This document shows, piece by piece, positions 1 to 64,000 of a stretch of DNA of 64,000 nucleotides. The translations under genes were made by a program, and so were the position numbers. This DNA is from Halomonas sp. (GTDB lineage: Bacteria; Pseudomonadota; Gammaproteobacteria; Pseudomonadales; Halomonadaceae). The notes under the pieces are model-generated. The model had not been told where the DNA came from. It was given only the letters and a program-made list of their open reading frames with translations, and did not search any database. Position 1 is the stretch's first letter; every line of letters starts with the position of its first letter. The stretch is from the NCBI GenBank assembly GCA_011050415.1, contig DRFS01000006.1, positions 245,539-309,538 of the forward strand, read 5' to 3'.

Positions 1-199
1 CAAGCTGACTATTAGGAAAAAGCTGAACCGTGAGCTCTCCTTCAGAGCGCTCCTCAATTGCTTGCTGAGCATCTACTATTGCCTGAGCGATAGGATCTTG
101 AGGGCTTAATGCTATTGAAATATTCAGCTGGTAAGCGGCGTGTGCTGAGTTACCAACTACCAGCAGCGCAATAGCGGGAAGTAATTTTGTAAGTTTCAT
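1..199 (-). CDS. dctP: TRAP transporter substrate-binding protein (DctP family), 5' part; runs off the window
   Basis: Manual translation from ATG at 199 (AGGAG RBS upstream): MKLTKLLPAIALLVVGNSAHAAYQLNISIALSPQDPIAQAIVDAQQAIEERSEGELTVQLFPNSQL. Signal peptide plus the DctP-typical motif G.l.v.lfPnsqL. Confidence 0.8.
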   Translation of the reverse strand, partial: MKLTKLLPAIALLVVGNSAHAAYQLNISIALSPQDPIAQAIVDAQQAIEERSEGELTVQLFPNSQL

Positions 200-306
200 T
201 TTATGCTCCTTAAAGGTCTTCATTTATTGTTGGGTTTTCACCAGCCTATACACATAGCTAGTAAGGACATTCGATAAACTCAGTGTCGTAGCTCTTAATG
301 GCTGAT

Positions 307-1038
307 TTAAATAGCCAGCGCTGGCGTAACTAACGCCACCTCTTCAAACATGTCCGGGAAACGACGCTCCAGTTCAGGTAACGAGTTAAGGATTTCACGT
401 TGATGAATACTCATCGCTTCTACTGCCGCTTGAGTATCAGCTGCAGCTACCGCATCCACGATGGCTTGGTGCTGATCAGCTAACTTAGCGATAGGTGTAG
501 AATCAGGAATACTCAAGTAGCGCACCCTGTCTAACTGAGCTTTCACATCCTCGACCACTTTCCAAGCCATGACCTGCCCCGTCGAGAATGCCAGCGTGCG
601 ATGGAACATCTCATCAAGAAAGAAAAAGCGGTCATGATCCTGGCGCTCAATACAGCTGCGCTGACGAACGATTAACTCGTTAAGCTCCATTAACACACTA
701 GGCTGAAGTGGCCGTTTGACGGCTTCCAACGTTATTGAGACCTCAAGCGACTCACGAATAAAGCGTGCTTCAAGTACTGCTTGGCGGGAAATACGCACCA
801 CATAAGTACCCCGCTGAGGGCGCACCTCCACCAATCCAGACTCCGATAGCCGTATAAATGCCTCTCTCACTGGTTGACGGCTAACCGCAAATAGATCCGC
901 AATCTCTTTCTCAGAAAGCGCTTGCCCAGGCGCAAGTACCATTCGAATGATCGCTTGCCGCAATACGTCATGAAGACGATGGCGAACCGAGTCGCTGTCA
1001 CGGGTTTCCTGCCAAAGCGTTTGTAAGGTCGTGTGCAT
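307..1038 (-). CDS. GntR/FadR-family transcriptional regulator, RspR(YdfH)-like
   Basis: wHTH LSEKEIADLFAVSRQPVREAFIRL..GLVEVRPQRGTYV plus FCD domain (DEMFHRTL). Likely start MHTTLQ at 1038 rather than the ORF-track start at 1092. Confidence 0.85.
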   Translation of the reverse strand: MHTTLQTLWQETRDSDSVRHRLHDVLRQAIIRMVLAPGQALSEKEIADLFAVSRQPVREAFIRLSESGLVEVRPQRGTYVVRISRQAVLEARFIRESLEVSITLEAVKRPLQPSVLMELNELIVRQRSCIERQDHDRFFFLDEMFHRTLAFSTGQVMAWKVVEDVKAQLDRVRYLSIPDSTPIAKLADQHQAIVDAVAAADTQAAVEAMSIHQREILNSLPELERRFPDMFEEVALVTPALAI

Positions 1039-1521
1039 AACACCTAAATCCGAATGTGAGCGTCCGTAGCAAGTGGCAGCCACGACTGACACAACTAGTA
1101 TGGTAGTATGGAGGAAATAAAAAAAGGCTAAGTTCCTTAACCTTTAGTCGAGCGCTGGTACCACTTACACAACCTATTTGTCCACTAACTTCTGTAAGAA
1201 AGAGCTTACAAAAATTTAAGAAATAAATTACAAAGTAGCGTTACTTAAAATTTTTTTGGCTCATTTTTTTGAAAAAATTTTTTCAAAAGTAAGCTTTGCA
1301 TACCCGTCTTCTAAAGCTGCAAACAAAATCATCATGCATTCAGCACAAAATATAAGGAATTTTCAGTTAATTATATGCGTAGCAAGCACCTTTTTGCTCC
1401 TCATCGCGCTATCATGAACTACAACAACGCACTGAAATACAGCCATCTACCCTTAGTAATTGAAGTGACGAGGAACGGTGGAAAGCCTTTGCTGGAAGCC
1501 AATACGAGTTAGGAGAGAGCA

Positions 1522-3081
1522 ATGCGGTCCATCCCAGTAGAGGACTATTCTAAAGGTCTGGTTTTATCGACTGAAGTACCTGCTTTTTTGATAGCGGATC
1601 TGCTCAAATGCTCTAACCTACCAACGTTGCCCACGGTGGCTATTAAAATTCTAAAAATAGCGCGCTCTGATCAACCTTCGGTTAGCGATTACGCCAATGC
1701 CATTGAGCGCGACCCAGCACTAACCTTGCGGATTATAGCACTAGCCAATAGCGCCTTCTTTTCACGTACTCCCGTAAAAGTACATGCTTGCCGGGAGGCG
1801 ACAGCTCGCCTGGGATTAGATGCCACCCTTGCTGCGGTTTTGAGCTTCAGTCTTTTACAAAATAAAGCCGTTGACATCCACTACCAGAAAGTATGGATGC
1901 GGTCCATCATTGCCTCTTTAGCAGCACGCTATCTAGCCGTACATATTTGCCCCGATTCAGCCGGGCCTGTCTTTACCGCTGCTCTACTTCAAGATATTGG
2001 CATCCTAGCCTTACGGGCGACATATCCTTCAGAAATCAACAAGCTATATTCAACTGCTACGTATAACCATCGTCAATTATCAGCGGCGGAGCAAGAGCTG
2101 TTTGGCTGTGACCATTCACAAGTAGGGGCTTGGCTTGCGGCAAAATGGGGCGTTCCTACGCCTCTAGCCCAGCGTATTTGCGATAGCCACGGTGAATACA
2201 ATATTGCCTCTCCCGACATGCTGTGTATTCAGCTATCCGGGCCGATCGCGGATGCTTGGCTCTCATCCCATCCCGCGCAGGCACTGGTTAATGTGATACG
2301 AGAATTTGAAGCACATGAGGGGGCCCATACAATTTCTTTGCGTCATTTATTGGAGAATATTCAGCAGCAGTTACCTGCCTTAGTCGATATGTTGCAAATG
2401 GCAGCCCCCCCCATGCAAGATAATGAGTCACTGCTGGCTGAAGCTCAGCAATTGCTGTTCCACCAAACGCTATTGTTAAACGCACGCCTTGATAGCCAGC
2501 AAGCAGAACTCGCTTCACTGCATAAGCGTCAAGATGATTTAGAAGAACGCTCGCGCACAGATACACTCACTGGTCTCGCTAACCGTGCATGGCTTGAGGA
2601 GCAACTGCAAAAACGCTTCAAACTGTGTCAAAGCCAGTCTCGAACCATGTCAGTGGTGTTTATTGATCTCGACCACTTCAAGAAACTTAATGACCAGTAT
2701 GGTCACCAAATGGGCGATGCTGTGCTCGAAAAATTTGGTAAAACCTTACAGGCATTGGTCCGTGAGGGAGACTTGGCAGGACGGTGGGGAGGGGAAGAGT
2801 TTCTCATCATTTTGCCAGATGAAGATGCTAAAGCAGCCCACTTATTCGCTCAAAGAATTGCCCAGCGCTTAGAAAAAACCCCCATGGCTCACGATGACCA
2901 ACATCCTATCCATGTATCGGTCTCAATAGGTATTGCCTGCTTAGATGACGGTGGATTTGGTAATGCAAGTGAACTCATTGATGCAGCCGATAAAAGCATG
3001 TATTTCATAAAGCGTACCGGAAGAGGCGGCATAGCGGTATATGGAGAGCGTAACTCTACTGATACTCCTTTTGAAGAGTAG
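1522..3081 (+). CDS. HDOD-domain diguanylate cyclase
   Basis: N-terminal HDOD (LPTLP...IERDPALTLRIIALANS, LLQDIG, DHSQVGAWLAAKW), coiled coil, TDTLTGLANR, DLDHFKKLND, RxxD I-site (REGD) and intact GGEEF. GGAGA RBS. Confidence 0.9.
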   Translation: MRSIPVEDYSKGLVLSTEVPAFLIADLLKCSNLPTLPTVAIKILKIARSDQPSVSDYANAIERDPALTLRIIALANSAFFSRTPVKVHACREATARLGLDATLAAVLSFSLLQNKAVDIHYQKVWMRSIIASLAARYLAVHICPDSAGPVFTAALLQDIGILALRATYPSEINKLYSTATYNHRQLSAAEQELFGCDHSQVGAWLAAKWGVPTPLAQRICDSHGEYNIASPDMLCIQLSGPIADAWLSSHPAQALVNVIREFEAHEGAHTISLRHLLENIQQQLPALVDMLQMAAPPMQDNESLLAEAQQLLFHQTLLLNARLDSQQAELASLHKRQDDLEERSRTDTLTGLANRAWLEEQLQKRFKLCQSQSRTMSVVFIDLDHFKKLNDQYGHQMGDAVLEKFGKTLQALVREGDLAGRWGGEEFLIILPDEDAKAAHLFAQRIAQRLEKTPMAHDDQHPIHVSVSIGIACLDDGGFGNASELIDAADKSMYFIKRTGRGGIAVYGERNSTDTPFEE

Positions 3082-3109
3082 GGGCCCATATTGTAAACAA
3101 GAGTAATTC

Positions 3110-3775
3110 ATGCTGGCATTCGATCAAGTATATAAAACCTACTCAACACCCCAAGGCCCCATTCGAGTATTGGAAGATGTCACCCTTCATTTGGCGCCGG
3201 GTCAAAGCCTAGCGCTCATGGGCGAATCGGGGAGCGGCAAATCCACGCTACTGCATCTTGCTGCTGGGCTAGATCTGCCAGACCAAGGCAACATCACTCT
3301 CGCTGGTCAAAACCTAGCCTCTTTACCTGAACCCGCGCGAGCCAAGCTACGCCGCGAACAATTAGGCCTGGTGTTCCAACAATTTCACTTAATCCCCAGT
3401 CTAGCGGTTATCGACAATATCCGATTGCAGGCACGCTTAGCCAACCGCGACGATGCCGACTGGACCGCCTACCTTATCGAACGGTTAGGTCTTAATGGCC
3501 TTGAAAAACGTTACCCTGAACAACTCTCAGGCGGGCAGCAGCAGCGCTTAGCGATTGGCCGGGCCTTGGCACCACGACCGCCCCTGCTGCTTGCCGATGA
3601 ACCCACGGGCAATTTGGATGAAACCACTGCAGGTGAAGTGCTTCAACTACTGTTAAAGCTTGTTCACGAAACTCAGTGTGCGCTACTGGTGGTAACCCAT
3701 AGCCCGCAAGTGGCCGAGCCGCTTGATCGCTGCCTACGTTTGCGCCACGGCCAACTGATCAATACCGCTTTATGA
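3110..3775 (+). CDS. ABC transporter ATP-binding protein (LolD/YbbA/AttE-like)
   Basis: Walker [10 protein letters not shown], signature LSGGQQQR, Walker [13 protein letters not shown]-loop VTH. Confidence 0.92.
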
Positions 3776-6285
3776 TCAAAGCAATGCCCACGGTACTGGC
3801 AACGCTACTCGCTCACTACCGTCGTCACCCAGGCCAATTGGCTATGCTGCTGCTCGGGCTATGGGTAGCCAGCGCCCTATGGAGCGGCATCCAAGCGATC
3901 AACGCGACCGCCCGCGACAGCTACGCCCGTGCCGATGCGATGTTTGATAGCCAACTTGATCAATTGGAGCGACGCGATGGTGCCCCGCTCACACGTGCCG
4001 AATACTATGCATTGCGACAAGAGGGCTTACCCATTTCCCCCATTATAGAAGGCCAGGTTGCGACCCAAGATGGGACTCGGCTGTCAATCATCGGTATCGA
4101 TCCGCTAACACTTCCAAGCGGTAATGCGTTAGGCCAAACAGATACCACCGCATCGCTGACTGGCTTTCTAATGCCCCCATGGCAGACAGGTATCGCACCT
4201 GACACTTTGGCGACCCTAGGACTTGAGCGAGCAAACGCAGTCAGCGCCACGCCAACCTTGGCAAGTGGCAAACAACTTCCCCCGCTGACTTTATCGCCAG
4301 CGCTACCGCCCAACACGCTGATCATGGATATCGCTGCCGCAGCGCAGTTACTCGAAATCGGCGAAGAAATTACACGTATGGTGACTGCACCAGGCGCATT
4401 ATCAGAAGCACCACCCGAATTCACGTTTACCCGTGCCACCAGTCTTGCCTCCCCCGGTCAACTTACTGAAAGCTTTCACTTAAACCTGACCGCACTAGGA
4501 CTACTCGCCTGGGTGGTAGGGTTATTTATTGTTCAGGCTGCACTGGGCCTAGCGTTAGAGCAGCGCATGGGCATGCTGCGCACCCTACGGGTGCTGGGTG
4601 TTTCAGGGCGCAGTTTAGTTGTAGCGCTCAGTTTGGAGCTGATTTTACTGGGAGTCATCGGCGCACTTGCCGGTATTGCCAGCGGCGTTTGGCTGGCCCG
4701 CGTGCTCCTCCCGGATGTAGCAGCAACCCTAGGCTCACTGTATAGCGCAGGCGTTGGGCAGGAGCTTAGCCTGCCCTGGCACTACTGGGTGGGCGGGTTA
4801 GCGGTTAGCCTAGGGGGATTATTACTGGCGGGTAGCGGCGTGTTATGGCGTGCGGCACACTTAAACATGCTGCAACTAGGCCAGTTGCAGGCCTGGCGCG
4901 GCGGTTATCGACGCCAATTAACGCTTATGAGTATCGCTGGTGCAATCGCCTTTACAGCGGCATTAACGCTCTATATTTGGTTGAGCTTCCAGCGTCCCGG
5001 TGAAGGCTTAGTAGCAGGTTTTGTGCTCATTGCAGCGCTGTTATTAGCCAGTGCCTTGTGGCTGCCGCCCTTATTGGGACTACTGCTGAAAGGGCTAATC
5101 CGCCTGGCCCACCGTCGCCCACTTATCCATTGGGCAGTGGCCGATATGCAGCTTCAGTTACCCAAACTGTCACTGGCCATGATGGCGCTGTTGGTCGCCT
5201 TAGCCACCAACCTGGGGGTCAGTAGCATGGTCGGCGGTTTTAGGATTACGTTTCTCGATTGGCTTGATCAACGCTTAGTCGCCCCGCTCTACTTAAATGC
5301 CCCTAGCGAACAGTACGCCGATATTGATGTATGGCTTGCTAATCGCGCCGAGGTATCTGAACGCCTGCTGACTCGGCGCAGTGAAGCAACGCTCACCACC
5401 ATTAGCACCCCCGAAGGCAGCCGCAGCCTAGGCACACCCGTTGAGCTTTACGGCATTACCCCAGGCGAATCACTTACCCCCCATTGGCCGCTACTGGCAA
5501 CCCAGCAAGACCGCCCTTCCGCCTGGGCGGCTTTTGGCGAGGGCGCAGTATTTGTAAACGAACAACTCGCCACTGCAGAAAACCTCACCCCTGGCGACCA
5601 ACTTACCCTGAGCGCGTCGGGCGCCAACGAAACGCTAACCATTGCCGCGATTTACCCTGACTACGGTAATCCCAGCGGACAAGTGCTGATGGCTTCCCCC
5701 CAATTGGCCGCACGTTTTGATGCACCCCCCAGCTCCATGGGGTTAGTGCTCTATGACGACGCTAATGTGGATACGTTACGTTCCGCCCTTACCGAGCGCT
5801 TTGGCCTAGGCAGCGATGCACTTAGCGATCAGCGCGAGATCAAGCGCATCGCCACCGAAATTTTTGAACGCACCTTTACCATTACCCGCGCCCTGAATGC
5901 GCTGACCTTAGTGGTAGCCGCGCTGGCACTGTTGGCTAGCCTGTTGGCCCAGGCGCGCAGTCGACGCCAACAGCTAGCACCGCTCTGGGCGCTGGGCGTT
6001 CCCCGAGCACAACTGGCACAATTGAATTTGACGCAACTGGGCGGCACAGCATTAGTCACTGGCCTGCTGGCGGTTCCACTGGGCATTGCAATCACCTGGG
6101 GCTTAGTGGCTATCATCAATGTAGCTGCGTTTGGCTGGCGACTGCCGCTCTATCTGTTCCCTGGGGAAATGGCCGTTACCCTTGCCACGGCTATTGCTGT
6201 GGCGCTACTGGCAGCGGCCCTGCCCACTCTGCGCTTCTGGCGCGCCTCACCACGCGCCTTATTGGCGGAAGAGGCCAACCAATGA
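3772..6285 (+). CDS. FtsX/MacB-like ABC permease, two-repeat (AttF/G-like)
   Basis: 837 aa, two periplasmic domains each followed by FtsX-type TM bundles (R..e.g.LR.LG); ATGA overlaps on both sides. Confidence 0.85.
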   Translation: MIKAMPTVLATLLAHYRRHPGQLAMLLLGLWVASALWSGIQAINATARDSYARADAMFDSQLDQLERRDGAPLTRAEYYALRQEGLPISPIIEGQVATQDGTRLSIIGIDPLTLPSGNALGQTDTTASLTGFLMPPWQTGIAPDTLATLGLERANAVSATPTLASGKQLPPLTLSPALPPNTLIMDIAAAAQLLEIGEEITRMVTAPGALSEAPPEFTFTRATSLASPGQLTESFHLNLTALGLLAWVVGLFIVQAALGLALEQRMGMLRTLRVLGVSGRSLVVALSLELILLGVIGALAGIASGVWLARVLLPDVAATLGSLYSAGVGQELSLPWHYWVGGLAVSLGGLLLAGSGVLWRAAHLNMLQLGQLQAWRGGYRRQLTLMSIAGAIAFTAALTLYIWLSFQRPGEGLVAGFVLIAALLLASALWLPPLLGLLLKGLIRLAHRRPLIHWAVADMQLQLPKLSLAMMALLVALATNLGVSSMVGGFRITFLDWLDQRLVAPLYLNAPSEQYADIDVWLANRAEVSERLLTRRSEATLTTISTPEGSRSLGTPVELYGITPGESLTPHWPLLATQQDRPSAWAAFGEGAVFVNEQLATAENLTPGDQLTLSASGANETLTIAAIYPDYGNPSGQVLMASPQLAARFDAPPSSMGLVLYDDANVDTLRSALTERFGLGSDALSDQREIKRIATEIFERTFTITRALNALTLVVAALALLASLLAQARSRRQQLAPLWALGVPRAQLAQLNLTQLGGTALVTGLLAVPLGIAITWGLVAIINVAAFGWRLPLYLFPGEMAVTLATAIAVALLAAALPTLRFWRASPRALLAEEANQ

Positions 6286-7487
6286 GCCTACATCGATGGT
6301 TAACTCTCAGCCTACTAATCGGAGGGTCGCTAACGCTCTACGGCTGTGGAGAAGAACAGAAAAGCGACACCAGCAGCGCAGGCTTTGCCGGTTTGGGGCA
6401 AGCGGCTGATGGTTTCCAATATGCATCGCCCAATCAAACCATTCGTTTTCCCCAAGACCATGCCGCCCACCCGGATTATCGTATCGAGTGGTGGTATCTC
6501 ACCGCTAATCTGGAAGACGCTGACGGTGAGCCCCTCGGCCTACAGTGGACACTTTTTCGTCAGGCGCTAATGCCGCCCAGCGAACGTCCCGACCCCACAC
6601 CCTGGGCCGCCGACCAACTGTGGATGGCCCATATGGCTATTTCACAGGGCGAACAGCACCAGGTTGGCGAGCGCTTTGGGCGCAGCCACTCCCAAGCTGA
6701 GCTTTATCAACCCCACGATGCTCAGGCCGGTGTCATTACCAGCCCTTTCCACGCTTGGCTAGACGACTGGCAGCTTAAAGCAAGCGCCGACGCCAATAGC
6801 GACGATTTCAATCACCTCACCCTCACCGCTTACAGCGGCGAAGATGCGTCGCGTTTTGGCTACACGTTGGAACTTACCGCCGAGGGGCCGCTAGTGTTTC
6901 ACGGCGAAGAGGGGTTCAGCCAGAAAGCCGCCAATGGCCAAGGCTCGATGTACTACAGCCAGCCTTTCTGGCGGATAGACGGCAACGTCACCCTCAATGG
7001 CGAAACCAAAACCGTCAGCGGTCGCGGCTGGTTGGATCGCGAATGGAGCAGCCAACTGCTTGATGCCCGCCAATCAGGCTGGGACTGGTTCTCGATTCAT
7101 TTTGAAGATGGCCATAAGCTGATGGCGTTTCAACTACGTGGCGGTGGCGATGACAGTGGGGATAGCGGTAGTGACAACACAAGTACCGAACAAGGCGCGG
7201 ACTACCGCTCCGGCACCTGGATTTCACCCCAGGGTGACGCTACTCCTTTAGCGACCGACGACATCACGCTAACACCACTGGCAACGTCGTCCGTCGCCGG
7301 GCGCGATGTCCCTACCCGCTGGCGATTAGAGATAGCGTCACTGGAGCTCGATATCAACATCGAAGCGCCCCAAGCCAACCGCTGGATGGACACCAGCGTG
7401 CCCTATTGGGAAGGGGAAGTGCTGGTCAACGACCGCGCCAGCGGCGAACCGCTGGGCGAAGGTTATCTTGAGATGACCGGGTATTGA
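6282..7487 (+). CDS. Lipocalin-like AttH/CrtC-family lipoprotein
   Basis: Lipobox LTLYGC; FPQDHAAHPDYRIEWWYLTANL, SMYYSQP, WLDREWSS, GWDWFS, YWEG, GYLEMTGY. Confidence 0.85.
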   Translation: MSLHRWLTLSLLIGGSLTLYGCGEEQKSDTSSAGFAGLGQAADGFQYASPNQTIRFPQDHAAHPDYRIEWWYLTANLEDADGEPLGLQWTLFRQALMPPSERPDPTPWAADQLWMAHMAISQGEQHQVGERFGRSHSQAELYQPHDAQAGVITSPFHAWLDDWQLKASADANSDDFNHLTLTAYSGEDASRFGYTLELTAEGPLVFHGEEGFSQKAANGQGSMYYSQPFWRIDGNVTLNGETKTVSGRGWLDREWSSQLLDARQSGWDWFSIHFEDGHKLMAFQLRGGGDDSGDSGSDNTSTEQGADYRSGTWISPQGDATPLATDDITLTPLATSSVAGRDVPTRWRLEIASLELDINIEAPQANRWMDTSVPYWEGEVLVNDRASGEPLGEGYLEMTGY

Positions 7488-7508
7488 GTAGATCAACACC
7501 ACATTGGC

Positions 7509-8330
7509 TTATTTACCTTGGCTGTAGCTAACCTCGCCCCACCGCTGCATAGCCTCAAGTAGCTCACGGAGCAGCGGGCGCACTTCAGCGGCGCGATCTT
7601 CCCGATAGGCAAAGACCGGTTTATCGTCGTTCGGTTCGTTCATATAGGTGCGCTGGGAGAGTTCGAGCTGTACAGCGTGAATATTATTAGCAGGATCCCC
7701 ATACCCCCGGGTGATATGCCCCCCTTTGAAGCGTCCATTGATCACGTGAGTGAAACGCGATTGAGCAGCACACACCACCTGTAAGGTCTTACTAAGGTCA
7801 GGATTGCAGCTTTGCTCCTCAAAGGTACCCAGATTAATATCAGGCAGTTGGTCGTCGAAAAGCCGCGGTATCTTTGAACGGATAGAGTGCGCATCAAATA
7901 GCAGCGCATAGCCAAAGCGCGCCTTTAAGCGTGCCAATTCGCCTGCCAGGGCGTTATGGTAGGGCCGCCATACATGCTCTTTGGCCCACTCGTGCTGTGC
8001 CTGAGTGGGCTCCTGCCCCTCTTCAAACAGCGGCTCACCGTCGAAGTCGGTGCTGGGGAACAACCCGGTCGTCGCGCCAGCATAGAGGGGCGTATCGTTC
8101 TCCGGCCGATTAAGGTCAATCACGTAGCGCGAATAGCGCGCCTCAATACGGCTCGCCCCAAGTTCAGCGGCGAAGTCGTAAAGCTTGGGAATATGCCAGT
8201 CGGTGTCGGCAAGGCTGAGAGCTGCTTTATTGAGCCCCGCTTCTACCTCCGGCGTTAACGCAGTGCCTGCGTGAGGCATTGAAATCAATAGCGGCGTATC
8301 GCCCTGGGTGAGTTGATAACTGTCGCTCAT
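7509..8330 (-). CDS. hutG: N-formylglutamate deformylase
   Basis: [59 protein letters not shown]. Confidence 0.93.
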
Positions 8331-9535
8331 ACCTCTACCTCCTTACCTGCTTTGAATACCGTGACCGGCAATTGCCCGCCCAGCCAGTAGCTAAGCTCCG
8401 CTGGCCCGGTAATATCCCATACGACCGCGTCTGCCCATTTACCTACTTCTAGCGAACCGTGAGTGGCATCAATACCCAACGCCTTAGCGGCATTGATGGT
8501 CACGCCTGCCAGCGCTTCTTCAGGGGTAAGGCGAAACAGCGTGCAGCCAAGATTCATCATCAAGCGTAACGACAGCACCGGCGACGTACCGGGGTTAAGG
8601 TCGCTGGCCAGCGCCATGGTGACCCCCTGCTCACGAAAGTCTGCAATCGGCGGCAGTTGGGTTTCACGTAATGTCAAGAAGGCCCCCGGCAGTAACACCG
8701 CGGCCGTGCTGCTTTGAGCCATCGCACGCGAATCGGCTTTATCGGCGTACTCAACATGGTCAGCGGAAAGCGCGCCAAACTCCGCCGCCAGTTGGCAACC
8801 GCCAAGGTGCGACAGTTGCTCAGCATGTAGCTTGAGCGGCAGGCCCAGTTGTTTTGCAGTTTCAAATACGCGCCGCATCTGTTCCACAGAGAAGGCGATA
8901 CCTTCACAGAACCCATCGACGGCATCGACAAGACCTTCCTTCGCCAGCGTCGGCAGGATCGTCTCGCAGACTAGATCAATATACCCATCGCTATGTTCGC
9001 GATATTCGGGGGGCAGCGCGTGGGCCGCAAGGCAAGTCGTAAGCACGTCGACAGGCAGCCGTTCTCCCAGCGCCCGGGCCACCTTGAGCATTTTGCGCTC
9101 GCTCTCCAGATCAAGCCCATACCCCGACTTGATCTCTAGCGTGGTGACGCCTTCGCGTAGCAGCACCCTCGCGCGCGCCTCGGCACTAGCCAGTAATTCG
9201 TCAAAGCTGGCCTCGCGAGTTGCCCGCACGCTGCTGACGATCCCACCGCCCTGTTTGGCTATCTCGCTATAGCTCACTCCTTCCAGGCGCTGCTCAAACT
9301 CATTACTGCGGTCACCGCCAAATACCAGGTGCGTGTGGCAGTCGATCAACCCCGGCGTTAGCCAGCGCCCCCCCAGGTCACGCACTTCATCAAAGTTAGC
9401 ATCGCGGTCAAGTTGCGCCTCAATGCCAATCCAGGCAATGCGTCCTGCTTCTATAATCAGCGCCGCATCGCGCACAATTCCATAGTGGCCACCCGCCAGG
9501 GTCACCGCATGGCAGTGGTGCCATAGCTGTTTCAT
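8327..9535 (-). CDS. hutI: Imidazolonepropionase
   Basis: [60 protein letters not shown]. Confidence 0.96.
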
Positions 9536-9543
9536 GCTTCCTC

Positions 9544-11100
9544 CTAATCGCTAGGCTGCCGACTCGGCAGTAAGTTCGGGGCAATAGACAGGAGCTTATC
9601 GATCACTTGAGTCTCCTGGAGACGCTGGTAAGTCGCTTGAATATCCAGGTGCAGCGCATGCTCTTCCTGGTAGGCAGGCAACGCTTCTCGCAGTGATTTC
9701 CAGGCCAGTGATGTGCCAGGAGAGAAGTCTTCTCCGTCGACCAAATCGAAGGCCTGGGCAGCCAGCAGATACTCAATGGCAAGCACATAGAAAGCATTTT
9801 CGAGAGCCTGATCCAGCTTCAGAGCAGCGCTTTCACCCAAGCTTAGGTGATCCTCCTGCAGCCCCGAGGTGATAAAATTATCAGTAACAGCGGGCTGTGC
9901 CAGTCGCTTGTTATCAGCCACCAAGGAGGCCGCCGAATAGTGAGCGATCATCATGCCGGATTTAACGCCGCCTTCAGTGGTCAGGAAAGGCGGCAGCTGG
10001 TTCGCCTGGGGTGTCACTAGCCGGTAAGCACGCCGCTCGGAGATCGAACTCCATTCACAAACAGCGATGGCCAGCAGGTCGCACGCCATCGCAACCGAAG
10101 CACCGTGAGGGTTGGCTTGGGATACAATCTGGTAACTATCACCCACCGGCACCACTAACGGGTTATCGGTGGCGGAATGCAGCTCCTTCTCAATCTGCCT
10201 AGCGGCATGGTCAAACTGGTCGCGGCAGGCGCCGTGCACCTGAGGCATAGAGCGCAGGCTAAGCGCGTCCTGTAGCCGCGCCCCCTCATGGCGAGCCAAG
10301 TGGATACTGCCTTCAAGCAAACGACGCAGGTTATCCCCCGTTTGCTGAACGCCTGGGTGGCGTTTGAGAACCGTTACCTCGGCCATAAATGCCTGCAACT
10401 GACCGCCTAATGCTTCAAAGCTCATAGCACCAACAATGTCGGCCCAGGCGGCCAGCCGGGCAGTATCGTCAAGCGTCAAGCAGGCCAGCCCCGTCATCGC
10501 CGGGGTGCCATTAACCAGGCTCAGGCCATCCTTGGGCCCAAGGGTTAGCGGCAACATACCGATGGCAGCCAACGCTTGGCTGGCGGGTATTCGTTGACCG
10601 CGAAATTCAACGTCGCCGTGGCCAATCAACACCAGCCCAATATGGGCCATATGGGTGAGGTAACCCACCGAGCCGCGCGAGGGTACGATCGGCGTGACCT
10701 GCTCATTCAACAGTCTGATCAGCCCCTCCACCACGCCCGGACTAATCCCGGAGTAGCCATGGCTGTAGTTAACCACCGCGCTGCACATAATGGCTCGCAC
10801 TTGCTCCGTTCGCAGCGGGGTACCAATACCACAGGCATGGCTCATTAAGGTGTGATGGGAAAGCCGCTGCAGCTCATCGTGAGCTAGCACTACATCGCAC
10901 AGGGCACCCAAACCAGTATTAATCCCGTAATGGGGCACGCTTGAAGCGGCGATCTTCTCAACGACCTGCCGGGCGGCGCTTATCTTTTCCCACACCGGCA
11001 GCGACAGCGATAGGCGATACTGGTAACGAGCGACCTTGACCACCTCCCGCCAAGCGGGAGGTGTATTGCCGATCTCAACGCAGCGAGGCAACTCACTCAT
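9544..11100 (-). CDS. Histidine ammonia-lyase paralog lacking the MIO-forming Ala-Ser-Gly triad (candidate trimethylamine-lyase for a histidine betaine)
   Basis: HAL fold motifs [47 protein letters not shown], but [11 protein letters not shown] where canonical HutH has [14 protein letters not shown]. Likely start MSELP at 11100, overlapping the BCCT stop. Confidence 0.85.
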
Positions 11101-12685
11101 AGGCATCCTTAACCTGTGCCGTAGGAGCCTGCTCTGCTGAGGGTTTATTAGTGCCATCCATAATAAAAACCTTCACCGCAGAAGCCACGATCAACGCAAA
11201 CAGAAACAGCACGGTAAAACCGCCTGCCGCCGCCAGGAATTTAATACCATCGACACCCTGGGCGCCGCCGCCGAAGGCAACCATCACATAAGCGATAATC
11301 GCGATTGACAGCCCCCAAAGGATCTTCTGCTTACGGGGGGCCTCCTCTTCTGCGGTCATGTTTTTAGTGCAGATGGTGGCAATGGTCGATGACATTGAGT
11401 CAGCCGCCGTGGAGAAGGAGATAATCAGCGTAAAAATAGCCAGCGGGATCAGCAAGGCAGACATAGGCAAGTGCTGCAGGAAGCCCCAGAGACCTGAAAC
11501 TGCACCGTTCTCAGTCACTACACTCACCAGATCCAGGGTGCCATCCATTTGCCACTTGATTGCCGATCCACCCCAGATAGCAAACCACACGATGCCGAAC
11601 AGTGAAGGCAGTATCCAGTTAATCACCAGAAATTCCCGTAGCGTTCTGCCATAGGAAATACGCGCCAAAAAAAGGCCCATCAAAGGCGCATAGGCGATCC
11701 ATATCGACCAGTCGTACATGGTCCACCAGGTAACCAGCGCTTCACCACCAGACTCTTTGGTATCGAATGACCAGAGAAAGAAGTTATCGAACCAGTAGCC
11801 CAAACTGGTCACCGACAGACTCAGGATGTAGTTCACTGGGCCAATAATCAGCAGAATGAGCACAAAGGCGTAGAAGATGTAAGCATTGACCGATGAAAGA
11901 AAGCGGATACCCCGCTTAAGACCGGACACCGCCGAAGTAATAAAGATAGCCGAAATAACCAGCGTTAAAATCAGCCAAGTGGTAGGGCTAGAGGCAATGC
12001 CATATTCGGCTTCAATGCCAGAACTGATCAGCGCAAGACCAGCCCCTAACGACGAAGCCAGGCCCAGCGCAATGGCAAGAATCGAGATAATATCGACCAC
12101 GGCACGCACGCTAGGATTGCGCTCTTTATTGCCCAATAACGGAGCGAGTGTTGAAGAGATCGAGAAGCGCTCTTTGCGATTAAAGTGCATATAGCCAATC
12201 ATCAAACCAACAATGGAGTACATGGCGTAGGGAATAAAGCTCCAGTTATGAAAGCTTCTGGCCAATGCAAAAATCGCCGCTTCGCCACTGTTAGGTTCAA
12301 ATGACTGGTTGCCGATTTCACCATAGACATTGCCGAGATAGATGATGGGCTCATTAACTGAATAGGTCACCACCCCGGTGGCGATGCCGCCGGTCAACGC
12401 CATAGCAAAGGTGGTTGCTAACGAAAACGTTGGCTTCGCGTTCGCCCCACCCAAACGAATATTGCCTGCCTTGGAAAAAAATATAAAAGCGGTGACACCC
12501 AAGGTCGAAATGGCCAGCAGTTGATAAAGCCAACCGAAGTCAGAAAGCGAGAGATAGAACAACTGCCTGGCAACACTAACCAGTAGTTCGTTGTTAACCA
12601 AGCCAATAATAACGGCCACCATAATAATGGCGAAGGCCGGGATAAAGACGCTGCGTTTTAACTGTTTTCCGTCTGATAGTGACAT
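11093..12685 (-). CDS. BCCT (betaine/choline/carnitine) family transporter
   Basis: About 12 TMs; GNIRLGG...KPTFS...FAMA..GG.A.G, HNWSF..YA.Y, WTMYDWSIWIAYAPLMGLFLARISYGRTLREF, TAADS. Confidence 0.92.
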   Translation of the reverse strand: MSLSDGKQLKRSVFIPAFAIIMVAVIIGLVNNELLVSVARQLFYLSLSDFGWLYQLLAISTLGVTAFIFFSKAGNIRLGGANAKPTFSLATTFAMALTGGIATGVVTYSVNEPIIYLGNVYGEIGNQSFEPNSGEAAIFALARSFHNWSFIPYAMYSIVGLMIGYMHFNRKERFSISSTLAPLLGNKERNPSVRAVVDIISILAIALGLASSLGAGLALISSGIEAEYGIASSPTTWLILTLVISAIFITSAVSGLKRGIRFLSSVNAYIFYAFVLILLIIGPVNYILSLSVTSLGYWFDNFFLWSFDTKESGGEALVTWWTMYDWSIWIAYAPLMGLFLARISYGRTLREFLVINWILPSLFGIVWFAIWGGSAIKWQMDGTLDLVSVVTENGAVSGLWGFLQHLPMSALLIPLAIFTLIISFSTAADSMSSTIATICTKNMTAEEEAPRKQKILWGLSIAIIAYVMVAFGGGAQGVDGIKFLAAAGGFTVLFLFALIVASAVKVFIMDGTNKPSAEQAPTAQVKDAYE

Positions 12686-12809
12686 TTAATGTCTCCTGTC
12701 GAGGTTTATTCTTATGACGCTTTTTTATCAGCTGCCGACGGCTCTCTGTCGGCACCTGTACCTGTGTATCCAGCAACGCTAACGGTAAGGAGGTTGTTGA
12801 TAAGAACGG

Positions 12810-14489
12810 CTACTTCACCATTGGCTTAACCATCGGTAAGTCGAGCCCCTGTTCAGTGGCACTCTGCTTGGCGATGTCGTAGCCGGCATCGGCGTGGCGC
12901 ATAACCCCGGTGGCCGGGTCATTGCGCAGCACGCGGCCCAATCGAGCATGAGCGTCATCCGTGCCATCGGCGACGATCACTACCCCTGCATGCTGGGAGT
13001 AACCCATGCCCACTCCACCGCCATGGTGAAGAGAAACCCAGGTAGCGCCCCCGGCAGTGTTGAGCAGCGCATTGAGCAGCGGCCAGTCGGAGACGGCATC
13101 CGAGCCATCCTGCATTGATTCAGTCTCGCGATTGGGGCTGGCCACCGAGCCGGAGTCCAGGTGGTCGCGACCAATCACAATAGGTGCTTTGAGCTCGCCA
13201 CTGGCGACCATGGCGTTAAACGCCTGCCCCAAGCGAGCACGATCCTTTAAGCCAACCCAGCAGATGCGCGCCGGTAAGCCCTGGAAGCTGATACGCTCCT
13301 TGGCCATATCCAGCCAGTTATGCAGATGCGGATCATCTGGGATGAGTTCTTTGACTTTCTGATCGGTTTTATAGATATCTTCTGGATCACCGGAGAGCGC
13401 CACCCAGCGGAATGGGCCAATTCCCTGGCAGAACAGTGGGCGAATGTAGGCAGGCACAAAGCCGGGGAAGTCGAAAGCGTTAGAAACGCCCTCCTCCTGA
13501 GCCATCTGGCGAATGTTATTGCCATAATCGAAGGTAGGTATACCCATTGCCTGGAAGTCGAGCATGGCCTGCACATGCACCGCCATGGAGCGCTTAGCCG
13601 CCTTAACCACCACCTCGGGCTCGGTCTTCCCGCGTGTCAGATACTCATCCCATGACCAGCCTGCGGGCAGATAACCGTGCAGTGGGTCGTGAGCGCTGGT
13701 CTGGTCGGTTACCATATCCGGCTTGATGCCACGCTTAATCAGTTCCGGCAATATTTCAGCGGCATTGCCATGCAGCGCAATCGAGACGGCTTTACCTTCT
13801 GAGGTATAGCGCTCCAGGCGCGCCAGGGCATCGTCGAGGTCACTCGCCTGCTCATCCACATAGCGGGTACGCAGACGCATATCAATACGACTCTGCTGAC
13901 ACTCAATATTCAGGCTGCAGGCACCCGCTAGCGTTGCCGCCAATGGCTGCGCCCCGCCCATACCACCAAGACCGGCCGTCAGAATCCAGCGCCCGGCCAG
14001 CTTGCCGTCGTAGTGCTGCCGACCAGCCTCAACAAAGGTCTCGTAGGTGCCCTGGACAATGCCCTGAGAACCGATGTAGATCCATGAACCAGCCGTCATC
14101 TGGCCGTACATCATCAGGCCTTTCTTATCCAGTTCATTGAAATGCTCCCAGTTAGCCCAGGCTGGCACTAGGTTGGAATTGGCAATCAGCACCCTCGGGG
14201 CGTCTTTATGGGTTTCAAATACCCCCACCGGCTTACCAGACTGAATCAGCAGTGACTGGTTATCTTCTAAACGTTTGAGCGTTTCAACGATGGTATCGAA
14301 ACACTCCCAATTGCGGGCGGCGCGGCCAATCCCGCCATAGACCACCAGCTCTTTGGGATTCTCGGCGACATCTGGATCTAGGTTGTTCATCAGCATGCGC
14401 AGCGGTGCTTCAGTCAGCCAGCTCTTGCAGGAGAGCTCGACTCCATGAGGTGCCCGAATTTCGGTATCGCGAAAACGTGAAAGAGACAT
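12810..14489 (-). CDS. hutU: Urocanate hydratase
   Basis: [71 protein letters not shown]. Confidence 0.98.
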
Positions 14490-14515
14490 GCTAACTCCTG
14501 TTTGTTGTCAAAGTT

Positions 14516-14525
14516 TGTATATACA
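14516..14525. promoter_or_regulatory. HutC operator candidate upstream of hutU
   Basis: Perfect palindrome TGTATATACA (TGTA-N2-TACA HutC-type), nested in a longer inverted repeat TTGTTGTCA...TGACAACAA (14502-14537). Confidence 0.8.
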
Positions 14526-14707
14526 TTATGACAACAACCACTTCTGCGCAATCACCTAAATCGCCCTTTTTAGCAAAAAAACAACTCAGTCTTAAATATT
14601 CGCCAACATAGTGCAAACGCCAATAATAGAACGAAATTGCGCACCAAAATGGACTTTAAGAGAAAATTCCAACTCTCTTCTTTACCTAAGAAGCGGACTT
14701 CGCTATA

Positions 14708-14717
14708 TGTATATACA
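14708..14717. promoter_or_regulatory. HutC operator candidate upstream of hutF
   Basis: Perfect TGTATATACA about 35 bp before the hutF ATG. Confidence 0.8.
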
Positions 14718-14750
14718 TTATCCGTTATTCGTTAACAAAAAGGAGCCCCA

Positions 14751-16112
14751 ATGACCCATTGCTATTTTGCTGATCATGCCCTACTACCGACTGGATGGGC
14801 CTCTCAGGTGCTGTTCGAAGTCGATGCCACGGGCATGCTTACATCGGTACTGCCCAACAGCTCGCCCGGCAACGCCCAGCGCTTAGCCGGGCCAGCGCTA
14901 CCCGGTATGCCTAACCTACATTCACACGCTTTTCAGCGCGTCATGGCGGGCCTAGCAGAAGTCGGTAGCCCCCAGCCAGACAGCTTCTGGAGCTGGCGAG
15001 ACCGCATGTACGGCTTGGTTGACCGCCTGACACCGGATCAAGTGGGCACCATTGCCCAGGCGCTCTACATCGAAATGCTCAAGGGCGGCTATACGCAGGT
15101 CAGCGAATTTCATTATTTGCACCACGATGTATCGGGCCAAGCCCATAGCGATCCGGCTGAAATGGCCTGGGCGATTAGCCAAGCAGCCGATCGCAGTGGC
15201 ATTGCGCTTACCTTGCTACCGGTGCTTTACGCCCACAGCGGCTTTGGCGGCCAGCCACCCAATCATGGGCAAAGACGTTTTATCCACGCCGTACCAGATT
15301 TTTTGAAATTGCTTGAGACGTTGAAGCCAAGCTTTGCCGACCACTCCACACAGGCACTAGGCATGGCGTTTCATTCCCTGCGCGCGGTGACATTGGAAGA
15401 GATCCAGGCGGTGCTGGCGACGAACCCTGTCGGGCCACGCCACATCCATGTCGCCGAGCAGCAACGCGAAGTGGAAGACAGCCTCGCCTATTCAGGCAAA
15501 CGCCCTGTGCGCTGGCTACTGGATAACGTTGAGGTGGATGAGCGCTGGTGTTTGATCCATGCCACTCACCTAGACGACTCAGAAGTACATGACCTCGCCA
15601 CTAGCGGCGCCGTAGCGGGGCTCTGCCCGACCACCGAGGCCAATCTGGGCGACGGCATCTTCCGCGCAGTGGAGTATGCCGCCCAGGGTGGGCGTCTGGG
15701 CATTGGCTCCGACAGCCATGTCTCACTCGACGTGGTTGAAGAGCTACGCCTGCTTGAGTACGGCCAGCGCCTTGCCACCCAACAGCGCAACTGCCTGCAC
15801 AGTAGCGACATACGCCCAGTGGGCGACTGGCTTTATCGCCATGCCTTAGCGGGAGGCGCCCAAGCCTCTGGCCAACCCATCGGCGCACTCGAAGCGGGCA
15901 AGCGGGCCGATATTGTCGTTCTTGATAGCAGCGACCCCTACCTCGCCACCAGTACAGACGAAACGCGGCTAGGACGTTGGCTGTTTGGCGGCTCCAAACA
16001 ACAGATACGCGATGTCATGGTCGCAGGCCGCTGGGTTATCCAGCAGCGGCGTCACGCCCTCGATGAGGCCAACAATGCAGCGCTTGCCAAACTGTTCCGT
16101 GAGATAGGTTAA
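14751..16112 (+). CDS. hutF: Formimidoylglutamate deiminase
   Basis: PGMPNLHSHAFQR.MAGLAE, DSFWSWRDRMY, EFHYLHH, FHSLRAV, HIHVAEQ..EV, CPTTEANLGDG, IGSDSH. Confidence 0.96.
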   Translation: MTHCYFADHALLPTGWASQVLFEVDATGMLTSVLPNSSPGNAQRLAGPALPGMPNLHSHAFQRVMAGLAEVGSPQPDSFWSWRDRMYGLVDRLTPDQVGTIAQALYIEMLKGGYTQVSEFHYLHHDVSGQAHSDPAEMAWAISQAADRSGIALTLLPVLYAHSGFGGQPPNHGQRRFIHAVPDFLKLLETLKPSFADHSTQALGMAFHSLRAVTLEEIQAVLATNPVGPRHIHVAEQQREVEDSLAYSGKRPVRWLLDNVEVDERWCLIHATHLDDSEVHDLATSGAVAGLCPTTEANLGDGIFRAVEYAAQGGRLGIGSDSHVSLDVVEELRLLEYGQRLATQQRNCLHSSDIRPVGDWLYRHALAGGAQASGQPIGALEAGKRADIVVLDSSDPYLATSTDETRLGRWLFGGSKQQIRDVMVAGRWVIQQRRHALDEANNAALAKLFREIG

Positions 16113-16138
16113 GCCGTTTGGCGCGAGGACGGCTTAAC
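16108..16138. terminator. Stem-loop between convergent hutF and hutC
   Basis: 10-bp perfect stem GTTAAGCCGT / ACGGCTTAAC; no long U tract, so a bidirectional terminator role is inferred. Confidence 0.45.
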
Positions 16139-16153
16139 AGCTTGCAAGAACGA

Positions 16154-16867
16154 CTACTTAGAAGAGTGCGCCATGGTGCGCAATTTATAGCGGTCACCGG
16201 GATGCAGCAGATGAGCATAGCTAATTAGGCGGTCGCCTGACCAAGTGCGCCGACGAACACTCAGGCAGGGTAGCGCAGCATCGATTTCTAGCCACTCTGC
16301 TGCACCCGCTTCTGGCAGCACCGCCTCTACCACGTGCTCCATATCGGTAATCGGGCAAGCGGCAACCAACACCTCATTGGGGGTTTGGCGATTGAAGTCT
16401 GCCTCCAAATAGCCAGGTACCCAGCGTGGATTGACGAAGCGCTCTTCGAGCTGGATCGGCTGGCCATTTTCCAGGTGAATAAGAATCGAATGAAACAACC
16501 TAGTCCCGATACGTACGCCCATCCGAAGGGCGATCTCATCGTCAGCATGCAACGCTTCGCAACTCACCACACGATTAGCGTATTCGTGGCCACGGCTGCG
16601 TACCTCATCGGCGATATTATTAATTTCGGCCAATGGCGACTCAGAGCGGCGATCCGTCACAAAGGTGCCGATCCCCGATTGGCGCACCAGATAGCCTTCC
16701 TGCACTAGGTCGCGAATGGCTTTGTTGGCCGTCATCCTGCTGACACCGAAGGTAACCGCAAGCTGCTCCTCAGGCGGGATCTTATGATCGACGGGAAAAT
16801 GACCTGTTTGGATATTATCCAGCAAGTACTGTTTGATCTGTTGATACCGGGGCGGTTGGCGTCCCAC
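16154..16867 (-). CDS. hutC: Histidine utilization repressor (GntR/UTRA), copy 1
   Basis: PRYQQIK, GVSRMTANKA, RQSGIGTFV, NIADEVRSRGH, QLEERFVNP, EHVVEA, RRTWS. GTG start. Confidence 0.9.
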   Translation of the reverse strand: MGRQPPRYQQIKQYLLDNIQTGHFPVDHKIPPEEQLAVTFGVSRMTANKAIRDLVQEGYLVRQSGIGTFVTDRRSESPLAEINNIADEVRSRGHEYANRVVSCEALHADDEIALRMGVRIGTRLFHSILIHLENGQPIQLEERFVNPRWVPGYLEADFNRQTPNEVLVAACPITDMEHVVEAVLPEAGAAEWLEIDAALPCLSVRRRTWSGDRLISYAHLLHPGDRYKLRTMAHSSK

Positions 16868-16922
16868 GTGCTCTCCTCAAATCCCTTTCACCACCCCACT
16901 TATTAGCACTCCGAAAGGAACA

Positions 16923-17519
16923 TCAAGCCCGTGGAAACAGGTCGATCCTAATCAGGCGCGTTGCAGGCAGCGTCTCAAATGTCATTATGTGACAGCTCTC
17001 GGTCGCTAACTCGTCATCAGCGCTGGGCCAGCGCCAAACATCGCCACTCTTAAGGAGCAGCGGCGGCTCACCGGCCAGCCACGCCTGCCCGTCAACGGCT
17101 AAGATAAGTGTCTCAGCGCTCGGGGCTTGCCTTAGCGACTCCCCAGACGTTAGCCAACGAACAGAAGCCTGCCAGTTTGCTGAATTGTACATTAAATTCA
17201 GCGCCCGGCTCGGCCCTTCAGGCAACAAGCAGTTCACCGCTGTTTCACCATCGAACAGGTAGCTTTCCCGTGGTGCCAAAACAGCACGCTGATCAGGCAA
17301 AACAAGTGTGACCGGATGCTCACCTATCACCGTAAAGTGACGCCTGACCCCAGCAATAATCGAGAATGGCCCCTCCCGCTCAAGTTCAGCCACCGAAACC
17401 CGCCAGCCTGGCGATTCCCCATCGCCCTTCTGGCGCGCCACTTCGCGTGTTACGCCACCGCCATTTTGCCAAGCGATGGGCAAAAGATCGGTAAAGCGTA
17501 ACCTCTCAGGCAGCTTCAT
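16923..17519 (-). CDS. hutD: HutD family protein
   Basis: WQNGGGVTREVA, WRVSVAE....GPFS...GVRR, ALNLM. Confidence 0.88.
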   Translation of the reverse strand: MKLPERLRFTDLLPIAWQNGGGVTREVARQKGDGESPGWRVSVAELEREGPFSIIAGVRRHFTVIGEHPVTLVLPDQRAVLAPRESYLFDGETAVNCLLPEGPSRALNLMYNSANWQASVRWLTSGESLRQAPSAETLILAVDGQAWLAGEPPLLLKSGDVWRWPSADDELATESCHIMTFETLPATRLIRIDLFPRA

Positions 17520-17532
17520 TGATGGCTCCTCA

Positions 17533-18504
17533 TCAGGATGCAGCGGCCTTGCGGTAGCTCATCGAGGCATCAATGCGGCCCAAGATGTAGTCACCCGCGG
17601 CTACTGGCGGATAGTGAGCTTCTGCTGCTGAGACACCAAGGTCGGCAGGATCAACGAGAGCCGTATAGTCGGGGTCATAGAAGGTCGCGATGGAGTAGCG
17701 TTCCCGGCCACTGGTATTGATGACCCGGTGCAGCGTCGAGCGAAAACGATCATTAGACCATCGCGCTAATAGATCGCCGACATTAACCACCAGCGAGCCC
17801 TCAATAAAAGGCGCATCAATCCAGCGCTCGCTACCCAGCTCGCGCACCTGCAAACCACCCACCGCATCCTGGTAGAGTAGCGTCACACAGCCATAATCGG
17901 TATGCGGGGCAACGCCAAATTGGTCCATCGGCCGATCGTCAGACTGAACGGGGTAATAGACCGCCTGAGTGCGTTGTAACGGCTTGGTATATTTAGCTGC
18001 AAAGAATTCAGGGTCGATCTCTAAGCTCATCGCAATAGCACGCAGCAGATCCGCGCCACAGCGGCCTACCTCCACAAAGTAGCGATCCATTGCTTGCTGG
18101 AATTCGGGCATAAAGTCCGGCCACTGGTTCGGTCCCCGTAGCGCTTCACCCGCCAGCACGCTCGGGTCATCCTCGGCCAGATCCAACCCAAAGCCATAGA
18201 ACTCCTTCTCATCGGGCCGGGTGGCCTGATACATCGTCGCCCCACCACGGCGATGAAAACCCCGGTGGCGTTTATTGACCGCCACCTGCGCCTTGCGCTC
18301 AAGCGGCTCAGCAAAGAAGCGCTGGGCGACCTCCATGGCATCGTCTATCACCGCCTGGGGAAGACCATGATTGATAATGTAGAAGAAGCCCACCTGGGTG
18401 CAGGCGTTATGTATCGCCTCACCAGCCCGAGCGAGAGCTTCAGCGTCACCCTCCCGTACGCCCTGCATATCCACAACAGGAATGTTCGTAGCTGAGTTAC
18501 TCAT
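17533..18504 (-). CDS. Fe(II)/2-oxoglutarate dioxygenase, isopenicillin N synthase-like (DIOX_N + 2OG-FeII_Oxy)
   Basis: IPVVDM, ACTQVGFFYIINHG, PNQWP, HTDYG (HxD), VVNVGDLL.RWSND.FRSTLHRV, RYS. Confidence 0.92.
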   Translation of the reverse strand: MSNSATNIPVVDMQGVREGDAEALARAGEAIHNACTQVGFFYIINHGLPQAVIDDAMEVAQRFFAEPLERKAQVAVNKRHRGFHRRGGATMYQATRPDEKEFYGFGLDLAEDDPSVLAGEALRGPNQWPDFMPEFQQAMDRYFVEVGRCGADLLRAIAMSLEIDPEFFAAKYTKPLQRTQAVYYPVQSDDRPMDQFGVAPHTDYGCVTLLYQDAVGGLQVRELGSERWIDAPFIEGSLVVNVGDLLARWSNDRFRSTLHRVINTSGRERYSIATFYDPDYTALVDPADLGVSAAEAHYPPVAAGDYILGRIDASMSYRKAAAS

Positions 18505-18599
18505 CTTCGCAGTCTCCTAACGATAAGAACGTACTTGCGCACATTCTCTTAGCGGTTTTGTTTTCAATAATGGCCGTGAAGGCGTTGCAATAACGATTC

Positions 18600-18615
18600 T
18601 GCAATGCGCGTGCCA
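18600..18615 (-). promoter_or_regulatory. Sigma-54 (-24/-12) promoter for the dioxygenase-hutD-hutC unit
   Basis: Minus strand TGGCAC-GCGCA-TTGCA, an exact match to TGGCAC-N5-TTGCW, about 95 bp upstream of the ATG at 18504. Confidence 0.75.
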
Positions 18616-18645
18616 AAAGCCATCAAAAACACTCAACACTCAATA

Positions 18646-18655
18646 AGTATATACA
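18646..18655. promoter_or_regulatory. HutC operator candidate upstream of the IPNS-like dioxygenase
   Basis: AGTATATACA, one mismatch to TGTATATACA, 30 bp from the sigma-54 site. Confidence 0.55.
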
Positions 18656-18845
18656 TATTAAAATATCCGGCCTGAAAAACAGTCCTGAACAGGCAACTTA
18701 AATAGACCACCAACGCACATCCTTATCTGAAAATTGCGCCAACAAGAGGCATAAAGATAAAAAACGCACCAATATACACAAAAAAATCAAAAATCCTTAT
18801 TCGCCCACTAATGACTACTTTTCACTTGCATCAAGCCCACCCACC

Positions 18846-18855
18846 TGTATATACA
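18846..18855. promoter_or_regulatory. HutC operator candidate upstream of hutH
   Basis: Perfect TGTATATACA about 75 bp before the hutH ATG. Confidence 0.8.
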
Positions 18856-18929
18856 TAATAAAGGTAATTAACTTATCACCACCCTTTTCCCCACGGCATA
18901 CTGCTTACCAAGCGCCGATAGAGGTAACC

Positions 18930-20462
18930 ATGACATCGATACAACGACTCTCACCAGGCCAACTAACGCTTGCGACACTGCGCGAGCTTTTTGAGGGCAG
19001 CCCTACTATCGAGCTCGACGACGAGAGCCGCGCCAGGGTCGATCGTGCCGAAGCTACGGTTAGCGCCATTCTCGACAGCGGCCGTACCGTTTACGGTATT
19101 AATACCGGCTTTGGCGTGCTGGCCCAAACCTCCATACCACGCGATTCGCTGACCGAGCTGCAGCGTAACTTGGTGCTGTCGCACAGCACCGGGGTCGGTG
19201 ACAATCTGGATGACGCCACCGTGGGGATGATTCTGGCGCTCAAAGCGACGTCGCTGGCCCGTGGCCACTCCGGCGTCCGCTGGCTGATTATTGAAAGCCT
19301 ATTGGCGCTTTACAATGCGCGGGTCTATCCCTGCATTCCTGCCAAGGGCTCGGTTGGCGCCTCGGGGGATCTAGCGCCACTGGCGCATATGGCGGCCACC
19401 CTGCTCGGCGAAGGCCGCATGCGTCATCAAGGACGAGAGATGCCCGCCAGTGAGGGGCTGGCCCTGGCCGGTATCGAGCCGCTTACGCTGGCACCCAAGG
19501 AGGGGCTGGCACTGATCAACGGCACCCAGGTATCCACCGCTCTGGCGCTACGCGGGCTGTTCGCCACCGAGAAACTATTCACCGCAGCCGTGGTGGCAGG
19601 CAGTCTGTCGGTGGATGCATTGAAGGGCTCAGATACCCCGTTTGACGAGCGCATTCAGGCCGTTCGCGGCCACCCCGGTCAGCGTGATGTCGCCGCTTTC
19701 TACCGCGAGCTGCTAGCGGGCAGCCGGGTGCGCGAATCCCACCGCGACTGCCCGCGGGTTCAGGATCCCTACTCACTGCGCTGCCAGCCCCAGGTGATGG
19801 GCGCCTGTCTGGACCACTTGCGCTTTGCGGCGGGCGTATTTCTGCGTGAGGCCAACGCCGTTTCCGATAACCCGCTGGTGTTCGATAATGGTGATGTGCT
19901 TTCTGGCGGTAACTTCCATGCGGAGCCGGTAGCGATGGCCGCCGATGTACTGGCGCTGGTGATCTCAGAAATCGGCGCCTTGTCGGAGCGCCGCATCGCC
20001 CAATTGGTCGATCCAGCGCTATCCGGCTTGCCCGCCTTTCTAGTGACGGAGAGCGGGCTCAACTCCGGCTTTATGATCGCCCAGGTCAGCGCCGCCGCCC
20101 TGGCGTCCGAGAACAAAACTCTGGCCCATCCGGCTTCGGTAGATAGCTTACCGACCTCTGCCAATCAAGAAGACCACGTCTCCATGGCCACCTTCGCCGC
20201 AAGGCGCTTGGCCGATATGGCGTTTAACTCCAGCGCCGTGGTCGCCATTGAGCTGCTGGCAGCGGCCCAAGGGGTCGAATTTCATCGCCCCATGACCTCC
20301 TCAGTCGCCCTCGAGGAAGCGTTAGCGACCATACGCCGCGACGTGGCACGTTATGAGCGGGACCGCTACTTCGCCCCCGACCTGGTAGCCGCCCAGCGCT
20401 TCGTCAGCGACGCTGTCTTCGAGACGCTACTGCCCCGTTCACGGCTCTACGCTGAAGGTTGA
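18930..20462 (+). CDS. hutH: Histidine ammonia-lyase (canonical, MIO-forming)
   Basis: [36 protein letters not shown] (ASG intact), [39 protein letters not shown]. Confidence 0.97.
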
Positions 20463-20524
20463 TATGAAACGACACTGCGCCTGCCGCTAACCACCAACGC
20501 GAAGCCGAACGAGCGAGATTGATC

Positions 20525-21913
20525 ATGATTTCCAGCCACACAGCCGACCATCTCTTTCTTAAAACACTAAAAGATATGCTTGGCGACAGCGTGCTGTTGG
20601 GCGAAGAGATTCCTGCGTCCTGCTTCAGCGATTGGACAGGCCATGCTGCCTGCCGACCGCTGGCACTGGTACGCCCAGCTACCACTGAAGAGGTTGCCAG
20701 CCTGCTACGACTGTGCAATGAACACCGCCGCCCGGTGGTGCCCCAGGGAGGAATGACCGGCTTGGCGGGCGCGGCGGTGCCCAGTGCCGATAGCATCGCA
20801 ATATCGCTTGGTCGACTAACCGGTGTCGAGAGCGTCGATGGCGATGCCGCTACCCTGACGGTGCGCGCGGGCACCACACTACAAACCGTCCAGGATGCGG
20901 CTGAAGAGGCAGGTTTTCGCTACCCGGTCGATTTTGGCGCCCGGGGAACGTGCCAAATCGGCGGTAACATCGCGACCAATGCCGGTGGCCATGGGGTGAT
21001 TCGTCACGGCATGACCCGCGACCAGGTGCTCGGCCTGGAGGTGGTACTCGCGGATGGCCGGATTCTCGACTTGATGAACGGCATGATCAAGAACAATACC
21101 GGCTACGACCTTAAGCACTGCTTTATCGGCGCCGAAGGCACCCTGGGCATTATCACCCGCGCCGTGCTGCGTCTGGCGCCTCCCAAGGGTGAAACCCATA
21201 CGTTTTTGTGCGGGCTGCCCAACTATCCGGCGGCTGTTGCGTTACTCCACCGGTTACGCGGTGCTGGGCTGGCGCTAGAGGCATTTGAAGTGATGTGGCA
21301 GGACTTTTACACCATGAGCTGTGGCTGGCGAGACGGCCAGTCACCGCTGCACACAAGCCACCCTATTTACCTGCTGTGCGAGGCAGAGGGCGCAGCCAGC
21401 CATCTGGAGGCTGCCCTGGAAAGCGCGCTGGCAAGCGGCGAGGTGGAAGATGCGGTACTGGCTGGCAGCAGTACATAAGCCCGCGAATTATGGGCTATCC
21501 GTGAGGCGACCGGCGAATTTCCGCTCAAGCTGGCACCCATCAACTTTGATATCAGCCTGCCGGTTGCCACGATCGGCGCCTTTGTCGAAGACGCCAGCAA
21601 AATGCTCACTCAGCGCTGGCCGGACATCCGCATTGTCAATTTTGGCCATATCGGCGACTGCAATCTACACCTAACCGTGGATGGCCAGTCCCTGGCCGAG
21701 GATACCGCCGAGACTCGCCATGCTATCGAAGCGGAGGTCTATCGCCTGGTCGGTGACTATAGCGGTTCGATCTCTGCCGAGCACGGCATTGGCCTGCTCA
21801 AGCGCGATTTCTTACACCACAGTGTCCACCCCGAAGCGCTGGACGTTATGCGCTCGCTCAAACATACCCTGGACCCTAACGGCATCCTCAATCCGGGCAA
21901 GCTATTCGGTTAA
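20525..21913 (+). pseudogene. FAD-linked oxidoreductase (D-2-hydroxyacid dehydrogenase / GlcD-like) interrupted by an in-frame TAA at 21476-21478
   Basis: ORFs 20519-21478 and 21602-21913 share a frame. Reading through TAA gives ...AGSST*ARELWAIREATGEFPLKLAPINFDISLPV...FGHIGDCNLH...SISAEHGIG...DPNGILNPGK, about 463 aa, with PQGGMTGL, GGNIATNAGG, NTGYDL, GAEGTLGIIT. Confidence 0.85.
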
Positions 21914-22010
21914 GTCGCTCACCTTAGCCGCCCTTATAGGCGGGCCGGTACGCACCCAAACTGTGCAGGCTGTAGTTAGCTATTTCACGCCTAAATCTGC
22001 AAAACCATTA

Positions 22011-22020
22011 TGTATATACA
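22011..22020. promoter_or_regulatory. HutC operator candidate upstream of the amino acid ABC operon
   Basis: Perfect TGTATATACA, 14 bp upstream of a sigma-54 site. Confidence 0.8.
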
Positions 22021-22033
22021 GGTAAGTACTTTT

Positions 22034-22049
22034 TGGCACACCGTTTGCT
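22034..22049 (+). promoter_or_regulatory. Sigma-54 (-24/-12) promoter for the ABC operon
   Basis: TGGCAC-ACCGT-TTGCT, exact consensus spacing. Confidence 0.78.
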
Positions 22050-22113
22050 TTTAGATAACTGACGTTCCGAATCGCTGCAGTGCTGATACGCACTATCAGC
22101 CACGCCGCTAGCC

Positions 22114-22168
22114 CTAGCACTATCGCACCTAGCACTATCGCATCTAGCACTATCTCACCTAGCCCTAT
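22114..22168 (+). repeat. 15-bp tandem repeat in the 5' leader of the ABC operon
   Basis: CTAGCACTATCGCAC CTAGCACTATCGCAT CTAGCACTATCTCAC CTAGCCCTAT, ending at the GGAG RBS. Confidence 0.85.
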
Positions 22169-22182
22169 GGAGTCATTACTCG

Positions 22183-23016
22183 ATGAACAAATCCACGCTG
22201 CTTAACCGGTCACTCTCCCAGCTAACTTTAGGCCTTGGCCTCTGCTTAGCGATCTCCAACGCCTCTGCAGACCTGCTTGATGAGGTTAAAGAGCGGGGTG
22301 TACTCAATGTTGGCACTGAGTTTCACTTCGCGCCCTTCGCTTATTTAGATGCGGGCCAGCAGAGTGGTTTAAACCTTGAGCTTATGGAGCGTGTTGGTGA
22401 CGAATTAGGGATCACGATTAACTGGATCGACTTACCCTGGCCCAGCGTACTCCCCGGCCTTGAGGCGGGTAATTACGACTTTGTTGCAGGCCCCGCGATG
22501 ATTACCCAAGAGCGCAAACTACGCTACAACTTCACCTTGCCTATCGCCGATGCCACTGTCGCTATCCTCAAGCGCGCTGACGACGACTCTATTCAAACCC
22601 CCGAAGATATTTCTGGCAAAGCTGCCGGGGGCGGCCGCGGTACCGCACAGCTTGAACAGCTAAAGGCATTTGCCGCTGAGCTGCCGGATCCGCCGACTAT
22701 TACCGAGTATGTGGACTACAGCCAAACCTACGCCGACCTGGCCGCTGGGCGTATCGATGCTGTCGCCAACTCGCTACCCAATATTGCTTATACGGCGACT
22801 CAGCGCCCGATGTTTGAAGTTGTCCTTCCCCCCTTTGGCCAACCTGCCTACTTCGGCTATATGGCGCGTAACGATGAAGAATCCGCATCACTGGTTGATG
22901 CCATCAACGAGGTGCTTCTATACATGCACGAAGATGGCAGCCTCTCCGAGCTGCAAACCAAGTGGTTCGGCGCGCCGATGGATGTTCCCAGCGAAGATTT
23001 TGAGCCCGCAATCTAA
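22183..23016 (+). CDS. Polar amino acid ABC transporter substrate-binding protein
   Basis: Signal peptide; L..VKERGVL.VG.E.hFAPF, WPSVLPGLEAGNYDFV, ITQERK, DLAAGRIDAV, GSLSELQTKWFG. Confidence 0.92.
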   Translation: MNKSTLLNRSLSQLTLGLGLCLAISNASADLLDEVKERGVLNVGTEFHFAPFAYLDAGQQSGLNLELMERVGDELGITINWIDLPWPSVLPGLEAGNYDFVAGPAMITQERKLRYNFTLPIADATVAILKRADDDSIQTPEDISGKAAGGGRGTAQLEQLKAFAAELPDPPTITEYVDYSQTYADLAAGRIDAVANSLPNIAYTATQRPMFEVVLPPFGQPAYFGYMARNDEESASLVDAINEVLLYMHEDGSLSELQTKWFGAPMDVPSEDFEPAI

Positions 23017-23028
23017 GCTACCTTCAAT

Positions 23029-23066
23029 GCGTGCTGGGCGACAGTTGCGTAGGCCGCCCAGCACGC
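23029..23066 (+). other. Intercistronic stem-loop after the SBP gene
   Basis: 12-bp perfect stem GCGTGCTGGGCG / CGCCCAGCACGC; this position is typical of mRNA-stabilising hairpins in ABC operons. Confidence 0.6.
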
Positions 23067-23093
23067 CCTCCCTCACCTTAAGGGATACTGCCA

Positions 23094-23753
23094 ATGTTCG
23101 ACTGGCCGACGCTTCTTTTTAGCCTGCCACTGCTGGGTAAGGCACTCCTGATCACGCTCCAGACGTCACTGTTAGGCAATGCCATTGGCTTTGTTATCGG
23201 CACCCTGATTGCCAGCATGCAGTTGGCCAAAATGCCTTTGCTGCGCCGTCTCGGCGGCAGCTATATCTTTATCTTTCGAGGGGTACCACTGCTCGTCCAG
23301 CTACTGGTTATCTACTACTTGGCCCCCATGTTCGGGCTACCCAACCTATCCCCCATGGTGGCCGCGGTGATGGCACTCTCGCTCTGTTCAGGCGCTTATA
23401 TCGCCGAAATATTACGCGGCGGGCTATTGGCGATCCCCTCTGGTCAGCGTGAAGCGGCCCACTTACTCGGTATGAGTCGCCCCGCTATTTTGCTACGCAT
23501 CGAGCTGCCCCAGGCGGTTCAAAGCACCCTCCCTTCACTGGTAAACGAGCTGGTACTGCTGATTAAGGCCTCGGCGTTGGTGTCAGTCGTCGGCCTGGCG
23601 GACCTTACCCGGGTGGCTCAAAACCTGGCCTCTTCAGACTACTTATTTTTCCAGCACTACCTGGTACTGGCAGGGATCTACTGCCTGATCAACATACCGT
23701 TGACCATGTTCGGGCGCCGACTTGAGCGTCACCTAGAGAGGAGTCTGGCGTGA
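23094..23753 (+). CDS. Amino acid ABC transporter permease
   Basis: FRGVPLLVQL, AYIAEILRGG..AIPSGQREAA..LGM, LIKASALVSVVG. Confidence 0.93.
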   Translation: MFDWPTLLFSLPLLGKALLITLQTSLLGNAIGFVIGTLIASMQLAKMPLLRRLGGSYIFIFRGVPLLVQLLVIYYLAPMFGLPNLSPMVAAVMALSLCSGAYIAEILRGGLLAIPSGQREAAHLLGMSRPAILLRIELPQAVQSTLPSLVNELVLLIKASALVSVVGLADLTRVAQNLASSDYLFFQHYLVLAGIYCLINIPLTMFGRRLERHLERSLA

Positions 23754-24412
23754 TTTTCGATCTATCAATTATTACCGCCAATGCCGACGCCATCTGGAGC
23801 GCTTTTTTAGTCACCATTTATACCTGGCTGGTGGGCAGCGTATTGGGGTTGGTAACGGGACTATTGATTGCTGCGCTGATGCTCTTTGGCGGTCGGCCAC
23901 TGCAGCTCATATTGAGAGTGTTTATTGAGCTGGTACGCGGCACCCCGTTTTTGGTGATCCTGTTTCTGGTCTACTACGGCGGCCCGTCATTCGGTCTACG
24001 TCTCGGCGCGATTACCGCTGGGGTGCTCTGCATCGCTTTCTACAGCAGCGTCTATTTCGCGGAGATTTTTCGTAGCGGCTTCGCCGCCGTCCCCCGCGGG
24101 CAACTGGAAGCTGGCGAGTGCCTGGGACTAGGTCGCCTGCAACTTATGTGGCGCGTACAGCTGCCCCAAATGCTGGTACTGATCCTGCCAGCCATCGTCA
24201 ATATGCTGACAATTCTATGCAAAGAGACCGCTGTCCTGTCGATTATCACCGTCCCTGAGCTAACCGCGGTGCTCACCGGTATTGGTACCCGCACCTTCAC
24301 TTTTATTGAAACGCTATTGGTTCTCTGCATCGCCTACCTACTGCTTATCGAAATCACCTCGCGGGTGGGCAGGTGGCTTGAGCACCGCGTCGGCACCTAC
24401 TTACAGCGCTGA
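23750..24412 (+). CDS. Amino acid ABC transporter permease
   Basis: [50 protein letters not shown] start overlapping the upstream stop. Confidence 0.93.
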
Positions 24413-24425
24413 ACAGGAGCTAGCT

Positions 24426-25310
24426 ATGCCGCTTTCCCTATCTTCGTCCACATCTACCCCTGCTGCGGCTTTGGTCGAAGCTACGCAAAAAGGGGGTGAT
24501 AAGGCGTCCCCCATTATCCATCTCTCCGCCGTCGGCAAGCGTTTCGGCGAGCATCAAGTACTCACTGATATCAACCTTGATGTGCATCACTCGGAGGTCG
24601 TCTGCCTGATTGGCCCATCGGGGTCGGGTAAAAGTACGCTGCTGCGCAGCATGGCCTTTCTTGAGGAGTATGACGAAGGGGAGATCCATATCGAGGGGCG
24701 CCTACTCGGCTGGGAAATCGATGACCGGGGGCGCCGCCAGCACGCCGGACGCAACCGCCTCAATCAGGCCCGGCGCAACCTGGGCATCGTCTTTCAGCAG
24801 TTCAACCTGTGGCCACATATGACAGCGCTGGGCAATGTCACCGAGGCCCTGGTAAGAGTGCGTAGGCTAAAGCGCAGCGAAGCTGAAAAGCGCGCCATGG
24901 AGGTGCTCGACAAGGTTGGCCTGGCCGAGAAGGCCAAGGAGTACCCAGCGCGACTTTCCGGCGGCCAACAGCAGCGCGTGGCCATTGCCCGGGCACTGGC
25001 CATGGAACCCAAGATTATGCTCTTCGATGAGCCTACCTCAGCACTCGACCCTGAACTGGTGGGCGAGGTATTGGCGGTGATGAAGCAGCTCGCTCTTGAA
25101 GGCATGACCATGGTGGTAGTGACCCACGAGATGGGCTTTGCCGCTCAAGTCGCTGATACCGTTGTGTTCCTTGATCAAGGCAGCATCGTCACCCGTGGCA
25201 CGCCCAGTGAAGTATTCCGCGACACTCAGCACCCTCGCCTTCGTCAGTTTTTACAGAATTACCTGGATCGCAACGCCTTCTGGAATACCACTCCGGAGCT
25301 GGAAAACTAA
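24426..25310 (+). CDS. Amino acid ABC transporter ATP-binding protein
   Basis: [59 protein letters not shown]. Start set at ATG 24426 behind a CAGGAG RBS. Confidence 0.94.
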
Positions 25311-26461
25311 TGCTGCCTATCGACCCCACTCCCCTGGCACGCCGCGAAGTGCGCGAGCTTGAAAGCTACAATGCTGGGCTCTCCAGTGAACAGGTAAGCA
25401 AGCGCTTTGGCATCTCAAAGATTGCCAAGCTAGGCAGCAATGAGAACCCCTATGGCCCCTCTCCCCTGGTAGCCACCGCTATCTCAAACGCCATTAGCGA
25501 TAGCGGCCTTTATCCCGACGCCTCCTGTGGGCTATTACGCGATTTGCTGGCGGTGCGCCTTGGGGTTGCGCCCGAACAGCTGGTGTTTGGTAATGGCTCG
25601 GAAGATCTGATTGCGATTTTGTGCCGGGTGTTTCTCGACCACGGCGATAACTTAGTCACCGTCACCCCCGCCTTCGGTCTGCACACCCTATACCCCCACT
25701 CACTGGGGGCGAAGATTCGCGCGGTGCCCATGCTGGAGGGAGGCAGTTTTGACATTGACGGGCTGATTGAGGCGCTTAGTGAGCCGCCACGTATGCTGAT
25801 GTTCTCATCCCCCTCCAATCCGGTTGGTAGCGCACTATCGGCAAGCCAGTTAAAGCAGTTGCTTGAGGTGCTAACCCCCGCCACTCTATTAGTCTTCGAT
25901 GAGGCCTATTATGAGTACGCTCAGGGCAGCCCCGGCTATCCGGATGTGCTGGCTCGGCTATCCCTACAGCAGACGCCATGGATCGTTTTACGCACCTTCT
26001 CAAAAGCCTATGCGCTGGCCGGTTTACGTGTGGGCTATGGCATTGCCAGCAGCCCAGCGCTGGCCGATCTTATCGATCGCCTCCGCACGCCGTTTAACGT
26101 TAACCGCCTTGCTCAAGTAGCTGCACTAGCAGCGCTGCAGGATGAGGCCCACCTCAAGGCTGGGCTTGAAGCGACCATTCGCGAACGCGAGCGGGTTGCC
26201 AAGGCGCTTCACGAGATGCACCTGACGGTAGTGCCTTCTCTGACTAATTTCCTGTTTTTCAAAACGGATCAAGCATCCGATAGCGTGCATGAAGCACTGC
26301 TGAGCCACGGCGTAATTGTTAAACCCTGGCGCGAGCCAGGCTATCGCCACTGGCTGCGCGTCTCAATCGGCAGCCGCGAGCAGAATGATCAATTTCTTAC
26401 CGCGCTTTCGGAAACTCTTCAGCCCGCGCCAGCACCCTTTGCTCACGACGATACTCCCTGA
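25310..26461 (+). CDS. hisC: Histidinol-phosphate/aromatic aminotransferase (HisC family, PLP)
   Basis: KLGSNENPYGPSP, GNGSED, SPSNPVG, DEAYYEY, RTFSKAYALAGLRVGY. Translationally coupled (TAATG) to the ABC ATPase; its role may be catabolic. Confidence 0.85.
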   Translation: MLPIDPTPLARREVRELESYNAGLSSEQVSKRFGISKIAKLGSNENPYGPSPLVATAISNAISDSGLYPDASCGLLRDLLAVRLGVAPEQLVFGNGSEDLIAILCRVFLDHGDNLVTVTPAFGLHTLYPHSLGAKIRAVPMLEGGSFDIDGLIEALSEPPRMLMFSSPSNPVGSALSASQLKQLLEVLTPATLLVFDEAYYEYAQGSPGYPDVLARLSLQQTPWIVLRTFSKAYALAGLRVGYGIASSPALADLIDRLRTPFNVNRLAQVAALAALQDEAHLKAGLEATIRERERVAKALHEMHLTVVPSLTNFLFFKTDQASDSVHEALLSHGVIVKPWREPGYRHWLRVSIGSREQNDQFLTALSETLQPAPAPFAHDDTP

Positions 26462-26500
26462 CATAGATAACTCAACTCTCTAAATAAGGCGGCTAACCCA

Positions 26501-27316
26501 ATGGCAACTCCCAACCCCAATGTCACTGTAAATGATGCGGAGATCGAGGCTTTTCAACGCGAAGGCGCCGTGGTACTACGTGGCCTTTTTAACGATTGGA
26601 TGGAGCCACTACGTGAAGGAGTTGATACGCTGATTGCATCGCCCAGCCCTCTGGAGCGCTCCTATCAGCCCAGTGATGGCTCGGCACCGTTCTTTCAGGA
26701 CCTATGCAACTGGCAGCGCATTGAGCCTTTTTCACGCTTTGTGATGGAATCTTCTATTGCGGAGCTAGCTTGCAAACTAATGGGCTCACGACAGGCACAG
26801 TTCTTTCACGACCACGTACTTGTCAAAGAGCCCGGCTCCTCGCAAGTGACCCCCTGGCATCAGGATCAGCCCTATTATTGTGTTGAGAGTACGCAGTGCA
26901 TTAGTTTTTGGATCCCACTAGATCCCGTGGCATGTGAGACTTCCCTAAAATGTATTGCAGGGTCACATCACTGGAACAAACTTCACCGCCCCAAGCGCTT
27001 TGACGGCAGTGATCTTTATCAAGGAGATACGCGTGAAGAGCTACCGGATATTGATGTCGACCCTTCTCAGTACCGCATCCTGCAATGGGCTTTAGAACCT
27101 GGCGACGCCGTCGCTTTTGATTTCCGCACCGTTCATGGTGCTTCTGCCAACACCTCCAGCCATCGTCGCAGGGTGTTCTCCGCGCGTTGGTTAGGTGACA
27201 ATGCCCGCTTTGTTGACCGGGGTGGCAAAGGGTCTCCACCCTTTGCCCATCTCACCTTACAAAATGGCGATCTATTAACAGGGCCTGAGTTCCCCATTGT
27301 CTATCAGCACCCCTAG
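26501..27316 (+). CDS. Phytanoyl-CoA dioxygenase (PhyH)-family Fe(II)/2OG dioxygenase
   Basis: FQREGAVVLRGLF, KEPG....TPWHQD (HxD), WIPLD, GSHHW, GDAVAF.FRTVHGA..N....RRRVFS.RW. Confidence 0.9.
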   Translation: MATPNPNVTVNDAEIEAFQREGAVVLRGLFNDWMEPLREGVDTLIASPSPLERSYQPSDGSAPFFQDLCNWQRIEPFSRFVMESSIAELACKLMGSRQAQFFHDHVLVKEPGSSQVTPWHQDQPYYCVESTQCISFWIPLDPVACETSLKCIAGSHHWNKLHRPKRFDGSDLYQGDTREELPDIDVDPSQYRILQWALEPGDAVAFDFRTVHGASANTSSHRRRVFSARWLGDNARFVDRGGKGSPPFAHLTLQNGDLLTGPEFPIVYQHP

Positions 27317-27352
27317 TCGCTAGGCCAAAATTTTTCATAACTGGAGTAGCGG

Positions 27353-28108
27353 ATGAAGAAAACCGATACCGATAGCGTCACCGCACCAAAAGCACTCTAT
27401 TTACAGGCCAAGCAGTTTGTACTGGAGCGCACCGCCTCGGGCTTCTGGAAGCCTGGCGATATGATTCCATCTGAAAATCAACTCGTTAACGAACTCGGCA
27501 TGTCACGCATGACGATTAATCGAGCACTACGGGAGCTAACCAGCGAGGGCTACTTAGAGCGTACCAGCGGCGTAGGTACCTTTATTGCTGAGCGCAAACC
27601 ACACTCCAACTTGCTGCAAATAGCCAATATTGCCGATGAGATCATCTCCCGGGGCCACCGTTACCACTGTGAAGTACTCGAACTCGGTCGTGTTGCGGCG
27701 CCGTTCGCTATTGCCTCAGCACTTGAGCTCACCACCGGCAGCTCGGTTTATCACCTGCGCTGTGTTCACTATGAGGAAGATCTCGCCGTCCAGCTCGAGG
27801 ATCGTTACGTTTCGCCCACCATGGCGCCCGATTTTATTCACCAGCGCTTTGATGACACGCTGCAACCTTCGCGCTACCTACTCAATACTATCCCGGTAGA
27901 CGAAATAGAGCACATCGTCGACGCGCTACTGCCCTCGGAAGAAGATGCTAAAGCGCTGGATATCGACACAAACGAGCCCTGTTTAGCACTGATGCGCCGC
28001 ACTTGGAGTGCTTCTCGGGTGGTTACTTACGTTAAGTTTCTGCACCCCTCCATGCGCTATCGGCTGGGAAGCCGCTACTCCGTTGATGCCACCTCCCATG
28101 CGGGCTGA
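27353..28108 (+). CDS. hutC: Histidine utilization repressor (GntR/UTRA), copy 2
   Basis: LYLQAKQ, IPSENQLV.ELGMSRMTINRALREL, GVGTFIAE, NIADEI.SRGH, QLEDRYV, EHIVDA, RRTWS. Confidence 0.88.
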   Translation: MKKTDTDSVTAPKALYLQAKQFVLERTASGFWKPGDMIPSENQLVNELGMSRMTINRALRELTSEGYLERTSGVGTFIAERKPHSNLLQIANIADEIISRGHRYHCEVLELGRVAAPFAIASALELTTGSSVYHLRCVHYEEDLAVQLEDRYVSPTMAPDFIHQRFDDTLQPSRYLLNTIPVDEIEHIVDALLPSEEDAKALDIDTNEPCLALMRRTWSASRVVTYVKFLHPSMRYRLGSRYSVDATSHAG

Positions 28109-28189
28109 CTCCCATTACTTTATGCGGCAAGTTTTTTTGCGGCGAAATTAACTAAAATTCCGCGTGCGAAGCCGATTATGTATAGCGGA

Positions 28190-28227
28190 TGTCGCTTTGC
28201 GACAATTCTTTAAAGCTCATCGCGACA
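28190..28227. promoter_or_regulatory. Candidate GlxA/CdhR-type regulator site upstream of the carnitine operon
   Basis: Perfect inverted repeat TGTCGC-TTT-GCGACA (28190-28204) plus a second GCGACA at 28222-28227; the assignment to CdhR is inference. Confidence 0.4.
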
Positions 28228-28266
28228 CACTAGATAGCGAATAAACTGCTGACTAGAGAGTGCGCC

Positions 28267-29160
28267 ATGAACCGCAATGTCATTCTTACCTGTGCCGTGA
28301 CTGGTGCGGGTGATACCACCGCTAAGAATCCTAATGTCCCGATTACCCCCAAGGCTATCGCAGCTTCCTGCATTGAAGCTGCCCACGCCGGGGCCAGCAT
28401 CGCGCATATCCATGTTCGCGATCCGCAAACCGGCGGCATTAGCCACTCGACTGAGCACTTTCGCGAAGTGATGGAACGTGTCCGCGAAGCGGATGTGGAT
28501 ATCGTGATGAACATCACCGCTGGCGGTGGCGGCGACTGGATACCCGATGCCGCAGACCCTACCCGAGGTGGCCCAGGCACAGACATTCAAACACCAGCAG
28601 AACGCCACGCGCCGGTCGGCGAACTCCTTCCCGAGCTTTGTACGCTGGACTGCGGCAGCCTCAACTTTGGCGATATGGTCTACGTGAACCCAGCGGACTG
28701 GCTGCGCGAGCACGCCCGCCTGGTGCAAGCCGCAGGCGTTAAGCCAGAACTGGAGTGCTTTGACCTGGGCCACGTCTGGTTTGCCCGCCAGCTTCAGCAA
28801 GAGGGCCTTATCGACGGAGACCCACTCTATCAACTCTGCCTGGGCATTCCCTGGGGCGCAGAAGCCGATACCGAAACCATGCTGGCGATGCGCAACAAAT
28901 TACCTGCCAACGCTAACTGGGCGGCCTTCGGCATTGGTCGTCATCAAATGCCTATGGTTGCCCAGGCGGTGCTGCTCGGCGGTCACGCCCGTGTTGGCTT
29001 GGAAGATAACCTGTTTTTAGAGAAAGGCGTGTTGGCCAACAACGGCCAACTGGTCGAAAAAGCCTCAACCATTATCGAGAATCTCGGCGCCCGGGTAATG
29101 ACCCCCGCTGAAACCCGCGCCCATCTCAACCTGCGTAACCCGGCAGGAGGTGACGCATGA
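28267..29160 (+). CDS. cdhC: 3-keto-5-aminohexanoate cleavage (BKACE) family protein; 3-dehydrocarnitine cleavage enzyme by context
   Basis: [55 protein letters not shown]; sits ahead of carnitine dehydrogenase. Confidence 0.88.
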
Positions 29161-30110
29161 GCCGCTTAGCCGTGATTGGTACTGGCGTGATTGGCAACGG
29201 CTGGATTGCCCGCGCCCTCGCCCAAGGCTGGGATGTGGTCGCCTTCGACCCCGCACCTGAAGCGCCAGCACGCACCCGCACGTTTATCGAAAACGCCTGG
29301 CCCTCGTTAACCCAGCTCGGCCTAGCGTCCGATGCGAGCCCTGAGCGACTATCGTTTGTGGCCACCATAGATGAGGCGGTGAGCGACGCCGATCTGGTTC
29401 AGGAGAACGTGCCTGAGCGCCTTGAGCTTAAACAACAGATCTTAGCCACCATTGATGCCGCGGCTGCACCGAATATCATCATTGGCTCGTCTACCTCAGG
29501 CTTTAAGCCCACCGACCTGCAGCAGCAGTGCCAACAATCACCTGGGCGTGTGATCGTCGCTCATCCCTTCAACCCAGTCTATTTACTACCGCTGGTGGAG
29601 CTTGTGGGTGGTGAAGCCACCCAACCCGCACAGATTGCCACCGCCCAGGCGCTTTACCAGTCATTAGCCATGCGCCCCTTGGTCGTTCGGCGTGAAATTG
29701 AGGGTCATATCGCCGACCGCTTGATGGAAGCGTTATGGCGGGAAGCCCTGCATTTGGTCAATGATGGCGTGGCGACTACTGAAGAGATCGACGCGGCGGT
29801 GGTTTATGGCTGCGGCTTACGCTGGCCATTAATGGGCACCTTCTTAACCTTCCACTTAGCGGGCGGCGAGCCTGGCATGCGCCATATGCTGGAACAGTTT
29901 GGCCCGGCGTTAAAACTTCCCTGGACCAAATTGGAAGCCCCGGAACTCACCGACGAGTTGATCGACAAAGTGGTCGAGGGGTGTGAGCATCAAGCAGCGG
30001 GGCGTTCAGTGGCAACGCTCGACCGGCGCCGAGATGACTTTTTAGTCGAGCTGCTCGAGGTGGTGCAAAAATATTGGCCGGAAGCCGAAGGCCTTAAGGG
30101 GCGCATCTAA
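29157..30110 (+). CDS. lcdH: L-carnitine 3-dehydrogenase
   Basis: [99 protein letters not shown]. Confidence 0.9.
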
Positions 30111-30565
30111 TGATTATCCATGAAACCCAGGTGGCTCCGGAGTGGGTCGACTACAACGGACACATGAACGACGCGGAGTACGCCCGCGTCTTCTCTCAGG
30201 CCTGTGATGCCCTTATTGAACATATCGGGCTGGATGACGCAGGCCGTGAACAACACGGCTACACGATTTATACGCTGGAAACCCACCTCTGCTATCGCCG
30301 GGAGGCGCACCAAGGGCAGTTGTTAAGCGTGGATTTAACCCTGCTCGATAGCGATGCAAAACGTCTGCACGTGTTTTTCGCCATGTTGGATGAGGAGAGC
30401 AACCTCCTGGCAACCAGCGAACAGATGCTTATGGGTATTGAAAAAGCGTCTGGCCGCCCAGGCCCCTTCCCTGAAGCAATTGCTAGCGCGGTGGCAGCGC
30501 TACCCCAGGTTGATAGCGATGCATGGCCTGAGCTTGCTGGCCGAACCATCGGTATACGGCGCTAG
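30110..30565 (+). CDS. cdhB: Hotdog-fold thioesterase (betainyl-CoA thioesterase by context)
   Basis: WVDYNGHMNDAEY, YTLETHLCY..E, D.KRLHVF, ATSEQMLM. Confidence 0.8.
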   Translation: MIIHETQVAPEWVDYNGHMNDAEYARVFSQACDALIEHIGLDDAGREQHGYTIYTLETHLCYRREAHQGQLLSVDLTLLDSDAKRLHVFFAMLDEESNLLATSEQMLMGIEKASGRPGPFPEAIASAVAALPQVDSDAWPELAGRTIGIRR

Positions 30566-30612
30566 GCGGCACACCCCAGTAGTCCACCTGCGATGCCCTG
30601 CCGAGGCCACCA

Positions 30613-31581
30613 CTAATCGGTTGGGGCACGCACCGCCCGAGGCGAGTAACCATAATAGCCGCGAAACGCACGTGCAAAGCTTGATGACGAACTAAATCCA
30701 CAGGCAATGCCCACCGCCAATACGGCTAAATCAGTCTCTGCCAGCAATCGCCTGGCTCGCTTAAGGCGTAGCTGTAAGTACCACTGGCGTGGTGTTGCCG
30801 ATAACTCCTGCTCAAACAAACGCTGTAACTGGCGGACCGACACATTGATACGACTCGCCACCTCTTCAAGCGTAAGCGGCTCTTCAAGGTTCTGTTCCAT
30901 CAACGCCACCGCCTCAATCACGCGCCGATTGTGGCTACCCAAACGTTTGACCAGTGCCATACGCTGCTGGTCGCTGCGGGTGCGAATACGGTCATGAATA
31001 AGCTGCTCAGAGACATCAATGGCCAGCTTATCCCCATGTCGCCGAGCGATCACTTCCAGCGCCATATCCATCGCCGCCGCCCCGCCCGCGCAGGAGAAGC
31101 GCCGCTCACCTAACTCATAAAGCTCATCGGTAGTATCAATGCCCGGAAAGCGCTCACGAAAGGCGGGCAGACTCTCCCAGTGCAGCGCCACCCGCTCGTG
31201 CTTTAATAACCCGGTGGCGGCGAGCAGAAATGCCCCGGTATCAATGCCTCCCAAACAGCAGCCTGCCTGATCTAACTGATGCAGCCAGGCCATTAACGGC
31301 CGGGTAAGATGCGCCTCTGGGGTGAAGCCGCTGCATACCGCCAGCGAGGGCATATGGTGAAGATCCGCCGTTGCGTGATCAGCCATTAGCGTCATACCGT
31401 TGGACGCCGTCACTGGCTCGCCATCCGCGCTAATCAAGATCCAGTCAAACAGAGGGCGATTAGCAATACGATTTGCAATCCGCAACGGTTCAACCGCCGC
31501 GAAAAACGCCATCATGGAAAACTGCGGCAACAGTAAAAACCCCACCATTTCTGGCAAAGGGCCCTGGTAACTAAGACGCAT
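30613..31581 (-). CDS. GlxA-family AraC transcriptional regulator (CdhR/GbdR-like)
   Basis: FSMMAFFAAVEPLRIANR, GGIDTGAF.LA, HWE, CAGGAAAMDM, MEQNLEEPL, RQLQRLF, CGFSS.SSF.RAFR. Confidence 0.9.
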   Translation of the reverse strand: MRLSYQGPLPEMVGFLLLPQFSMMAFFAAVEPLRIANRIANRPLFDWILISADGEPVTASNGMTLMADHATADLHHMPSLAVCSGFTPEAHLTRPLMAWLHQLDQAGCCLGGIDTGAFLLAATGLLKHERVALHWESLPAFRERFPGIDTTDELYELGERRFSCAGGAAAMDMALEVIARRHGDKLAIDVSEQLIHDRIRTRSDQQRMALVKRLGSHNRRVIEAVALMEQNLEEPLTLEEVASRINVSVRQLQRLFEQELSATPRQWYLQLRLKRARRLLAETDLAVLAVGIACGFSSSSSFARAFRGYYGYSPRAVRAPTD

Positions 31582-31687
31582 AGCACTGCCTAAAGGTCAA
31601 AATGTAGAATGTGGAAGCGCTTCTACCATAGCGTGTTAGCCTGCCGAGACCAGTAATCTAGAAAAAATTTTGTCATCATGACGGAGC

Positions 31688-32014
31688 ATGCACTTGAATA
31701 TTACCCATTTAGAGCATGTCATTATTGCGCTAATCATTCAGGGCGCATTACTGCGATTGGCCTCCGCTAGCGTAGCAGGCTCTATCGCCGTTGCGCTGCT
31801 AATGGGGCGCGAGATCGCTCAGCACGAATATAGGCTAGGCATTCAGCGAGGCTGGGAGTGGGGAGAAACACTCCCCGTAGGCATGTTCGAAGGCGTTTGG
31901 CGCGGCTGGACCCTCGACTCTGCCCTTGATGTGGTGTTGCCAGCTTTAGCATGTAGCTTGGTAGTAGCAGTATTAAGCGTTAAACGGCGAAGAGCGCTCA
32001 AGCAGCGCTACTGA
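31688..32014 (+). CDS. Small hypothetical membrane protein
   Basis: Hydrophobic segments and a GREIAQHEYR...W...SALD motif; GGAG RBS before ATG. Confidence 0.65.
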   Translation: MHLNITHLEHVIIALIIQGALLRLASASVAGSIAVALLMGREIAQHEYRLGIQRGWEWGETLPVGMFEGVWRGWTLDSALDVVLPALACSLVVAVLSVKRRRALKQRY

Positions 32015-32268
32015 TTATAGAGACGTTCTGAGCGATAGAGCTGCCACTCATTTTCGACCCGCCCATCGGGCAAGCGACAGTATCTGCCAGTACCTAATCT
32101 ACTTTCACGAATTTCATTCTCCCCGCCTAAGCTCCTACAATATTCAGCGGCATATTGGGTCATCTGATTTTGAGAATCTGGGCCTCCGCCACTGCTGGCA
32201 CAACCGATGAGCAGCAGTACAGCGGGGATTGCTAAGTAGCGATAACCGTTACCAATATATACCAACAT
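32008..32268 (-). CDS. DUF333-like small lipoprotein
   Basis: Lipobox LLIGC; AAEYCRSLGG...GRYCRLPDGRVENEWQLYR. Confidence 0.75.
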   Translation of the reverse strand: MLVYIGNGYRYLAIPAVLLLIGCASSGGGPDSQNQMTQYAAEYCRSLGGENEIRESRLGTGRYCRLPDGRVENEWQLYRSERLYNQ

Positions 32269-32394
32269 TGTGCTCTCCCTGCGTCGCTAGCCATTTATCG
32301 GCTACCCTACATACTCGTAGAACATTGGCAAAGTTGCCAATCCCACCAACCTAGTGTCGGCTTAGTGTCAGCCCCGAATGTGAGAAAGAGCCTT

Positions 32395-32790
32395 ATGAAA
32401 CACTCCCTACTTCCGCACTGCCTGCTAAGCGCTACCCTACTGGTGAGTGCTATCGCTTATAGCGAAGAATCCCAGCAATCTCATGAAGCCTGTATGGAAA
32501 ACGCCGTTAGCACGGCCGATATAGTGGCATGCATTAGTGAAGAGTTTGAGCGCGAAGATCAGCGTCTCAACGACAACTATCAGCAACTGCGCAACCAGTT
32601 GAGTGACGGTCGCCAAGAACAACTGCTAACCGCCCAGCATGCATGGATTGCATATAAAGACGCTAACTGTGATTTTTATGCCGACCCAGAAGGCGGCACC
32701 TTGGCGCGGGTGAGTGCCAACTCCTGCGTACTGACTGAAACGACTGATCGCGCGGATGAGCTAGAAGCACTAATGCAGCCCTTGGATTAA
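32395..32790 (+). CDS. Lysozyme inhibitor LprI (DUF1311) family protein
   Basis: Signal peptide; C...A.STADI.AC....F..ED.RLN..YQ, L.TAQ.AWI.YKDANC.F, CVLTET..RA.EL. Confidence 0.85.
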   Translation: MKHSLLPHCLLSATLLVSAIAYSEESQQSHEACMENAVSTADIVACISEEFEREDQRLNDNYQQLRNQLSDGRQEQLLTAQHAWIAYKDANCDFYADPEGGTLARVSANSCVLTETTDRADELEALMQPLD

Positions 32791-32911
32791 AGACGAGATG
32801 CAGATCACTCGATTTGCTGTTATCGAAAATGACAGCTAGCCTTATACAGGCCATGTACACAAAGCTAACTGTGTTCATCTAGAAAACCCATTTCATAAGG
32901 AAAGTGAAATT

Positions 32912-33400
32912 ATGTCCAGCCCAGAGCATAAGCAGAAGATCTGGAAGATGATCAAAGATATTAAAGTCGGCATGTTGGTGACCCTGGATCACGACACGCC
33001 CCGGGCTCGTCCGATGCATCTAGTGCAGGAAGAGTATGACGGCACATTGTGGTTCTTCACTCGTCGTAGTGCCGAAAAGGTATTTGAGGCAAAGAGCGAT
33101 CACGATGTTTGTCTTAGCTTCTCGGATCAAGAAGATGGTGTTTACGTGTCCCTTTCTGGCAAGGCCAACCTGACTGATAACCGCGAGCTGATTGATAAAT
33201 ACTGGAATTCCTTTGTTGGCGCTTGGTTCCCTGAGGGCAAAGATGACCCAGACGTTGCATTGCTGGAAATCAAGGTTGAAATGGGCGAACACTGGAAGTC
33301 CGAGGAGAGCAAAGCGTACCAGCTTTATGAGATTGCCAAGGCGAATCTTAAGAAAGATGCCACGCCCAATTTAGGTGAAAATGAAAAATTTGGTGGCTGA
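32912..33400 (+). CDS. General stress protein 26 / pyridoxamine 5'-phosphate oxidase-like FMN-binding protein
   Basis: IKDIKVGMLVT, RARPM, LWFFT, YVSLSGKA, AWFPEGKDDPDVALLEI. Confidence 0.85.
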   Translation: MSSPEHKQKIWKMIKDIKVGMLVTLDHDTPRARPMHLVQEEYDGTLWFFTRRSAEKVFEAKSDHDVCLSFSDQEDGVYVSLSGKANLTDNRELIDKYWNSFVGAWFPEGKDDPDVALLEIKVEMGEHWKSEESKAYQLYEIAKANLKKDATPNLGENEKFGG

Positions 33401-33410
33401 CACCAGAGGC

Positions 33411-33989
33411 ATGCGCCCGGCTCCCTGGGCGCTTGCCACTCCGTTGCTTACCATTTCGTTGCTTACCATTCTATTGATAGGCATGCTCATGGGCGCAAGT
33501 AGCTCATGGGCAAGTGATGAGACACAGAGTGACTCGGCAAGTCTTCAGGGCGAATGCGAACTCACCGATCAGAAGCGCGAAATGCTTGCACAGATCAACG
33601 AGGCCCGTAGCCAAGAGCGACAGTGTGGAAGCCAACACTTTGCGGCGGCAGAGCCGCTAGCCTGGAACTGCAAGCTTGAAGCGGCTGCTGAGATGCACGT
33701 CAAAGACATGGCCGAAAACGACTATTTTAGTCATACCGGCACCGACGGTAATGAGATCCAGCACCGGGTTAGCGACACTGGCTATCGATGGCAAGCGGTA
33801 GGCGAGAATATTGCAGCGGGTCACTCCTCTAGCGCAGCGGCTGTTGAAGGGTGGCTAGAGAGCCCCGGCCATTGCCGAAATATTATGAGTGCCGATTTCA
33901 CCGAGATGGGCATGGCAAATGCCAAACCCAGTAGCGCCGAATCGCGCTACTCCTCCTTCTGGGTGCAAGTACTTGCCCACCCGCGTTAA
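33411..33989 (+). CDS. CAP (SCP/Tpx-1/Ag5) domain secreted protein
   Basis: INEARSQ.RQCG, L.WN.KL..AA..H..DMA...YFSHTG, GENIAAG, WLESPGHC.NIM...F.EMG, WVQV. Start set at 33411 after AGAGG. Confidence 0.88.
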   Translation: MRPAPWALATPLLTISLLTILLIGMLMGASSSWASDETQSDSASLQGECELTDQKREMLAQINEARSQERQCGSQHFAAAEPLAWNCKLEAAAEMHVKDMAENDYFSHTGTDGNEIQHRVSDTGYRWQAVGENIAAGHSSSAAAVEGWLESPGHCRNIMSADFTEMGMANAKPSSAESRYSSFWVQVLAHPR

Positions 33990-34001
33990 ACCAAGCTCAG
34001 C

Positions 34002-34493
34002 TTAAAGGTCACCGTAATGGACGGCCGTAATCGCATTCTTAGGCGAACCATCCACTAGTTTGGCGCTGTACGTCATATACACGAAGGTTTGTGTTTCCAA
34101 ATCGTGCATACGAACTACCCGCATATTCTTGAACAGCGCCGAGCGCCGCTGTGTGAAAACCACCTCTTGCTGCTCTATCTCATCGGCGTCAAAGACAATT
34201 TCGCCCGTCTGTCGGCAAGCGACGCTTGCTTCACTGGCCTCTTCCGCTAACCCCACTGCACCCGAGAGCCCGCCAATCTGTGAGTAAGAAATATAGCAAG
34301 AGATGCCCTGAACCTTAGGGTCATCGAAACGCTCCACTTCAATGGTATTGTTTGGCCCCAACATCCTGAACTCAGTGCGCACGCTACCAATATGGGCGTC
34401 CTGAGCCAACAACATAGTCGGTAGCAACATAGTTGGAAGCAACGCCAGCATGAAAATCAGCGTTTGGATGGCAACGCGCTTTGCGAAAAACAT
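34002..34493 (-). CDS. creA: CreA family protein
   Basis: IEVERFDDPKVQGISCYIS....GG...GLAEE.SEASVACRQTG.I, VF..R.S.LFK...VVR..D......Y..YS.KLVDGSPKNAITAV. Confidence 0.9.
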   Translation of the reverse strand: MFFAKRVAIQTLIFMLALLPTMLLPTMLLAQDAHIGSVRTEFRMLGPNNTIEVERFDDPKVQGISCYISYSQIGGLSGAVGLAEEASEASVACRQTGEIVFDADEIEQQEVVFTQRRSALFKNMRVVRMHDLETQTFVYMTYSAKLVDGSPKNAITAVHYGDL

Positions 34494-34649
34494 GGAAAGA
34501 TCCTTTTTCAGGTAACAGCCAACAAGTTAACAGGCAAAGACCATAATGGATGCTGGCAAACAAAACAGCAGAAAAAACCAGGCATATCCGCCAACGTGAT
34601 TAACCTCTACTCAAGGATAAAGCGGCAGCCCACCTCTCAGCCCTTATCT

Positions 34650-34934
34650 CTACCCATCACAAGCGCACCCTCTTGGCCGATGGCATGTGTAGCTACGGCT
34701 AATACATGAATCACCGCATGCTTTTCCTTTGGAACACGTTTTACAGCATCCGCCTTGAGCCAGTAAAAGCTCCTCGGGGATTGTATCAAACGCAAGGTCA
34801 CACTCGGCTGCTTCACTGCTCACAATTAGCTCGGCTTGGATTACCCACTCATCGAGCACATCGGGCGGCTGCTCGGCACTTGCCACACTCGCGAAACATA
34901 GTGCCAGCATCAATATCAGTGATTTGATAAGCAC
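34650..34934 (-). CDS. Small secreted cysteine-rich protein
   Basis: AAGGA RBS, signal peptide, C-terminal CCKTCSKGKACGDSCISRSYTCHRPRGCAC. Confidence 0.7.
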   Translation of the reverse strand: MLIKSLILMLALCFASVASAEQPPDVLDEWVIQAELIVSSEAAECDLAFDTIPEELLLAQGGCCKTCSKGKACGDSCISRSYTCHRPRGCACDG

Positions 34935-35105
34935 GGTCTTTCCTTTTAATTATTATTTGTCGATGCAGTATGGCGGAGCAATGTGGGAACGCGTAGTTAT
35001 TATGCATCTAGGTAGGCAAATAGTTGCTCGGGGTTCATATCGCAATGGTGGAATGGGGTGCAAATGGAAGGTGTCGTTAGAGAGTTAGGAGATGCGTATA
35101 GCTTT

Positions 35106-35182
35106 TGGCGTCCCTGGCAGGAGTCGAACCTGCGACCTGCCGCTTAGGAGGCGGCTGCTCTATCCTACTGAGCTACAGGGAC
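35106..35182 (-). tRNA. tRNA-Arg (anticodon CCT)
   Basis: GTCCCTGTAGCTCAGTAGGATAGAGCAGCCGCCTCCTAAGCGGCAGGTCGCAGGTTCGACTCCTGCCAGGGACGCCA: acceptor stem, D arm, anticodon stem GCCGC/GCGGC, TTCGA loop, encoded CCA. Confidence 0.97.
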
Positions 35183-35269
35183 TTAGGCGCGGCCTAAATC
35201 TTGCGGGCGCGTAGTATAACGCGTCCGCTTGGGTAGGGCCAACCGGGTTGCTTACTTTTGGGTTAGCGC

Positions 35270-36217
35270 TTAGATCCAACCGAGTAAGCGAAGTGCGAAG
35301 ATGCCCAGTGTGACGGTAATGCTGGCCATCAGGGTGGTGAGCGCGATGATATTGGCCGCTAATGCTACGTTGCCGCCTATCGCCTTCACCATTACAAAGC
35401 TTGCGGCGGCTGAAGGGCTGGCAAAGAACAGGAACAGCAAGCCCAGTTGAGCGCCTGAAAAGCCCATTAGCCAAGCGGCGGCGGTAGAGATTGCGGGCAG
35501 CACCACCATCTTCATCCAGCTAGCGCTTAACGCCACTTTGCTGCTGTCACGCATGCTAGAGACTGAAAGCGTCGCGCCAATACAAATCAGCGCCAGCGGT
35601 AGCGTCAGGGAAGCAAAGTAATCCCCAGAGGTAATCAGCCAGCTCGGCAGTGGGATTGAAAGTGCGGTGAACGGCAATGCGGCAAATACTGAAAGAATCA
35701 GCGGGTTCTTGGCGACATGTTTAAGCAAACTCCGCCAATCCGTTGACTGACCAGGCTGGTAGAAAGCCAGTATTACCACCGAAAGCGCGTTATACATGAC
35801 GATCACCACCCCTAACAGCAGGCTTCCCGCTGAAAGGCCGTAGTTACCGTACATGCCAGCGGCTAGTGCCAGCCCTACGACCCCACAATTACCCCGAAAG
35901 GCGCCCTGCACATAGATGCCGCGATCCTTCCACTCAACACGATAGTGCGCCCAGGCCCAGCTGAGCAGAAACTGGCACAACGTAGCGGCAGCAAAAAACA
36001 GCATGAGTGATAGATCCAAGGCAACGCTTAAATCAGCCTTGATCAAGCTGAGAAAAATTAGCGTGGGCAGCGTTGCTTTGAAAACCAAGGTGGAGGCAGT
36101 AGATACAAAGGCACTATCGATCCATCTCAACCGCTTCAACCCCAGGCCAACAAACACCATCGCGAAAACTGGCAGCGTGACATCCAGCGTGCGGGCAAAC
36201 AGTTCAAGTAGGTTCAC
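35270..36217 (-). CDS. AEC (auxin efflux carrier / membrane transport) family transporter
   Basis: LPVFAMVFVG, FKATLPTLIF, FRGNCGVVGLAL, KNPLILS, LPLALICIGA, SPSAAASFVM. Confidence 0.9.
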   Translation of the reverse strand: MNLLELFARTLDVTLPVFAMVFVGLGLKRLRWIDSAFVSTASTLVFKATLPTLIFLSLIKADLSVALDLSLMLFFAAATLCQFLLSWAWAHYRVEWKDRGIYVQGAFRGNCGVVGLALAAGMYGNYGLSAGSLLLGVVIVMYNALSVVILAFYQPGQSTDWRSLLKHVAKNPLILSVFAALPFTALSIPLPSWLITSGDYFASLTLPLALICIGATLSVSSMRDSSKVALSASWMKMVVLPAISTAAAWLMGFSGAQLGLLFLFFASPSAAASFVMVKAIGGNVALAANIIALTTLMASITVTLGIFALRLLGWI

Positions 36218-36369
36218 TGATGTATCTCTTTCTGACTGGATTAGAACAACAAGTTCAGCATCTGCTTATACTCTACTGCTGGACGAGATTTGTCGACTCA
36301 TGCTGACGAGAGTGAACAACCCATTAGCTCACATGAGCAAAAAACTTCATTAAAACGCTTTGGAAAGAA

Positions 36370-38430
36370 TTACGGGGAGTCAAACAGCGCCATCTCATCA
36401 TTATTTTTAGGAGGAATATTCACTACAACCCCATCACGCCCCTTATCTTTCGCTTCGTAACTACCGGCATCTGCACGTGCCAACACATCACCTACATGGG
36501 AATCGAGTTCATTGAAGGTCGTAACACCAATACTCAGGGTGACCGTATACACTTTGTCTTGATGGGTAACTGAGACTTCGCCCACCGCAAGACGCAATGA
36601 CTCAGCAATTTTCTGAGCTTGGGAAAGGGTGCAGCTAGGCAGCAGAACACCAAACTCGTCGCCGCCTTGGCGGGCCACATGGTCACTGCGGCGCACTTCC
36701 CATGCAACCACTTGAGCAATACGACGCAACATCTCATCGCCAAGGGCATGGCCGCCCTCGTCATTAATGGGCTTAAAATGATCCAGGTCGAATAGCAAAA
36801 GCGCTGAAGGCGTACTGGTTTTCTGAAATTCAGCAAAGGCTTCTTCTAGACGTCGTTCAAAGCCGCGACGATTTAGCAAACCGGTTAGAGGGTCGTGCTC
36901 CGCTTCCCAGCGCTGAATCGCCTCCTGCTGACGGCGCTCGGTAATGTCTTTAACCACGCCAACCAAACCGAGCGTGTGCCCATCTTGAGAAATCATTACT
37001 ACGCGGGCATGCACATCCAGCCATAGCAACTCTTCATCGCTACGCAGAAAGCGCAGCTGACGAACAAAATCGCTGCCATTGCGTAGGCTGTGAAACCACA
37101 TATCTTTGGCACCATCACTGTCATCCACATGTATCTGCTCAAGCCAAGTCGCCATGGGCACATCAGCTGAGATCCCAAGCATTTCCAGCAGTGCTGGGTT
37201 CATATAGGTAATATCGCCTTTGATATTAGCGACGAACATGCCTTGTGGCACTGCGTTGAGTACCGAATCGAGAAACGCCTCACGCTCTTGAAGGTGGCCC
37301 AGCAGTTGCTGACGCTCCTCTTCCACCCGGTTAAAGGTGCTCGCCACTTGCTGTAATTCTTGCACACTAGTGGCAAGGCTTACGTCTTCGCGCTGCCCTA
37401 AACCCACCTCACCAATCTGTTTTTCCAGATGTTTAAGCGGCGCTAGCTCTCGCCCGATCAACCACCACAACACAGGCAACATTAGCAGGGCTAACGAGGC
37501 CCATAACCACCATAGTCTTTGAATAAAGTTTGTTAGGGGGAGCTGCGCTTGCTCAATAGGTAGATAAAGGCCCACGATCCAACTGGCAGGCCAAACCTGA
37601 GCATAAGATTGTAATGCTGTTTGCCCATCTAGAAGTTTGCCTACCCCGTCCCCTTCCCAGCCATCCAGTGCCAAATCAAGCAGGGGATTAAAATCTTTAC
37701 TCGGTACGGAGGCATTAATTAATGAGCTATTTGGATGGTATAAAACGGTGCCTGACGCGCTGGCTACCCCCGCATAGCCTTTAGCCCCCAAGCGAACCTT
37801 AGCTAAGCGACTAAACATTCCCCCAGCATCAAGGTTAAGAACCCCCCCCACAAACCCAGCAAACTCACCCTTTTCATTCAGTCTTGGCACGCCAATCAAC
37901 ACCGCAGGCAACCCACTCGCTCGCCCTATAAAGGGCTCGCTAACATAGGGCTGACGTGTACCGCGCAACATCTGAAAGTATTCCAGCTCCGCCGTTTCGA
38001 GCCCTACCCGGCCAATAACGGCAGGCCAATCGGCGATGATTCGGCCGTCGCTATTAGCGACCACGACGCCCTCAAACCAAGCCAGCAAGCCATCGTTCTG
38101 GCGTAACTGATAGCTTAACCACTCAGCATCGTCGGTGACACCTAGCATTGCATGCAACCGCGCCAAGGCTTGAAAACGGTCATCTACCTGCTGAGTGACT
38201 TCATCAGCCAACAGAGTCGCCGTGTAGCGCAGGTGAGCCATATTGGTTTCATGCACCATCCTTTTACCAAGATGCCACGACATTCCCAGCACCAGCGTTA
38301 CTACCAAAAGCCAGGTAAGCGCAAGCCCCAGCAGTAGCCGGCCTCGTAATGAACGGGAAAGGAATATTCTCTTCAGTGGGAAAGCCAAACGCACTTGGCA
38401 ACCTTGGTTTGCATTTGTATCCATTAACAA
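36370..38430 (-). CDS. Membrane sensor diguanylate cyclase (Cache-HAMP-PAS-GGDEF)
   Basis: Two TMs around a Cache-like domain (YFQ..R.TRQPYVSEP.IGR), PAS/PAC, HDPLTGLLNRR, DLDHFKPIND, RxxD I-site, intact GGDEF. Confidence 0.92.
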   Translation of the reverse strand: MLMDTNANQGCQVRLAFPLKRIFLSRSLRGRLLLGLALTWLLVVTLVLGMSWHLGKRMVHETNMAHLRYTATLLADEVTQQVDDRFQALARLHAMLGVTDDAEWLSYQLRQNDGLLAWFEGVVVANSDGRIIADWPAVIGRVGLETAELEYFQMLRGTRQPYVSEPFIGRASGLPAVLIGVPRLNEKGEFAGFVGGVLNLDAGGMFSRLAKVRLGAKGYAGVASASGTVLYHPNSSLINASVPSKDFNPLLDLALDGWEGDGVGKLLDGQTALQSYAQVWPASWIVGLYLPIEQAQLPLTNFIQRLWWLWASLALLMLPVLWWLIGRELAPLKHLEKQIGEVGLGQREDVSLATSVQELQQVASTFNRVEEERQQLLGHLQEREAFLDSVLNAVPQGMFVANIKGDITYMNPALLEMLGISADVPMATWLEQIHVDDSDGAKDMWFHSLRNGSDFVRQLRFLRSDEELLWLDVHARVVMISQDGHTLGLVGVVKDITERRQQEAIQRWEAEHDPLTGLLNRRGFERRLEEAFAEFQKTSTPSALLLFDLDHFKPINDEGGHALGDEMLRRIAQVVAWEVRRSDHVARQGGDEFGVLLPSCTLSQAQKIAESLRLAVGEVSVTHQDKVYTVTLSIGVTTFNELDSHVGDVLARADAGSYEAKDKGRDGVVVNIPPKNNDEMALFDSP

Positions 38431-38664
38431 TTGTCAGGTAGACCAGTATCGCCCATACCTTTACTAGTACCAATCTACCAAAATATGCATTTGATAAGCG
38501 TTGACATGAAACCACCATACATGACTTTTAATAACGCTTTAATTATGGGTGGTCTAACCCACCTGGTTCACCACTCATTCAAGCAGGTGAATTGATAACC
38601 CTCGCCATTTCACGTATGTTCGCCCGCCTACCCTCTATCCTGTTACATTACTGCGGCCTTACTT

Positions 38665-40680
38665 ATGGCGAAACGAACGGCAGGCTACACATCCTCAGGT
38701 ATTCGCAAGGCGGCTGCCCTCCCCGCGCTGCTGCCCGAATTTAATCGTTTCGAAGCCATTCGCCCACTCAAGCAAAAACCTGACGCGGTGATTGGTTGGG
38801 GGCTAAAACCCACCAGCATAAGAGCCAGGCAGTATGCTAAACGCAATCAGCTCCCTTATATCGCATTAGAAGATGGTTTTATACGTTCATTGGGCTTAGG
38901 TGTAAAAGGGTTTCAGTCGCATAGCTTAGTCGTCGATCAAACCGGCATTTACTACGATGCCTCGCGCTCTTCCGATTTAGAAAACTGGCTCAACACGGCC
39001 ACTTTCGATAGCGAAGAGCTGTTCCAGGCGGAGCGCTGCATGGCATTAATTGCCCGCTATCGCCTGTCTAAATATAACCACGCGCCAGACCAACCTCTTA
39101 AAGGTGCCCTCAAGGCGCGTGTATTAGTAGTGGATCAAACTGCGGGGGATGCCTCTATTCATTATGGCGGCGCTCAGGCAGCAAGCTTTCAACAGATGCT
39201 TGAGGCGGCATTAAAGGCGCACCCGGAAAGTGATGTGCTAGTCAAAGTTCACCCTGATGTCATCGCGGGTAAGAAGCAAGGGCACTTACTTAACGCAGCC
39301 GACCACCCGCGCTGTCATTTACTCGGGGAAGACATCAACCCCTGGGCACTGTTTGACCAGGTCGATCACGTGTATGTCGTCACCAGCCAGCTTGGTTTTG
39401 AAGCGCTGCTAGCGGGCAAGCAAGTTCACTGCTTTGGTATTCCATTTTACGCTGGTTGGGGGCTTACCCATGACCAACTACCCTGCGTGCGCCGCCGCAC
39501 TAAGCGCACACTGGTTGAAGTATTTGCCGCTGCCTATTTGCGCTACTGCCGCTACGCAAATCCCTATACCCAGCAATCCGCTACGTTGGAAGAGACCATC
39601 GCCCTGATCGCCGATCAAAGGCGCCAGCAGGAGCGTTATCGCGGCCCTTGGCTGGCGTGTGGCTTCTCCTCTTGGAAGCGGCGCTTTATCGGCAGCTTTT
39701 TAGGAAGCGCCGCCCGCGTAGAATATCAACCGATGCTGCCTAACACGCCTGCCAGCGAGCCTTCACCTGCTCGGCTGCTAGTCTGGTCGAGCCGTATTGA
39801 TGACGCGTTTAAAACGCAGCATGCCCAACACATGGCCAAGCTATGGCGCATGGAGGATGGGTTTATTCGCTCGGTAGGGCTAGGCGTTGATCTTACCCAG
39901 CCGCTATCGCTGGTGATTGATTCACAGGGCATCTATTACGACCCCAGCCAGCCCAGCGATTTGGAAACACTGCTCAATAGCAGCCAATTTAGCGATGACC
40001 TGCTGCTGCGTGCCCAGCACTTACGTGAACGGCTCGTCGCACTCAAACTCTCCAAATACAATGTGCAAGGCCAAGCTGACATAACGCTGCCCAAAGATCG
40101 CTATACGATTTTGGTGCCGGGCCAAGTAGAGAGTGATGCATCAATCGCCACCGGCTCGCCGCACATTAATACCAATAGTGGGCTATTAAGCGCCGTACGC
40201 CACGCCCACCCAGATGCCTTTATTATCTACAAAGCCCACCCCGATGTATTAAGCGGTGCCCGTGTGGGGGCACTCGATACCAATGCGAAACGCCTGTATG
40301 ATCTAGACGCCAGTGATATTGATATCGCCACGCTGCTAGAGCGCGTTGATGCCGTCCACACGATGAGCTCCTTAACCGGATTTGAAGCGCTTCTTCGTCA
40401 ACGCGAAGTCAGCACATACGGCTTACCTTTTTATGCCGGATGGGGCTTAACGCAAGACGCGCTTAGTTGCCCACGTCGTACGCGCTCGCTTTCGTTGGAT
40501 GCACTAGTTGCCGGTACGCTGATTCTCTACCCCGGCTATGTAGAACCAAAGACCCGTCAGCTATGTAATGCTGAAACGGTCATCAGCCTGTTGGAACGGG
40601 CAAGAACACAAAAATCTACCCTTACATGGAAACAGCACATTTACCGCTGTTATCGTAACTTGTTGATCGGAAGGCATTGA
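38665..40680 (+). CDS. kpsC: Capsule beta-Kdo transferase KpsC/LipA (WcbA-like)
   Basis: Two tandem domains, each with EDGF.RS.GLG, D..GIYYD, SKYN, K.HPD, TS..GFEALL, G.PFYAGWGLT. Confidence 0.93.
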   Translation: MAKRTAGYTSSGIRKAAALPALLPEFNRFEAIRPLKQKPDAVIGWGLKPTSIRARQYAKRNQLPYIALEDGFIRSLGLGVKGFQSHSLVVDQTGIYYDASRSSDLENWLNTATFDSEELFQAERCMALIARYRLSKYNHAPDQPLKGALKARVLVVDQTAGDASIHYGGAQAASFQQMLEAALKAHPESDVLVKVHPDVIAGKKQGHLLNAADHPRCHLLGEDINPWALFDQVDHVYVVTSQLGFEALLAGKQVHCFGIPFYAGWGLTHDQLPCVRRRTKRTLVEVFAAAYLRYCRYANPYTQQSATLEETIALIADQRRQQERYRGPWLACGFSSWKRRFIGSFLGSAARVEYQPMLPNTPASEPSPARLLVWSSRIDDAFKTQHAQHMAKLWRMEDGFIRSVGLGVDLTQPLSLVIDSQGIYYDPSQPSDLETLLNSSQFSDDLLLRAQHLRERLVALKLSKYNVQGQADITLPKDRYTILVPGQVESDASIATGSPHINTNSGLLSAVRHAHPDAFIIYKAHPDVLSGARVGALDTNAKRLYDLDASDIDIATLLERVDAVHTMSSLTGFEALLRQREVSTYGLPFYAGWGLTQDALSCPRRTRSLSLDALVAGTLILYPGYVEPKTRQLCNAETVISLLERARTQKSTLTWKQHIYRCYRNLLIGRH

Positions 40681-40681
40681 G

Positions 40682-41920
40682 TTGAACCCACCGAAGCGTG
40701 CATTCTTATTTTTACAGGGCGTTTGCTCACCGTTTTATCAGCGCTTAGCCAAGCGTTTGGTCAACGATGGCCACCGTGTGGTCAAGGTCAATTTCAATGC
40801 AGGTGATATTGCCTACTGGCAACGCACCCATGGCGAAAGTCATCTCTTCCGTGGCACCACGGCAGAGCTGCCCGGCTACATCAAAACCCTGTGGCAGCAG
40901 TATTCGATTACCGACCAAGTGGTGTTCGGTGACCGACGTCCCATTCATCGACCAGCGGTAGACAATGCCACTGCGGCTGGCGTACGTACCCATGTGTTTG
41001 AAGAGGGGTACTTTCGCCCCTTCTGGATTACCCTAGAGCGCGAAGGCGTCAATGGCCACTCGCTACTCCCACGCGACCCCAATTGGTTTTTCGAGACCGG
41101 CAAAGCGCTGCCCGAGCCGCCTGCTCCAGTGCGCTTTCGCTCCTCGTTTAAAATTCGCGCAATGCACGATGTTGGCTACCACTTAGCAGGGCTTGCCAAT
41201 CCGCTTGTGGCGCCACACTACCGCAATCATGCGCCGATTACCGCACCGGTGGAGTACGCGGGCTACCTTAAGCGTTTTAGCCAATTAAAATTCTGGAAAA
41301 AACGCGATGCCGAACGCATCAAAATGCTGATCGAAAGTGGTAAACCCTATTTCATGCTGCCGCTGCAGTTAAATAGCGATGCGCAAATTCGTGATCACTC
41401 CCCCTACGCCAATATGCAGGAAGTGATGGACGACGTAATGGCATCGTTTGCCCAGCACGCACCCAGCGATACCCAGCTATGTATTAAAAACCACCCGCTG
41501 GATATGGGCCTGGTCAATTACCCTAACATCATCAAACAGCTTGAAGAGCGTCACGGCCTGCAAGGGCGGATTGTTTATCTGGAGTCTGGGGATCTAAATA
41601 TCCTGCTTAAACATGCCAAGGGCAATGTGACGGTGAATAGTACGGTAGGCATCGTATCGCTTGAGAAGAACTGCCCGACTTTTGCGCTCAGCGATCCGAT
41701 TTACAACCTGGATGGGCTTACCTACCAGGGCAACTTAGCGGATTTTTGGCAACAGCCAGCGCCGCCAAACAGCAAGCTCTTTGGCTACTTTCAAAAGACC
41801 GTTATGCATGCGGTACAGGTTAACGGCGGCTACTACTGCCAGCCGGGTATCGATTTAGCCGTCGACAACGCCGCCCGCATATTAGAAGCCTGTCCGTCAC
41901 CGCTGGAGAAGCTGCTGTGA
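40682..41920 (+). CDS. kpsS: Capsule beta-Kdo transferase KpsS/LipB (WcbO-like)
   Basis: FLFLQG, FEEGYFRP.WITLER.GVNG, PLQLNSD.QIR.HS, IKNHPLD, VTVNSTVG, YNLDGLT. TTG start. Confidence 0.92.
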   Translation: MNPPKRAFLFLQGVCSPFYQRLAKRLVNDGHRVVKVNFNAGDIAYWQRTHGESHLFRGTTAELPGYIKTLWQQYSITDQVVFGDRRPIHRPAVDNATAAGVRTHVFEEGYFRPFWITLEREGVNGHSLLPRDPNWFFETGKALPEPPAPVRFRSSFKIRAMHDVGYHLAGLANPLVAPHYRNHAPITAPVEYAGYLKRFSQLKFWKKRDAERIKMLIESGKPYFMLPLQLNSDAQIRDHSPYANMQEVMDDVMASFAQHAPSDTQLCIKNHPLDMGLVNYPNIIKQLEERHGLQGRIVYLESGDLNILLKHAKGNVTVNSTVGIVSLEKNCPTFALSDPIYNLDGLTYQGNLADFWQQPAPPNSKLFGYFQKTVMHAVQVNGGYYCQPGIDLAVDNAARILEACPSPLEKLL

Positions 41921-42714
41921 GCCAACCTCAACCCTCTCGCTGCGTGCTGATTACCGGTGCTACCGGCGCGATTGGCGGCGCTCTGGCCCACGCCTATGCC
42001 GCGCCCGGCACGCTGCTTATTCTTCACGGGCGTCAACAGGATAAATTAGACGCGCTCGCGCAGAATTGCCGCCAGCAAGGCGCCCAGGTGACGCTCTCGA
42101 CAATCGACCTAACGGATGACCAAGCACTGCAAGCGTGGCTAGCTGATGTTTGTGCCCAGCAGGTACCGGATATTGTGATTGCCAATGCGGGGAAGAACAC
42201 CCACCCCCAAGCCCCCCAGGTTCTAGAGCCTTGGGTGGATGTGCAGGCATTACTAGATATAAACCTGAAAACGCCCATCGCCATGGCACAGCATTTAGTG
42301 CCCGCCATGCAAGCACGGGGCAGCGGCCAACTGGTATTGATAAGTTCGCTTGCCGCATGGCACGGCCTACCCACTACGCCCAGTTACAGTGCCAGCAAAG
42401 CGGGCATCAAAGCCTACGGCGAAGGATTACGCGGGCTGCTTGCCCCCCATGGCATTGGGGTGACGGTGGTGATGCCTGGCTACGTTACCTCGCCTATGTG
42501 CGAAGCGATGCCCGGCCCCAAGCCCTGGGAATGGCCGCCGGAGCGCGCCGCGAAAGTCATTAAGCGCGGCATTACCGCCAACCGTGCGCGAGTGAGCTTT
42601 CCCTTTCCGCTTAATTTCGGCACCTGGTGGCTAGCGGTGCTGCCTGCCGGGGTGTCGCAATGGCTAATCAAGCGACTGGGCTTTAATCACTCTGAAGATA
42701 CGCCCCATGATTAG
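41917..42714 (+). CDS. wcbP: Short-chain dehydrogenase/reductase, WcbP-like
   Basis: TGATGAIG, NAG, SSLAA, YSASK, PGYVTSPM. Confidence 0.85.
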   Translation: MSQPQPSRCVLITGATGAIGGALAHAYAAPGTLLILHGRQQDKLDALAQNCRQQGAQVTLSTIDLTDDQALQAWLADVCAQQVPDIVIANAGKNTHPQAPQVLEPWVDVQALLDINLKTPIAMAQHLVPAMQARGSGQLVLISSLAAWHGLPTTPSYSASKAGIKAYGEGLRGLLAPHGIGVTVVMPGYVTSPMCEAMPGPKPWEWPPERAAKVIKRGITANRARVSFPFPLNFGTWWLAVLPAGVSQWLIKRLGFNHSEDTPHD

Positions 42715-44317
42715 CGCTCTGATGTGGCCACTGCTCATAGGGCTACTGATCAGCGGTGTGTTTGAAGCCCTGCTCAACCCACGGCCACGCCCATTCTGGC
42801 AGCGTGGATGGGCAGCGAATGGTGTGCACCTTGGCACCTGGCTACTGCTATCAGGCGTGTTGGTGTTGCTACTTCAGCGGCCTTGGTTTGCGGCGATGGT
42901 GCTTCTGTCGTTACAACTGGTCGTGGTGCAGTCCAGCAACACCAAATCGCACACCCTAAACGAACCGTTTATCTGCCACGACTTTGAATACTTCTGGGAT
43001 GCCATACTGCATCCACGTTTATACGTGCCCTTTTTCGGCATTGGCTTAGCCATTGCCGCCAGCAGCGCTGCCACCGTGGCCATTGGCGCGTTCTTCTACT
43101 GGGAAACGTCATTAGTTACTAGCGAAGGCGCTAGCCTCTTTCTAATCAGTACGTTTGAGATCATTGCAATGGGGGTCGTGTTGCTCTCATTCAGCATTCC
43201 CAAGCTGCCAACCATTACGTTGCAACCTATTCAAGACCTACAGCGCTTAGGGCTGTTCGCCAGCTTATGGGCATACGGCATGGCGCTAGTGCGCTCACCA
43301 ATTCCAACCCCTGAGCAGTCGCCTTTTCATGAGTTAACTGAAATAGCCAAAGCCCACCAAGGTGACGAAACACTGCCTAACGTAGTGTTGGTGCAGAGTG
43401 AATCGTTTTTCGACCCCCGCCCCTGGTGTAAAGACATTGATACCAATTTACTACACCATTATGACAACACCCGAACCAATGCCATACTACAGGGTACGCT
43501 CAATGTGCCCGCCTGGGGGGCCAACACCGTACGTACTGAATGCGCCGTATTAACGGGCATTGCCCCGGCGCAGTGGGGAGCCCGCCAGTTCAACCCATAC
43601 CGCACCCTTTCACGCCACCCGCTGCCCAGTTTGGCAAGTGCTTTTAAAGCCGCGGGCTACCGGACAGTATGTGTGCACCCGTACCTGGCGAGCTTCTATT
43701 TTCGCCACAAAGTGATGCCCCAGCTTGGCTTTGACCAGTTTATAGATATCAATGCCTTCGAGAGCAGCGATAAAACCGGCCAATACATTAGCGATCTAGC
43801 AGTGGCACGAAAGATTGGACGACTGCTTGAAGATGACGATAATAGGCCGCTATTTATATTTGCGATCACCATGGAAAATCACGGGCCGTTGCATTTGGAA
43901 GCACCGAACCAAGCGCGTTTAGCCGATACCCTGCCTAATGCGACTTGGCCCTTGGCGGATCATTTACGTGATTTCGCGGTCTATTTGCACCACTTAGGTG
44001 AATCCGACAAGATGTTGGCGTGCGTTAAAGAAACGCTAGATTCAGCAAAAAGGCCGGGATTGCTAGGTTGGTATGGAGACCATGTGCCGATTTTACCAGC
44101 AGCGTATGCACACTTTACGCCGCCAGATGGACGCACCCCTTACATGTTATGGTCAACGCAGACAGAGGCAGCCATGAGCGAGTATTCGGCAAAAGCCAAT
44201 GCCGCTCATGAATTAGCCGCAAACGAACTTGGTGTCCAGTTGTTTAAACAGGTGTTTGGACACGCATTAAATAGCGATATGATCAAGGCAGAACCAGAAC
44301 CTCAGGAGCAAGAATGA
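42707..44317 (+). CDS. wcbQ: LtaS/sulfatase-fold membrane phosphotransferase, WcbQ-like
   Basis: N-terminal TMs; VQSESFFD, GANTVRTE (Thr nucleophile position), HPY...F.R, TMENHGP, YGDH. Confidence 0.85.
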   Translation: MISALMWPLLIGLLISGVFEALLNPRPRPFWQRGWAANGVHLGTWLLLSGVLVLLLQRPWFAAMVLLSLQLVVVQSSNTKSHTLNEPFICHDFEYFWDAILHPRLYVPFFGIGLAIAASSAATVAIGAFFYWETSLVTSEGASLFLISTFEIIAMGVVLLSFSIPKLPTITLQPIQDLQRLGLFASLWAYGMALVRSPIPTPEQSPFHELTEIAKAHQGDETLPNVVLVQSESFFDPRPWCKDIDTNLLHHYDNTRTNAILQGTLNVPAWGANTVRTECAVLTGIAPAQWGARQFNPYRTLSRHPLPSLASAFKAAGYRTVCVHPYLASFYFRHKVMPQLGFDQFIDINAFESSDKTGQYISDLAVARKIGRLLEDDDNRPLFIFAITMENHGPLHLEAPNQARLADTLPNATWPLADHLRDFAVYLHHLGESDKMLACVKETLDSAKRPGLLGWYGDHVPILPAAYAHFTPPDGRTPYMLWSTQTEAAMSEYSAKANAAHELAANELGVQLFKQVFGHALNSDMIKAEPEPQEQE

Positions 44318-47300
44318 CTAAACGCGTTGCCATTATCGGCGCCGCCCATCGTTTCCCCGGCACCACCCCTGAAACGTTCTGGCAGGACCTGCAAGCCGAA
44401 AAAGATTTAGTTACTGAAGTGGCCGCTGACCGCTGGAGCCACGAAGCTTATCAGCACCCTGATAAACGCCACCCAGGTACCAGCGTGACCTTTGCCGCCG
44501 GAAGCTTGGGCGATATCAGCGGTTTTGACGCTGATTTTTTTGGCATTTCGCCCCGCGAAGCGGCCAATATGGACCCCCAGCAGCGCATGCTCCTAGAGCT
44601 TGCCTGGGAGGCGATGGAAAATGCCAACATTCTGCCCAGCACCCTACGTGGTAGCCAGTGTGGGGTGTTTTTAGGCGTTGCCAGCCTGGACTACTCTTAC
44701 CGCATGGCAGATGACATGGCGGCCATTGACGCCTCCACCGCCACGGGCAATACCTCCAGCATCGCCTCGAATCGATTGTCTTACGTGTTCGACCTACACG
44801 GCCCCAGCATGTCGCTGGATACCGCCTGTTCGTCCTCTATGGTGGCGTTTCACCAAGCCTGCCAATCGATTCGCAGCGGTGAAACTACCATGGCGCTGGC
44901 GGGTGGCATTAGCCTGCACCTGCACCCCTATGGCTTTATTATCTTCTCCAAAGCCAGCATGCTCTCACCTACTGGCCGCTGCCAAGTGTTCGATGAAGGC
45001 GGCAACGGCTACGTACGCTCGGAAGGTGCTGGCCTGTTCCTGCTAAAAGATTATGATCTTGCCGTTGCTGACGGCGACAATATTATTGCTGTGGTGGCAG
45101 GCTCTGCGGTGAATACCGATGGTCATAAATCGGGGCTAACGGTACCCAACCCCAGCGCCCAGATTGACCTGATGAAGCGCGCCTATCAGCAGGCGGGCAT
45201 TGAGCCGGACGAGATCGACTACCTGGAAGCACACGGCACCGGCACCGCTGTAGGCGACCCAATTGAATCCCGCGCCATCGGTGAAGCCCTCGGCCAGCAT
45301 CGTAAAACACCGTTACTGATTGGCTCGGTAAAGAGCAACTTAGGCCACCTGGAAACCGCCTCAGGGGTGGCTGGGCTTGCCAAGGCGCTTTACAGCATCC
45401 AACACCGCGAAGTACCTGCCACTATTGGTATTCGCAAGCTCAATTCGCGCATCAAATTTGATGAGTGGAATATATCCGTGGTCACCAAAGCCCAGCCGCT
45501 GAAGAAAGAGGGACGCCTGATTATCGGCATCAACTCATTCGGTTTTGGCGGGGCCAACGCCCACGTTATTTTAGAAAGCCCGCCCGAGCGCGCCAAGCCC
45601 GAGCCACTTACACCCGCTACGCCGCTGCCCATTCGCCTCACTGCCCGCAGCGAAGCCGCACTTACCCAAAGTGCCGAAACGCTGGCGGCCTATCTGGGCC
45701 AAAACGCCACCGCGTCCTTTTACGATATCGCCCATACCCTGTTCACTCACCGTGACCACCACGCCCATGGCGCGCTGCTGTTTGCCCAAACAGCTGAAGA
45801 AGCTGCCTCGCTTCTTAGCGATTTTGCGGCGGGGGAAACGAAAAGCGTCACTACTCTGGAGCGCTTGCCCAAGGCCACAGGCCCGGTGTTTGTTTACGAT
45901 GGCAACGGCTGCCAGTGGGAATCCATGGGCCACGACCTGCTCAACGATTCGCCAGTATTCGCTGATGCCATCGACCGGGTAGATGCCATCTTCCAGCAGC
46001 ACGGCGACTTCTCGCTACGTGCTGAACTGGAAGGTCGCAATGCTGATCTGAGCACCGAAAACCGCTTTGCACTGACCGAGATTGCTCAGCCTGCCCTATT
46101 TGCGCTGCAGGTAGCATTAACGGAGTGGCTGCGTGCGCAAGGCATTACGCCCACCGCCGTGTTTGGTCATAGCGTGGGCGAAGTCGCGGCGGCCTGGGCC
46201 AGCGGCGCGTTAAGCCTGGAAGACGCGGTCAAGGTGATTTACTACCGCAGCGACTACCAAGGCAAAACCCGCGGCCAAGGCGAAATGACTGCCGTGGCGA
46301 CAAGTGCCGATGAGATCGCCGAGTGGCTCGAAAAACCCGAATTCGATCAGGTCTGCCTGGCGGGCATTAATAGCCCCAAAGGGATTACCTTGGCGGGAGA
46401 CAGCCAACAGCTGGGGGCGTTAGAAGCGGCACTGAGCAATCTGGATATCTTTGCCAAACGTCTGCCGCTGGATTACGCCTTCCACAGCCCGGCGATGGAC
46501 AGTATTGAAGCGGGCGTTATCAATGCTCTGGCCGATATTACCCCCCGCGCCACGCAGGTGCCCTACTACTCCACCGTGACCGGCACCCTGATTGAGGGTG
46601 TTGAGTTAGGCGCTACCTATTGGTGGAAAAACATTCGCGAGCCGGTGCTGTTTGACGCCGCCGCCAGCGCACTGATTGAGCAAGGCAACAATGTATTTAT
46701 TGAGATTGGTGCTCATCCCATTCTGCGCCGCTATCTGAATGAAACGCTTCGCCAGCTAGATAAAGCGGGCTTGGTATTTGGCACGATTGAGCGACACAAA
46801 CCTGGCATGGAAGGGTTACAGCGCTGCCTTAGTCAGTTATTGCTGAGCGGCCTTACCCTGGATTACCGCCAGTTCTTCCCGATTGAAGGCCTGCGTGTAC
46901 CGCTACCGCGCTATGCCTGGCAGCGTAGCCACCACTGGGTACATGGTACGAATGACAGCCAAGGTCTGCTTTCGCGCTACTACCAGCACCCACTGCTGGG
47001 CTACCCGTTGGCTCAGCACCAACATACCTGGGAAAGCCAGCTGGATACTCAGCGCCAGCCATGGCTTGCTGACCACGTGGTCGGTGAAGGCGCCGTATTC
47101 CCCGGCGCCGGTTTTGTAGAACTGACCCTGGCGGCGGCACTGCAGTTAAAAGATAGCCCGCTGCTGGACATTGAAGAGCTGGAGATTCGTGCGCCGCTGC
47201 TACTCGACGGCCCCCATGGCCGTGCCATGCGGCTTACCTTCGCGCCGGAAGATGGCCGCCTGGAGATTCACTCCCGCGAGCCTGCCACCGGCAACGAATG

Positions 47301-50300
47301 GCAGCTAAATGCCGTGGCCCGCACCATGCGTGAGAGCCGTGGCTTCCTGCTTAAACGTCAGGCGCCCGCTATTCCAAATCGCGCGCCGGACTACACGCTG
47401 GAAGATCACCTGCACATGGCCGAGCGGATTGGCCTTCACTACGGACCAGCCTTCCAGGCGATTTCCCAGGGCTGGATTGAAGGCGATGCGGTGATTGGCG
47501 AAATCGCCCTGTCGGATGAGGTAAAGGCACAGCTAGACACCTTGCACGTGCACCCAGGCATTCTCGACAGCGCCTTCCAGATGTTTATTCCGCTGCTTGC
47601 ACAACACAGTGGGTTTGCGTCACAGCTCGCCTTTGTGCCGGTTCGTGTAGGGCGTATTCAAGTGAATACTCAAGCGGGCGAACCAGTTATCGCGCGCGCC
47701 GTGATGGGCAAGCGTGCGCCGCACTCCTTCACCGCTGATTTCGAGCTGTATGACGCCGCCGGCAATGCCGTTGCAGTGTTGAGCCAAACGCGCTTTAAGG
47801 CGATTCGTCTTAACCGCGCGCACCATCAGCACTTCAGTTACCTAGATATTGAACTGACACCAGCGCCGCTGACGCCAGCCCCCCTGGTGTTACCCGCAGA
47901 AGCGCTCGCTCGCTTGGCCGATATCGCCAGCGTTTACGCCGAATACACTGGCCAGCGCTATGGCAATGAAGTCGCCCCGCTGCTCGACAGTCTCAGCGAA
48001 GCTTTTGCAAATGCCGCCACCGATGAGGCTCAGCACTCGCCAGACGTTATCTGGCAACTGCTAGTACAGGACTACCCTGACTACTTTGCGCCCATTCATA
48101 TGGTGGGGCGTTTAGGACTACATCAACAGGCGCTGCGTAGCGGCACCAGCGATCTTGAAGCGCTGGGCATTAGCCACGAAAAAGTGGCACGCTTAAACCG
48201 AGTACTGGTAGGCGAAAGCGGCTGGCAGGTGTTGGCAGGCGTGTTAGGAGAGATCATCGATGCGCTCATAGCAGAGCTCTCCCCTGGTCAACGCTTACAG
48301 CTTTTAGAAGCGGGCCCCAGCGCGCCTGCATTGGGTGAACGTCTGCTGGAGCGCACCGTTCACACGCTGTACCACGACCTTACCCATTACCGCGTGATCA
48401 CCACCCTCGACAGCGCACGCCATCAAGCCGAACAGCTGCAAGAGCGCTTTCCGCTGATCGATGTGGAGCATCTAGACCAAAACGATTTCGCATCGCTAAC
48501 CGCTCCCTCCAGCGTGGCAAAAGCCCAGGTGGCGTTTGTCAGCGTGGATATCACCCGGCCAAGCGCCACGCGCAAGCTTATTGAAGCGCTACCTGCACAG
48601 CTAGCGGCCGGAGCCCAGCTAATGCTGGTTGGCATCTCTCCCAGTCGCTGGATAGATGATCTACTGGCCACGCCAGGCATCGACCAAACCGCGCTGGAAC
48701 AAGACACCCTTATCGGCTGGCTCAACGATCAAGGCTTTGTGGTATCCACGCCCATGGCACTGGAGGAGAGTGAGAGTGGCGCTTACCTGCTGCATGCCTA
48801 TTATCCCTTAGATACGCCATCAGTCGAGACAGCGACCCAGCGTCGCCACCTGATCATCGCAGATCATAACAGTGAAACAGTGGCGGCCAATCTGATCGAG
48901 ACGCTGCAATCACAAGGCGCTTCTGCGCTGCTCAGCGTTAGCCAGAGCGCGCCTGCAGAGTTGTTGACCCACGCTTTGTCTCAGCCAACGCTAGCCAATC
49001 ACGCTGAGCACACGCTCAATGTCATTGACCTGCGCGGCCTGGGTGCTAACAGTACTGAAGCGCAAACCGCCCGCTGTGAGTACGCTCTTCAGTGGACACT
49101 AGCCCTAGAACAGCAGTCGCTTGACGCTTCCCTATGGCTGGTCACTAATGGCCTGAGTGCGCTCTGGCAGTCCACCGTTGCAAGCGCTGACGACGCGCCC
49201 GGCGACGCGGCCCTGTGGGGCTTTGGCCGATCGCTGGCGAACGAAGCCATTGGTCATAGCGTTTATCTACTGGATATTCCGGCCATGATCAGTGAAGCCG
49301 CGCTTCACGCTTGGGCCACACTGCTTGCCCAACCGGATAGCGAGAACGAAGCGCTGATCGACAATCAAGGCCACCGCTTTGCCACGCGATTACGTACGCT
49401 ATCGGCACCCCATCCAGGCATATCACAACACAGCGCGCAGCCACGTCAGGCCATGACGCTTGGCTTTGCCATGCCCGGCCAGCTGCGCCAGTTAATCTGG
49501 CGGCCGCGCCCACTGCCGGAAGCCAATGCCGACGAGGTGGAAATTCGTGTTAAAGCCACCGGGCTTAACTTCCGCGATGTGATGTACACCCTTGGCTTGC
49601 TTTCCGATGAAGCGATTGAGAACGGCTTCGCCGGGCCAACGCTAGGGCTTGAGTTTGCAGGCGTGGTCGAAGCGGTAGGCAGTAATGTGACCCACCTAAC
49701 GCCAGGCCAAGCCGTGGTTGGCTTCGGCCCGGCAAGCTTCAGCGATAACGTCATTGCCAGCCAGCATGCCGTTGCGCCGCTGCCGGAAGGCATTAGCTTT
49801 GCCGCCGCGGCCACCATTCCCACCACGTTCTTTACGGTTTACTACGCGCTTAAGCACCTCGCGCGGCTAGAGCCGGGTGAGAAAGTGCTTATTCACGGCG
49901 CTGCTGGCGGCGTGGGCATTGCCGCACTGCAAATCGCTCAATGGCTGGGCGCGGAAATTTACGCAACGGTGGGCTCTGAAGAGAAACGCGACTTCCTGCG
50001 CCTGATGGGCATCGAGCGGCTGTACGACTCCCGCTCGCTCACCTTCGCTGAAGAGATTCTCGAAGACACCAACGGCGAAGGTGTCGATGTGGTGCTTAAC
50101 TCGCTGGCCGGGGAAGCGATTAACCAGAACCTGCGAGCCCTGCGCCCATTTGGCCGCTTCCTGGAACTGGGAAAACGCGACTTCTATGAAAATACCCATA
50201 TTGGCCTGCGCCCGTTCCGCAACAATTTAAGCTACTTCGGTATCGATTCCGATCAGCTAATGAAAGTGCAGCCCGCCCTCACCCAGCGCCTGTTTGGCGA

Positions 50301-51684
50301 AATGATGGCGTTGTTTAACGATGGCACGTTGAGCCCACTGCCGTTTACCTCGTTCAGCCACACGCAAGTGATCGACGCCTTCCGCTATATGCAGCAGGCG
50401 CGTCAGATCGGCAAGGTGGTGGTTACTTATGAGCAGCCCATCGCACCGCCGCAAAACGACGTTTTGGGGACTGCCGAAATGCAGCTATCCCCGGAGGCCA
50501 GCTATCTGGTCACCGGTGGTCTCGGTGGTTTCGGCTTAAGAACCGCCCAATGGCTTGTGGAAAAAGGCGCGCGGCAACTGATTCTGCTCAGTCGTAGCGG
50601 CCCCGCCAGTGAAGAAGCGCAAGCAGCAGTCGCGGCCTTTGAACAGCAAGGCGTTAAGGTATTGGCAGCGGCGTGTGATATTACCGACCGCGCTGCGCTA
50701 GCCAGTCTTCTCGAGCGCGCCAAAGGTGAACTCGCCCCACTGCGCGGTATTGTGCACGCGGCCACGGTGATCGATGACGGCTTGATCCGTAATTTAGACG
50801 CCGATCGGATTCAAAAAGTATTGGCGCCCAAGATCGATGGTGCCCGTTATTTGGATGCCCTTACCCGCGATGCCGAGCTGGATTTCTTTGTGCTCTACTC
50901 GTCGGCGACCACGCTGTTTGGTAACCCTGGGCAGGCTAACTATGTAGCCGCTAACCACTGGCTCGAAGCCTTTGCCGCCAACCGCCGTGCAGCTGGCTTA
51001 CCGGCAACCTGCGTGCGTTGGGGGGCCATTGAAGATGTCGGTTTCCTGGCCCGCAATACCCGCACCCGGGATGCGCTGCAAGAGCGCCTGGGCGGTTCAG
51101 CGCTGCGCTCAGAGGATGCACTCAAGGTGCTCGAGCAGATGCTGATAACGCCGGGGCCAAGCCTGGGCGTGCTGGAACTGGAGTGGGGCGCACTAGCTCG
51201 CTTCCTGCCCACCAGTGATGCGCCGCGTTTTAACGAAATTGCCCGTGCCAGTGACGATGACAGCAGTTCAGATGCCGATGACGATATCAGCGCACTGCTG
51301 GCCGACCTCTCCCCCGAGGAGTTACACAGCACAGTGACGGATTTGCTACGTGCTGAACTGGCCAGCATCCTGTTGATTGATGAAGAGAAGCTCGATATTC
51401 ACCGCTCGGTTTACGACATGGGTTTCGACTCGCTGATGGGCGTCGAGCTAATGACGGCGATTGAGAACCGACTGGGGATACAGGTGTCAGTGATGGTGCT
51501 CAGCGAGGCATCGACGCTAGACAAACTGGCTGGCGTACTGATCAAGAAAATGCATCAGCATGACGACGATGTTGAAGACACACCGCAAGATGCGATAGCC
51601 TCGCTGGCCGCACAACACGGTGCAGAGGAGTTCACGTCTGAACCGTCCGCTGCTTCATCATCACCCGCGACAGAGACACCATGA
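44314..51684 (+). CDS. wcbR: Single-module highly reducing type I polyketide synthase, WcbR-like (KS-AT-DH-pseudoMT-ER-KR-ACP)
   Basis: KS DTACSSS / HGTGT / KSNLGH; AT GHSVG, YAFH; DH HVVGEGAVFP, DSAFQ; ER IHGAAGGVG; KR TGGLGGFG, YVAAN; ACP GFDSLM; no thioesterase. Confidence 0.95.
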   Translation: MTKRVAIIGAAHRFPGTTPETFWQDLQAEKDLVTEVAADRWSHEAYQHPDKRHPGTSVTFAAGSLGDISGFDADFFGISPREAANMDPQQRMLLELAWEAMENANILPSTLRGSQCGVFLGVASLDYSYRMADDMAAIDASTATGNTSSIASNRLSYVFDLHGPSMSLDTACSSSMVAFHQACQSIRSGETTMALAGGISLHLHPYGFIIFSKASMLSPTGRCQVFDEGGNGYVRSEGAGLFLLKDYDLAVADGDNIIAVVAGSAVNTDGHKSGLTVPNPSAQIDLMKRAYQQAGIEPDEIDYLEAHGTGTAVGDPIESRAIGEALGQHRKTPLLIGSVKSNLGHLETASGVAGLAKALYSIQHREVPATIGIRKLNSRIKFDEWNISVVTKAQPLKKEGRLIIGINSFGFGGANAHVILESPPERAKPEPLTPATPLPIRLTARSEAALTQSAETLAAYLGQNATASFYDIAHTLFTHRDHHAHGALLFAQTAEEAASLLSDFAAGETKSVTTLERLPKATGPVFVYDGNGCQWESMGHDLLNDSPVFADAIDRVDAIFQQHGDFSLRAELEGRNADLSTENRFALTEIAQPALFALQVALTEWLRAQGITPTAVFGHSVGEVAAAWASGALSLEDAVKVIYYRSDYQGKTRGQGEMTAVATSADEIAEWLEKPEFDQVCLAGINSPKGITLAGDSQQLGALEAALSNLDIFAKRLPLDYAFHSPAMDSIEAGVINALADITPRATQVPYYSTVTGTLIEGVELGATYWWKNIREPVLFDAAASALIEQGNNVFIEIGAHPILRRYLNETLRQLDKAGLVFGTIERHKPGMEGLQRCLSQLLLSGLTLDYRQFFPIEGLRVPLPRYAWQRSHHWVHGTNDSQGLLSRYYQHPLLGYPLAQHQHTWESQLDTQRQPWLADHVVGEGAVFPGAGFVELTLAAALQLKDSPLLDIEELEIRAPLLLDGPHGRAMRLTFAPEDGRLEIHSREPATGNEWQLNAVARTMRESRGFLLKRQAPAIPNRAPDYTLEDHLHMAERIGLHYGPAFQAISQGWIEGDAVIGEIALSDEVKAQLDTLHVHPGILDSAFQMFIPLLAQHSGFASQLAFVPVRVGRIQVNTQAGEPVIARAVMGKRAPHSFTADFELYDAAGNAVAVLSQTRFKAIRLNRAHHQHFSYLDIELTPAPLTPAPLVLPAEALARLADIASVYAEYTGQRYGNEVAPLLDSLSEAFANAATDEAQHSPDVIWQLLVQDYPDYFAPIHMVGRLGLHQQALRSGTSDLEALGISHEKVARLNRVLVGESGWQVLAGVLGEIIDALIAELSPGQRLQLLEAGPSAPALGERLLERTVHTLYHDLTHYRVITTLDSARHQAEQLQERFPLIDVEHLDQNDFASLTAPSSVAKAQVAFVSVDITRPSATRKLIEALPAQLAAGAQLMLVGISPSRWIDDLLATPGIDQTALEQDTLIGWLNDQGFVVSTPMALEESESGAYLLHAYYPLDTPSVETATQRRHLIIADHNSETVAANLIETLQSQGASALLSVSQSAPAELLTHALSQPTLANHAEHTLNVIDLRGLGANSTEAQTARCEYALQWTLALEQQSLDASLWLVTNGLSALWQSTVASADDAPGDAALWGFGRSLANEAIGHSVYLLDIPAMISEAALHAWATLLAQPDSENEALIDNQGHRFATRLRTLSAPHPGISQHSAQPRQAMTLGFAMPGQLRQLIWRPRPLPEANADEVEIRVKATGLNFRDVMYTLGLLSDEAIENGFAGPTLGLEFAGVVEAVGSNVTHLTPGQAVVGFGPASFSDNVIASQHAVAPLPEGISFAAAATIPTTFFTVYYALKHLARLEPGEKVLIHGAAGGVGIAALQIAQWLGAEIYATVGSEEKRDFLRLMGIERLYDSRSLTFAEEILEDTNGEGVDVVLNSLAGEAINQNLRALRPFGRFLELGKRDFYENTHIGLRPFRNNLSYFGIDSDQLMKVQPALTQRLFGEMMALFNDGTLSPLPFTSFSHTQVIDAFRYMQQARQIGKVVVTYEQPIAPPQNDVLGTAEMQLSPEASYLVTGGLGGFGLRTAQWLVEKGARQLILLSRSGPASEEAQAAVAAFEQQGVKVLAAACDITDRAALASLLERAKGELAPLRGIVHAATVIDDGLIRNLDADRIQKVLAPKIDGARYLDALTRDAELDFFVLYSSATTLFGNPGQANYVAANHWLEAFAANRRAAGLPATCVRWGAIEDVGFLARNTRTRDALQERLGGSALRSEDALKVLEQMLITPGPSLGVLELEWGALARFLPTSDAPRFNEIARASDDDSSSDADDDISALLADLSPEELHSTVTDLLRAELASILLIDEEKLDIHRSVYDMGFDSLMGVELMTAIENRLGIQVSVMVLSEASTLDKLAGVLIKKMHQHDDDVEDTPQDAIASLAAQHGAEEFTSEPSAASSSPATETP

Positions 51685-53006
51685 CTGCAAAGCGTTCTGA
51701 ACTGAAACAGCAGCTTCTGGATAAAGCACGCAAGCGCACTGCCCCGCGTGCTGCCAGCGTCACTGCGTCGTCATCTGACAGACAAGGTGCAGACCAGCGC
51801 ACAGTACCCGAACGCTTCACGCGTTTTGATGCCCAGCCCGGCTATCAGCAAATTGCCATGATGCGCCAGGCTGCGGATCAGTTAGGTTTGGTAGACCCGT
51901 TCTTTAAGGTGCATGAGGGCAGTGCTGGGGCAACCAGTGTCATTAATGGCCAGACCTGCATTAATTTTGCCAGCTATAACTATCTTGGCTTTTCAGGCGA
52001 CCCGCGTATTAACCAGGCCGCCTGCGATGCGGTGGCCCGTTATGGCACATCTGTTTCCGCTAGCCGTGTGGTCTCCGGTGAACGGCCCATTCATCAGGAG
52101 TTGGAACAGGCGCTGGCTAACGCGTATGACGTTGAAGACGCCGTGGTGTTTGTTAGCGGCCACGCTACCAACGTTTCCACCCTGGGTTACCTGCTTGGCC
52201 CTAAAGATTTAGTGCTCCACGATGAGTATATTCATAACAGCTCATTAGTCGGCGCGCAGCTTTCTGGCGCCAAGCGCATGTCGTTTAGTCACAACGACCC
52301 GGCAGCACTAGAAACCCTGCTTGCCCGTCATCGGCATCAGTTTGAGCGCGTGCTGGTGGTGATCGAAGGGCTTTACAGTATGGATGGCGACATCCCTGAA
52401 CTGCCGCGTTTTATCGAACTGAAGCAGCGTTTTCAGACTTGGCTAATGGTCGATGAAGCACACTCGTTTGGCGTAATGGGGGAAACCGGCCTGGGGCTGC
52501 GCGAGTATTTTGATATCGACCCGCGTGATGTGGATATCTGGATGGGCACCATGAGCAAAGCCATGGCGGGATGCGGCGGCTATATCGCAGGCAGCAAACC
52601 GCTAGTCGAAACGCTACGCTATCTGGCGCCAGGTTTCCTGTATAGCGTTGGAATGCCTGCCCAAGTGGCTGCGCCATCGCTTGCCGCCTTACAGCTCATG
52701 CAGCAAGAGCCCGAGCGAGTACAGCAGCTGCATGCTATTTCGCGCTACTTCCTGGAACAGGCCACCGCGCGCGGGCTAGATACCGGTAGCAGCATAGGTG
52801 CCGCCGTCGTGCCCATCATTATCGGCAGCTCTGCGGCAGCCGCCCGTCTCTCCCATGGGCTGCTGGAACAGAACATCAATGTTCAGCCTATTCTTTACCC
52901 TGCGGTACCGGAAAAGAGTGCGCGGCTGCGCTTCTTCCTTTCTTGTGACCATACCCAAACACAGATTGACCAAACGTTACATGCATTAGCCACGTTGCTA
53001 CCGTAA
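51681..53006 (+). CDS. wcbT: PLP-dependent alpha-oxoamine synthase (BioF/SPT class), WcbT-like
   Basis: NFASYNYLG, SASRVVSGE, HNS, FSHND, EGLYSMDGD, DEAHS, GTMSKA; ATGA overlap with the PKS. Confidence 0.88.
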   Translation: MTAKRSELKQQLLDKARKRTAPRAASVTASSSDRQGADQRTVPERFTRFDAQPGYQQIAMMRQAADQLGLVDPFFKVHEGSAGATSVINGQTCINFASYNYLGFSGDPRINQAACDAVARYGTSVSASRVVSGERPIHQELEQALANAYDVEDAVVFVSGHATNVSTLGYLLGPKDLVLHDEYIHNSSLVGAQLSGAKRMSFSHNDPAALETLLARHRHQFERVLVVIEGLYSMDGDIPELPRFIELKQRFQTWLMVDEAHSFGVMGETGLGLREYFDIDPRDVDIWMGTMSKAMAGCGGYIAGSKPLVETLRYLAPGFLYSVGMPAQVAAPSLAALQLMQQEPERVQQLHAISRYFLEQATARGLDTGSSIGAAVVPIIIGSSAAAARLSHGLLEQNINVQPILYPAVPEKSARLRFFLSCDHTQTQIDQTLHALATLLP

Positions 53007-53059
53007 CCTATCTGTCAGAGAAAACACGGCAAATACTCGCTAAGCCCAAGGATGAATGC

Positions 53060-53578
53060 ATGGACTGTTTCAGCGACTTAGAAGGCGCCATGCCTTGTTG
53101 GTACGTTATTCAATGCAAGGGCGGGGAATCATTCCGTGCCGCTGAACACCTCACTAATCAAGGATACGAGGTGTTTCATCCTGTCCTGAATATCAAACGG
53201 AAACGACAAGGCAAATTGGTTACCGTTAACGAGCCGCTGTTTCCCTACTATCTTTTCATTCGCCTGGATCAAGTGGTCAGTAATTGGCGGCCTATTCGCT
53301 CAACGCGCGGTGTGCTAAGACTGCTCACCTTCGGTAATAGGCCGGTTGCCACGCCAGACGCTTTAATTGACACACTGCGCGCCCAACCGCACCAGCAAGT
53401 CGATATCCACACCTACTTCAGCGCTGGTGAGAAAGTCACCATCACTGACGGCCCCTTCAAAGACCTCGAAGCCATCTTCACCCGCTGCAAAGGCGAAGAG
53501 CGCGCCATTGTATTGCTCAATGTGCTCAACCGGCCGCAGCATCTGGATCTACCCGTGGAAAGCCTGCAGAAAGTGTGA
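53060..53578 (+). CDS. rfaH: Transcription antiterminator RfaH
   Basis: WYVIQCK..E..RA..HL.NQG, EPLFPYYLFI, IRSTRGV..LL.FG, KOW GEKVTITDGPF. Confidence 0.9.
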   Translation: MDCFSDLEGAMPCWYVIQCKGGESFRAAEHLTNQGYEVFHPVLNIKRKRQGKLVTVNEPLFPYYLFIRLDQVVSNWRPIRSTRGVLRLLTFGNRPVATPDALIDTLRAQPHQQVDIHTYFSAGEKVTITDGPFKDLEAIFTRCKGEERAIVLLNVLNRPQHLDLPVESLQKV

Positions 53579-53686
53579 GTGGTGAGTGGTGAGCAGGTTA
53601 TTTGCTGCTTCATACCTGTATGGAAAAGCGTGGTATGTGATAATTAGCAACATTACCATCACCGAATATTCTGCATGGAGGCACGG

Positions 53687-54196
53687 GTGGCAACCTATCG
53701 ACGCGCGCATGTTCCTGGCGGCAGCTACTTTTTCACGGTCGTGACCTACGCCCGACAACCCCTCTTGGCAGACCGCCTCAATATCGAAGCGCTAGGCCGC
53801 GCCTTCCGTAAAGTGCGAGAAGAGCGCCCCTTCGTTATGGACGCATTTGTACTGCTCCCCGACCACCTCCACTGCCTATGGACCCTCCCGGAAGGCGATG
53901 CCGACTACTCCTCCCGCTGGCGGGACATCAAAAAATACGCCTCACAAGAATTCCTCTTCCCACCCGGCACCCAAAGCGCCTGGCAACGCGGGTTCTGGGA
54001 ACACGTCATTCGTGATGAGCACGATTGGCAGCGCCATATGGATTACATCCACTACAACCCCGTCAAACACGGCTGGACCAAAGCACCCCGCGACTGGGAA
54101 TGGTCAAGCTTCCACCAATGCGTGCAAAAAGGCTGGTACGAACCCGACTGGGGCGCCCAACAAACGCCCGCTGTCGCCGAAATGGATTGGGAATAA
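53687..54196 (+). mobile_element. rayT: REP-associated tyrosine transposase (RAYT, HUH/Y1 family)
   Basis: GGSYFFTVVT, VLLPDHLHCLW (HUH), WQRGFWEHVIRD, YIHYNPVKHG, WSSFH. GTG start after GGAG; REP array immediately downstream. Confidence 0.93.
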
Positions 54197-54234
54197 ATTA
54201 AATATCCCAACCCCCGCACCGCTAGGCGCTGTTT

Positions 54235-55173
54235 CCGCGGGTGCGCCGCAGGCTTACCACGCGCTACGAGACCCACCAAAATCAGCTGCGGCCACGTAGC
54301 GCGTGGTAACGAATCTCGCGAGGTACGAGCGAATGAGGCACCCGCGGGAGGCGGCGGAACGACGCCCAAGGGCATCGAACCAACTCCGCCAACACAGGCC
54401 AACCCCGGCACCGCTTCGCGCTGCTCCCGCAGGTGCGCCTTAGGCTTACCACGCGCTACGAAACCCACGGCCACGTAGCGCGTGGTAACGAATCTCGCGA
54501 GGAACGAGCGAATGAGGCACCCGCGGGAGGCGGCGGAACGACGCCCAAGGGCATCGAACCAACTCCGCCTCCACAGGCCAACCCCGGCACCGCTTCGCGA
54601 TGCTCCCGCGGGTGCGCCGTAGGCTTACCACGCGCTACGAAAACTGCGGCCACGTAGCGCGTGGTAACGAGGTTGTGAGGAACGAACAGCCGAGGCACCC
54701 GCTGGAGGCGGCGGAACGACGCCCAAGGGCACCGCACCAACAACGCCTGCACAGGCCAACCCCGGCACCGCTTCGCGCTGCTTCCGCGGGTGCGCCGTAG
54801 GCTTACCACGCGCTACGAAACCCACGGCCACGTAGCGCGTGGTAACGAGGTTGTGAGGAACGAACATCCGAAGCACCCGCGGGAGGCGGCGGAACGACGC
54901 CCAAGGGCACCGCACCAACAACGCCTGCACAGGCCAACCCCGGCACCGCTTCGCGATGCTCCCGCGGGTGCGCCGTAGGCTTACCACGCGCTACGAAAGC
55001 TGCGGCCACGTAGCGCGTGGTAACGAATCTCGCGAGGTACGAGCGAATGAGGCACCCGCGGGAGGCGGCGGAACGACGCCCAAGGGCACCGAACCAACAC
55101 CGCCTGCACAGGCCAACCCCGGCACCGCTTCGCGATGCTCCCGCGGGTGCGCCGTAGGCTTACCACGCGCTAC
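54235..55173. repeat. BIME/REPIN-like array of GTAG-family REPs: 5 complete 178-179 bp units plus one leading half unit (11 REPs)
   Basis: Units start GTAGCGCGTGGTAA at 54296, 54475, 54654, 54832, 55010 and end TTACCACGCGCTAC at 54459, 54638, 54816, 54994, 55173; a lone reverse REP ends at 54267. Confidence 0.93.
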
Positions 55174-55213
55174 GAAACCAACAAACCGTACCGCTAACGA
55201 GGCATGTGTTTGC

Positions 55214-56077
55214 TTAAACGTCGTAACCGGCTTCGCGGGCTAGGATGGTGTTGGCTTTTAACCAACCTTCTATGTGGCCACAATCGAAGGTGCGGCCGTT
55301 CATGCGGAAAGCTTGGACGGTTTTACCTTCCTGCATTAAGCGATCAATTGCATCGGTCAATTGAATTTCGTTACCGGCGCCAGGTGGCTGGTCACTCAAT
55401 AACTCCATTACCCGGTAAGGCAATACATAGCGGCCGATGACCGAAAGGCGTGAAGGTGCCTCTTCGGGTTTGGGTTTTTCTACGACACCCAGCATATCCG
55501 CGCTTTCGCCCGCCTGGGGCTCACTGCCACCGCAATCAACGATACCATAGCGGTAGACCTCTTCTTGCGGCACTGCTTCCACCATAATCTGGGCGGCGCT
55601 ACTGCTATTCCAGCGAAGTACCATATCACCAAGGTCACAGGTAGTACTTTCCGTTTGGGGCTTCACCAGCACATCAGGCAAGATAACGGCAAAGGGCTCA
55701 TCCTGGCCTAACAAATGGGCAGCACAAAATACGGCATGGCCAAGGCCCTGCGCGTTAGGCTGGCGTACGCTAGTAATTTTTAAATTAGCGGGCGCAATGG
55801 CAGCCAAGGTTTCCAGCAGCGCATCTTTGCCTTTTTTAGCTAAAGAATCCTCAAGCTCCGCGTGGGCATCGAAGTGATCCTCAATGGCAGATTTACCAGA
55901 GCGAGTCACCAGAATAATTTCATTAATGCCCGCGGCCATCGCCTCTTCAACCACATGCTGAATCAAGGGCCGATCAACGACAGGTACCATCTCTTTCGGA
56001 ATTGACTTACTAATAGGCAACAAGCGGGTACCAAAACCCGCTACTGGAATAATCGCTTTACGAACCTGCTTCATCAC
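55214..56077 (-). CDS. galU: UTP-glucose-1-phosphate uridylyltransferase
   Basis: KAIIPVAGFGTRLLPISKSIPKEM, GLGHAV, ILPD, YGIVD, VEKP, EIQLTDAI, FDCG. Confidence 0.96.
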   Translation of the reverse strand: MMKQVRKAIIPVAGFGTRLLPISKSIPKEMVPVVDRPLIQHVVEEAMAAGINEIILVTRSGKSAIEDHFDAHAELEDSLAKKGKDALLETLAAIAPANLKITSVRQPNAQGLGHAVFCAAHLLGQDEPFAVILPDVLVKPQTESTTCDLGDMVLRWNSSSAAQIMVEAVPQEEVYRYGIVDCGGSEPQAGESADMLGVVEKPKPEEAPSRLSVIGRYVLPYRVMELLSDQPPGAGNEIQLTDAIDRLMQEGKTVQAFRMNGRTFDCGHIEGWLKANTILAREAGYDV

Positions 56078-56100
56078 TTGCTTCCTATGCTATTTCGTTA

Positions 56101-57771
56101 CTAGCGCCACTCGCCAATTTTATGCAGCAGTTGTTCGGTACTGGGATCTCTCACCAAATCCTGCTCAGAAGAACTATCTGCCATTGTGTTGAAAAGACTC
56201 GTCGCCAATTTTTTACCTAGCTCGACACCCGGCTGATCAAACGGATTAAGGTTCCACAATACGGATTGAACAAAAACCTTATGTTCGTAAAGCGCTACGA
56301 GCGCGCCCATACTCCAGGCATCCAACTGCTTTAACAATAAAAGTGTATTCGGATGATTACCGCGATAGCCCTGTGCCATGTGGCCACTCAATGCTTTTGG
56401 AATCGCATCATCCCCTAGCGCAAATAACTGCGCCTGGGCAAGGCAATTGGCCAGCGTTAATTGCTCTTGGGCGGCTAATGAATCTGCTACATTTTGCGTA
56501 GCATCCACTTCACGCCGTGCCACCGCCACAAAATCAGCGCTAACGGTATGCCCACCTTGATGCAGCAATTGATAGAACGCATGCTGGGCATTTGGCCCTA
56601 CATCCCCCCAAATAATCGGGCAGGTAGCATGGTTTACGGAGCGCCCGTCAAGGCGAACACTTTTACCATTCGACTCCATTTCTAACTGCTGCAGATATGC
56701 CGTCAAACTTTTCAACCGGCCATCATAAGGTAGCACCGCATGGGTCGCGATATTCAAGAACTGGCAGTTCCAAGCGCCTACTAATGCAACCAGGGCTGGT
56801 AAATTCTCGGTTAGCGGCGTTTCCAGGAAGTGGCGGTCCATGGCATGCGCGCCATCTAATAGCGCATTGAAACTCTCCATGCCTAACTGCATCGCTACGC
56901 TGACGCCAATCGGCGACCACAACGAAAAACGCCCACCAATCCAGTCTTTGAAGACCAATTGATGAGCGTCAGGAATGCCAAATTCAGTCATTTTTTCAGG
57001 TTTTGAAGAAACCCCGATTAGTTGATGACGACAGACCGTCGGCACATCAACTTCAAGAGAATCACTCAACCACGCCAACGCAGTGCGAATATTGAACTGG
57101 GTATCCGCAGTGGTAAACGATTTGGAAGCCAGCACCAATAGCGTCGTAGCCGGGTTTAAGCGCTCTATTAGCGGCAGCAGCTGCGCCCCGTCCATACATG
57201 AAACATAATGCACATCAACATGCGTATGGCTTGGCCGGTCAGCTAGCGCTTCACTGATCATTTTTGGCCCTAAATCTGAGCCACCAACGCCAATATGCAC
57301 CACATCGGTGATTGACTGCCCAGTCGCACCAAACCACTGGCGCTGATGTAACCGGTCAACCATTTCGGCTAACCGACCACGCTGGTACTGACAAAATTCG
57401 GCCGCTTTTTCCATGCCGTTAGGCGGGGTTACGTTGGCAGGCCAGCGCGCGGCCATATGTAGCGCCGAACGACGCTCAGAAGAATTAACCTGGGCACCAG
57501 CAAATAGCGCGTTACGTTTCGCTTCAAGGCCACAGCTAAGCGCCCAATCCGTTAATAATGAAAGGGTTTCCTGAGTAATGCGCTGCTTACTTAGATCAAG
57601 ATGCAGTGACTCAAACGTGTACGCTAAGGCGCTAGCCCGTTGACGGGCGGCAGCGCTATCACCGCCGATTAAATCACTCAGCGATTGCGCTTGCAGATGC
57701 TCAGCGTGCTGCTCTAATGCATTGACTGGCGTATAGGCACGCGCTGTCAATAAATGCGTTAATGTATTCAT
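56101..57771 (-). CDS. pgi: Glucose-6-phosphate isomerase
   Basis: GVGGSDLGP, SKSFTT, GGRFSLWS, QQLEMESNGK, QHAFYQLLHQG, NPFDQPGVELGK. Confidence 0.94.
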   Translation of the reverse strand: MNTLTHLLTARAYTPVNALEQHAEHLQAQSLSDLIGGDSAAARQRASALAYTFESLHLDLSKQRITQETLSLLTDWALSCGLEAKRNALFAGAQVNSSERRSALHMAARWPANVTPPNGMEKAAEFCQYQRGRLAEMVDRLHQRQWFGATGQSITDVVHIGVGGSDLGPKMISEALADRPSHTHVDVHYVSCMDGAQLLPLIERLNPATTLLVLASKSFTTADTQFNIRTALAWLSDSLEVDVPTVCRHQLIGVSSKPEKMTEFGIPDAHQLVFKDWIGGRFSLWSPIGVSVAMQLGMESFNALLDGAHAMDRHFLETPLTENLPALVALVGAWNCQFLNIATHAVLPYDGRLKSLTAYLQQLEMESNGKSVRLDGRSVNHATCPIIWGDVGPNAQHAFYQLLHQGGHTVSADFVAVARREVDATQNVADSLAAQEQLTLANCLAQAQLFALGDDAIPKALSGHMAQGYRGNHPNTLLLLKQLDAWSMGALVALYEHKVFVQSVLWNLNPFDQPGVELGKKLATSLFNTMADSSSEQDLVRDPSTEQLLHKIGEWR

Positions 57772-57981
57772 TCGTTCCTCCTTGAACCTTAATAAAGCTA
57801 AGACGAAAAGCTTGCAACAGTGAGTCGTTCGTTACTTCACAACTACTTTCATCAATGCTTTTATTGATACTTCTATCAATGCATCTATTAATACTGCTGC
57901 AAGCTTCACGCCATTAAGCGCTTCCCAGCGCTTTATTGAATAGTAGGCAACAGGTTACCCCGCAATATGATTCTTCTAGTA

Positions 57982-59574
57982 CTACTTCAGTACGGTTGCT
58001 AATAGCGATGTGGCATTTTCGATTAGTTCATCTAAATGCTGTTCGCCTTTAAAGCTCTCCGCATAGACTTTGTAGAGCGACTCCGTACCACTCGGACGCG
58101 CAGCAAACCAGCCGTTTTCGGTAGTCACTTTGATGCCACCAATAGCCGCGCCATTGCCAGGCGCATTCACCAGCACAGCTGTGATAGGGTCGCCTGCCAA
58201 GGAGGTTTCCGTCACACTCTCAGCGCTAAGATTTTTAAACGCCGCTTTCTGCTCTGGCGAACAAGGTGTATCAACGCGCTTGTAGAAAGGTTCGCCAAAG
58301 CGCTCTGTAAGCGTGCGGTAATACTCGCTAGGCGTTTTACCCGTTACCGCCATGATCTCCGCTGCCAGTAAACACAGCACGATGCCATCTTTATCGGTAG
58401 ACCACGCGTTACCATCGCGGGTCAGCAAACTAGCGCCAGCGCTCTCTTCCCCGCCGAACGCCAACCAGCCTTCATGCAGCCCATCCACAAACCACTTAAA
58501 GCCTACGGGCACTTCATAAAGCTCACGCCCATGAGAAGCGACCACACGGTCAATCATGGAAGAAGAGACCAGCGTCTTACCGATTTTTAAGCTAGCGACC
58601 CACTCAGGGCGATGGGTGATCAGATAATCGATACACACTGCCAAAAAGTGGTTTGGATTCATCAAGCCGTTGGCATCAACAATGCCATGACGATCAGCAT
58701 CCGGGTCGTTGCCAAAGGCGATATCGAACTGGTCTTTAATCTTCAACAGATTCGCCATGGCTGCCGGGCTTGAGCAATCCATGCGGATCTTGCCGTCATG
58801 GTCTGGCGGCATAAAGGCAAATTCAGCGTCTACCGTGGTATTAACGACATTAAGATTCAACTTGTAGTGGGCAACAATGGCTTGCCATACCGGCAACGCA
58901 GTACCGCCCATTGGGTCAACGCCCAAGGTCAGATTTGCTTGTTGAATAGTGCCCATATCCACCACATCCGACAGCTGAGCGACATAATGGGCAGTAAAGT
59001 CATACTGTTGAGCATGGCCCAGTGCCTGCTCCACCGGAACAATAGGTACGTCTGTCAATTTTCTCAATAGGTACGCATTTGCACGTAACTCAATCCAGCT
59101 GGTGATATCGGTTTCAGCGGGGCCGCCGTGGTGGGGGTTATACTTAATACCGCCATCTTCTGGAGGGTTATGCGAAGGCGTAATAATTAACCCATCTGCC
59201 CAACCTGAATTATTCACTTCCTGACGGAGAGGACGGTTATGCTGCAAAATCGCATGGCTGACCAAAGGCGTTGCGGTGTAGCCGTGCCCTTTCTCTACAA
59301 ATACGGGCACATTATTAGCGGCGAGCACTTGCAGTGCACACTCCCAAGCGGATCGTGAAAGCGCATGGGTATCGAAGCCCAAAAACAGCGGGCCCTGATA
59401 GTCCGCCTGGCGGCGGTAATCAACTACCGCCTGCGTTATTGCGTAAATGTGGTCTTGATTAAAAGTGCGCTTTATTGAGCTGCCACGGTGTCCAGAGGTA
59501 CCAAACGCTACGCGCTCAGCTACATGAGCGGCATCCGGCCTTTCCTGATAAAACGCTTTCGTGATGGCATCCAT
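57982..59574 (-). CDS. pgm: Phosphoglucomutase (alpha-D-glucose phosphate-specific)
   Basis: FGTSGHRGSS, TPSHNPPEDGGIKYN, DPDADRHG, GFKWF, GGEESAG, RPSGTE..YK.YAESF. Confidence 0.96.
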   Translation of the reverse strand: MDAITKAFYQERPDAAHVAERVAFGTSGHRGSSIKRTFNQDHIYAITQAVVDYRRQADYQGPLFLGFDTHALSRSAWECALQVLAANNVPVFVEKGHGYTATPLVSHAILQHNRPLRQEVNNSGWADGLIITPSHNPPEDGGIKYNPHHGGPAETDITSWIELRANAYLLRKLTDVPIVPVEQALGHAQQYDFTAHYVAQLSDVVDMGTIQQANLTLGVDPMGGTALPVWQAIVAHYKLNLNVVNTTVDAEFAFMPPDHDGKIRMDCSSPAAMANLLKIKDQFDIAFGNDPDADRHGIVDANGLMNPNHFLAVCIDYLITHRPEWVASLKIGKTLVSSSMIDRVVASHGRELYEVPVGFKWFVDGLHEGWLAFGGEESAGASLLTRDGNAWSTDKDGIVLCLLAAEIMAVTGKTPSEYYRTLTERFGEPFYKRVDTPCSPEQKAAFKNLSAESVTETSLAGDPITAVLVNAPGNGAAIGGIKVTTENGWFAARPSGTESLYKVYAESFKGEQHLDELIENATSLLATVLK

Positions 59575-59714
59575 TTACTTCTCCCTTGCTCAATACCGCC
59601 GATAATCATTCTTTTAATCTGACGAATGAAACGATACTTTCAAATTTTTTCGAGTCATTAGCTTTAAAAAAATATAGCTAAAATGATCCGCATTGCTGCC
59701 ACACTGATTCATTA

Positions 59715-61052
59715 CTAAGCAAGCGTATCTGCAATTTTCTTAGCGCATGCCTGCGCCTGACTAGCGTCAACGGCTTCTACCATGACGCGAATCAGCGGCT
59801 CGGTACCTGATTTGCGCAACAATACACGACCATTTTCCCCTAAGTCAGCTTCAACCTGGGCGACCGTTGTTTTAACGTTATCGGCGTTCAGTGGGTCAAC
59901 ACCTTCTTGGGCGGTATAACGCACATTGATAAGTGTTTGAGGAAACTTATGCATATCCTGCTTGGCTTGATAAAGCGTTGCGCCTTGCTGCAGTAAACAG
60001 GTTAAAACGCGAAGTGAAGCAATCACAGCATCGCCCGTAGAAGCATGGTTTAAGCTAAGCAGGTGGCCCGAACCTTCCCCACCCAACCGCCATCCATTCG
60101 CTTTCAGCTGCTCCATTACGTAACGGTCGCCCACTTTAGCGCGAAGAAAGGGAATCTCCAGCTTCGCTAACGCCTGCTCCAAGCCTAAATTACTCATCTG
60201 GGTGCCGACCACCCCTCCGGTATAGCCCGCTGCTTTGGCATCTTTTGCTAACAGGTAAAGAAGCTCATCGCCATCAACCACACAACCGGTATGGTCAACC
60301 ATCATCAAGCGGTCAGCATCGCCATCTAATGCAATACCCAGATCGGCTTGGTGTTCAACTACTGCCGCCATCACGCTTTGCATTGATGTTGCACCACAGC
60401 GTTCATTAATATTTACCCCATTTGGGGTATCGTGGATGCTAATAACGTTTGCACCCAACTCACGATATACCGCAGGTGCCACCTTATAAGCCGCACCGTT
60501 AGCCGAGTCGACAACAATGGTTAGCCCGTTAAGACTTAACTGCCCCGGCAGGTTAGCCTTACAGTACTCGGTGTAACGGCCAGCGGCGTCGTCTATACGA
60601 CGCGCTTTGCCCAGTTTATCAGAGCTAACACAGGTCATACCGCCATCGATAGCCACTTCCAACCAGCGCTCAATTTCCTGCTCTTGAAGGTCGGTTAGCT
60701 TATGGCCACCCTGGGCAAAAATCTTAATCCCATTATCATCAAACGGGTTATGCGAAGCGCTGATCACCACGCCGGCATCCGCGCGGAAGGTAGAGGTTAA
60801 ATAAGCAACACCGGGGGTAGGCAATGGCCCTACCAGCGCAACATTCACTCCAGCAGCAGAGAAACCGGCTTCTAGAGCGGATTCCAACATGTAGCCGCTG
60901 GCACGGGTATCTTTACCAATTAATACTTCCTTTACACCTTCAGCGCCTAATACCTGCCCCGCCGCCCAGCCAAGCTTCATAGCAAAGTCGGCGGTCATCG
61001 GAAACACACCCACGCGACCACGCACACCGTCAGTGCCAAAATATTTACGCAT
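59715..61052 (-). CDS. glmM: Phosphoglucosamine mutase
   Basis: [56 protein letters not shown]. Confidence 0.96.
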
Positions 61053-61100
61053 CTTAGGAAACCTTTAACGGTGAGTGGTGAATAGTGATTGGTAAGTGGC

Positions 61101-62954
61101 TCACTCTACGGTCACACTCTTAGCAAGGTTGCGCGGCTTATCGACATCGGTGCCTTTCACTAACGCCACGTGGTACGAAAGCAACTGCAGCGCCACCACA
61201 TGCAAAACCGGTGAAAGCAGGCCGTAGTGTTCCGGCATCTGCAGCACATGCACACCTTCAGAAGATTTCACCGCGCTGCCGCCATCGGCAAAGACATACA
61301 GCTGGCCGCCACGAGCGCTGACTTCCTGCATATTGGCTTTTAGCTTCTCCAGCATCTCATCCTTGGGCGCTACCACCACCACAGGCATTTCTGAATCGAC
61401 CAGCGCTAAAGGGCCATGCTTTAACTCACCAGCGGGATAGGCTTCCGCATGAATGTATGAGATCTCTTTAAGCTTCAGCGCCCCTTCCAATGCAATAGGG
61501 TAGTGCCGCCCACGACCTAAAAACAGTGCATGATTTTTATTAGCAAAGTGCTTAGACCACGCTTTAATACTGGGCTCTAACCCCAGAACCTTATCAACCG
61601 CAATAGGTAGGTGGCGCAGCTCATCAAGGTAAGCCTTTTCATCTGCCTCACTTAACCGCTGATTAGCTTTAGCCAGCAACAGCGTCAGCAGGAATAGCGC
61701 GCTTAACTGAGTGGTAAACGCTTTGGTAGATGCCACGCCAATTTCCGGCCCTGCGCGGGTAATAAAGCGCAACGCGGTTTCACGCACAATCGCGGATTCA
61801 GGCACATTGCAGATCGCCAAGGTGAACGCGTGCCCTTGGGCTTTAGCATGATGCAAAGCAGCCAGGGTATCGGCGGTTTCACCGGATTGGGAAATCACCA
61901 CCACCAGCTGCTTAGGATTCGGTACGCTTTGGCGGTAGCGGTACTCGCTGGCAATTTCGACGTTACAGGCAATACCCGCCACCTGCTCAATCCAGTATTT
62001 AGCGGTCATCCCCGCGTAGCTAGAGGTACCACAGGCCAAAATCAGAACGGAATCGACCTGATTAAAAATAGCAGCCGCTTCAGCGCCAAAAATACCGGGT
62101 TGTAACTGCCCTGCCCCACTGATCATTTCAAGCGTATTACTCAGCGCCTGGGGCTGCTCAAAAATTTCTTTCTGCATGTAGTGGCTGTAATCACCCAGCT
62201 CCACTGCATTGGCACTTAAGCTGGAGGTGATAACTTCGCGCTGAGCGGACTGGCCTAACCGGTCTACGATGGTAATAGCGTCACGCGTTAAGTGGGCAAC
62301 ATCGCCGTTTTCCAGATACATCATTTGTCTGGTTACCGACAGCAATGCGGAAGCATCTGAGGCGGCGTAATGGCCATCATCTGCGATACCCAGCATAAGC
62401 GGGGAGCCTTCACGGGCCACCACCACGCACTCAGGCTCTTCTTCGCTAATCACCGCTAAGGCAAACGCCCCTTTCAAATGCGCCACGGCACACTGCACGG
62501 CAGAAAAGAGGTTTTCCGCGGGCTCCCCAATCTGGCCTTGAAAGCAGGCTTGAATTAGATGGGCGATAGTTTCGGTGTCGGTATCGGAGGTGAACTCGTA
62601 GCCCAAGCCCTGCAGCTGTTCGCGCAGCGCTTCATAATTTTCAATAATGCCGTTATGTACTACGGCCAAACCACCGGAAATATGCGGGTGGGCATTTCGT
62701 TCGGCGGGTATACCGTGGGTAGCCCAACGGGTATGAGCAATACCCACGCCACCACTTAAATTTTCCTGAGCGACCTTGGCCGCTAGCTCGGCGACGCGAC
62801 CCTTGGAGCGCGCACGCTGCAAGCCGCTAACACCCTCGCTTGATAACAGCGCCAGCCCCGCGGAATCGTAGCCGCGGTATTCCAATGTTGCGAGTCCCTC
62901 TAGTAGAAAGGGAGTGCTATCCTTTGCGCTGACTGCGCCGACAATGCCACACAT
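61101..62954 (-). CDS. glmS: Glutamine-fructose-6-phosphate aminotransferase (isomerizing)
   Basis: [76 protein letters not shown]. Confidence 0.98.
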
Positions 62955-63065
62955 AGTATTTTTACCGGCAATTAATATTCAGTAGACAATGTATACTATT
63001 GTAACTATCTACGCGAGATAATCACAAATGTTAATTTAGCTTTGAAATCTCAGCGCCCCAAAACC

Positions 63066-63839
63066 TCAACAACCCCAAACTACAAAGTTAGGATTGAGCT
63101 TTTCATTAGGGTTAACATAGTTAAGCATGGTGCCTTCCAGCGTTTCTACCCGACCACCCGCTTCAAGCACTACGGCATGAGCAGCGGCGGTATCCCACAA
63201 ACAGGTAGGACCTAAACGCGGATAAGCGTCGGCGAAGCCTTCAGCAATAATGCACAATTTTAACGAGCTCCCCATGGGTAGCATGGTGTATTCACCCAAT
63301 TGCGCTAGCCAAGCGGCTAAATCAGGGCTGGGGTGTGAACGACTGCCCAACACTCGCCACGGGGCTTCCGCTTTAGGCTTGCCAGCTACTGAAATAGCTT
63401 TACGCTGACCATCAGCCTCTATTTTAAACGCGCCCAGCCCTTGTCCAGCTACGTAGCCAACGCCAAGCGCAGGCGCGGTCACCACGCCTAGCACCGGCTT
63501 ACCGTTTTCGATCAGGGCAATATTCACGGTGAATTCGTCGTTACGCTTAATGAATTCTTTGGTGCCATCGAGCGGGTCGACTAACCAGTAACGCCCCTCG
63601 GCATCGGCCCCTGGAAACCCCTCAATATCTTCTTCGGAGAGGATTGGAAACTGCACCGGTAGCGCCTGTAATCCTGCTACGATCACGTTATGCGCTGCCT
63701 TATCGGCCTCAGTCAGCGGGCTTTTATCCTCTTTCTCTTCCACGCTAAACCCATGGGCATAAACGCGCATAATGGCGTCGCCAGCGTCGCGGGCAATACC
63801 CTCAACGGCATCCAATAGTGCTTGATTAATAAGCGCCAT
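63066..63839 (-). CDS. cysQ: 3'(2'),5'-bisphosphate nucleotidase
   Basis: K.DKSPLTEAD, ILSEE, WLVDPLDGTKEFIKRNDEFTVNIAL, GSSLK.C.IAEG..D.YPRLGPT..WDTAAA. Confidence 0.95.
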   Translation of the reverse strand: MALINQALLDAVEGIARDAGDAIMRVYAHGFSVEEKEDKSPLTEADKAAHNVIVAGLQALPVQFPILSEEDIEGFPGADAEGRYWLVDPLDGTKEFIKRNDEFTVNIALIENGKPVLGVVTAPALGVGYVAGQGLGAFKIEADGQRKAISVAGKPKAEAPWRVLGSRSHPSPDLAAWLAQLGEYTMLPMGSSLKLCIIAEGFADAYPRLGPTCLWDTAAAHAVVLEAGGRVETLEGTMLNYVNPNEKLNPNFVVWGC

Positions 63840-63875
63840 ATTTAATTCCCGCTATAAAATGTCGTTGAAGTGAAA

Positions 63876-64000
63876 CTAGCGCGACTGCCAAAATCTAATC
63901 GCGTGCTGCGGGTTACCAATATTCAAGGCATCATGCTCGGCCTGTTTAGCCATGCGCGCCGTTGCGGCCGGATCTTCCAATAACTGCTGCAAACCCTCAC
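63876..64000 (-). CDS. 3' end of a CDS entering from outside the window, probably a GT-B glycosyltransferase
   Basis: Manual translation EGLQQLLEDPAATARMAKQAEHDALNIGNPQHAIRFWQSR* resembles the C-terminal helix of GT-B enzymes; only 40 aa are visible. Confidence 0.45.
   Translation of the reverse strand, partial: EGLQQLLEDPAATARMAKQAEHDALNIGNPQHAIRFWQSR

Follow-up and report, generated by a model that had tools for sequence, protein, structure and literature searches.

Five HutC boxes found in a marine, Halomonas-type histidine-utilisation cluster of the window, the whole 64-kb stretch of DNA that was analysed, are probably genuine operators of HutC-type GntR repressors set over five transcription units, and the locus appears to be a classical hut locus with its regulator HutC1 fused with a module bearing a second regulator, HutC2. 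The five putative units are hutU-BCCT transporter-lyase paralog-hutI-hutG; hutF; 2OG oxygenase-hutD-hutC1; hutH-FAD-linked oxidase; and ABC importer-HisC-like aminotransferase-PhyH-hutC2. All of them would be controlled by the histidine pathway via HutC-type repressors. The genes were assigned as follows.

7509..14489, minus strand: classical hutU unit, whole
7509-8330, minus strand: hutG, NCBIfam equivalog
8327-9535, minus strand: hutI, NCBIfam equivalog
9544-11157, minus strand: histidine-lyase (HAL) paralog, hutU unit
11093-12685, minus strand: BCCT transporter, hutU unit
12810-14489, minus strand: hutU, NCBIfam equivalog
14751..16112, plus strand: hutF, formimidoylglutamate deiminase
16154-16867, minus strand: HutC1, TIGR02018 287 bits (cut-off 220)
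16923-17519, minus strand: hutD, in the 2OG oxygenase unit (16154..18504)
17533-18504, minus strand: 2OG-Fe(II) oxygenase, DIOX_N and 2OG-FeII_Oxy
18930..20462, plus strand: hutH, histidine ammonia-lyase, true equivalog, TIGR01225 683 bits (cut-off 539)
20519..21913, plus strand: FAD-linked oxidase, GlcD / D-2-hydroxyacid dehydrogenase type, PF01565/PF02913
22183-23016, plus strand: ABC binding protein, in the ABC operon (22183..28108)
23094-23753 and 23750-24412, plus strand: ABC permeases
24282-25310 (ORF), plus strand: ABC ATPase, family match starting at residue 78
25310-26461, plus strand: HisC-like aminotransferase, TIGR01141 296 bits (cut-off 277)
26501-27316, plus strand: PhyH dioxygenase
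27353-28108, plus strand: HutC2, TIGR02018 282 bits (cut-off 220)

The five-step Hut route with hutF and hutG was encoded, and hutH, hutU, hutI, hutF and hutG all scored above the NCBIfam curated cut-offs. The nearest structures to the HisC-like aminotransferase were histidinol-phosphate or phenylalanine aminotransferases. The 2OG oxygenase carried generic names only in all sources, and its nearest solved structures revealed no substrate.

The original prediction had placed five HutC-type operator sequences in intergenic promoter regions. An exact scan of the window agreed, returning four copies of TGTATATACA and one of AGTATATACA, which has one mismatch to TGTATATACA; all five boxes lay upstream of genes, at distances of 27-163 bp. 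The boxes and the associated promoter elements are listed below; no strand was assigned to the boxes or to the palindrome.

14499..14540: imperfect palindrome, 42 bp, around box 1, with flanking half-sites TTGTCA ... TGACAA
14516..14525: HutC box 1, TGTATATACA, 27 bp upstream of the hutU ATG (minus strand)
14708..14717: HutC box 2, TGTATATACA, 34 bp upstream of hutF
18600..18615, minus strand: perfect sigma-54 promoter TGGCAC-N5-TTGCA of the 2OG oxygenase-hutD-hutC1 unit
18646..18655: HutC box 3, AGTATATACA (gene-ward TGTATATACT), 142 bp upstream of the 2OG oxygenase gene (minus strand)
18846..18855: HutC box 4, TGTATATACA, 75 bp upstream of hutH
22011..22020: HutC box 5, TGTATATACA, 163 bp upstream of the ABC binding-protein gene
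22034..22049, plus strand: perfect sigma-54 promoter TGGCAC-N5-TTGCT of the ABC operon

The 8-base core GTATATAC was unbroken in all five boxes. With at most one mismatch, TGTATATACA was observed five times in the window against 1.0 expected, and none of 100 dinucleotide shuffles reached this count. Under a first-order Markov model, GTATATAC was expected 0.40 times in the whole window and 0.075 times in the ~6.3 kb of intergenic DNA, against five observed. No TGTA-N2-TACA was found elsewhere in the 64-kb window, where the looser pattern GTMTAKAC had a single extra match, at 60591. As a stand-in for the genome-wide motif background, 1.54 Mb of related loci was used; GTMTAKAC occurred there at 0.138 per kb, with the majority of matches at hut and module promoters themselves.

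The assignment of TGTA-N2-TACA to HutC also held, as the boxes fit both the published consensus and the core of catalogued HutC sites. This consensus has been footprinted, its effector is urocanate, and it overlaps the sigma-54 site at PhutU (PMC12977541); hundreds of predicted proteobacterial HutC sites with the TGTATATACA core appear among the entries of the PMC4494728 supplement. The entire HutC subfamily shares the generic core GTMTAKAC, and therefore the core alone cannot assign a box to one paralog. Beyond the palindrome and subfamily core, a location at hut promoters with HutC encoded nearby and conservation in orthologous promoters were found. When three intergenic regions were aligned across 8-9 Halomonadaceae, the spacers had diverged but the boxes stood out as invariant islands; box 1 was unchanged in 8 sequences and box 3 in 9. 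The boxes also recurred from gamma- to beta-proteobacteria.

Box 1 is the predicted operator of the minus-strand hutU-BCCT-HAL paralog-hutI-hutG unit, and the arms of the palindrome around it (21 nt each) showed 76% complementarity. Sigma-70 promoter scans at hutU, hutF and hutH gave nothing convincing, and a search for RNA runs of this strain yielded none that were usable. Box 4 contains a TATATA, and a conserved TTGCAT is found 16 nt before it on the upstream side. By our reading of the -10 overlaps, the boxes at these three genes would cover the likely -10/+1 region, so that a bound repressor would block RNA polymerase. At the other two units, the near edge of box 3 lies 30 nt upstream of the sigma-54 promoter element, and box 5, followed by a weaker half-box GTAAGTAC (22022-22029), lies 13 nt upstream of its counterpart. 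An analogous GGCAC-N5-ATGCT precedes the Pseudomonas 2OG oxygenase orthologues, and in Pseudomonas modules TGGCAC adjoins the box too. Because neither box overlaps the -24/-12 elements, simple occlusion is not evident there; a repressor bound 13 or 30 nt upstream of the -24 element may either spread across the promoter by oligomerisation or obstruct the activator. Repression would be lifted by urocanate, a product of the pathway. HutC2 may respond to a closely related compound instead, for example imidazole propionate; by its title, as cited in the references of PMC12772324, Schlesinger and Magasanik 1965 describes imidazolepropionate as a non-metabolisable inducer of hut enzymes.

The composition of the module was compared across 80 related loci with a 2OG oxygenase homologue, a box being defined as GTMTAKAC at most 300 bp upstream of a gene. 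In addition to the 2OG oxygenase, the FAD-linked oxidase and HutC2, the module comprises an ABC importer of the polar-amino-acid type; an FMN 2-hydroxyacid dehydrogenase, a HisC-like aminotransferase and a histidase are optional. Pseudomonas, Paraburkholderia and Xanthomonas, among others, also carry it, and its promoters there contain the same core, GTATATAC. The ABC binding protein and HutC2 were both encoded in 60 of the 80 loci. Boxes preceded 66 of the 80 oxygenase homologues, 60 of 65 ABC binding-protein genes and 25 of 28 hutH homologues. In Pseudomonas and others, the gene order of the ABC operon was the same, with the regulator gene last, and solitary oxygenase genes of the P. gingeri group still had a sigma-54 promoter and a TGTATATACA box. 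Among the 60 module loci, hutU lay within 10 kb in just 5, and genomes exist with the module and HutC2 and no classical hut gene within 10 kb. The module is mostly autonomous in other genomes and is joined here to a classical hut locus. A regulon reaching beyond textbook Hut had been predicted; this stood insofar as the dioxygenase, hutH-dehydrogenase and ABC promoters were boxed, but the genes belong to a separate HutC2 module and are not plain additions. Judging from conservation in other bacteria, the set of oxygenase, dehydrogenase, transporter and aminotransferase would be co-regulated with histidine breakdown.

Two HutC equivalogs (TIGR02018) were encoded in cis, and the HTH domains of both bear the HutC-type recognition helix SRMT-x-N-[KR]-A. 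The HTH of HutC2 was closest to HutC of Pseudomonas, Klebsiella and Erwinia (38-40 of 65 residues identical, 58-62%), and that of HutC1 to the Chromobacterium and Hahella type (36-38 of 65); HutC2 also matched PDB 2PKH, by sequence only. The Paraburkholderia module regulator had the same HTH as HutC_BXE2 and HutC_BPY3. Since HutC1 and HutC2 share one core, cross-regulation between them is likely. It is possible, with a clearly lower probability than shared control, that control is instead partitioned, HutC1 acting on hutU, hutF and its own operon only and HutC2 alone acting on the hutH-oxidase and ABC units in response to another ligand. In that case, the ligand of HutC2 would be the module substrate, and the extra genes would not respond to urocanate. 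Where classical hut genes are not nearby, the module still has a regulator and boxes of its own, and HutC1 and HutC2 are just 40% identical. The box flanks differ as well, (T/A)ATGTATATACAT(T/A) in classical boxes vs CCTGTATATACAGG or CGGTATATACA in Pseudomonas modules, and each Vreelandella hutH and ABC box has one CCTGTATA-type half. However, the identical core of all five boxes and the nearly alike recognition helices make cross-binding hard to exclude, hutC1 and the oxygenase share one operon, and the only MIO-type histidase of the window is the hutH of a module-type unit, which must therefore be induced before histidine can be catabolised.

The original prediction corresponded to one regulon under HutC1 and urocanate, in which case HutC2 would be superfluous or have its targets at other loci of the genome. 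This is improbable. The core common to the five boxes is in its favor, as are the binding of Pseudomonas HutC to TGTA-N2-TACA and its release by urocanate, but every module locus has HutC2 at the end of its ABC operon and a box in front of that operon, an arrangement characteristic of a dedicated repressor that controls its own expression. The predicted response of all five units to urocanate is not supported in that form, since it presumes one regulator where there are two paralogs and a module that travels with HutC2.

The preferred reading, a classical hut locus fused with a HutC2 module, was compared with known systems. As in the HutC-Phut system of P. fluorescens SBW25 and P. aeruginosa PAO1 (PMC12977541), TGTA-N2-TACA boxes were present at the hutU and hutF promoters, the hutU operator was extended by extra half-sites, a sigma-54 promoter adjoined a box, and an autoregulated hutC would be co-transcribed with hutD, here as predicted from sequence. 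Unlike in that system, the 2OG oxygenase gene heads a sigma-54 unit that continues with hutD and hutC1, a separate boxed promoter serves hutH, a second HutC is encoded in a boxed operon of its own, and the DNA-binding domain of HutC1 is of the Chromobacterium/Hahella type, not the Pseudomonas type. In the regulons given by Suvorova et al. 2015 (PMC4494728), HutC paralogs likewise number two to four in many proteobacteria, with TGTATATACA-like sites given for each of them, and certain predicted HutC targets lie outside the core hut genes. Among the HutC-sheet rows covered here, there were no oxygenase/ABC module boxes for HutC_BXE2 or HutC_BPY3 and no entry for a Halomonadaceae HutC.

Judging from the gene content, imidazole compounds are plausible substrates of the module enzymes. 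The module would convert imidazole-lactate, and perhaps imidazole-propionate, to imidazole-pyruvate, then histidine and urocanate; its likely role would be to funnel imidazole-lactate, -pyruvate or -propionate into histidine and urocanate. A title cited in PMC3953581, that of Coote and Hassall 1973, concerns the degradation of imidazolyl-lactate and imidazolylpropionate via histidine in Pseudomonas (Comamonas) testosteroni and acidovorans. In this route, the 2-hydroxy acid is reportedly oxidized to imidazolylpyruvate, which is transaminated to histidine and enters Hut. The module follows the logic of this route in having one or more dehydrogenases, a HisC-type aminotransferase and a histidase. 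However, the classical imidazolyl-lactate dehydrogenase is said to be NAD(P)-linked (EC 1.1.1.111), whereas the module dehydrogenases are flavoproteins, FAD-linked here with an additional FMN LldD type in relatives, and by family assignment no NAD(P) 2-hydroxyacid dehydrogenase was present among them. In the searchable literature, no gene was linked to the biochemistry of the imidazolyl-lactate route. In the glutarate hydroxylase CsiD and the L-2-hydroxyglutarate oxidase LhgO, a 2OG oxygenase and a flavin 2-hydroxyacid oxidase likewise occur as a pair, controlled by a repressor of the GntR family. By analogy only, they offer a precedent for C2 hydroxylation followed by oxidation to a 2-oxo acid; the module oxygenase differs from CsiD in fold family and substrate.

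It is rather unlikely that the boxes are real and the module is unrelated to imidazoles, serving another amino-acid-like compound or 2-hydroxy acid with a borrowed HutC-family repressor. HutC-subfamily regulators do control many unrelated pathways, and the oxygenase, binding protein and oxidase were assigned to families only generically. However, HutC2 is a HutC equivalog above the curated cut-off, a histidase is encoded in 23 and a HisC-family aminotransferase in 24 of the 60 module loci, the oxygenase adjoins hutC and hutUGHI in alpha-proteobacterial loci, and in Halomonadaceae the hut locus surrounds the module. Genes for a true histidase and a HisC-family aminotransferase travel with those for 2-hydroxyacid dehydrogenases of the D-type (FAD) and the L-type (FMN). 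That the boxes are chance AT-rich palindromes or plain promoter elements without a repressor role is hardly credible: intergenic DNA is richer in AT (48% GC vs 55% in the window) and TATATA resembles a -10 hexamer, but the excess of boxes over expectation and shuffles argues against this, and their conservation contradicts it.

The expectation that the dehydrogenase feeds imidazole compounds into Hut probably does not hold for this strain. The gene for the FAD-linked oxidase is broken by one in-frame TAA (21476-21478), which is the same in contigs from three samples and stands where relatives have a conserved Gln. The FMN 2-hydroxyacid dehydrogenase (LldD type), present in 36 of the 80 related loci, is absent from this locus, although most close relatives have one here. 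With the oxidase truncated and the FMN enzyme missing, the dehydrogenase of this strain probably supplies nothing to Hut, and part of the proposed imidazole route would be non-functional here. The HutC boxes are real and ordinary in kind, and the useful lead is the uncharacterised module.

A pattern search of the window located TGTATATACA at positions 14516, 14708, 18846 and 22011 and a one-mismatch copy, AGTATATACA, at 18646. These HutC-type palindromes, designated boxes 1 to 5 in order of position, lay in front of the following genes.

Boxes in the window
Box 1, 14516, 27 bp upstream of hutU
Box 2, 14708, 34 bp upstream of hutF
Box 3, 18646, 142 bp upstream of the oxygenase gene
Box 4, 18846, 75 bp upstream of hutH
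Box 5, 22011, 163 bp upstream of the binding-protein gene

Genes surrounding the boxes
7509-8330, minus strand, hutG
8327-9535, minus strand, hutI
9544-11157, minus strand, histidine-lyase paralog (score under the hutH cut-off)
11093-12685, minus strand, BCCT transporter
12810-14489, minus strand, hutU
14751-16112, plus strand, hutF
16154-16867, minus strand, HutC1 (TIGR02018, 287 bits)
16923-17519, minus strand, hutD
17533-18504, minus strand, 2OG-Fe(II) oxygenase (DIOX_N and 2OG-FeII_Oxy)
18930-20462, plus strand, hutH
20519-21913, plus strand, FAD-linked GlcD-type oxidase
22183-23016, plus strand, ABC binding protein
From the binding protein to 25310, plus strand, two ABC permeases, then the ATPase
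25310-26461, plus strand, HisC-family aminotransferase
26501-27316, plus strand, PhyH dioxygenase
27353-28108, plus strand, HutC2 (TIGR02018, 282 bits)

The background of the motif was gauged on the window and on 1.54 Mb of related loci. Five matches with at most one mismatch were found in the window, whereas dinucleotide shuffles gave a mean of 1.0 and never five. With a first-order Markov model, the core GTATATAC was expected 0.40 times in the whole window and 0.075 times in its intergenic part, and it was observed five times. Therefore, both the coordinates of the boxes and their non-random occurrence, as proposed in the original prediction, were confirmed. Apart from the boxes, TGTA-N2-TACA was absent from the window, and the looser HutC-subfamily pattern GTMTAKAC had a single additional match there, at 60591. 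In the related loci, the density of GTMTAKAC was 0.138 per kb, and most of the matches were these same promoter sites.

The gene for the histidine-lyase paralog overlapped that for the BCCT (betaine-type) transporter (9544-12685). Because both genes lay inside the hutU operon, this pair was placed under box 1. A MIO-less lyase of such a kind was reportedly described in Shewanella woodyi in a 2025 preprint.

The HutC consensus of Pseudomonas established by footprinting is TGTA-N2-TACA, the releasing ligand is urocanate, and a 51-bp HutC footprint at PhutU of PAO1 overlaps a sigma-54 site (PMC12977541). The core of the HutC subfamily is GT-M-TA-K-AC, and the supplementary table of the same study lists TGTATATACA-centred HutC sites across alpha-, beta- and gamma-proteobacteria, often in genomes with two to four HutC paralogs and in some cases before non-hut genes (PMC4494728). 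When the hutU-hutF, oxygenase-hutH and oxidase-ABC spacers were aligned with those of eight Halomonadaceae relatives, the five boxes appeared as invariant islands in diverged, indel-rich surroundings. A chance origin of the boxes was ruled out by the statistics together with this conservation. Box 1 was enclosed by a 42-bp imperfect palindrome, an arrangement reminiscent of the Pseudomonas hutU operator, which is extended and has multiple half-sites. The five boxes are very probably genuine HutC-family operators, as predicted from their sequence. HutC sites of this kind are familiar from textbooks, so the boxes bring no new principle of regulation; the locus adds to the known family of HutC-controlled loci, in which HutC paralogs with accessory targets have already been catalogued.

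Exactly two perfect sigma-54 promoters were found in the window.

Sigma-54 promoters in the window
18600-18615, minus strand, TGGCACGCGCATTGCA, before the oxygenase-hutD-hutC1 unit
22034-22049, plus strand, TGGCACACCGTTTGCT, before the ABC operon

Box 3 was located 30 nt upstream of the former and box 5 13 nt upstream of the latter, with a weak half-box, GTAAGTAC, between box 5 and the promoter. In Pseudomonas, the orthologous oxygenase promoter read GGCAC-N5-ATGCT followed directly by CCTGTATATACCGG or CCTGTCTATACAGC, and the box of the ABC promoter was 5 nt from TGGCAC. In sigma-70 scans, the three spacers scored no better than shuffled sequence, and no convincing promoter was found at hutU, hutF or hutH. 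By eye, the TATATA within the hutH box was preceded at 16 nt by a conserved TTGCAT, and the TATATG at the hutF box at 17 nt by a conserved TTTAC; CATAAT adjoined the hutU box. The hutU, hutF and hutH boxes may thus overlap the -10/+1 region; because the scans remained at shuffle level, these -35/-10 readings are our own and the prediction is weak.

Other elements were also present in the spacers. In the ABC leader, past the sigma-54 promoter but ahead of the start codon, 3.7 copies of a 15-bp tandem repeat, CCTAGCACTATCGCA, were present (22113-22168); most of this repeat was missing from the aligned close relatives. A near-palindrome resembling the NtrC-type site GCACC-N5-GGTGC, GCACCCAAACTGTGC (21951-21965), preceded the ABC sigma-54 start by approximately 100 bp and was partly conserved among the relatives. 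GCACCAAAA-like blocks were conserved in the other two spacers as well. Despite this conservation, GCACCAAAA was not retained as an NtrC-like element, since its 29 matches in the window did not clearly exceed the 20.6 expected.

The distribution of the extra genes was studied by scanning the oxygenase protein against one genome per species, which yielded 80 loci (57-94% identity), and by mapping the window proteins onto these loci. The ABC binding protein and a HutC2 orthologue occurred together in 60 of the 80. In these 60 loci, the HutC2 orthologues were 50-97% identical to HutC2 and typically encoded by the final gene of the ABC operon; the FAD oxidase was present in 58, a HisC-like aminotransferase in 24 and histidase in 23, and hutU lay within 10 kb in only 5. 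A gene for an FMN-dependent LldD-type L-2-hydroxyacid dehydrogenase stood beside the FAD oxidase gene in 36 of the 80 loci. The hosts included Vreelandella/Halomonas, Salinicola, many Pseudomonas, Xanthomonas, Janthinobacterium, Paraburkholderia, Caballeronia, Pandoraea and one Competibacteraceae genome. Among the related loci, GTMTAKAC was found within 300 bp upstream of the oxygenase gene in 66/80, of the binding-protein gene in 60/65 and of the histidase gene in 25/28. Stand-alone oxygenase genes of the P. gingeri group retained the sigma-54 promoter and TGTATATACA, and in two Phenylobacterium genomes the oxygenase gene was flanked by a hutC-like gene and hutUGHI. The recurrence of the boxes and the linkage to HutC2 bore out the assignment of the extra enzymes to a HutC-type regulon, and this central inference is now stronger than it was from the window alone. 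The oxygenase, hutH-oxidase and ABC units are likely members of such a regulon.

The PhyH dioxygenase gene (26501-27316), which separates the aminotransferase gene from hutC2, had counterparts in only four of the related loci, all from Vreelandella/Halomonas; it was absent from the related loci L001, L004, L007 and L008 and undetected in the Pseudomonas and beta-proteobacterial loci. It is an accessory gene. In Paraburkholderia (L046, 800-5800; also L053, L054, L063 and L068), the module was back to back with a second cluster, which encoded an ABC transporter, another HutC-like regulator and a lyase sharing 46-47% identity with the lyase paralog of the window; therefore, two HutC paralogs were adjacent there too. 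In Salinicola peritrichatus, two more TGTATATACA boxes (L008, 19202 and 19304) lay in the interval from hutG to a remote homologue of aromatic lyases that shared 32% identity with hutH, and a second oxygenase paralog (L009, 84% identical) was without any box.

HutC1, encoded in the oxygenase-hutD-hutC1 unit, and HutC2, encoded at the end of the ABC operon, were 40% identical and scored 287 and 282 bits, respectively, on the HutC equivalog model TIGR02018 (curated cut-off, 220). The recognition helix SRMT-x-N-[KR]-A and the wing SG-[IV]-GTF were common to both. Judged from their sequences, neither is a doubtful HutC. Compared with the HTH domains in PMC4494728, that of HutC2 was nearest to the Pseudomonas, Klebsiella and Erwinia type, which has been studied by experiment (38-40/65 identical), and that of HutC1 to the Chromobacterium, Hahella and Psychromonas type (35-38/65). 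The effector domain of P. syringae HutC was matched by both paralogs (136 and 124 bits). HutC1 as the sole "true" HutC was rejected, as the DNA-binding domain of HutC2 resembles the experimentally studied HutC proteins no less than that of HutC1 does, and the effector-domain matches exist for both.

The classical boxes in the window were (T/A)ATGTATATACAT(T/A), those of the Pseudomonas module were CCTGTATATACAGG, CCTGTATATACCGG or CGGTATATACAAC, and each of the Vreelandella hutH and ABC boxes combined one CCTGTATA-type half with one ATGTATA-type half. These flanks are compatible with either partitioned or shared binding by HutC1 and HutC2; hence, the urocanate response of all five units, which the original prediction had inferred, is uncertain. 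A single urocanate signal for the five units is possible, with the balance slightly against it. The units with the firmest case for this response are hutU, hutF and the hutC1 operon; for the HutC2-linked units it is more tentative. A search for RNA runs gave none from this strain, and the best of the other RNA data sets shared about 0.1 of the sampled words. Imidazolepropionate is reported to induce the Klebsiella hut enzymes without being metabolised (Schlesinger and Magasanik 1965); therefore, a HutC-type repressor can sense that analogue.

The recurring set comprised a true histidase, a HisC-family aminotransferase and D-type (FAD) and L-type (FMN) 2-hydroxyacid dehydrogenases. The D- and L-specific flavin dehydrogenases would convert D/L-imidazole-lactate to imidazole-pyruvate, from which a HisC-type histidine:2-oxoglutarate aminotransferase would form histidine for entry into Hut. 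The 2OG-dependent oxygenase could act on imidazole propionate (dihydrourocanate), yielding urocanate or imidazole lactate, and a HutC paralog sensing an imidazole acid would switch the module on. The oxygenase was the most constant member of the module and was found even alone under a HutC box, so a reaction needing only Hut downstream fits best. Taken as a whole, the proposal that these genes form an aerobic route for histidine-derived imidazole acids, so far a route without genes, is speculative and rather unlikely to hold in full. The imidazole-acid salvage function suggested by the gene content is a reasonable, if tentative, lead.

The proposed steps come in the same order as those reported from biochemical work on P. 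testosteroni (Coote and Hassall 1973). The classical imidazole-lactate dehydrogenase differs in cofactor type from the module flavoenzymes. Urocanate-respiring bacteria, Shewanella among them, produce imidazole propionate (bioRxiv 10.1101/2025.08.13.670108), and as a substrate it suits the marine-sediment origin of the organism. Neither database names nor solved structures supported a particular substrate for the oxygenase or the module: among solved structures, the oxygenase matched only generic or unassigned enzymes, and the binding protein (glutamine and ancestral-CDT types) and the aminotransferase (HisC enzymes) had no substrate-specific match. More than 2,400 oxygenase relatives were found at E <= 1e-60, and the named ones were all designated only "isopenicillin N synthase family" or similar. 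The searchable literature contained no genes assigned to imidazole-lactate or imidazole-propionate catabolism, and searches with Paraburkholderia locus tags likewise gave nothing relevant.

In this strain, the FAD oxidase gene contained one in-frame TAA (21476-21478) after residue 319 of 464, and the frame was open to the normal C-terminus. This stretch was letter-identical in contigs of three samples from two studies, and relatives have a conserved Gln at the position. The FMN LldD-type gene (~1.3 kb), located between hutH and the FAD oxidase gene in most close relatives (L001-L005, L007 and L008; in L001 at 6757-8118) and in many Pseudomonas, was absent at this place from the window (20462-20519), L006 and L012. 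Therefore, the dehydrogenase part probably does not operate here, contrary to the expectation that a dehydrogenase feeds Hut in this strain. The hutH-oxidase promoter and box were apparently kept because they serve hutH too.

The locus is a natural case of two HutC paralogs with one shared operator core, and it offers a convenient system for asking how such repressors escape cross-talk or make use of it. Through its boxes, a 2OG oxygenase that is widespread and annotated only in generic terms becomes linked to histidine metabolism. Imidazole propionate, a metabolite of microbes, is of medical interest, and aerobic genes for its catabolism were not found in the searchable literature. The boxes also mark out a portable set of genes that includes a HutC paralog of its own and is a concrete candidate for how bacteria break down imidazole lactate and imidazole propionate; the value of the analysis is that a widespread uncharacterised module has been delimited and a testable function proposed for it.

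Follow-up and report, generated by a model that had tools for sequence, protein, structure and literature searches.

The closest described relatives of the oxygenase reported here are PaIPNS (PA4191, PDB code 6JYV) and the reconstructed Anc357 (PDB code 9OVH), neither of which has a known substrate; PaIPNS shows uncoupled 2-oxoglutarate (2OG) turnover only, and proteins of its type have a different L-Arg site and do not form P5C (PMC12329707). Thymine 7-hydroxylase (T7H, PDB code 5C3Q) and ethylene-forming enzyme (EFE, PDB code 5V2Y) share the same fold and cofactor site. In the CsiD/LhgO glutarate route of E. coli and Pseudomonas putida, C2 hydroxylation of a carboxylic acid by a 2OG oxygenase is followed by oxidation to the 2-oxo acid by a flavin dehydrogenase. 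The textbook Hut pathway of histidine catabolism contains, to our knowledge, no oxygenase. Work by Coote and Hassall in 1969 and 1973 reportedly traced a route in Pseudomonas (Comamonas) testosteroni and P. acidovorans by which imidazole acids reach the Hut pathway by way of imidazolylpyruvate and histidine, the 1973 study being said to describe growth of P. testosteroni on imidazolylpropionate or imidazolyl-lactate via imidazolylpyruvate and histidine; we know of no assignment of genes to this route. Our literature search found no gene-level work on degradation of imidazole propionate or imidazole-lactate.

The 64-kb window analysed here (the whole stretch of Halomonas sp. DNA under study) carries at 17533–18504 an intact gene for an Fe(II)/2OG oxygenase (DIOX), which would turn 2OG into succinate in a substrate-coupled reaction. 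This gene and its neighbours are as follows.

17533–18504, minus strand: DIOX, IPNS-like Fe(II)/2OG oxygenase, 323 aa, ATG start
18513–18518, minus strand: ribosome-binding site AGGAGA, 8 nt ahead of the DIOX ATG
16923–17519, minus strand: hutD (PF05962, 2.6e-28), 13 nt downstream of DIOX
16154–16867, minus strand: hutC, encoding the repressor, at the end of the unit (TIGR02018, 287 bits; cut-off 220)
18930–20462, plus strand: hutH, histidine ammonia-lyase, divergent from DIOX (TIGR01225, 683 bits against 539)
20519–21916, plus strand: FADox, GlcD-like FAD-linked 2-hydroxyacid dehydrogenase, with an in-frame TAA at 21476–21478
22183–23016, plus strand: SBP_bac_3 substrate-binding protein (AVANS motif) that lacks the alpha-ammonium-binding Asp
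23094–23753 and 23750–24412, plus strand: two ABC permeases
24282–25310, plus strand: ABC ATPase, probably starting later than 24282
25310–26461, plus strand: HisC-like aminotransferase (TIGR01141, 296.5 bits against 276.55)
26501–27316, plus strand: accessory 2OG oxygenase of the PhyH family, present in some modules
27353–28108, plus strand: GntR2, a second HutC-family GntR/UTRA regulator and the module's own (TIGR02018, 281.7 bits against 220)

DIOX is formed by a DIOX_N domain (PF14226, 2.5e-30) and a 2OG-FeII_Oxy domain (PF03171, 8e-28), both above the Pfam cut-offs; NCBIfam has no model for the protein. The catalytic motifs are intact, as a first-pass annotation of this DNA had read them: across a 60-sequence family alignment the iron triad (H201-x-D203...H259) is invariant, as is R269 of the 2OG-binding R269-x-S271, with S271 at least 90% conserved. 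The AlphaFold2 model (pLDDT 95.2) is a double-stranded beta-helix whose top Foldseek matches are 9OVH, 6JYV, T7H and EFE (probability 1.00 to all four), and in its fold DIOX does not stand out within the 2OG oxygenase superfamily. It is under strong purifying selection (dN/dS ~0.045 against relatives). PaIPNS (E 1.8e-52) and Anc357 (E 1.4e-55) are the best matches in sequence and structure (33–36% identity, Foldseek TM ~0.82) and carry the same His-Asp-His triad and 2OG-binding Arg/Ser. T7H is 30% identical and EFE 23%, the latter value, with the different L-Arg site of PaIPNS-type proteins, speaking against an identity as ethylene-forming enzyme or arginine hydroxylase; the gene context of DIOX, which has Tyr92, supports neither thymine nor L-arginine, the substrates of these two enzymes. 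IPNS proper was rejected as well: its score is 84 bits (E 8e-23), whereas the PaIPNS-like group reaches 192 bits, and no beta-lactam genes lie near DIOX. The database name 'IPNS family' for DIOX is a superfamily label only.

DIOX belongs to a clade sharply separate from PaIPNS and Anc357. Its boundary is seen in identities that step from 93% and 69% to 51% and then ~45% (in a library clustered at 50% identity), and in residues of the clade's own at positions 92, 180, 183, 274 and 315; at position 92 the clade has Tyr where the wider family commonly has an acidic residue (Asp/Glu). Orthologues in Pseudomonas and Burkholderiaceae are ~70% identical. The clade is uncharacterised and well bounded, and its place in a previously undescribed feeder module of the Hut regulon is conserved; in Halomonas-type bacteria, Pseudomonas and Paraburkholderia it is integrated into the HutC regulon.

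The module was defined from 80 orthologous DIOX loci (66–93% identity) in Halomonadaceae, Pseudomonas and Burkholderiaceae, whose neighbours were scored by tblastn with the window's own proteins as queries. Near-universal partners are the binding protein (76 of 80), both permeases (76), the ATPase (75), FADox (74) and GntR2 (73). An FMN-dependent L-2-hydroxyacid dehydrogenase (25), histidase (22), aminotransferase (22) and the PhyH oxygenase (4) are optional; the histidase count covers adjacent lyases passing the hutH cut-off, leaving 58 of 80 loci with no true histidase adjacent. All lineages share a core of DIOX, FADox, importer and regulator. With the L-lactate enzyme, histidase and aminotransferase being optional, the central nutrient of the module would seem to be the compound that DIOX acts on and not imidazole-lactate. 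The bond between DIOX and FADox is tight: in Burkholderiaceae (Paraburkholderia) the two share one operon with a 4-nt overlap, and among 201 sampled Halomonadaceae genomes, 7 have a DIOX orthologue (at least 79% identity), and these 7 and no others have a FADox orthologue (at least 71% identity).

Linkage to hut genes recurs outside the source strain, where its absence was what the first-pass annotation had named as speaking against its reading. In Halomonadaceae, Pseudomonas and Pandoraea the module itself includes histidases that pass the hutH cut-off, and in Pandoraea it adjoins hutH, hutU and hutD; HutC-family regulators accompany 73 of the 80 loci. In Paraburkholderia the back-to-back neighbours of the module are an ABC importer, a second regulator of the HutC family and a histidase paralogue, the last rejected as a genuine hutH at a score of 472 against the cut-off of 539.

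Regulatory elements occupy the divergent DIOX–hutH promoter region and the region ahead of the ABC operon.

18600–18615, minus strand: sigma-54 -24/-12 site TGGCAC-N5-TTGCA, TGGCACGCGCATTGCA, ahead of DIOX, a perfect consensus match
18646–18655: DIOX-proximal HutC-type box AGTATATACA, matching 9 of 10 positions of TGTATATACA, 30 bp upstream of the sigma-54 site
18846–18855: HutC-type operator TGTATATACA, proximal to the divergent hutH
22011–22020: HutC-type operator ahead of the ABC operon
22034–22049, plus strand: second sigma-54 site, ahead of the binding-protein gene

The GTATATAC boxes match the HutC operator consensus TGTA-N2-TACA (PMC12977541) and are candidate sites for HutC or GntR2. 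Five boxes with at most one mismatch occur in the window against 1.0 expected, a number reached in none of 100 shuffles, and perfect sigma-54 sites number two against 0.18 expected. The pairing of HutC operator and sigma-54 site repeats the architecture of the Pseudomonas hutU promoter, where TGTA-N2-TACA adjoins a -24/-12 site (PMC12977541); in the source strain this hutU-like arrangement precedes the oxygenase–hutD–hutC unit. All three genes are co-directional, with gaps of 13 nt (DIOX–hutD) and 55 nt (hutD–hutC), and in locus L003 DIOX and hutD overlap by 4 nt. No operator of its own was found for hutC among the five boxes in the window, and scans for terminators and sigma-70 promoters gave chance-level matches only, with no convincing terminator.

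These elements and the co-directional order, with hutD and hutC supported by their PF05962 and TIGR02018 matches, agree with the first-pass annotation, which had further described DIOX as heading a hutD–hutC transcription unit. That description holds as a local Halomonadaceae arrangement and is not the conserved association: hutD follows DIOX in Halomonadaceae only (6 loci), and linkage to hutD–hutC is likewise restricted. Outside the source strain, the DIOX sigma-54 site was seen in a single close relative, L011 (Vreelandella sedimenti), and not in the five other Halomonadaceae loci, Pseudomonas or Burkholderiaceae. We therefore reject it as a conserved feature of the gene; the conserved site is the one ahead of the binding-protein gene, present in 31 loci. 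The DIOX-proximal GTATATAC box, by comparison, is found in most of 86 loci from Halomonadaceae, Pseudomonas and Burkholderiaceae, and the same three families also share the box pair of the divergent promoter region.

What the module handles can be approached from its genes. The HutC (GntR2 and hutC), hutH and hisC models were all passed, so the compound is, judging by these matches, very probably histidine-derived. In the binding protein the Arg that binds the carboxylate is retained, and Asn-Ser, invariant in 84 orthologues, stands at the position of the alpha-ammonium Asp, which we take to be that of D157 in GlnBP and D161 in HisJ, the residues that hold the alpha-ammonium group. This site, Tyr92 and the histidine-linked genes together point to a de-aminated imidazole acid. 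Imidazole propionate is deamino-histidine, the product of anaerobic urocanate reduction. It is described as a gratuitous hut inducer (Schlesinger and Magasanik 1965, as cited in PMC12772324), which makes a HutC paralogue that senses it plausible.

We tentatively propose that DIOX is the oxidative entry enzyme of an imidazole-acid salvage module and hydroxylates imported imidazole propionate, a substrate suggested by gene context. The SBP_bac_3 ABC importer would take up a histidine-derived acid that lacks the alpha-amino group, most likely imidazole propionate, and DIOX would hydroxylate it at C2 to give D-imidazole-lactate. FADox would then oxidize D-imidazole-lactate to imidazole-pyruvate, which the FMN enzyme, where present, may also form from external L-imidazole-lactate; the HisC-like aminotransferase would convert imidazole-pyruvate to L-histidine, and HutH would turn histidine into urocanate, the point of entry to the normal Hut pathway. 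HutC-family repressors at the GTATATAC operators would hold expression of the module, and in the source strain a sigma-54 promoter would drive DIOX together with hutD and hutC.

The best single argument for a branch that makes or handles a 2-hydroxy acid, then oxidized and transaminated, comes from the nearest sister clade (51% identity). Its oxygenase gene shares an operon with SBP_bac_3 transport genes, a D-2-hydroxyacid dehydrogenase (2-Hacid_dh) and, in a 4-nt overlap, an aminotransferase; the dehydrogenase is NAD-type and non-homologous to FADox, so the same chemical logic recurs with a different dehydrogenase family. The proposed order also follows the principle of the CsiD/LhgO route, by analogy only, the families being unrelated and the stereochemistry opposite (CsiD/LhgO uses L-2-hydroxyglutarate). 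The imidazolyl-lactate dehydrogenase of Coote and Hassall was reportedly NADP-linked, unlike the FAD and FMN enzymes of the DIOX module.

It is conceivable, at somewhat less than an even chance, that the clade is the missing imidazole propionate oxygenase, at the head of the only known aerobic route and equipped with a dedicated importer and a sensing HutC paralogue. If so, an orphan activity from about fifty years ago would gain genes, the first gene and enzyme known to degrade imidazole propionate would be in hand, and an enzyme against a gut microbial metabolite linked to type 2 diabetes and atherosclerosis would be available for testing. Even with another substrate, the module would be a clean, testable accessory feeder pathway to histidine catabolism.

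Several points weigh against C2 hydroxylation of imidazole propionate. No member of the clade, like PaIPNS and Anc357, has a known substrate; the sequence itself does not identify imidazole propionate, whose assignment is wholly by gene context; and the usual ligands of SBP_bac_3 proteins are amino acids. We know of no DIOX_N-type enzyme documented to hydroxylate C2 of a free carboxylic acid. In Halomonadaceae DIOX is grouped, in a predicted unit, with regulators rather than with FADox, and in the source strain FADox and the FMN dehydrogenase are broken and absent, respectively, next to an intact DIOX.

The uncertainty over the ligand leads to the strongest alternative, in which DIOX serves the same module on a different imported non-amino carboxylate, histidine-related or related to another amino acid, or at another step, for example on a 2-hydroxy or 2-oxo acid. 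We regard this as possible though on the whole unlikely. Gene context ties the oxygenase to a 2-hydroxyacid dehydrogenase and an importer and does not reveal the side chain, the 58 loci with no adjacent true histidase are compatible with a substrate outside histidine metabolism, and the closest structures are of unknown function. Imidazole propionate is favoured over such ligands by the HutC-family regulators and HutC-type operators in nearly all loci, by the HisC-like character of the aminotransferase and by the hutH-passing histidases that sit inside the module in three lineages.

The state of the source strain bears on a second alternative. Its FADox is interrupted by a single in-frame TAA, the intact protein in L003 being 462 aa long, and the FMN enzyme of the close relatives L010 and L011 is absent between hutH and FADox; no module-type FMN dehydrogenase was found anywhere in the source genome (best matches 41% and 39% identical). 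With DIOX intact, either another dehydrogenase is needed or DIOX is independent of FADox, and the damage may be very recent, may be an assembly error or may mean that DIOX has no need of a dehydrogenase. This last option keeps alive the idea that DIOX takes imidazole propionate directly to urocanate, by desaturation or by C3 hydroxylation and dehydration, with the dehydrogenases and aminotransferase forming a parallel branch for D- and L-imidazole-lactate. Desaturation lies within the known repertoire of 2OG oxygenases. The direct conversion would also suit a selected DIOX that outlives both dehydrogenases in the source strain, its predicted unit with hutD–hutC rather than FADox in Halomonadaceae, and three Pseudomonas genomes in which an orphan DIOX, apart from the module, keeps its operator with the FADox orthologue elsewhere in the genome. 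Against it stand the strict genome-level co-occurrence of DIOX and FADox, their translational coupling in Burkholderiaceae and the renewed tie of the sister clade to a D-2-hydroxyacid dehydrogenase and an aminotransferase; FADox would moreover be superfluous in the minimal Burkholderiaceae module, unless D-imidazole-lactate is itself a nutrient. We consider a direct route to urocanate improbable, and C2 hydroxylation of imidazole propionate remains the reading that we prefer.

The first-pass annotation had cast DIOX as a demethylase or hydroxylase of a methylated imidazole (N-tau- or N-pi-methylhistidine, or methyl-urocanate), which would release formaldehyde and histidine or urocanate. Its imidazole half stands, in that DIOX lies in an extended Hut regulon and a histidine-derived imidazole substrate is probable; for the methyl half we found no specific support. 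The hut linkage is real and T7H, a methyl-oxidizing enzyme, is among the best structural matches (~30% identity), but it is no nearer than enzymes of unknown or unrelated function. Demethylation to histidine would leave the D- and L-2-hydroxyacid dehydrogenases and the aminotransferase purposeless, a methylhistidine would have to be bound by proteins whose alpha-ammonium Asp is missing in all 84 orthologues, and no formaldehyde-handling gene was seen in the module; a demethylase is accordingly a very remote prospect. Least credible of all is a DIOX outside carbon flow, a passenger or a modifier of a signal such as a HutC or HutD ligand inserted before hutD–hutC: its predicted unit with two regulatory genes in Halomonadaceae and the mostly uncoupled 2OG turnover of PaIPNS in vitro (PMC12329707) would fit, but importer, FADox and regulator accompany it in three families independently of hutD–hutC, and purifying selection on it is strong.

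Beyond the clade and its sister, the contigs that carry the family representatives P0124, P0126, P0127 and P0128 end too soon for neighbours to be seen, and their context was uninformative; so was that of the representative P0130, which is surrounded by unrelated ABC and hydantoinase genes.

The module's FAD-linked dehydrogenase (GlcD-like) is split in this strain by a single in-frame TAA (window 21476-21478). Apart from this codon it retains 72% identity to an intact 462-aa orthologue. The TAA arose either by nonsense mutation in the recent past or through an error in the assembly. In the close relatives L010, L011 (Vreelandella sedimenti), L013 and L014, the gene for an FMN-dependent L-2-hydroxyacid dehydrogenase separates hutH from the FAD dehydrogenase gene; in this strain the same interval is only a 56-bp gap (window 20463-20518). 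We found no orthologue of the FMN enzyme elsewhere in this strain's genome, where the best matches have 41% and 39% identity. The sigma-54 promoter 5′ of the gene for the importer's binding protein (window 22034-22049) is kept in 31 related loci and is common to Halomonadaceae and Pseudomonas modules, in every case lying ~70-200 nt upstream of the gene.

Between the aminotransferase gene and the module regulator lies a PhyH-family 2OG oxygenase (window 26501-27316, + strand), unrelated to the Fe(II)/2-oxoglutarate oxygenase under study (DIOX) and present in just 4 of the 80 modules scored (Halomonas-type and Caballeronia). The genome of this strain encodes a second DIOX_N-type oxygenase (L002; contig C6, 189348-190265), 36% identical to DIOX and ~73 kb away from it. 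Two DIOX copies are found in the genome of Salinicola peritrichatus (L014 and L015): one, of 87% identity, sits within a full module with hutD-hutC, and the other, of 84% identity, adjoins an FMN dehydrogenase gene and sulfotransferase genes, with no operator found at this second copy.

The nearest group outside the DIOX clade (51% identity) is represented by an operon at L090 (2642-7996), where the oxygenase is accompanied by an AstE/AspA-type deacylase, a D-2-hydroxyacid dehydrogenase, an aminotransferase and two proteins without a Pfam match, and is adjoined by SBP_bac_3 transport genes. We read this operon as a module analogous to that of DIOX, directed at a different compound. In many Paraburkholderia loci, as well as at L060 (880-5740), the module stands back to back with genes for another HutC-family regulator, an ABC importer and a histidase paralogue that scores under the hutH cut-off (TIGR01225, 539 bits). 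This gene set is a candidate second feeder module to Hut.

A histidase paralogue also occurs in the window's hutU operon (9544-12685, − strand), together with a BCCT betaine-type transporter; its hutH model score of 494 is likewise below the 539 cut-off. A histidine betaine trimethylammonia-lyase is reported from Shewanella woodyi in a preprint (10.1101/2025.08.13.670108). The transporter and paralogue of the hutU operon may constitute a hercynine route.

Directly 3′ of the module (window 28267-31581) are genes for a BKACE protein, a 3-hydroxyacyl-CoA dehydrogenase and a thioesterase, which form a predicted carnitine-type catabolic trio. An AraC-type regulator gene is convergent with these three.

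Follow-up and report, generated by a model that had tools for sequence, protein, structure and literature searches.

A hut-adjacent gene module of Halomonas that may feed imidazole carboxylic acids into histidine catabolism

Introduction

Genes that stand beside a histidine ammonia-lyase gene raise the question of what they contribute to histidine utilisation (Hut), particularly when they encode an importer, an aminotransferase and a dehydrogenase rather than known Hut enzymes. The window considered here, that is, the whole stretch of 64,000 nucleotides that was analysed, presents such a case; its source is a marine Halomonas-type bacterium. The annotated part (11093-31581) contains hut and carnitine genes, and no his biosynthesis genes lie within it, in agreement with the earlier note; a second HisC-like sequence is found nowhere in the 64 kb. 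Between 17.5 and 28.1 kb the genes can, on balance, be regarded as an accessory module of the Hut regulon. From hutH onwards the order is FAD dehydrogenase, HutC box, sigma-54-type promoter, binding protein (SBP), two permeases, ATPase, aminotransferase, PhyH-family dioxygenase and a second HutC.

16154..16867, minus strand: hutC1, canonical histidine-utilisation repressor (TIGR02018, 287 bits, cut-off 220)
16923..17519, minus: hutD (PF05962 HutD, 2.6e-28)
17533..18504, minus: IPNS-like Fe(II)/2OG oxygenase, divergent from hutH (DIOX_N and 2OG-FeII_Oxy)
18601-18615, minus: sigma-54-type promoter of the oxygenase-hutD-hutC1 unit
18646-18655, minus: HutC box with one mismatch, upstream of the same unit
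18846..18855, no strand assigned: HutC box upstream of hutH, exactly TGTATATACA
18930..20462, plus: hutH, histidine ammonia-lyase (TIGR01225, 683 bits, cut-off 539; MIO motif GASGDL)
20464..20490, plus: relic of a deleted gene for an FMN-dependent L-2-hydroxyacid dehydrogenase, of whose 5' end 8 codons remain before a stop
20525..21913, plus: pseudogene of an FAD-linked D-2-hydroxyacid dehydrogenase, D2HGDH/GlcD family (FAD_binding_4 and FAD-oxidase_C in the same frame)
22011-22020, plus: HutC-type box TGTATATACA, 163 bp before the SBP gene starts
22034-22048, plus: sigma-54-type -24/-12 promoter of the importer operon, directly after the HutC box
22183..23016, plus: periplasmic binding protein (SBP_bac_3, PF00497), distinct 'AVANSLPN' subfamily
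23094-23753 and 23750-24412, plus: two ABC permeases, overlapping by 4 nt (BPD_transp_1)
24426..25310, plus: ABC ATPase (ABC_tran)
25310..26461, plus: HisC-family class I/II aminotransferase (PF00155; TIGR01141, 296 bits, cut-off 277)
26501..27316, plus: PhyH-family Fe(II)/2OG dioxygenase (PF05721), between the aminotransferase gene and hutC2
27353..28108, plus: hutC2, second HutC-family repressor and final gene of the operon (TIGR02018, 282 bits, cut-off 220)

Regulatory elements of the module

The HisC-family aminotransferase gene is, as previously noted, coupled to a HutC-boxed importer: its ATG shares one base with the TAA of the ATPase gene (TAATG), and the ATPase start itself (ATG at 24426) is preceded by AGGAG. 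HutC boxes number five in the window, where 1.0 would be expected, and none of 100 shuffles yielded five or more. The operator TGTATATACA of the module is the same as the one preceding hutU, hutF and hutH. The box before hutH is kept in Halomonas and Pseudomonas relatives. Conservation extends to the box ahead of the importer or aminotransferase operon, which is shared by Halomonas, Pseudomonas, Marinomonas, Vibrio and Komagataeibacter, and relatives likewise retain its place before the SBP gene. The repressor HutC2 is 40% identical to HutC1, and its orthologues (63-67% identity in Pseudomonas) close the module in 63 of 80 loci found through the oxygenase. Expression of the module would thus be coupled to Hut by the HutC boxes together with a module-specific HutC paralogue and the sigma-54-type promoter. 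That promoter, the second HutC, the IPNS-like oxygenase and the PhyH dioxygenase had all escaped the earlier note.

Dehydrogenases and their decay

The GlcD/D-2-hydroxyacid-dehydrogenase-like gene reported to follow hutH is indeed present, and its frame is interrupted by a single in-frame TAA (21476-21478) at a position where all eight homologues compared carry Gln. Four public runs, covering three samples from two studies, gave contigs (word depth 78-767) that show zero differences from the window in this stretch, and the stop is therefore real rather than an assembly slip. The gene product is otherwise 84% identical to the intact orthologue of the related locus L001. Among PDB entries it comes nearest to 3pm9 and human D2HGDH, from which it differs by Gly at T390 and Asn at K401; since these two residues are the ones that we take to bind the distal carboxylate of D-2-hydroxyglutarate, the enzyme probably acts on another D-2-hydroxyacid.

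A further loss lies just downstream of hutH, where the FMN dehydrogenase gene has been deleted in the window strain, leaving its 5' relic. This short relic can be aligned to the beginning of FMN_dh in loci L001-L003, and in a DNA-level comparison nothing in the window matches some 1.3 kb of L001 (3985-5287). With one dehydrogenase deleted and the other truncated, the hydroxyacid entry step is genetically dead in this strain, whilst importer, aminotransferase, PhyH dioxygenase and HutC2 are still intact.

Proposed route and its precedent

Judged from the intact copies of relatives, the function that we favour, at somewhat better than even confidence, is that the module feeds imidazole carboxylic acids lacking an alpha-amino group into histidine catabolism. 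All substrates and reactions we infer from the observed gene content, mutations, conserved synteny and operators, and residue substitutions. The ABC importer would bring in imidazole-lactate or imidazole-pyruvate, possibly also imidazole-propionate; FMN-linked L- and FAD-linked D-2-hydroxyacid dehydrogenases would convert either enantiomer of imidazole-lactate to imidazole-pyruvate; the HisC-like enzyme, of the aryl-pyruvate branch and proposed to be an imidazole-pyruvate:glutamate aminotransferase, would yield L-histidine; and the HutH of the module would release urocanate for HutU-I-F-G. The window strain itself has lost the hydroxyacid entry to this route. The sequence from imidazole-lactate to urocanate put forward in the earlier note survives as the simplest reading of the recurring gene set, but with its first step dead in the very strain for which it was suggested. 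Its extension to the recycling of a ketoacid derived from D-histidine is unsupported here, the locus containing neither a D-amino-acid dehydrogenase nor a racemase.

Nor can the pathway be called undescribed: Coote and Hassall (about 1969-73, including a 1973 paper) reportedly followed imidazolyl-lactate through imidazolyl-pyruvate and histidine to urocanate in Pseudomonas testosteroni/acidovorans. The chemistry thus appears to be already known from Pseudomonas, and only the genes for the route, an unnamed but widely conserved set, appear unassigned. One difference counts against the proposal, in that the classical imidazolyl-lactate dehydrogenase (EC 1.1.1.111) is NAD(P)-linked and no flavoenzyme, whereas the dehydrogenases of the module are of the flavin type.

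Conservation of the module and alternative substrates

A comparison set of 240 related loci lends support to the outline of the proposed route: the gene set recurs in distant bacteria with its order shuffled. All Halomonas relatives examined, and nearly all of those in Pseudomonas, carry FMN_dh and FAD dehydrogenase genes between hutH and the SBP gene; the exceptions, with no FMN_dh match, are a small number of loci from Pseudomonas and Vreelandella olivaria. In Komagataeibacter the order is ATPase-permease-SBP-PhyH / AT-FADdh-hutD-2OGox / FMNdh-hutH-hutU-hutC, so that hutD accompanies the module there too. Marinomonas colpomeniae, which has importer and aminotransferase with neither dehydrogenase nearby, counts against the proposal. 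The hutH of the window is 74-76% identical to the hutH of Pseudomonas modules versus 59-60% to that of the main locus, and is the orthologue of the module-specific gene.

The IPNS-like oxygenase, which carries the HTD...H and RYS motifs and is proposed to hydroxylate an imidazole acid, is a steadier partner of importer and FAD dehydrogenase than is the aminotransferase. Its 80 orthologous loci include the importer in 65, the FAD dehydrogenase in 63, and the aminotransferase and hutH in 28 each; many Pseudomonas, Xanthomonas and Paraburkholderia hold the core without aminotransferase or hutH, as do most loci found in this way. The conserved core in other loci is the oxygenase, the FAD dehydrogenase, the importer and the HutC paralogue, with aminotransferase and hutH as add-ons. 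Such a core is therefore not strictly tied to histidine, which weighs against the proposal, and the add-on status of the two genes makes imidazole-propionate a candidate for a substrate further upstream.

The frequent absence of these two genes also lends itself to an unlikely alternative, namely that the substrates of the module are 2-hydroxy or 2-oxo acids without an imidazole ring (for instance the lactates of phenyl, 4-hydroxyphenyl or indole, or an aliphatic acid), that the aminotransferase yields another amino acid, and that regulator and boxes reflect paralogy rather than a tie to histidine. Membership of the D2HGDH family does not settle the specificity of the FAD dehydrogenase, and distant relatives of the aminotransferase work in aromatic amino acid metabolism: the nearest ones outside hut loci neighbour genes for DAHP synthase, prephenate dehydrogenase, aroA or indolepyruvate oxidoreductase, by which the enzyme is placed in the aryl-pyruvate type. 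However, histidine ammonia-lyase, its MIO motif intact, is in every case the enzyme found where a cluster includes one that processes an amino acid, the operator is identical to that of hutU, hutF and hutH, and no aromatic catabolic genes were seen adjoining the module. Moreover, homologues of the aminotransferase with at least 43% identity have hut genes within 10 kb in 48 of 58 loci, spanning Gamma-, Beta- and Alphaproteobacteria and Acidobacteria, and an FAD and/or FMN 2-hydroxyacid dehydrogenase adjoins in 34, usually the FAD D-type and the FMN L-type together; among 22 more distant homologues, none is hut-linked and one is dehydrogenase-linked.

Slightly less probable as the imported substrate is histidine substituted at N-alpha (methylated, carboxyalkylated or betaine-type), which the Fe/2OG oxygenases would dealkylate oxidatively to histidine or imidazole-pyruvate, the aminotransferase recovering the keto acid. 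The PhyH protein is pertinent here: its closest PDB entry is MysH (1e-32), an enzyme that hydroxylates the alpha position of an N-linked glycyl group, after which this group hydrolyses. Hut genes accompany about 25 of 80 PhyH orthologues, for the most part with no aminotransferase, and in many Alphaproteobacteria the dehydrogenases are lacking too. The best transporter-component scores fall on the ectoine system, all below cut-off (permeases to EhuC/EhuD, besides TcyL; ATPase to EhuA, 315 bits against 345). Yet PhyH is absent from locus L002 and from all Pseudomonas clusters, being an optional insert, and the conserved D- and L-2-hydroxyacid dehydrogenases would be left unexplained.

Binding protein and aminotransferase

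Imidazole acids without an alpha-amino group would also suit the binding protein. Whilst R111, equivalent to R75 of GlnBP, keeps the carboxylate-binding Arg, N196-S197 stand at GlnBP H156-D157, so that the alpha-ammonium-binding Asp is replaced by Ser; the substitution is invariant in nine orthologues and found in 117 of 120 database homologues. This loss is suggestive of a ligand other than an alpha-amino acid, and tells against the still less probable idea that the ABC system is the plain L-histidine importer of the locus, with aminotransferase and dehydrogenase as unrelated passengers. The importer does belong to the polar-amino-acid family and has a HutC box, and, BCCT carrier aside, the hut region shows no further importer dedicated to histidine, so this system could conceivably take up histidine. 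Passengers, however, would hardly show tight, order-independent linkage to dehydrogenases, oxygenase and aminotransferase across classes, nor an ATPase stop overlapping the aminotransferase start.

Finally, that the aminotransferase (PLP lysine in TFSKAY; PRK05166 score 500, below the cut-off of 540) is a housekeeping histidinol-phosphate aminotransferase placed here by chance is very improbable despite its passing the TIGR01141 hisC cut-off in a window without a second hisC-like gene, given that it is missing from the L174 cluster and 35 further importer-bearing oxygenase loci, that its clade is never his-linked among the 58 loci examined, and that it stands fifth in a HutC-boxed, repressor-controlled catabolic operon, an unlikely place for a biosynthetic gene.

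Gene organization and regulatory signals

The genes of the module and those flanking it are arranged in the window as follows, with the strand given where assigned:

12810-14489, minus strand: hutU
14751-16112, plus strand: hutF
16154-16867, minus strand: hutC1, HutC-family repressor (TIGR02018)
16923-17519, minus strand: hutD
17533-18504, minus strand: IPNS-like Fe/2OG oxygenase
18930-20462, plus strand: hutH (TIGR01225 and ASG triad)
20525-21913, plus strand: FAD-linked dehydrogenase, with an in-frame TAA at 21476-21478
22183-23016: SBP_bac_3 binding protein of the importer (PF00497-type SBP)
23094-23753 and 23750-24412: two permeases
24426-25310: ABC ATPase
25310-26461: HisC-family aminotransferase, its start codon overlapping the ATPase stop codon (TAATG)
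26501-27316: PhyH-family Fe/2OG dioxygenase (PF05721)
27353-28108: hutC2, the second HutC (TIGR02018)

The window is part of a Halomonadaceae genome. Among the loci listed, the nearest are those of Vreelandella sedimenti, Halomonas ventosae and Halomonas sp. AOP13-D3-9; per gene, the amino acid identities to them are 78-99%. HutC2 and HutC1 score 282 and 287 bits, respectively, against TIGR02018 (cut-off 220), with GntR helix-turn-helix and UTRA domains, and are thus both members of that family. The HutC-type operator, TGTATATACA, is found in the window in four exact copies plus one with a single mismatch, all in promoter regions: two sites lie between hutU and hutF, two between the oxygenase gene and hutH, and one upstream of the SBP gene. 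This enrichment is real and beyond chance, since five sites are counted against 1.0 expected and none of 100 shuffles gets to five. At the importer operon, the box (22011-22020) is followed by a sigma-54-type promoter, TGGCAC-N5-TTGC (22034-22048), and a second promoter of this type faces the oxygenase gene. A HutC box upstream of the importer or aminotransferase operon is kept in Halomonas, Pseudomonas, Marinomonas, Vibrio and Komagataeibacter. The gene layout, the TAATG overlap and the box at 22011-22020 agree with the earlier note, which had described a dehydrogenase gene following hutH and a HutC-boxed importer coupled to a HisC-like aminotransferase.

Two further features adjoin these elements. 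Between the sigma-54-type promoter and the start codon of the SBP gene, the leader holds 3.7 tandem copies of a 15-bp unit, CCTAGCACTATCGCA (22113-22168), and directly 3' of hutC2 (28267-31581) are encoded a BKACE enzyme, an L-carnitine dehydrogenase and a thioesterase-like domain protein (carnitine catabolism), as well as a GbdR/CdhR-like regulator.

Conservation of the gene set

The window proteins were mapped onto three sets of 80 loci (matches listed), one centred on homologues of the aminotransferase, one on those of the PhyH protein and one on those of the IPNS-like oxygenase. Among the listed matches, aminotransferase homologues of at least 43% identity have hut genes within 10 kb in 48 of 58 loci and adjoin a 2-hydroxyacid dehydrogenase of the FAD type, the FMN type or both in 34 of 58; among the more distant homologues listed, the corresponding figures are 0 and 1 of 22. 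The taxa in this comparison are Halomonas, Pseudomonas, Marinomonas, Vibrio, Celerinatantimonas, Variovorax/Pseudorhodoferax, acetic acid bacteria, Steroidobacteraceae and Bryobacteraceae. Komagataeibacter xylinus has the same families in another order: one strand carries ATPase-permease-SBP-PhyH and the other aminotransferase-FAD dehydrogenase-hutD-IPNS-like oxygenase, followed by FMN dehydrogenase-hutH-hutU-hutC. The retention of the set across classes despite rearrangement is strong evidence that its genes function jointly. There are also hints that HutD may be functionally tied to the module, its gene accompanying that of the IPNS-like oxygenase in Halomonas (oxygenase-hutD-hutC1) as well as in Komagataeibacter (aminotransferase-FAD dehydrogenase-hutD-oxygenase; hutD at L024:12521-13111).

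When loci are counted from the IPNS-like oxygenase, the picture of what is constant changes. Among the 80 listed for it, the AVANSLPN-type importer (named after a motif of its SBP subfamily) is present in 65, the FAD dehydrogenase in 63, a HutC2-like gene in 63 and the FMN dehydrogenase in 36, with the aminotransferase and hutH in only 28 each. The oxygenase is the importer's most faithful partner, and from these counts the conserved core therefore consists of oxygenase, FAD dehydrogenase, importer and regulator. Many Pseudomonas, one Xanthomonas and many Paraburkholderia carry this core without aminotransferase and hutH, the operator-like boxes still being there. The aminotransferase and hutH are add-ons for which general enzymes could stand in. 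To see what becomes of the keto acid in clusters without the aminotransferase, further conserved neighbours were sought; among the listed loci, the search returned nothing beyond a class I aminotransferase beside uvrB (22 Pseudomonas-type loci) and MFS and SDR genes, all of which are probably chromosomal context.

This uvrB-side enzyme, a class I/II aminotransferase of 398 residues, is encoded directly after the oxygenase gene at L174:11055-12251 and in 21 other Pseudomonas-type loci devoid of the HisC-like aminotransferase; it probably represents chromosomal context, and could conceivably supply the transamination step. Ten Paraburkholderia loci (L206, L208, L213-L215, L217, L223, L225, L228 and L229) harbor a second unit beside the core module, comprising an ABC system, a histidine-lyase paralogue (38-40% identity to hutH) and a HutC-like gene (43-44%). 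In Marinomonas colpomeniae (L044:4436-6402), a HalD/BesD-family Fe/2OG enzyme and an AstE/AspA-type amidohydrolase, located upstream of the importer, replace the two dehydrogenases, the former being a third oxygenase family joined to the importer and aminotransferase pair.

Histidase and aminotransferase

The hutH product scores 683 bits against TIGR01225 (cut-off 539), placing it in that family, and carries the MIO-forming Ala-Ser-Gly within GASGDL (residues 143-148); it is predicted to be a true MIO histidase. Its gene shares 74-76% identity with the hutH located inside the Pseudomonas accessory module (loci L009-L011), versus only 59-60% with the main-locus hutH of Pseudomonas, and seems to encode the sole canonical histidase in the hut region of this Halomonas.

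The aminotransferase belongs to the HisC family (296.5 bits against a TIGR01141 cut-off of 276.55), so automatic annotation would call it hisC. Assignment to HisC2 fails at the equivalog level (500.3 bits against 540; NF003496/PRK05166). Although it resembles HisC and HisC2 in fold, PLP lysine motif and HMM membership, it differs from them in its catabolic context, a HutC-boxed and HutC-controlled operon, and the lesson for annotation is that an automatic "hisC" can be such an enzyme. No second HisC-like copy was found in the 64-kb window or in any relative locus compared. Outside hut loci, its closest relatives are found, like Bacillus hisC, in clusters for aromatic amino acids: these distant homologues adjoin DAHP synthase, prephenate dehydrogenase and aroA, or indolepyruvate oxidoreductase genes, which argues that the clade derives from aryl-pyruvate enzymes.

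Family assignment of the dehydrogenases

The FAD dehydrogenase has as its best solved relatives human D2HGDH (PDB 6lpn; 2e-82) and the bacterial protein 3pm9 (4e-90), both of which have its two-domain layout and its catalytic His/Glu motifs. In the human enzyme, R386, T390 and K401 (a numbering fitted to the 6lpn alignment) bind the distal carboxylate of D-2-hydroxyglutarate. In the hut-linked FAD dehydrogenases of the window, Halomonas and Pseudomonas, R386 is kept, whereas T390 is replaced by Gly and K401 by Asn; unlike them, 3pm9 retains Ser and Lys at the latter two positions. With two of these three residues changed, a D-2-hydroxyglutarate dehydrogenase is not indicated, and the enzyme probably acts on another D-2-hydroxyacid. 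A glycolate oxidase subunit GlcD is likewise rejected, the window fragment scoring 167 bits and the intact V. sedimenti orthologue (L001) 250 bits against a TIGR00387 cut-off of 567.9. The FMN dehydrogenase, represented by the L007 orthologue, is LldD-like yet lies below both cut-offs for L-lactate dehydrogenase LldD (306 bits for NF033901, which needs 550, and 333 bits for PRK11197, which needs 376).

The importer and its predicted ligand

The importer shares family and architecture with the polar amino acid systems GlnHPQ, HisJQMP, ArtJ and EhuABCD. In an alignment of the SBP with E. coli GlnBP, in which the known GlnBP ligand residues fall at the expected numbers, the carboxylate-binding Arg is kept (R75 = R111) and N196-S197 stand at H156-D157, so that Ser takes the place of the Asp that binds the alpha-ammonium group. 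The same replacement of this Asp (GlnBP D157, HisJ D161) by Ser, preceded by Asn, extends across the AVANSLPN subfamily: the motif is found without change in nine orthologues (45-92% identity) and recurs in 117 of the 120 best database homologues, all of which bear generic names only. These residues suggest that the ligand would be a carboxylate lacking an alpha-amino group.

As a less likely alternative, the importer might serve L-histidine uptake. An amino-acid binder of the PAAT family would be expected to carry both Arg and Asp, and only the Arg is found. In the profile search, no importer component attained an equivalog cut-off, and assignment to the ectoine/hydroxyectoine importer EhuABCD fails on scores of 315 against 345 (EhuA), 54 against 191 (EhuB), 143 against 197 (EhuC) and 137 against 205 (EhuD).

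Loss of both dehydrogenases in the window's strain

The FAD dehydrogenase gene forms a single frame (20525-21913) interrupted by one TAA (21476-21478), where Gln stands in each of the eight homologues aligned, which range from Halomonas to Komagataeibacter. Its identities to the genes of relatives are 84, 75 and 78%, the highest being to the intact V. sedimenti copy, and by these values the genes compared are regarded as true orthologues. Contigs from four public runs, which cover three samples of two studies at a depth of 78-767, match the window with zero differences over the region, a comparison in which rare variants are hidden and the samples may share one strain; the stop codon is therefore present in the DNA, and a sequencing or assembly error is ruled out by the identical, deeply covered contigs.

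The FMN dehydrogenase gene (PF01070) lies between hutH and the FAD dehydrogenase gene in all Halomonas and nearly all Pseudomonas relatives among the listed matches of the aminotransferase scan. In the window, this gap measures only 62 bp and opens with eight codons alignable with the 5' end of the FMN dehydrogenase gene, a relic that is the only trace of the gene there. With one gene interrupted and the other reduced to a relic, the lineage has thus lost both hydroxyacid dehydrogenases in two independent events. The remaining module genes are full length, and their divergence follows the pattern that the three relatives show with one another, which gives no indication of further decay. A relaxation of selection on the aminotransferase in this lineage is rejected, since all four Halomonas genomes under comparison show faster evolution of both this gene and that of the FAD dehydrogenase. 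The module is partly decayed in this strain, which records a first stage of the process through two independent inactivating events.

A candidate genetic basis for imidazole-lactate salvage

If the neighbouring HutH takes the product of the transamination as its substrate, the 2-oxo acid can only be imidazole-pyruvate; the flavin dehydrogenases for the D- and L-forms, placed upstream of this compound, point to imidazole-lactate. The FAD D-type and FMN L-type enzymes would oxidize imidazole-lactate to imidazole-pyruvate, the HisC-like aminotransferase would convert the latter to L-histidine, and HutH would yield urocanate. Gene context is what suggests such degradation of imidazolyl-lactate by the module. 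The route put forward in the earlier note is partly supported: the recurring hut-linked gene set, the conserved boxes and the SBP residues speak in favor, its hydroxyacid entry step is lost in this strain, and the oxygenases alter its outline.

The chemistry is not without precedent. Coote and Hassall, writing in the Biochemical Journal in 1969 and 1973, reportedly found that Pseudomonas testosteroni and P. acidovorans (now Comamonas testosteroni and Delftia acidovorans) degrade imidazolyl-L-lactate and imidazolylpropionate via histidine, the latter compound also being named in the 1973 title. The earlier note knew of no described pathway with this combination; as far as the reactions go, the titles of these papers point to one. 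Imidazole-lactate oxidation and histidine/imidazole-pyruvate transamination are activities known since about 1970; imidazolyl-lactate dehydrogenase is the NAD(P)-linked EC 1.1.1.111, and histidine:2-oxoglutarate aminotransferase is EC 2.6.1.38. The proposed chemistry of the module matches that pathway, from imidazole-lactate through imidazole-pyruvate and L-histidine to urocanate, followed by the co-induced five-step Hut pathway. It differs in having two flavoenzymes (FMN L-type and FAD D-type) in place of the NAD(P)-linked dehydrogenase, and goes beyond it with an ABC importer, a HutC paralogue and Fe/2OG oxygenases.

With the canonical Pseudomonas Hut system (hutC, hutU, hutH, hutI, hutF, hutG, hutD) the module shares the repressor family, the TGTATATACA operator and a hutH of the MIO type, and it is flanked by hutU, hutF, hutD and hutC, as canonical Hut genes. 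The textbook regulon lacks an aminotransferase, a 2-hydroxyacid dehydrogenase, an Fe/2OG oxygenase and a second HutC, whereas the module has all four. No gene assignment for bacterial catabolism of imidazole-lactate, -pyruvate or -propionate was found in the literature searched. Judged from its sequence, the module is an unannotated genetic form of a biochemically known salvage route, with a gene set that is new. It offers concrete gene candidates for imidazole-lactate oxidation and imidazole-pyruvate transamination, all generically named in databases. Many Pseudomonas, Paraburkholderia, Halomonadaceae and acetic acid bacteria carry it.

A possible extension to imidazole-propionate

In the CsiD-LhgO system, an Fe/2OG glutarate hydroxylase is followed by an FAD L-2-hydroxyglutarate oxidase, under a GntR-family regulator, CsiR (PMC5974017, PMC6265302, PMC6667623). 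The core pair of the module is alike in combining a 2OG oxygenase that would alpha-hydroxylate an acid, a flavin 2-hydroxyacid dehydrogenase that would give the 2-oxo acid, and a GntR-type repressor. The oxygenase folds (CsiD/TauD-like against IPNS-like), the dehydrogenases (LhgO against a VAO/D2HGDH-type enzyme) and the substrates differ, so the likeness would be purely mechanistic.

By this analogy, the oxygenase might alpha-hydroxylate imidazole-propionate to imidazole-lactate, after which the flavoenzymes would give imidazole-pyruvate, the HisC-like or a general aminotransferase L-histidine, and HutH urocanate. It is thus conceivable, if on balance rather doubtful, that the core (IPNS-like oxygenase, FAD with or without FMN dehydrogenase, AVANSLPN importer and HutC paralogue) encodes the aerobic breakdown of imidazole-propionate (dihydrourocanate). 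Imidazole-propionate is made by microbes and has been associated with type 2 diabetes. Copies of the module occur in many soil, plant-associated and marine Proteobacteria, where, if the reading is true, they would be a sink for this compound, and an oxygenase acting on it would define an aerobic bacterial means of removing a medically interesting metabolite.

The PhyH-family oxygenase

The PhyH protein is a member of its family (92.9 bits against a PF05721 cut-off of 22), with an HxD...H iron triad and WHQDQ and TVHGA motifs that align with those of MysH, its closest solved relative. Among the matches listed, the module can do without it, as H. ventosae and every Pseudomonas cluster lack the gene; its orthologues are hut-linked in about 25 of the 80 listed loci, mostly without aminotransferase or dehydrogenases and near varied transporters. 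These hut-linked orthologues appear to constitute a separate hut-associated oxygenase family. MysH hydroxylates an N-linked glycyl carbon, after which hydrolysis follows, and the PhyH enzyme probably feeds in a further histidine derivative by a route of its own. In many Alpha- and Betaproteobacteria, PhyH orthologues (47-68% identity) lie beside hutU/H/I/F/G and HutC-like genes in the absence of the aminotransferase and dehydrogenase genes (L088, L096, L104, L111, L112, L114, L117-L119, L121-L123, L133, L149 and L150; PhyH at about 10001-10800 in most), often next to SBP_bac_5 or NMT1-type ABC systems.

Follow-up and report, generated by a model that had tools for sequence, protein, structure and literature searches.

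In the group 2 capsules of Escherichia coli and Neisseria, KpsS and KpsC prime the polymer on (lyso)phosphatidylglycerol, and these systems lack the module of polyketide synthase (PKS), alpha-oxoamine synthase (AOS), short-chain reductase (SDR), and LtaS-like membrane protein that is found in other capsule loci. As judged by sequence comparison, the genes of this module are already known as rkpA/G/H/I/J in Sinorhizobium meliloti and as wcbR/T/P/Q, with orthologues of kpsS and kpsC, in Burkholderia. Important pathogens and symbionts have them in their capsule loci, and in the pathogens they behave as virulence determinants. Which lipid they make has been a question since the early 1990s, on which the locus described here bears without settling it. 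In S. meliloti, the rkp-1 region is needed for the K-antigen and the poly-Kdo capsule, its mutants being devoid of surface K antigen (PMC4881576), and reviews, citing Kiss 1997, credit the products of the region with making and modifying 'a specific lipid carrier' (PMC4881576), a role that had been proposed by 1997. The poly-Kdo capsule of this species is lipid-anchored, and the title of Fraysse 2005 names a 'phospholipid anchor' (PMC5539429). Transposon mutants of wcbQ, wcbS, and wcbT are depleted 24-30 fold in the lung, as are those of other capsule genes (PMC4631991), wcbR knockouts lower CPS-I (PMC3735121), and a B. pseudomallei CPS-I deletion spanning wcbR reportedly lowers the capsule without abolishing it (PMC7858667). 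The partial survival of the capsule in this deletion implies that the lipid is no absolute requirement or that phosphatidylglycerol can take its place. In Cobetia marina KMM 1449, the genes kpsSC and wcbPQRT were assigned to 'capsular polysaccharide lipid biosynthesis', their function being described as little known (Mar Drugs 2025, PMC11766843).

The window that we analysed, a stretch of 64,000 nucleotides (64 kb) from Halomonas sp., contains an operon of six genes at 38665-53006, all on the + strand, which represents, in the Halomonadaceae, the rkp-1/wcb capsule lipid module described since the 1990s. An ORF check returned the six reading frames at the coordinates given beforehand:

38665..40680, + strand: kpsC, dual-module beta-Kdo glycosyltransferase, 671 aa (Capsule_synth x2; matches to 6mgb/6mgc/6mgd)
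40682..41920, + strand: kpsS, single-module beta-Kdo transferase priming the linker, 412 aa, TTG start (Capsule_synth)
41917..42714, + strand: wcbP/rkpH, classical NAD(P)H short-chain reductase, 265 aa (adh_short)
42707..44317, + strand: wcbQ/rkpI, membrane LtaS/GacH-like phospho-alcohol transferase, 536 aa (Sulfatase domain)
44314..51684, + strand: wcbR/rkpA, single-module fully reducing type I PKS/FAS-like synthase, 2456 aa (Pfam domains)
51681..53006, + strand: wcbT/rkpG, PLP-dependent alpha-oxoamine synthase, 441 aa (Aminotran_1_2)
53060..53578, + strand: rfaH, NusG-family operon-specific antiterminator (TIGR01955)
38592..38620, + strand: weak sigma-70-like promoter match, a candidate, in the 234-nt kpsC leader (9/12 consensus positions)

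The original prediction held that the six genes are tightly coupled, and this agrees with the coordinates, since every junction is either a 1-nt gap (kpsC/kpsS) or an overlap of 4-8 nt: 4 nt (GTGA) at kpsS/SDR, 8 nt at SDR/LtaS-like, and a 4-nt ATGA at each of LtaS-like/PKS and PKS/AOS. The last overlap joins wcbR directly to wcbT with no wcbS between them, as had been proposed, and all six gene identities first assigned to these frames are backed by Pfam/NCBIfam matches and active-site motifs.

The equivalence to wcbPQRT, also claimed at the outset, was confirmed by tblastn, which found each protein type of the module in the Caballeronia wcb locus as well as in S. meliloti rkp-1. The locus is thus a member of this family, with a synthase, AOS, SDR, and LtaS-like protein linked to kpsS/kpsC and the AOS directly after the synthase. 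The rkp-1 region (rkpU, rkpA, rkpG, rkpH, rkpI, rkpJ, kpsF) encodes the same five protein types: a type I synthase of 2502 aa, an AOS that overlaps the synthase stop by 4 nt and shares 47% identity with WcbT, an LtaS-like membrane protein, an SDR, and a homologue of KpsS (37%). It differs in its order (PKS-AOS-SDR-LtaS-KpsS, with kpsC outside the block), in the N-terminus of RkpI (in the ORF as read), and in overall identities of 23-47%. In Caballeronia insecticola p2, the SDR, LtaS-like, PKS, and AOS genes lie on one strand beside kpsD/M/T/E (wcbP-Q-R-S-T); this locus stood in for the Burkholderia wcb capsule I cluster, which also has wcbA/wcbO. In Burkholderiaceae and Ralstonia, the wcb loci have an additional gene between PKS and AOS, wcbS, for an LpxC-like deacetylase, and this gene is missing here. 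Cobetia marina KMM 1449, also of the Halomonadaceae, has the same gene set, likewise without wcbS, but kpsETMD and PAPS genes lie beside its kpsSC, whereas a GGDEF gene is found upstream of kpsC here (PMC11766843). In Cobetia crustatorum, about 1.1 kb separate PKS from AOS, unlike the overlap observed here.

The two glycosyltransferases tie the operon to capsule priming. KpsC has two tandem Capsule_synth modules (315 bits), each with an HP motif (aa 196 and 525), and its N half resembles the solved domains 6mgb/6mgc (E 1e-77) and its C half 6mgd (E 4e-65); by these features it is a dual beta-Kdo transferase (GT107), matching both solved KpsC domains. KpsS has one such module (277 bits) with an HP motif at aa 271, so that the motif is present in all three GT modules. 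With 272.6 bits, it lies under the cut-off of 600 of the NCBIfam KpsS equivalog (NF050054), unlike the E. coli/Neisseria type of priming enzyme, and we regard it as a divergent protein of the KpsS family.

The synthase WcbR is a single module with the domain order KS-AT-DH-ER-KR-ACP. Its parts and the relevant elements of WcbT, all on the + strand, are as follows:

44320-45432, + strand: WcbR KS (Pfam)
45886-46851, + strand: WcbR AT (Pfam)
46987-47805, + strand: WcbR DH (Pfam)
47806-49527, + strand: WcbR unassigned linker, 574 aa (no Pfam match, even at E<=1)
49528-50427, + strand: WcbR ER (Pfam)
50497-51033, + strand: WcbR KR (Pfam)
51343-51537, + strand: WcbR ACP (Pfam)
51538-51681, + strand: WcbR acidic tail, past the ACP
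51681-51830, + strand: WcbT basic N-terminal extension, aa 1-~50 (conserved)
52557-52559, + strand: codon of WcbT K293, the PLP lysine (AOS alignment)

The catalytic residues are intact throughout: C169, H307, and H345 in the KS; GHSVG and YAFH in the AT, with Phe at the malonyl-type position; H921 and D1085xxxQ in the DH; HGAAGGVG in the ER; IDD and Y2210 in the KR; and S2372 in the ACP. Only a 48-aa tail follows the ACP, which leaves the protein without a thioesterase (TE). By its domain set and motifs, WcbR is therefore a fully reducing, TE-less type I PKS/FAS-like enzyme, in line with what had been proposed.

The enzyme next to it was expected to be of the BioF/serine palmitoyltransferase (SPT) class, and so it proved. 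WcbT matches Aminotran_1_2 (156 bits), its AOS core spans aa 76-438, and H185, D258, H261, K293, and R415/R417 are invariant in our alignment (A1), which provides the PLP lysine, the stacking His, the Asp/His pair, and the C-terminal Arg motif that identify an alpha-oxoamine synthase of PLP fold type I. Its best NCBIfam family is bioF (343.8 bits), under the cut-off of 426; the scores are equally under the cut-offs for the SPT models (288.6, 278, and 201 bits against 640, 500, and 670) and the KBL model (291 against 460). None of the curated AOS equivalogs therefore assigns an amino-acid substrate to WcbT. Its solved relatives are the bifunctional AONS/KBL-type oxoamine synthase 7poa/8s1y and the SPT 3a2b (~225 bits).

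Across 83 loci, the PKS tail is acidic (median of 8 D/E against 3 K/R) and carries a conserved QHG motif, and the AOS N-terminus is basic (median of 9 K/R in 48 aa). This complementarity suggests that WcbT docks to WcbR through oppositely charged termini, a point that goes beyond the original prediction. We surveyed 80 species-level genome loci of Gamma- and Betaproteobacteria and took as adjacent a PKS on the strand of the AOS that ends at most 400 nt upstream of it. The PKS lies directly upstream of the AOS in 76 of the 80, far beyond chance, and the pair is likewise present in the alphaproteobacterial rkp-1 locus (plasmid set); loci L039 and L084 have no adjacent PKS. These data bear on a reading in which the PKS makes an unusual very-long-chain (hydroxy) fatty acid for a glycerol-based lyso-phospholipid anchor, with WcbT, WcbP, and WcbQ occupied, e.g., in head-group tailoring. 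In its favour, the title of Fraysse 2005 speaks of a phospholipid anchor in S. meliloti, and the paper reportedly assigned phosphoglycerol with a hydroxy-C28 acid. The Burkholderia literature, for its part, calls WcbR a 'fatty acid synthase' (PMC3735121, PMC7858667), again in keeping with this reading. It leaves unexplained, however, how a TE-less synthase is unloaded and why the AOS so regularly follows the PKS, often translationally coupled and with complementary charged termini, and we consider it improbable.

Linkage to capsule genes is also broad: a kps gene or wcbP homologue lies within 10 kb in 41 of the 50 loci with full flanks, and the order kpsC-kpsS-wcbP-wcbQ recurs in Pseudomonas and Achromobacter. 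In Burkholderia sp. FERM BP-3421 p1, a PKS-AOS pair that is not part of a capsule locus has a Zn-ADH and an ABC system of the Lol-like kind as neighbours. The gene wcbS was found in one locus of 80. Its absence here, noted from the start, is therefore the rule rather than a feature peculiar to this locus, and the accompanying idea that it defines a minimal core did not stand, since wcbQ, too, was not found in some of the surveyed loci (Microbulbifer L006, L034, L039, L083, L087); one Microbulbifer locus without it spans 33 kb. The conserved core is nearer to PKS plus AOS, with the SDR usually nearby. Where present, wcbQ nearly always adjoins the SDR and kpsS rather than export genes.

We consider that the best explanation of these data is a WcbR-WcbT-WcbP-WcbQ lipid module that feeds capsule priming by KpsS and KpsC, and we give it a probability of about 50%. 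The enzyme logic has parallels in the fungal fumonisin (Fum1/Fum8/Fum13) and sphingofungin (SphB/SphA/SphF) pathways, where a TE-less highly reducing synthase is unloaded by an AOS and an SDR carries out the 3-ketoreduction. The relationship of SphA (PDB 9pep) to WcbT is detectable (E 4e-26), although WcbT is nearer to bacterial SPT and 7poa/8s1y, and the fungal systems differ in being eukaryotic toxin or antifungal pathways without glycan attachment. WcbP would suit the reductive step: it matches adh_short (128 bits), has the motifs TGATGAIG, NAG, and Y157xxxK161, and has FabG-type 3-oxoacyl reductases as its nearest solved relatives, no narrower family being assigned to it. A sphingoid-like anchor pathway is plausible because it fits this logic, 'sphingoid-like' being a qualifier that we infer, and the order from acyl-ACP through AOS release and SDR reduction to the phospho-headgroup is chemically coherent. 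WcbR, from whose observed domain set we infer iteration and chain length, would work in FAS-like cycles with malonyl units, so that a long, saturated acyl chain grows on the ACP of the same protein. WcbT would dock on the acidic C-terminal tail and use a small amino acid to unload the chain in a PLP-dependent decarboxylative Claisen condensation, a step suggested by the chemistry of the family and the conserved PKS-AOS adjacency, giving a long-chain 2-amino-3-ketone that WcbP would reduce to the amino-alcohol. WcbQ could then equip a hydroxyl of this lipid with a phospho-alcohol, glycerol phosphate from phosphatidylglycerol being the likeliest, which would produce a phosphatidylglycerol-like head group. 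KpsS would place the first beta-Kdo and KpsC lengthen the linker, on which the serotype-specific polymer would be assembled before its export.

The product of PKS, AOS, and SDR might instead be a free membrane lipid or a CqsA/LqsA-type amino-ketone or amino-alcohol signal, never linked to the polymer and affecting the capsule indirectly, via export, membrane organisation, or regulation. Autoinducers are among the products of AOS enzymes, and WcbT does match the NCBIfam model for alpha-hydroxyketone autoinducer synthase with 157 bits, but this is far under the model's cut-off of 428, and a long chain rather than a short signal is to be expected from a fully reducing iterative synthase. PKS-AOS pairs outside capsule loci, as in Burkholderia sp. 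FERM BP-3421 p1, and the mere lowering of the capsule upon wcbR loss (PMC7858667) are compatible with such a product, whereas the tight and phylogenetically broad linkage to kpsS/kpsC and the lack of surface K antigen in rkp-1 region mutants, as given in reviews (PMC4881576), are not easily reconciled with it. This makes an indirect role distinctly improbable.

WcbQ has five transmembrane helices (aa 2-166) followed by a catalytic domain (aa 224-520; Pfam Sulfatase, aa 224-495). Its top match among solved sequences is the phosphoglycerol transferase GacH (E 1e-10), followed by LtaP and LtaS; the same three rank first in Foldseek with the AF2 model (pLDDT 84.6), whose full length aligns to MCR-1, an enzyme with the same 5-TM plus catalytic domain architecture. 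E232, T274, H392, and D458-H459 are invariant across 35 homologues. From sequence and model, WcbQ thus has the hallmarks of the LtaS/GacH type (sulfatase fold, Thr nucleophile, Glu/Asp-His metal site, N-terminal TM bundle) and is nearest to phosphoglycerol transferases, with their catalytic residues kept, which the original prediction had not specified. The fold, nucleophile, and metal ligands are common to GacH/LtaS/LtaP and EptA/MCR-1, at merely 14-20% sequence identity, and the score against the curated LtaS equivalog (18.6 bits, cut-off 970) makes WcbQ a member of the superfamily rather than an LtaS orthologue. To our knowledge, the catalytic domain is extracytoplasmic in all characterised LtaS/EptA/OpgB/GacH enzymes. 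Yet there are 6.8 K/R in loops 1 and 3 of WcbQ and about 1.5 on the opposite side (N-terminus, loops 2 and 4), the reverse of E. coli EptA (2 against 10), and loop 3 of S. meliloti RkpI carries 6. The positive-inside rule, which placed the E. coli controls EptA and OpgB correctly and is the sole basis of this additional point, predicts a catalytic domain that faces the cytoplasm.

This prediction weighs against a scheme in which KpsS acts on ordinary phosphatidylglycerol as in E. coli and a periplasmic WcbQ either puts glycerol phosphate on the polymer or the Kdo linker, in the way that GacH modifies the group A carbohydrate, or re-anchors the polymer by shifting its Kdo-glycerol-phosphate head group from diacylglycerol to the PKS/AOS-derived lipid. 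That GacH, the closest solved relative, decorates a polysaccharide outside the cell, that the full-length fold matches the periplasm-facing MCR-1, and that wcbQ is dispensable in some loci all speak for the scheme, and WcbQ was taken as a glycerol-phosphate transferase on the polysaccharide in Cobetia (PMC11766843). The location of wcbQ beside the SDR and kpsS, not export genes, joins the loop charges in opposing it, and we find it unlikely. The fuller proposal, that wcbR/wcbT capsules are anchored on a polyketide-derived long-chain amino-alcohol and not on a glycerolipid, with the head group added by WcbQ from the cytoplasmic side, is tentative and may well not hold. It would concern Halomonadaceae, Burkholderia, Bordetella, Achromobacter, Pseudomonas, Nitrosomonas, Sinorhizobium, and others. 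If true, phosphatidylglycerol could no longer be taken as the starting lipid of all ABC-transporter-dependent capsules, as textbooks have it, and WcbQ would be the first transferase of the LtaS family known to act on the cytoplasmic membrane face, its predicted inverted topology widening the known roles of the family. The compact six-gene form without wcbS, in non-pathogenic and often culturable halophiles, is convenient for reconstitution.

The operon lies at one end of a large capsule locus of the ABC-transporter type (group 2/3-like); the exporter genes kpsMTED were not found within the 64-kb window, nor in 20 kb beyond, which counts against the best explanation. The promoter match upstream of kpsC is a candidate only, as such sites are no commoner in the region than in shuffled sequence, and the kpsC leader has no ops element of the form GGCGGTAGnnTG at <=1 mismatch. 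The rfaH gene, whose product scores 169.1 bits against the TIGR01955 cut-off of 144.5, starts 53 nt past wcbT and is associated with the operon but outside the lipid module; it is kept downstream only in a Vreelandella/Halomonas subset (8 of the 50 full-flank loci).

The original prediction of six tightly coupled genes was confirmed in full, and its annotation of them proved sound: six ORFs lie on the + strand at exactly the coordinates it gave (38665-53006), with the following products, in gene order, according to Pfam and NCBIfam.

KpsC, + strand, 671 aa: two Capsule_synth modules
KpsS, + strand, 412 aa
WcbP, + strand, 265 aa: classical short-chain dehydrogenase/reductase (SDR)
WcbQ, + strand, 536 aa: membrane protein with a sulfatase-fold domain
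WcbR, + strand, 2456 aa: type I synthase with KS, AT, DH, ER, KR and ACP domains
WcbT, + strand, 441 aa: PLP enzyme of the alpha-oxoamine synthase (AOS) class

The genes kpsC and kpsS are separated by 1 nt and the other four junctions are start/stop overlaps of 4-8 nt (GTGA, ATG..TGA, ATGA, ATGA), a pattern that, read from the sequence, is the signature of a single translationally coupled operon. A promoter and terminator scan of 38300-55300 gave counts not above those of shuffled sequence, which makes it uninformative on the operon boundaries and leaves the overlaps alone to speak. The window sequence is present in marine-sediment metagenome runs and on a 702-kb JGI metagenome contig; the runs containing it, searched for RNA support of co-transcription, are of DNA or metagenomes only. 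The N and C halves of KpsC each match solved KpsC domains (6mgb/6mgc and 6mgd, respectively), and the HP motif is kept in all three Kdo-transferase modules of KpsC and KpsS.

WcbR had been described as a fully reducing polyketide synthase (PKS) devoid of a thioesterase, and its architecture is indeed KS-AT-DH-ER-KR-ACP, the protein ending 48 residues past the ACP, a stretch that holds neither a thioesterase nor a reductase. The catalytic motifs are intact in the KS (C169/H307/H345), DH (H921, D1085xxxQ), ER (HGAAGGVG), KR (IDD, Y2210) and ACP (S2372). The AT carries GHSVG together with YAFH, and by this motif it is of the malonyl type, as marked by the Phe of YAFH. For the 574-residue DH-ER linker, Pfam gave no match up to E<=1; by analogy with animal fatty acid synthase (FAS), the linker may consist of a degenerate methyltransferase and the structural half of the KR.

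The placement of WcbT in the class of BioF and serine palmitoyltransferase (SPT) is likewise borne out by Pfam and NCBIfam and by the invariant AOS catalytic residues (H185, D258, H261, K293 and the ARLRFF arginines). The protein is 92-94% identical to those of Halomonas sp. HAL1, Vreelandella sedimenti, V. titanicae and V. neptunia; together with the metagenomic occurrence of the window sequence, this makes the source an uncultured bacterium of the Halomonadaceae. It scores below the cut-off of every curated model (BioF, KBL, SPT, ALAS, autoinducer synthases), all at similar values, and in a PDB search the bifunctional AONS/KBL-type oxoamine synthase (7poa/8s1y) and the Sphingobacterium SPT tie at ~225 bits. 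WcbT thus forms a subfamily of its own whose amino-acid substrate these scores do not allow to be named, and we dropped the attempt. The solved enzymes lack its N-terminal extension of ~50-75 residues. In a comparison of 83 loci, residues 1-48 proved basic (median of 9 K/R) and contain a conserved LKxxLIQQALERKLR-type helix, and the WcbR tail past the ACP is acidic, with a median of 8 D/E to 3 K/R, and carries QHG as a conserved motif. From this complementarity we infer a candidate docking pair, which would permit direct hand-over of the chain.

Scanning one genome per species with a sequence pattern yielded at least 595 confirmed AOS relatives, of which we analysed the best 80 (54-94% identical to WcbT). 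These include Halomonadaceae, Marinobacterium, Pseudomonas, Bordetella, Achromobacter and Ralstonia, and also Nitrosomonas, Accumulibacter, Thiothrix, Acidithiobacillus, a Nitrospira MAG and others. In 76 of these 80 loci, the AOS is preceded on its own strand by a synthase that ends no more than 400 nt before it. Where full 10-kb flanks were available, a kps gene or wcbP homologue was in range in 41 of 50 loci, with wcbP in at least 27 and wcbQ in at least 28, counts that are minimum values, since the 7.4-kb synthase leaves little of the upstream flank free. In Pseudomonas and Achromobacter, kpsC-kpsS-wcbP-wcbQ again form a block in that order, in most cases convergent with the PKS-AOS pair; the two blocks are joined co-linearly, as in the window, in Halomonadaceae, Marinobacterium and one MAG. 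Since the linkage is conserved across classes, we rejected the idea of a natural-product cluster lying beside kps genes by chance. The LpxC-like wcbS, whose absence had been taken to define a minimal core, occurs in just one of the best 80 loci (Ralstonia), plus a Caballeronia plasmid, so that lacking it is the norm.

Some loci depart from this arrangement. Certain ones have no wcbQ. In a Methylococcaceae MAG (L039) and a Nitrospira MAG (L084), WcbT homologues of 57-58% identity stand beside kpsS/SDR or kpsE/M/T/D/C/S genes with no synthase gene within 10 kb upstream of the AOS, so that those genomes must supply the acyl donor from another locus. Burkholderia sp. FERM BP-3421 has a PKS-AOS pair of 45% identity beside a Zn-ADH and a Lol-like ABC system, not capsule genes. 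Such a setting would suit a product acting as a free membrane lipid or signal; set beside the kps linkage of most full-flank loci, we regard this reading as decidedly improbable for the operon. A module on a plasmid of Pseudomonas sp. TMW 2.1634 (17372-27925) contains extra genes for a GNAT acetyltransferase, a phytanoyl-CoA dioxygenase-family protein, a second KpsC-like protein and a phosphotransferase, a hint of lineage-specific tailoring of the lipid or linker.

The same gene set is found in known systems. A tblastn search of plasmids with WcbT matched Sinorhizobium meliloti pSymB, in the classical rkp-1 region (rkpU, rkpA, rkpG, rkpH, rkpI, rkpJ, kpsF). There, the AOS start (rkpG) overlaps by 4 nt the stop of a 2502-aa synthase (rkpA), and an SDR (rkpH), an LtaS-like ORF that lacks annotation (rkpI) and a KpsS homologue (rkpJ) are also encoded. 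The Caballeronia plasmid has the Burkholderia order wcbP-Q-R-S-T, followed by kpsD/M/T/E. The wcb and rkp clusters have been treated as orthologous, wcbR being rkpA (PMC3908369), and the rkp-1 region is also required for poly-Kdo secretion (PMC4881576). The mutant literature fits a role of the wcb genes in capsule: insertions in wcbQ, wcbS and wcbT are depleted as those in other capsule genes are (PMC4631991), and loss of wcbR lowers CPS-I (PMC3735121). In one report, a CPS-I deletion including wcbR left the capsule reduced, not absent (PMC7858667), a phenotype open to phosphatidylglycerol standing in as acceptor or to a role that is indirect. In another reading, the synthase only supplies an unusual fatty acid to a glycerol-based anchor; next to the almost constant pairing of synthase and AOS, we find this quite improbable.

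The domain content and the conserved linkage are established; for the most likely mechanism, a dedicated lipid acceptor, we infer the following chemical steps. This process would involve 1) construction of a long saturated acyl-ACP from malonyl units by the FAS-like WcbR; 2) release of the chain by WcbT through decarboxylative condensation with a small amino acid; 3) reduction of the 3-ketone by WcbP; 4) addition of a phospho-alcohol by WcbQ, probably glycerol phosphate from phosphatidylglycerol; and 5) building of the beta-Kdo linker on that head group by KpsS and KpsC. The logic of the fungal fumonisin and sphingofungin pathways parallels this synthase-AOS-SDR scheme, and SphA was detectable in the PDB search as a relative of WcbT. 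The sphingoid-like anchor of the original prediction was reasonable and is essentially kept, but the hypothesis is some thirty years old and the gene set known and widespread. Among the papers covered by a full-text literature search, none resolved the rkp/wcb lipid chemistry.

The fourth step depends on WcbQ. Its nearest solved relatives by sequence are the phosphoglycerol transferase GacH (E 1e-10), then LtaP and LtaS, and the same search of solved structures found no phosphoethanolamine transferase at E<0.01. All 35 homologues compared, drawn from several classes, keep E232, T274, H392 and D458-H459, and T274 falls on the nucleophile position in the GacH alignment. Five TM helices, interfacial helices and a catalytic domain make up the AlphaFold model (pLDDT 84.6); Foldseek ranks GacH, LtaP and LtaS at the top for this model and aligns the full length of WcbQ to the MCR-1 cryo-EM structure. 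These matches imply the usual architecture, with loops 1 and 3 on the side of the catalytic domain. The loop charges are reversed relative to the usual pattern:

E. coli EptA: 10 K/R in the N-terminus, loop 2 and loop 4; 2 K/R in loops 1 and 3
WcbQ family mean: ~1.5 K/R in the N-terminus, loop 2 and loop 4; 6.8 K/R in loops 1 and 3

Loop 1 contributes 3.2 K/R in the family and is nearly free of acidic residues, and loop 3 of S. meliloti RkpI has 6 K/R. By the positive-inside rule, which correctly called the orientation of E. coli OpgB, the catalytic domain is predicted to face the cytoplasm, as it should if the rule holds here. To our knowledge, this would contradict every characterised member of the family. 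In a rival reading, WcbQ is periplasmic and decorates or re-anchors the exported polymer; given the charge bias, we consider that alternative unlikely. A cytoplasmic WcbQ would share its compartment with the synthase, the AOS, KpsS and KpsC, which would remove the main topological objection to its preparing an acceptor for KpsS. The likeness of WcbQ to GacH, its inverted charge bias and the complementary synthase/AOS termini are three useful leads from this analysis.

The operon is set among the following features of the window.

1522-3081, + strand: HDOD-GGDEF protein, a second GGDEF, at the window start
3110-7487, + strand: ABC ATPase, 837-aa FtsX-type permease and CrtC-lipocalin protein in a row
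7509-20462: histidine-utilisation cluster with hutG-, hutI- and hutU-like genes, two aromatic amino acid lyase genes and a BCCT transporter
36370-38430, - strand: dCache-PAS-GGDEF diguanylate cyclase, divergent from kpsC with a 234-nt spacer
53060-53578, + strand: rfaH (TIGR01955, 169 bits, above cut-off), starting 53 nt past wcbT
53675-54196: REP-associated tyrosine transposase (RAYT)
54207-55182: six tandem REP-like units of ~178 nt, each with a perfect 15-nt hairpin (TTACCACGCGCTACG / CGTAGCGCGTGGTAA)
55214-63839, - strand: sugar-precursor block galU, pgi, pgm, glmM, glmS, cysQ

Past the window end (L002 and L090) are encoded a 1016-aa GT2+GT4 enzyme, a 758-aa GT2, an AlgX-like protein, an IS110 transposase, second copies of glmM and glmS, two heparinase II/III-like proteins and a methyltransferase. 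The sugar-precursor block, leading into this large polysaccharide region, marks the operon as lying at the edge of an extensive polysaccharide locus; the exporter genes kpsMTED were not found in the window or the next 20 kb past its end. The diguanylate cyclase gene could link c-di-GMP signalling to capsule. The position of rfaH downstream of wcbT is conserved in a Vreelandella/Halomonas subset only, and the ops element GGCGGTAGnnTG, allowing at most one mismatch, has six matches in the window, which is chance level, and none in the kpsC leader. The region 53675-55182 looks like a RAYT with its own REP array and has an unusual AT skew (0.17). The row of genes at 3110-7487 may or may not be connected with an ABC/FtsX/LolA-like set in the PKS-AOS cluster of Burkholderia sp. 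FERM BP-3421 that lies apart from capsule genes (L007), and the histidine-utilisation cluster is unrelated to the capsule lipid operon.
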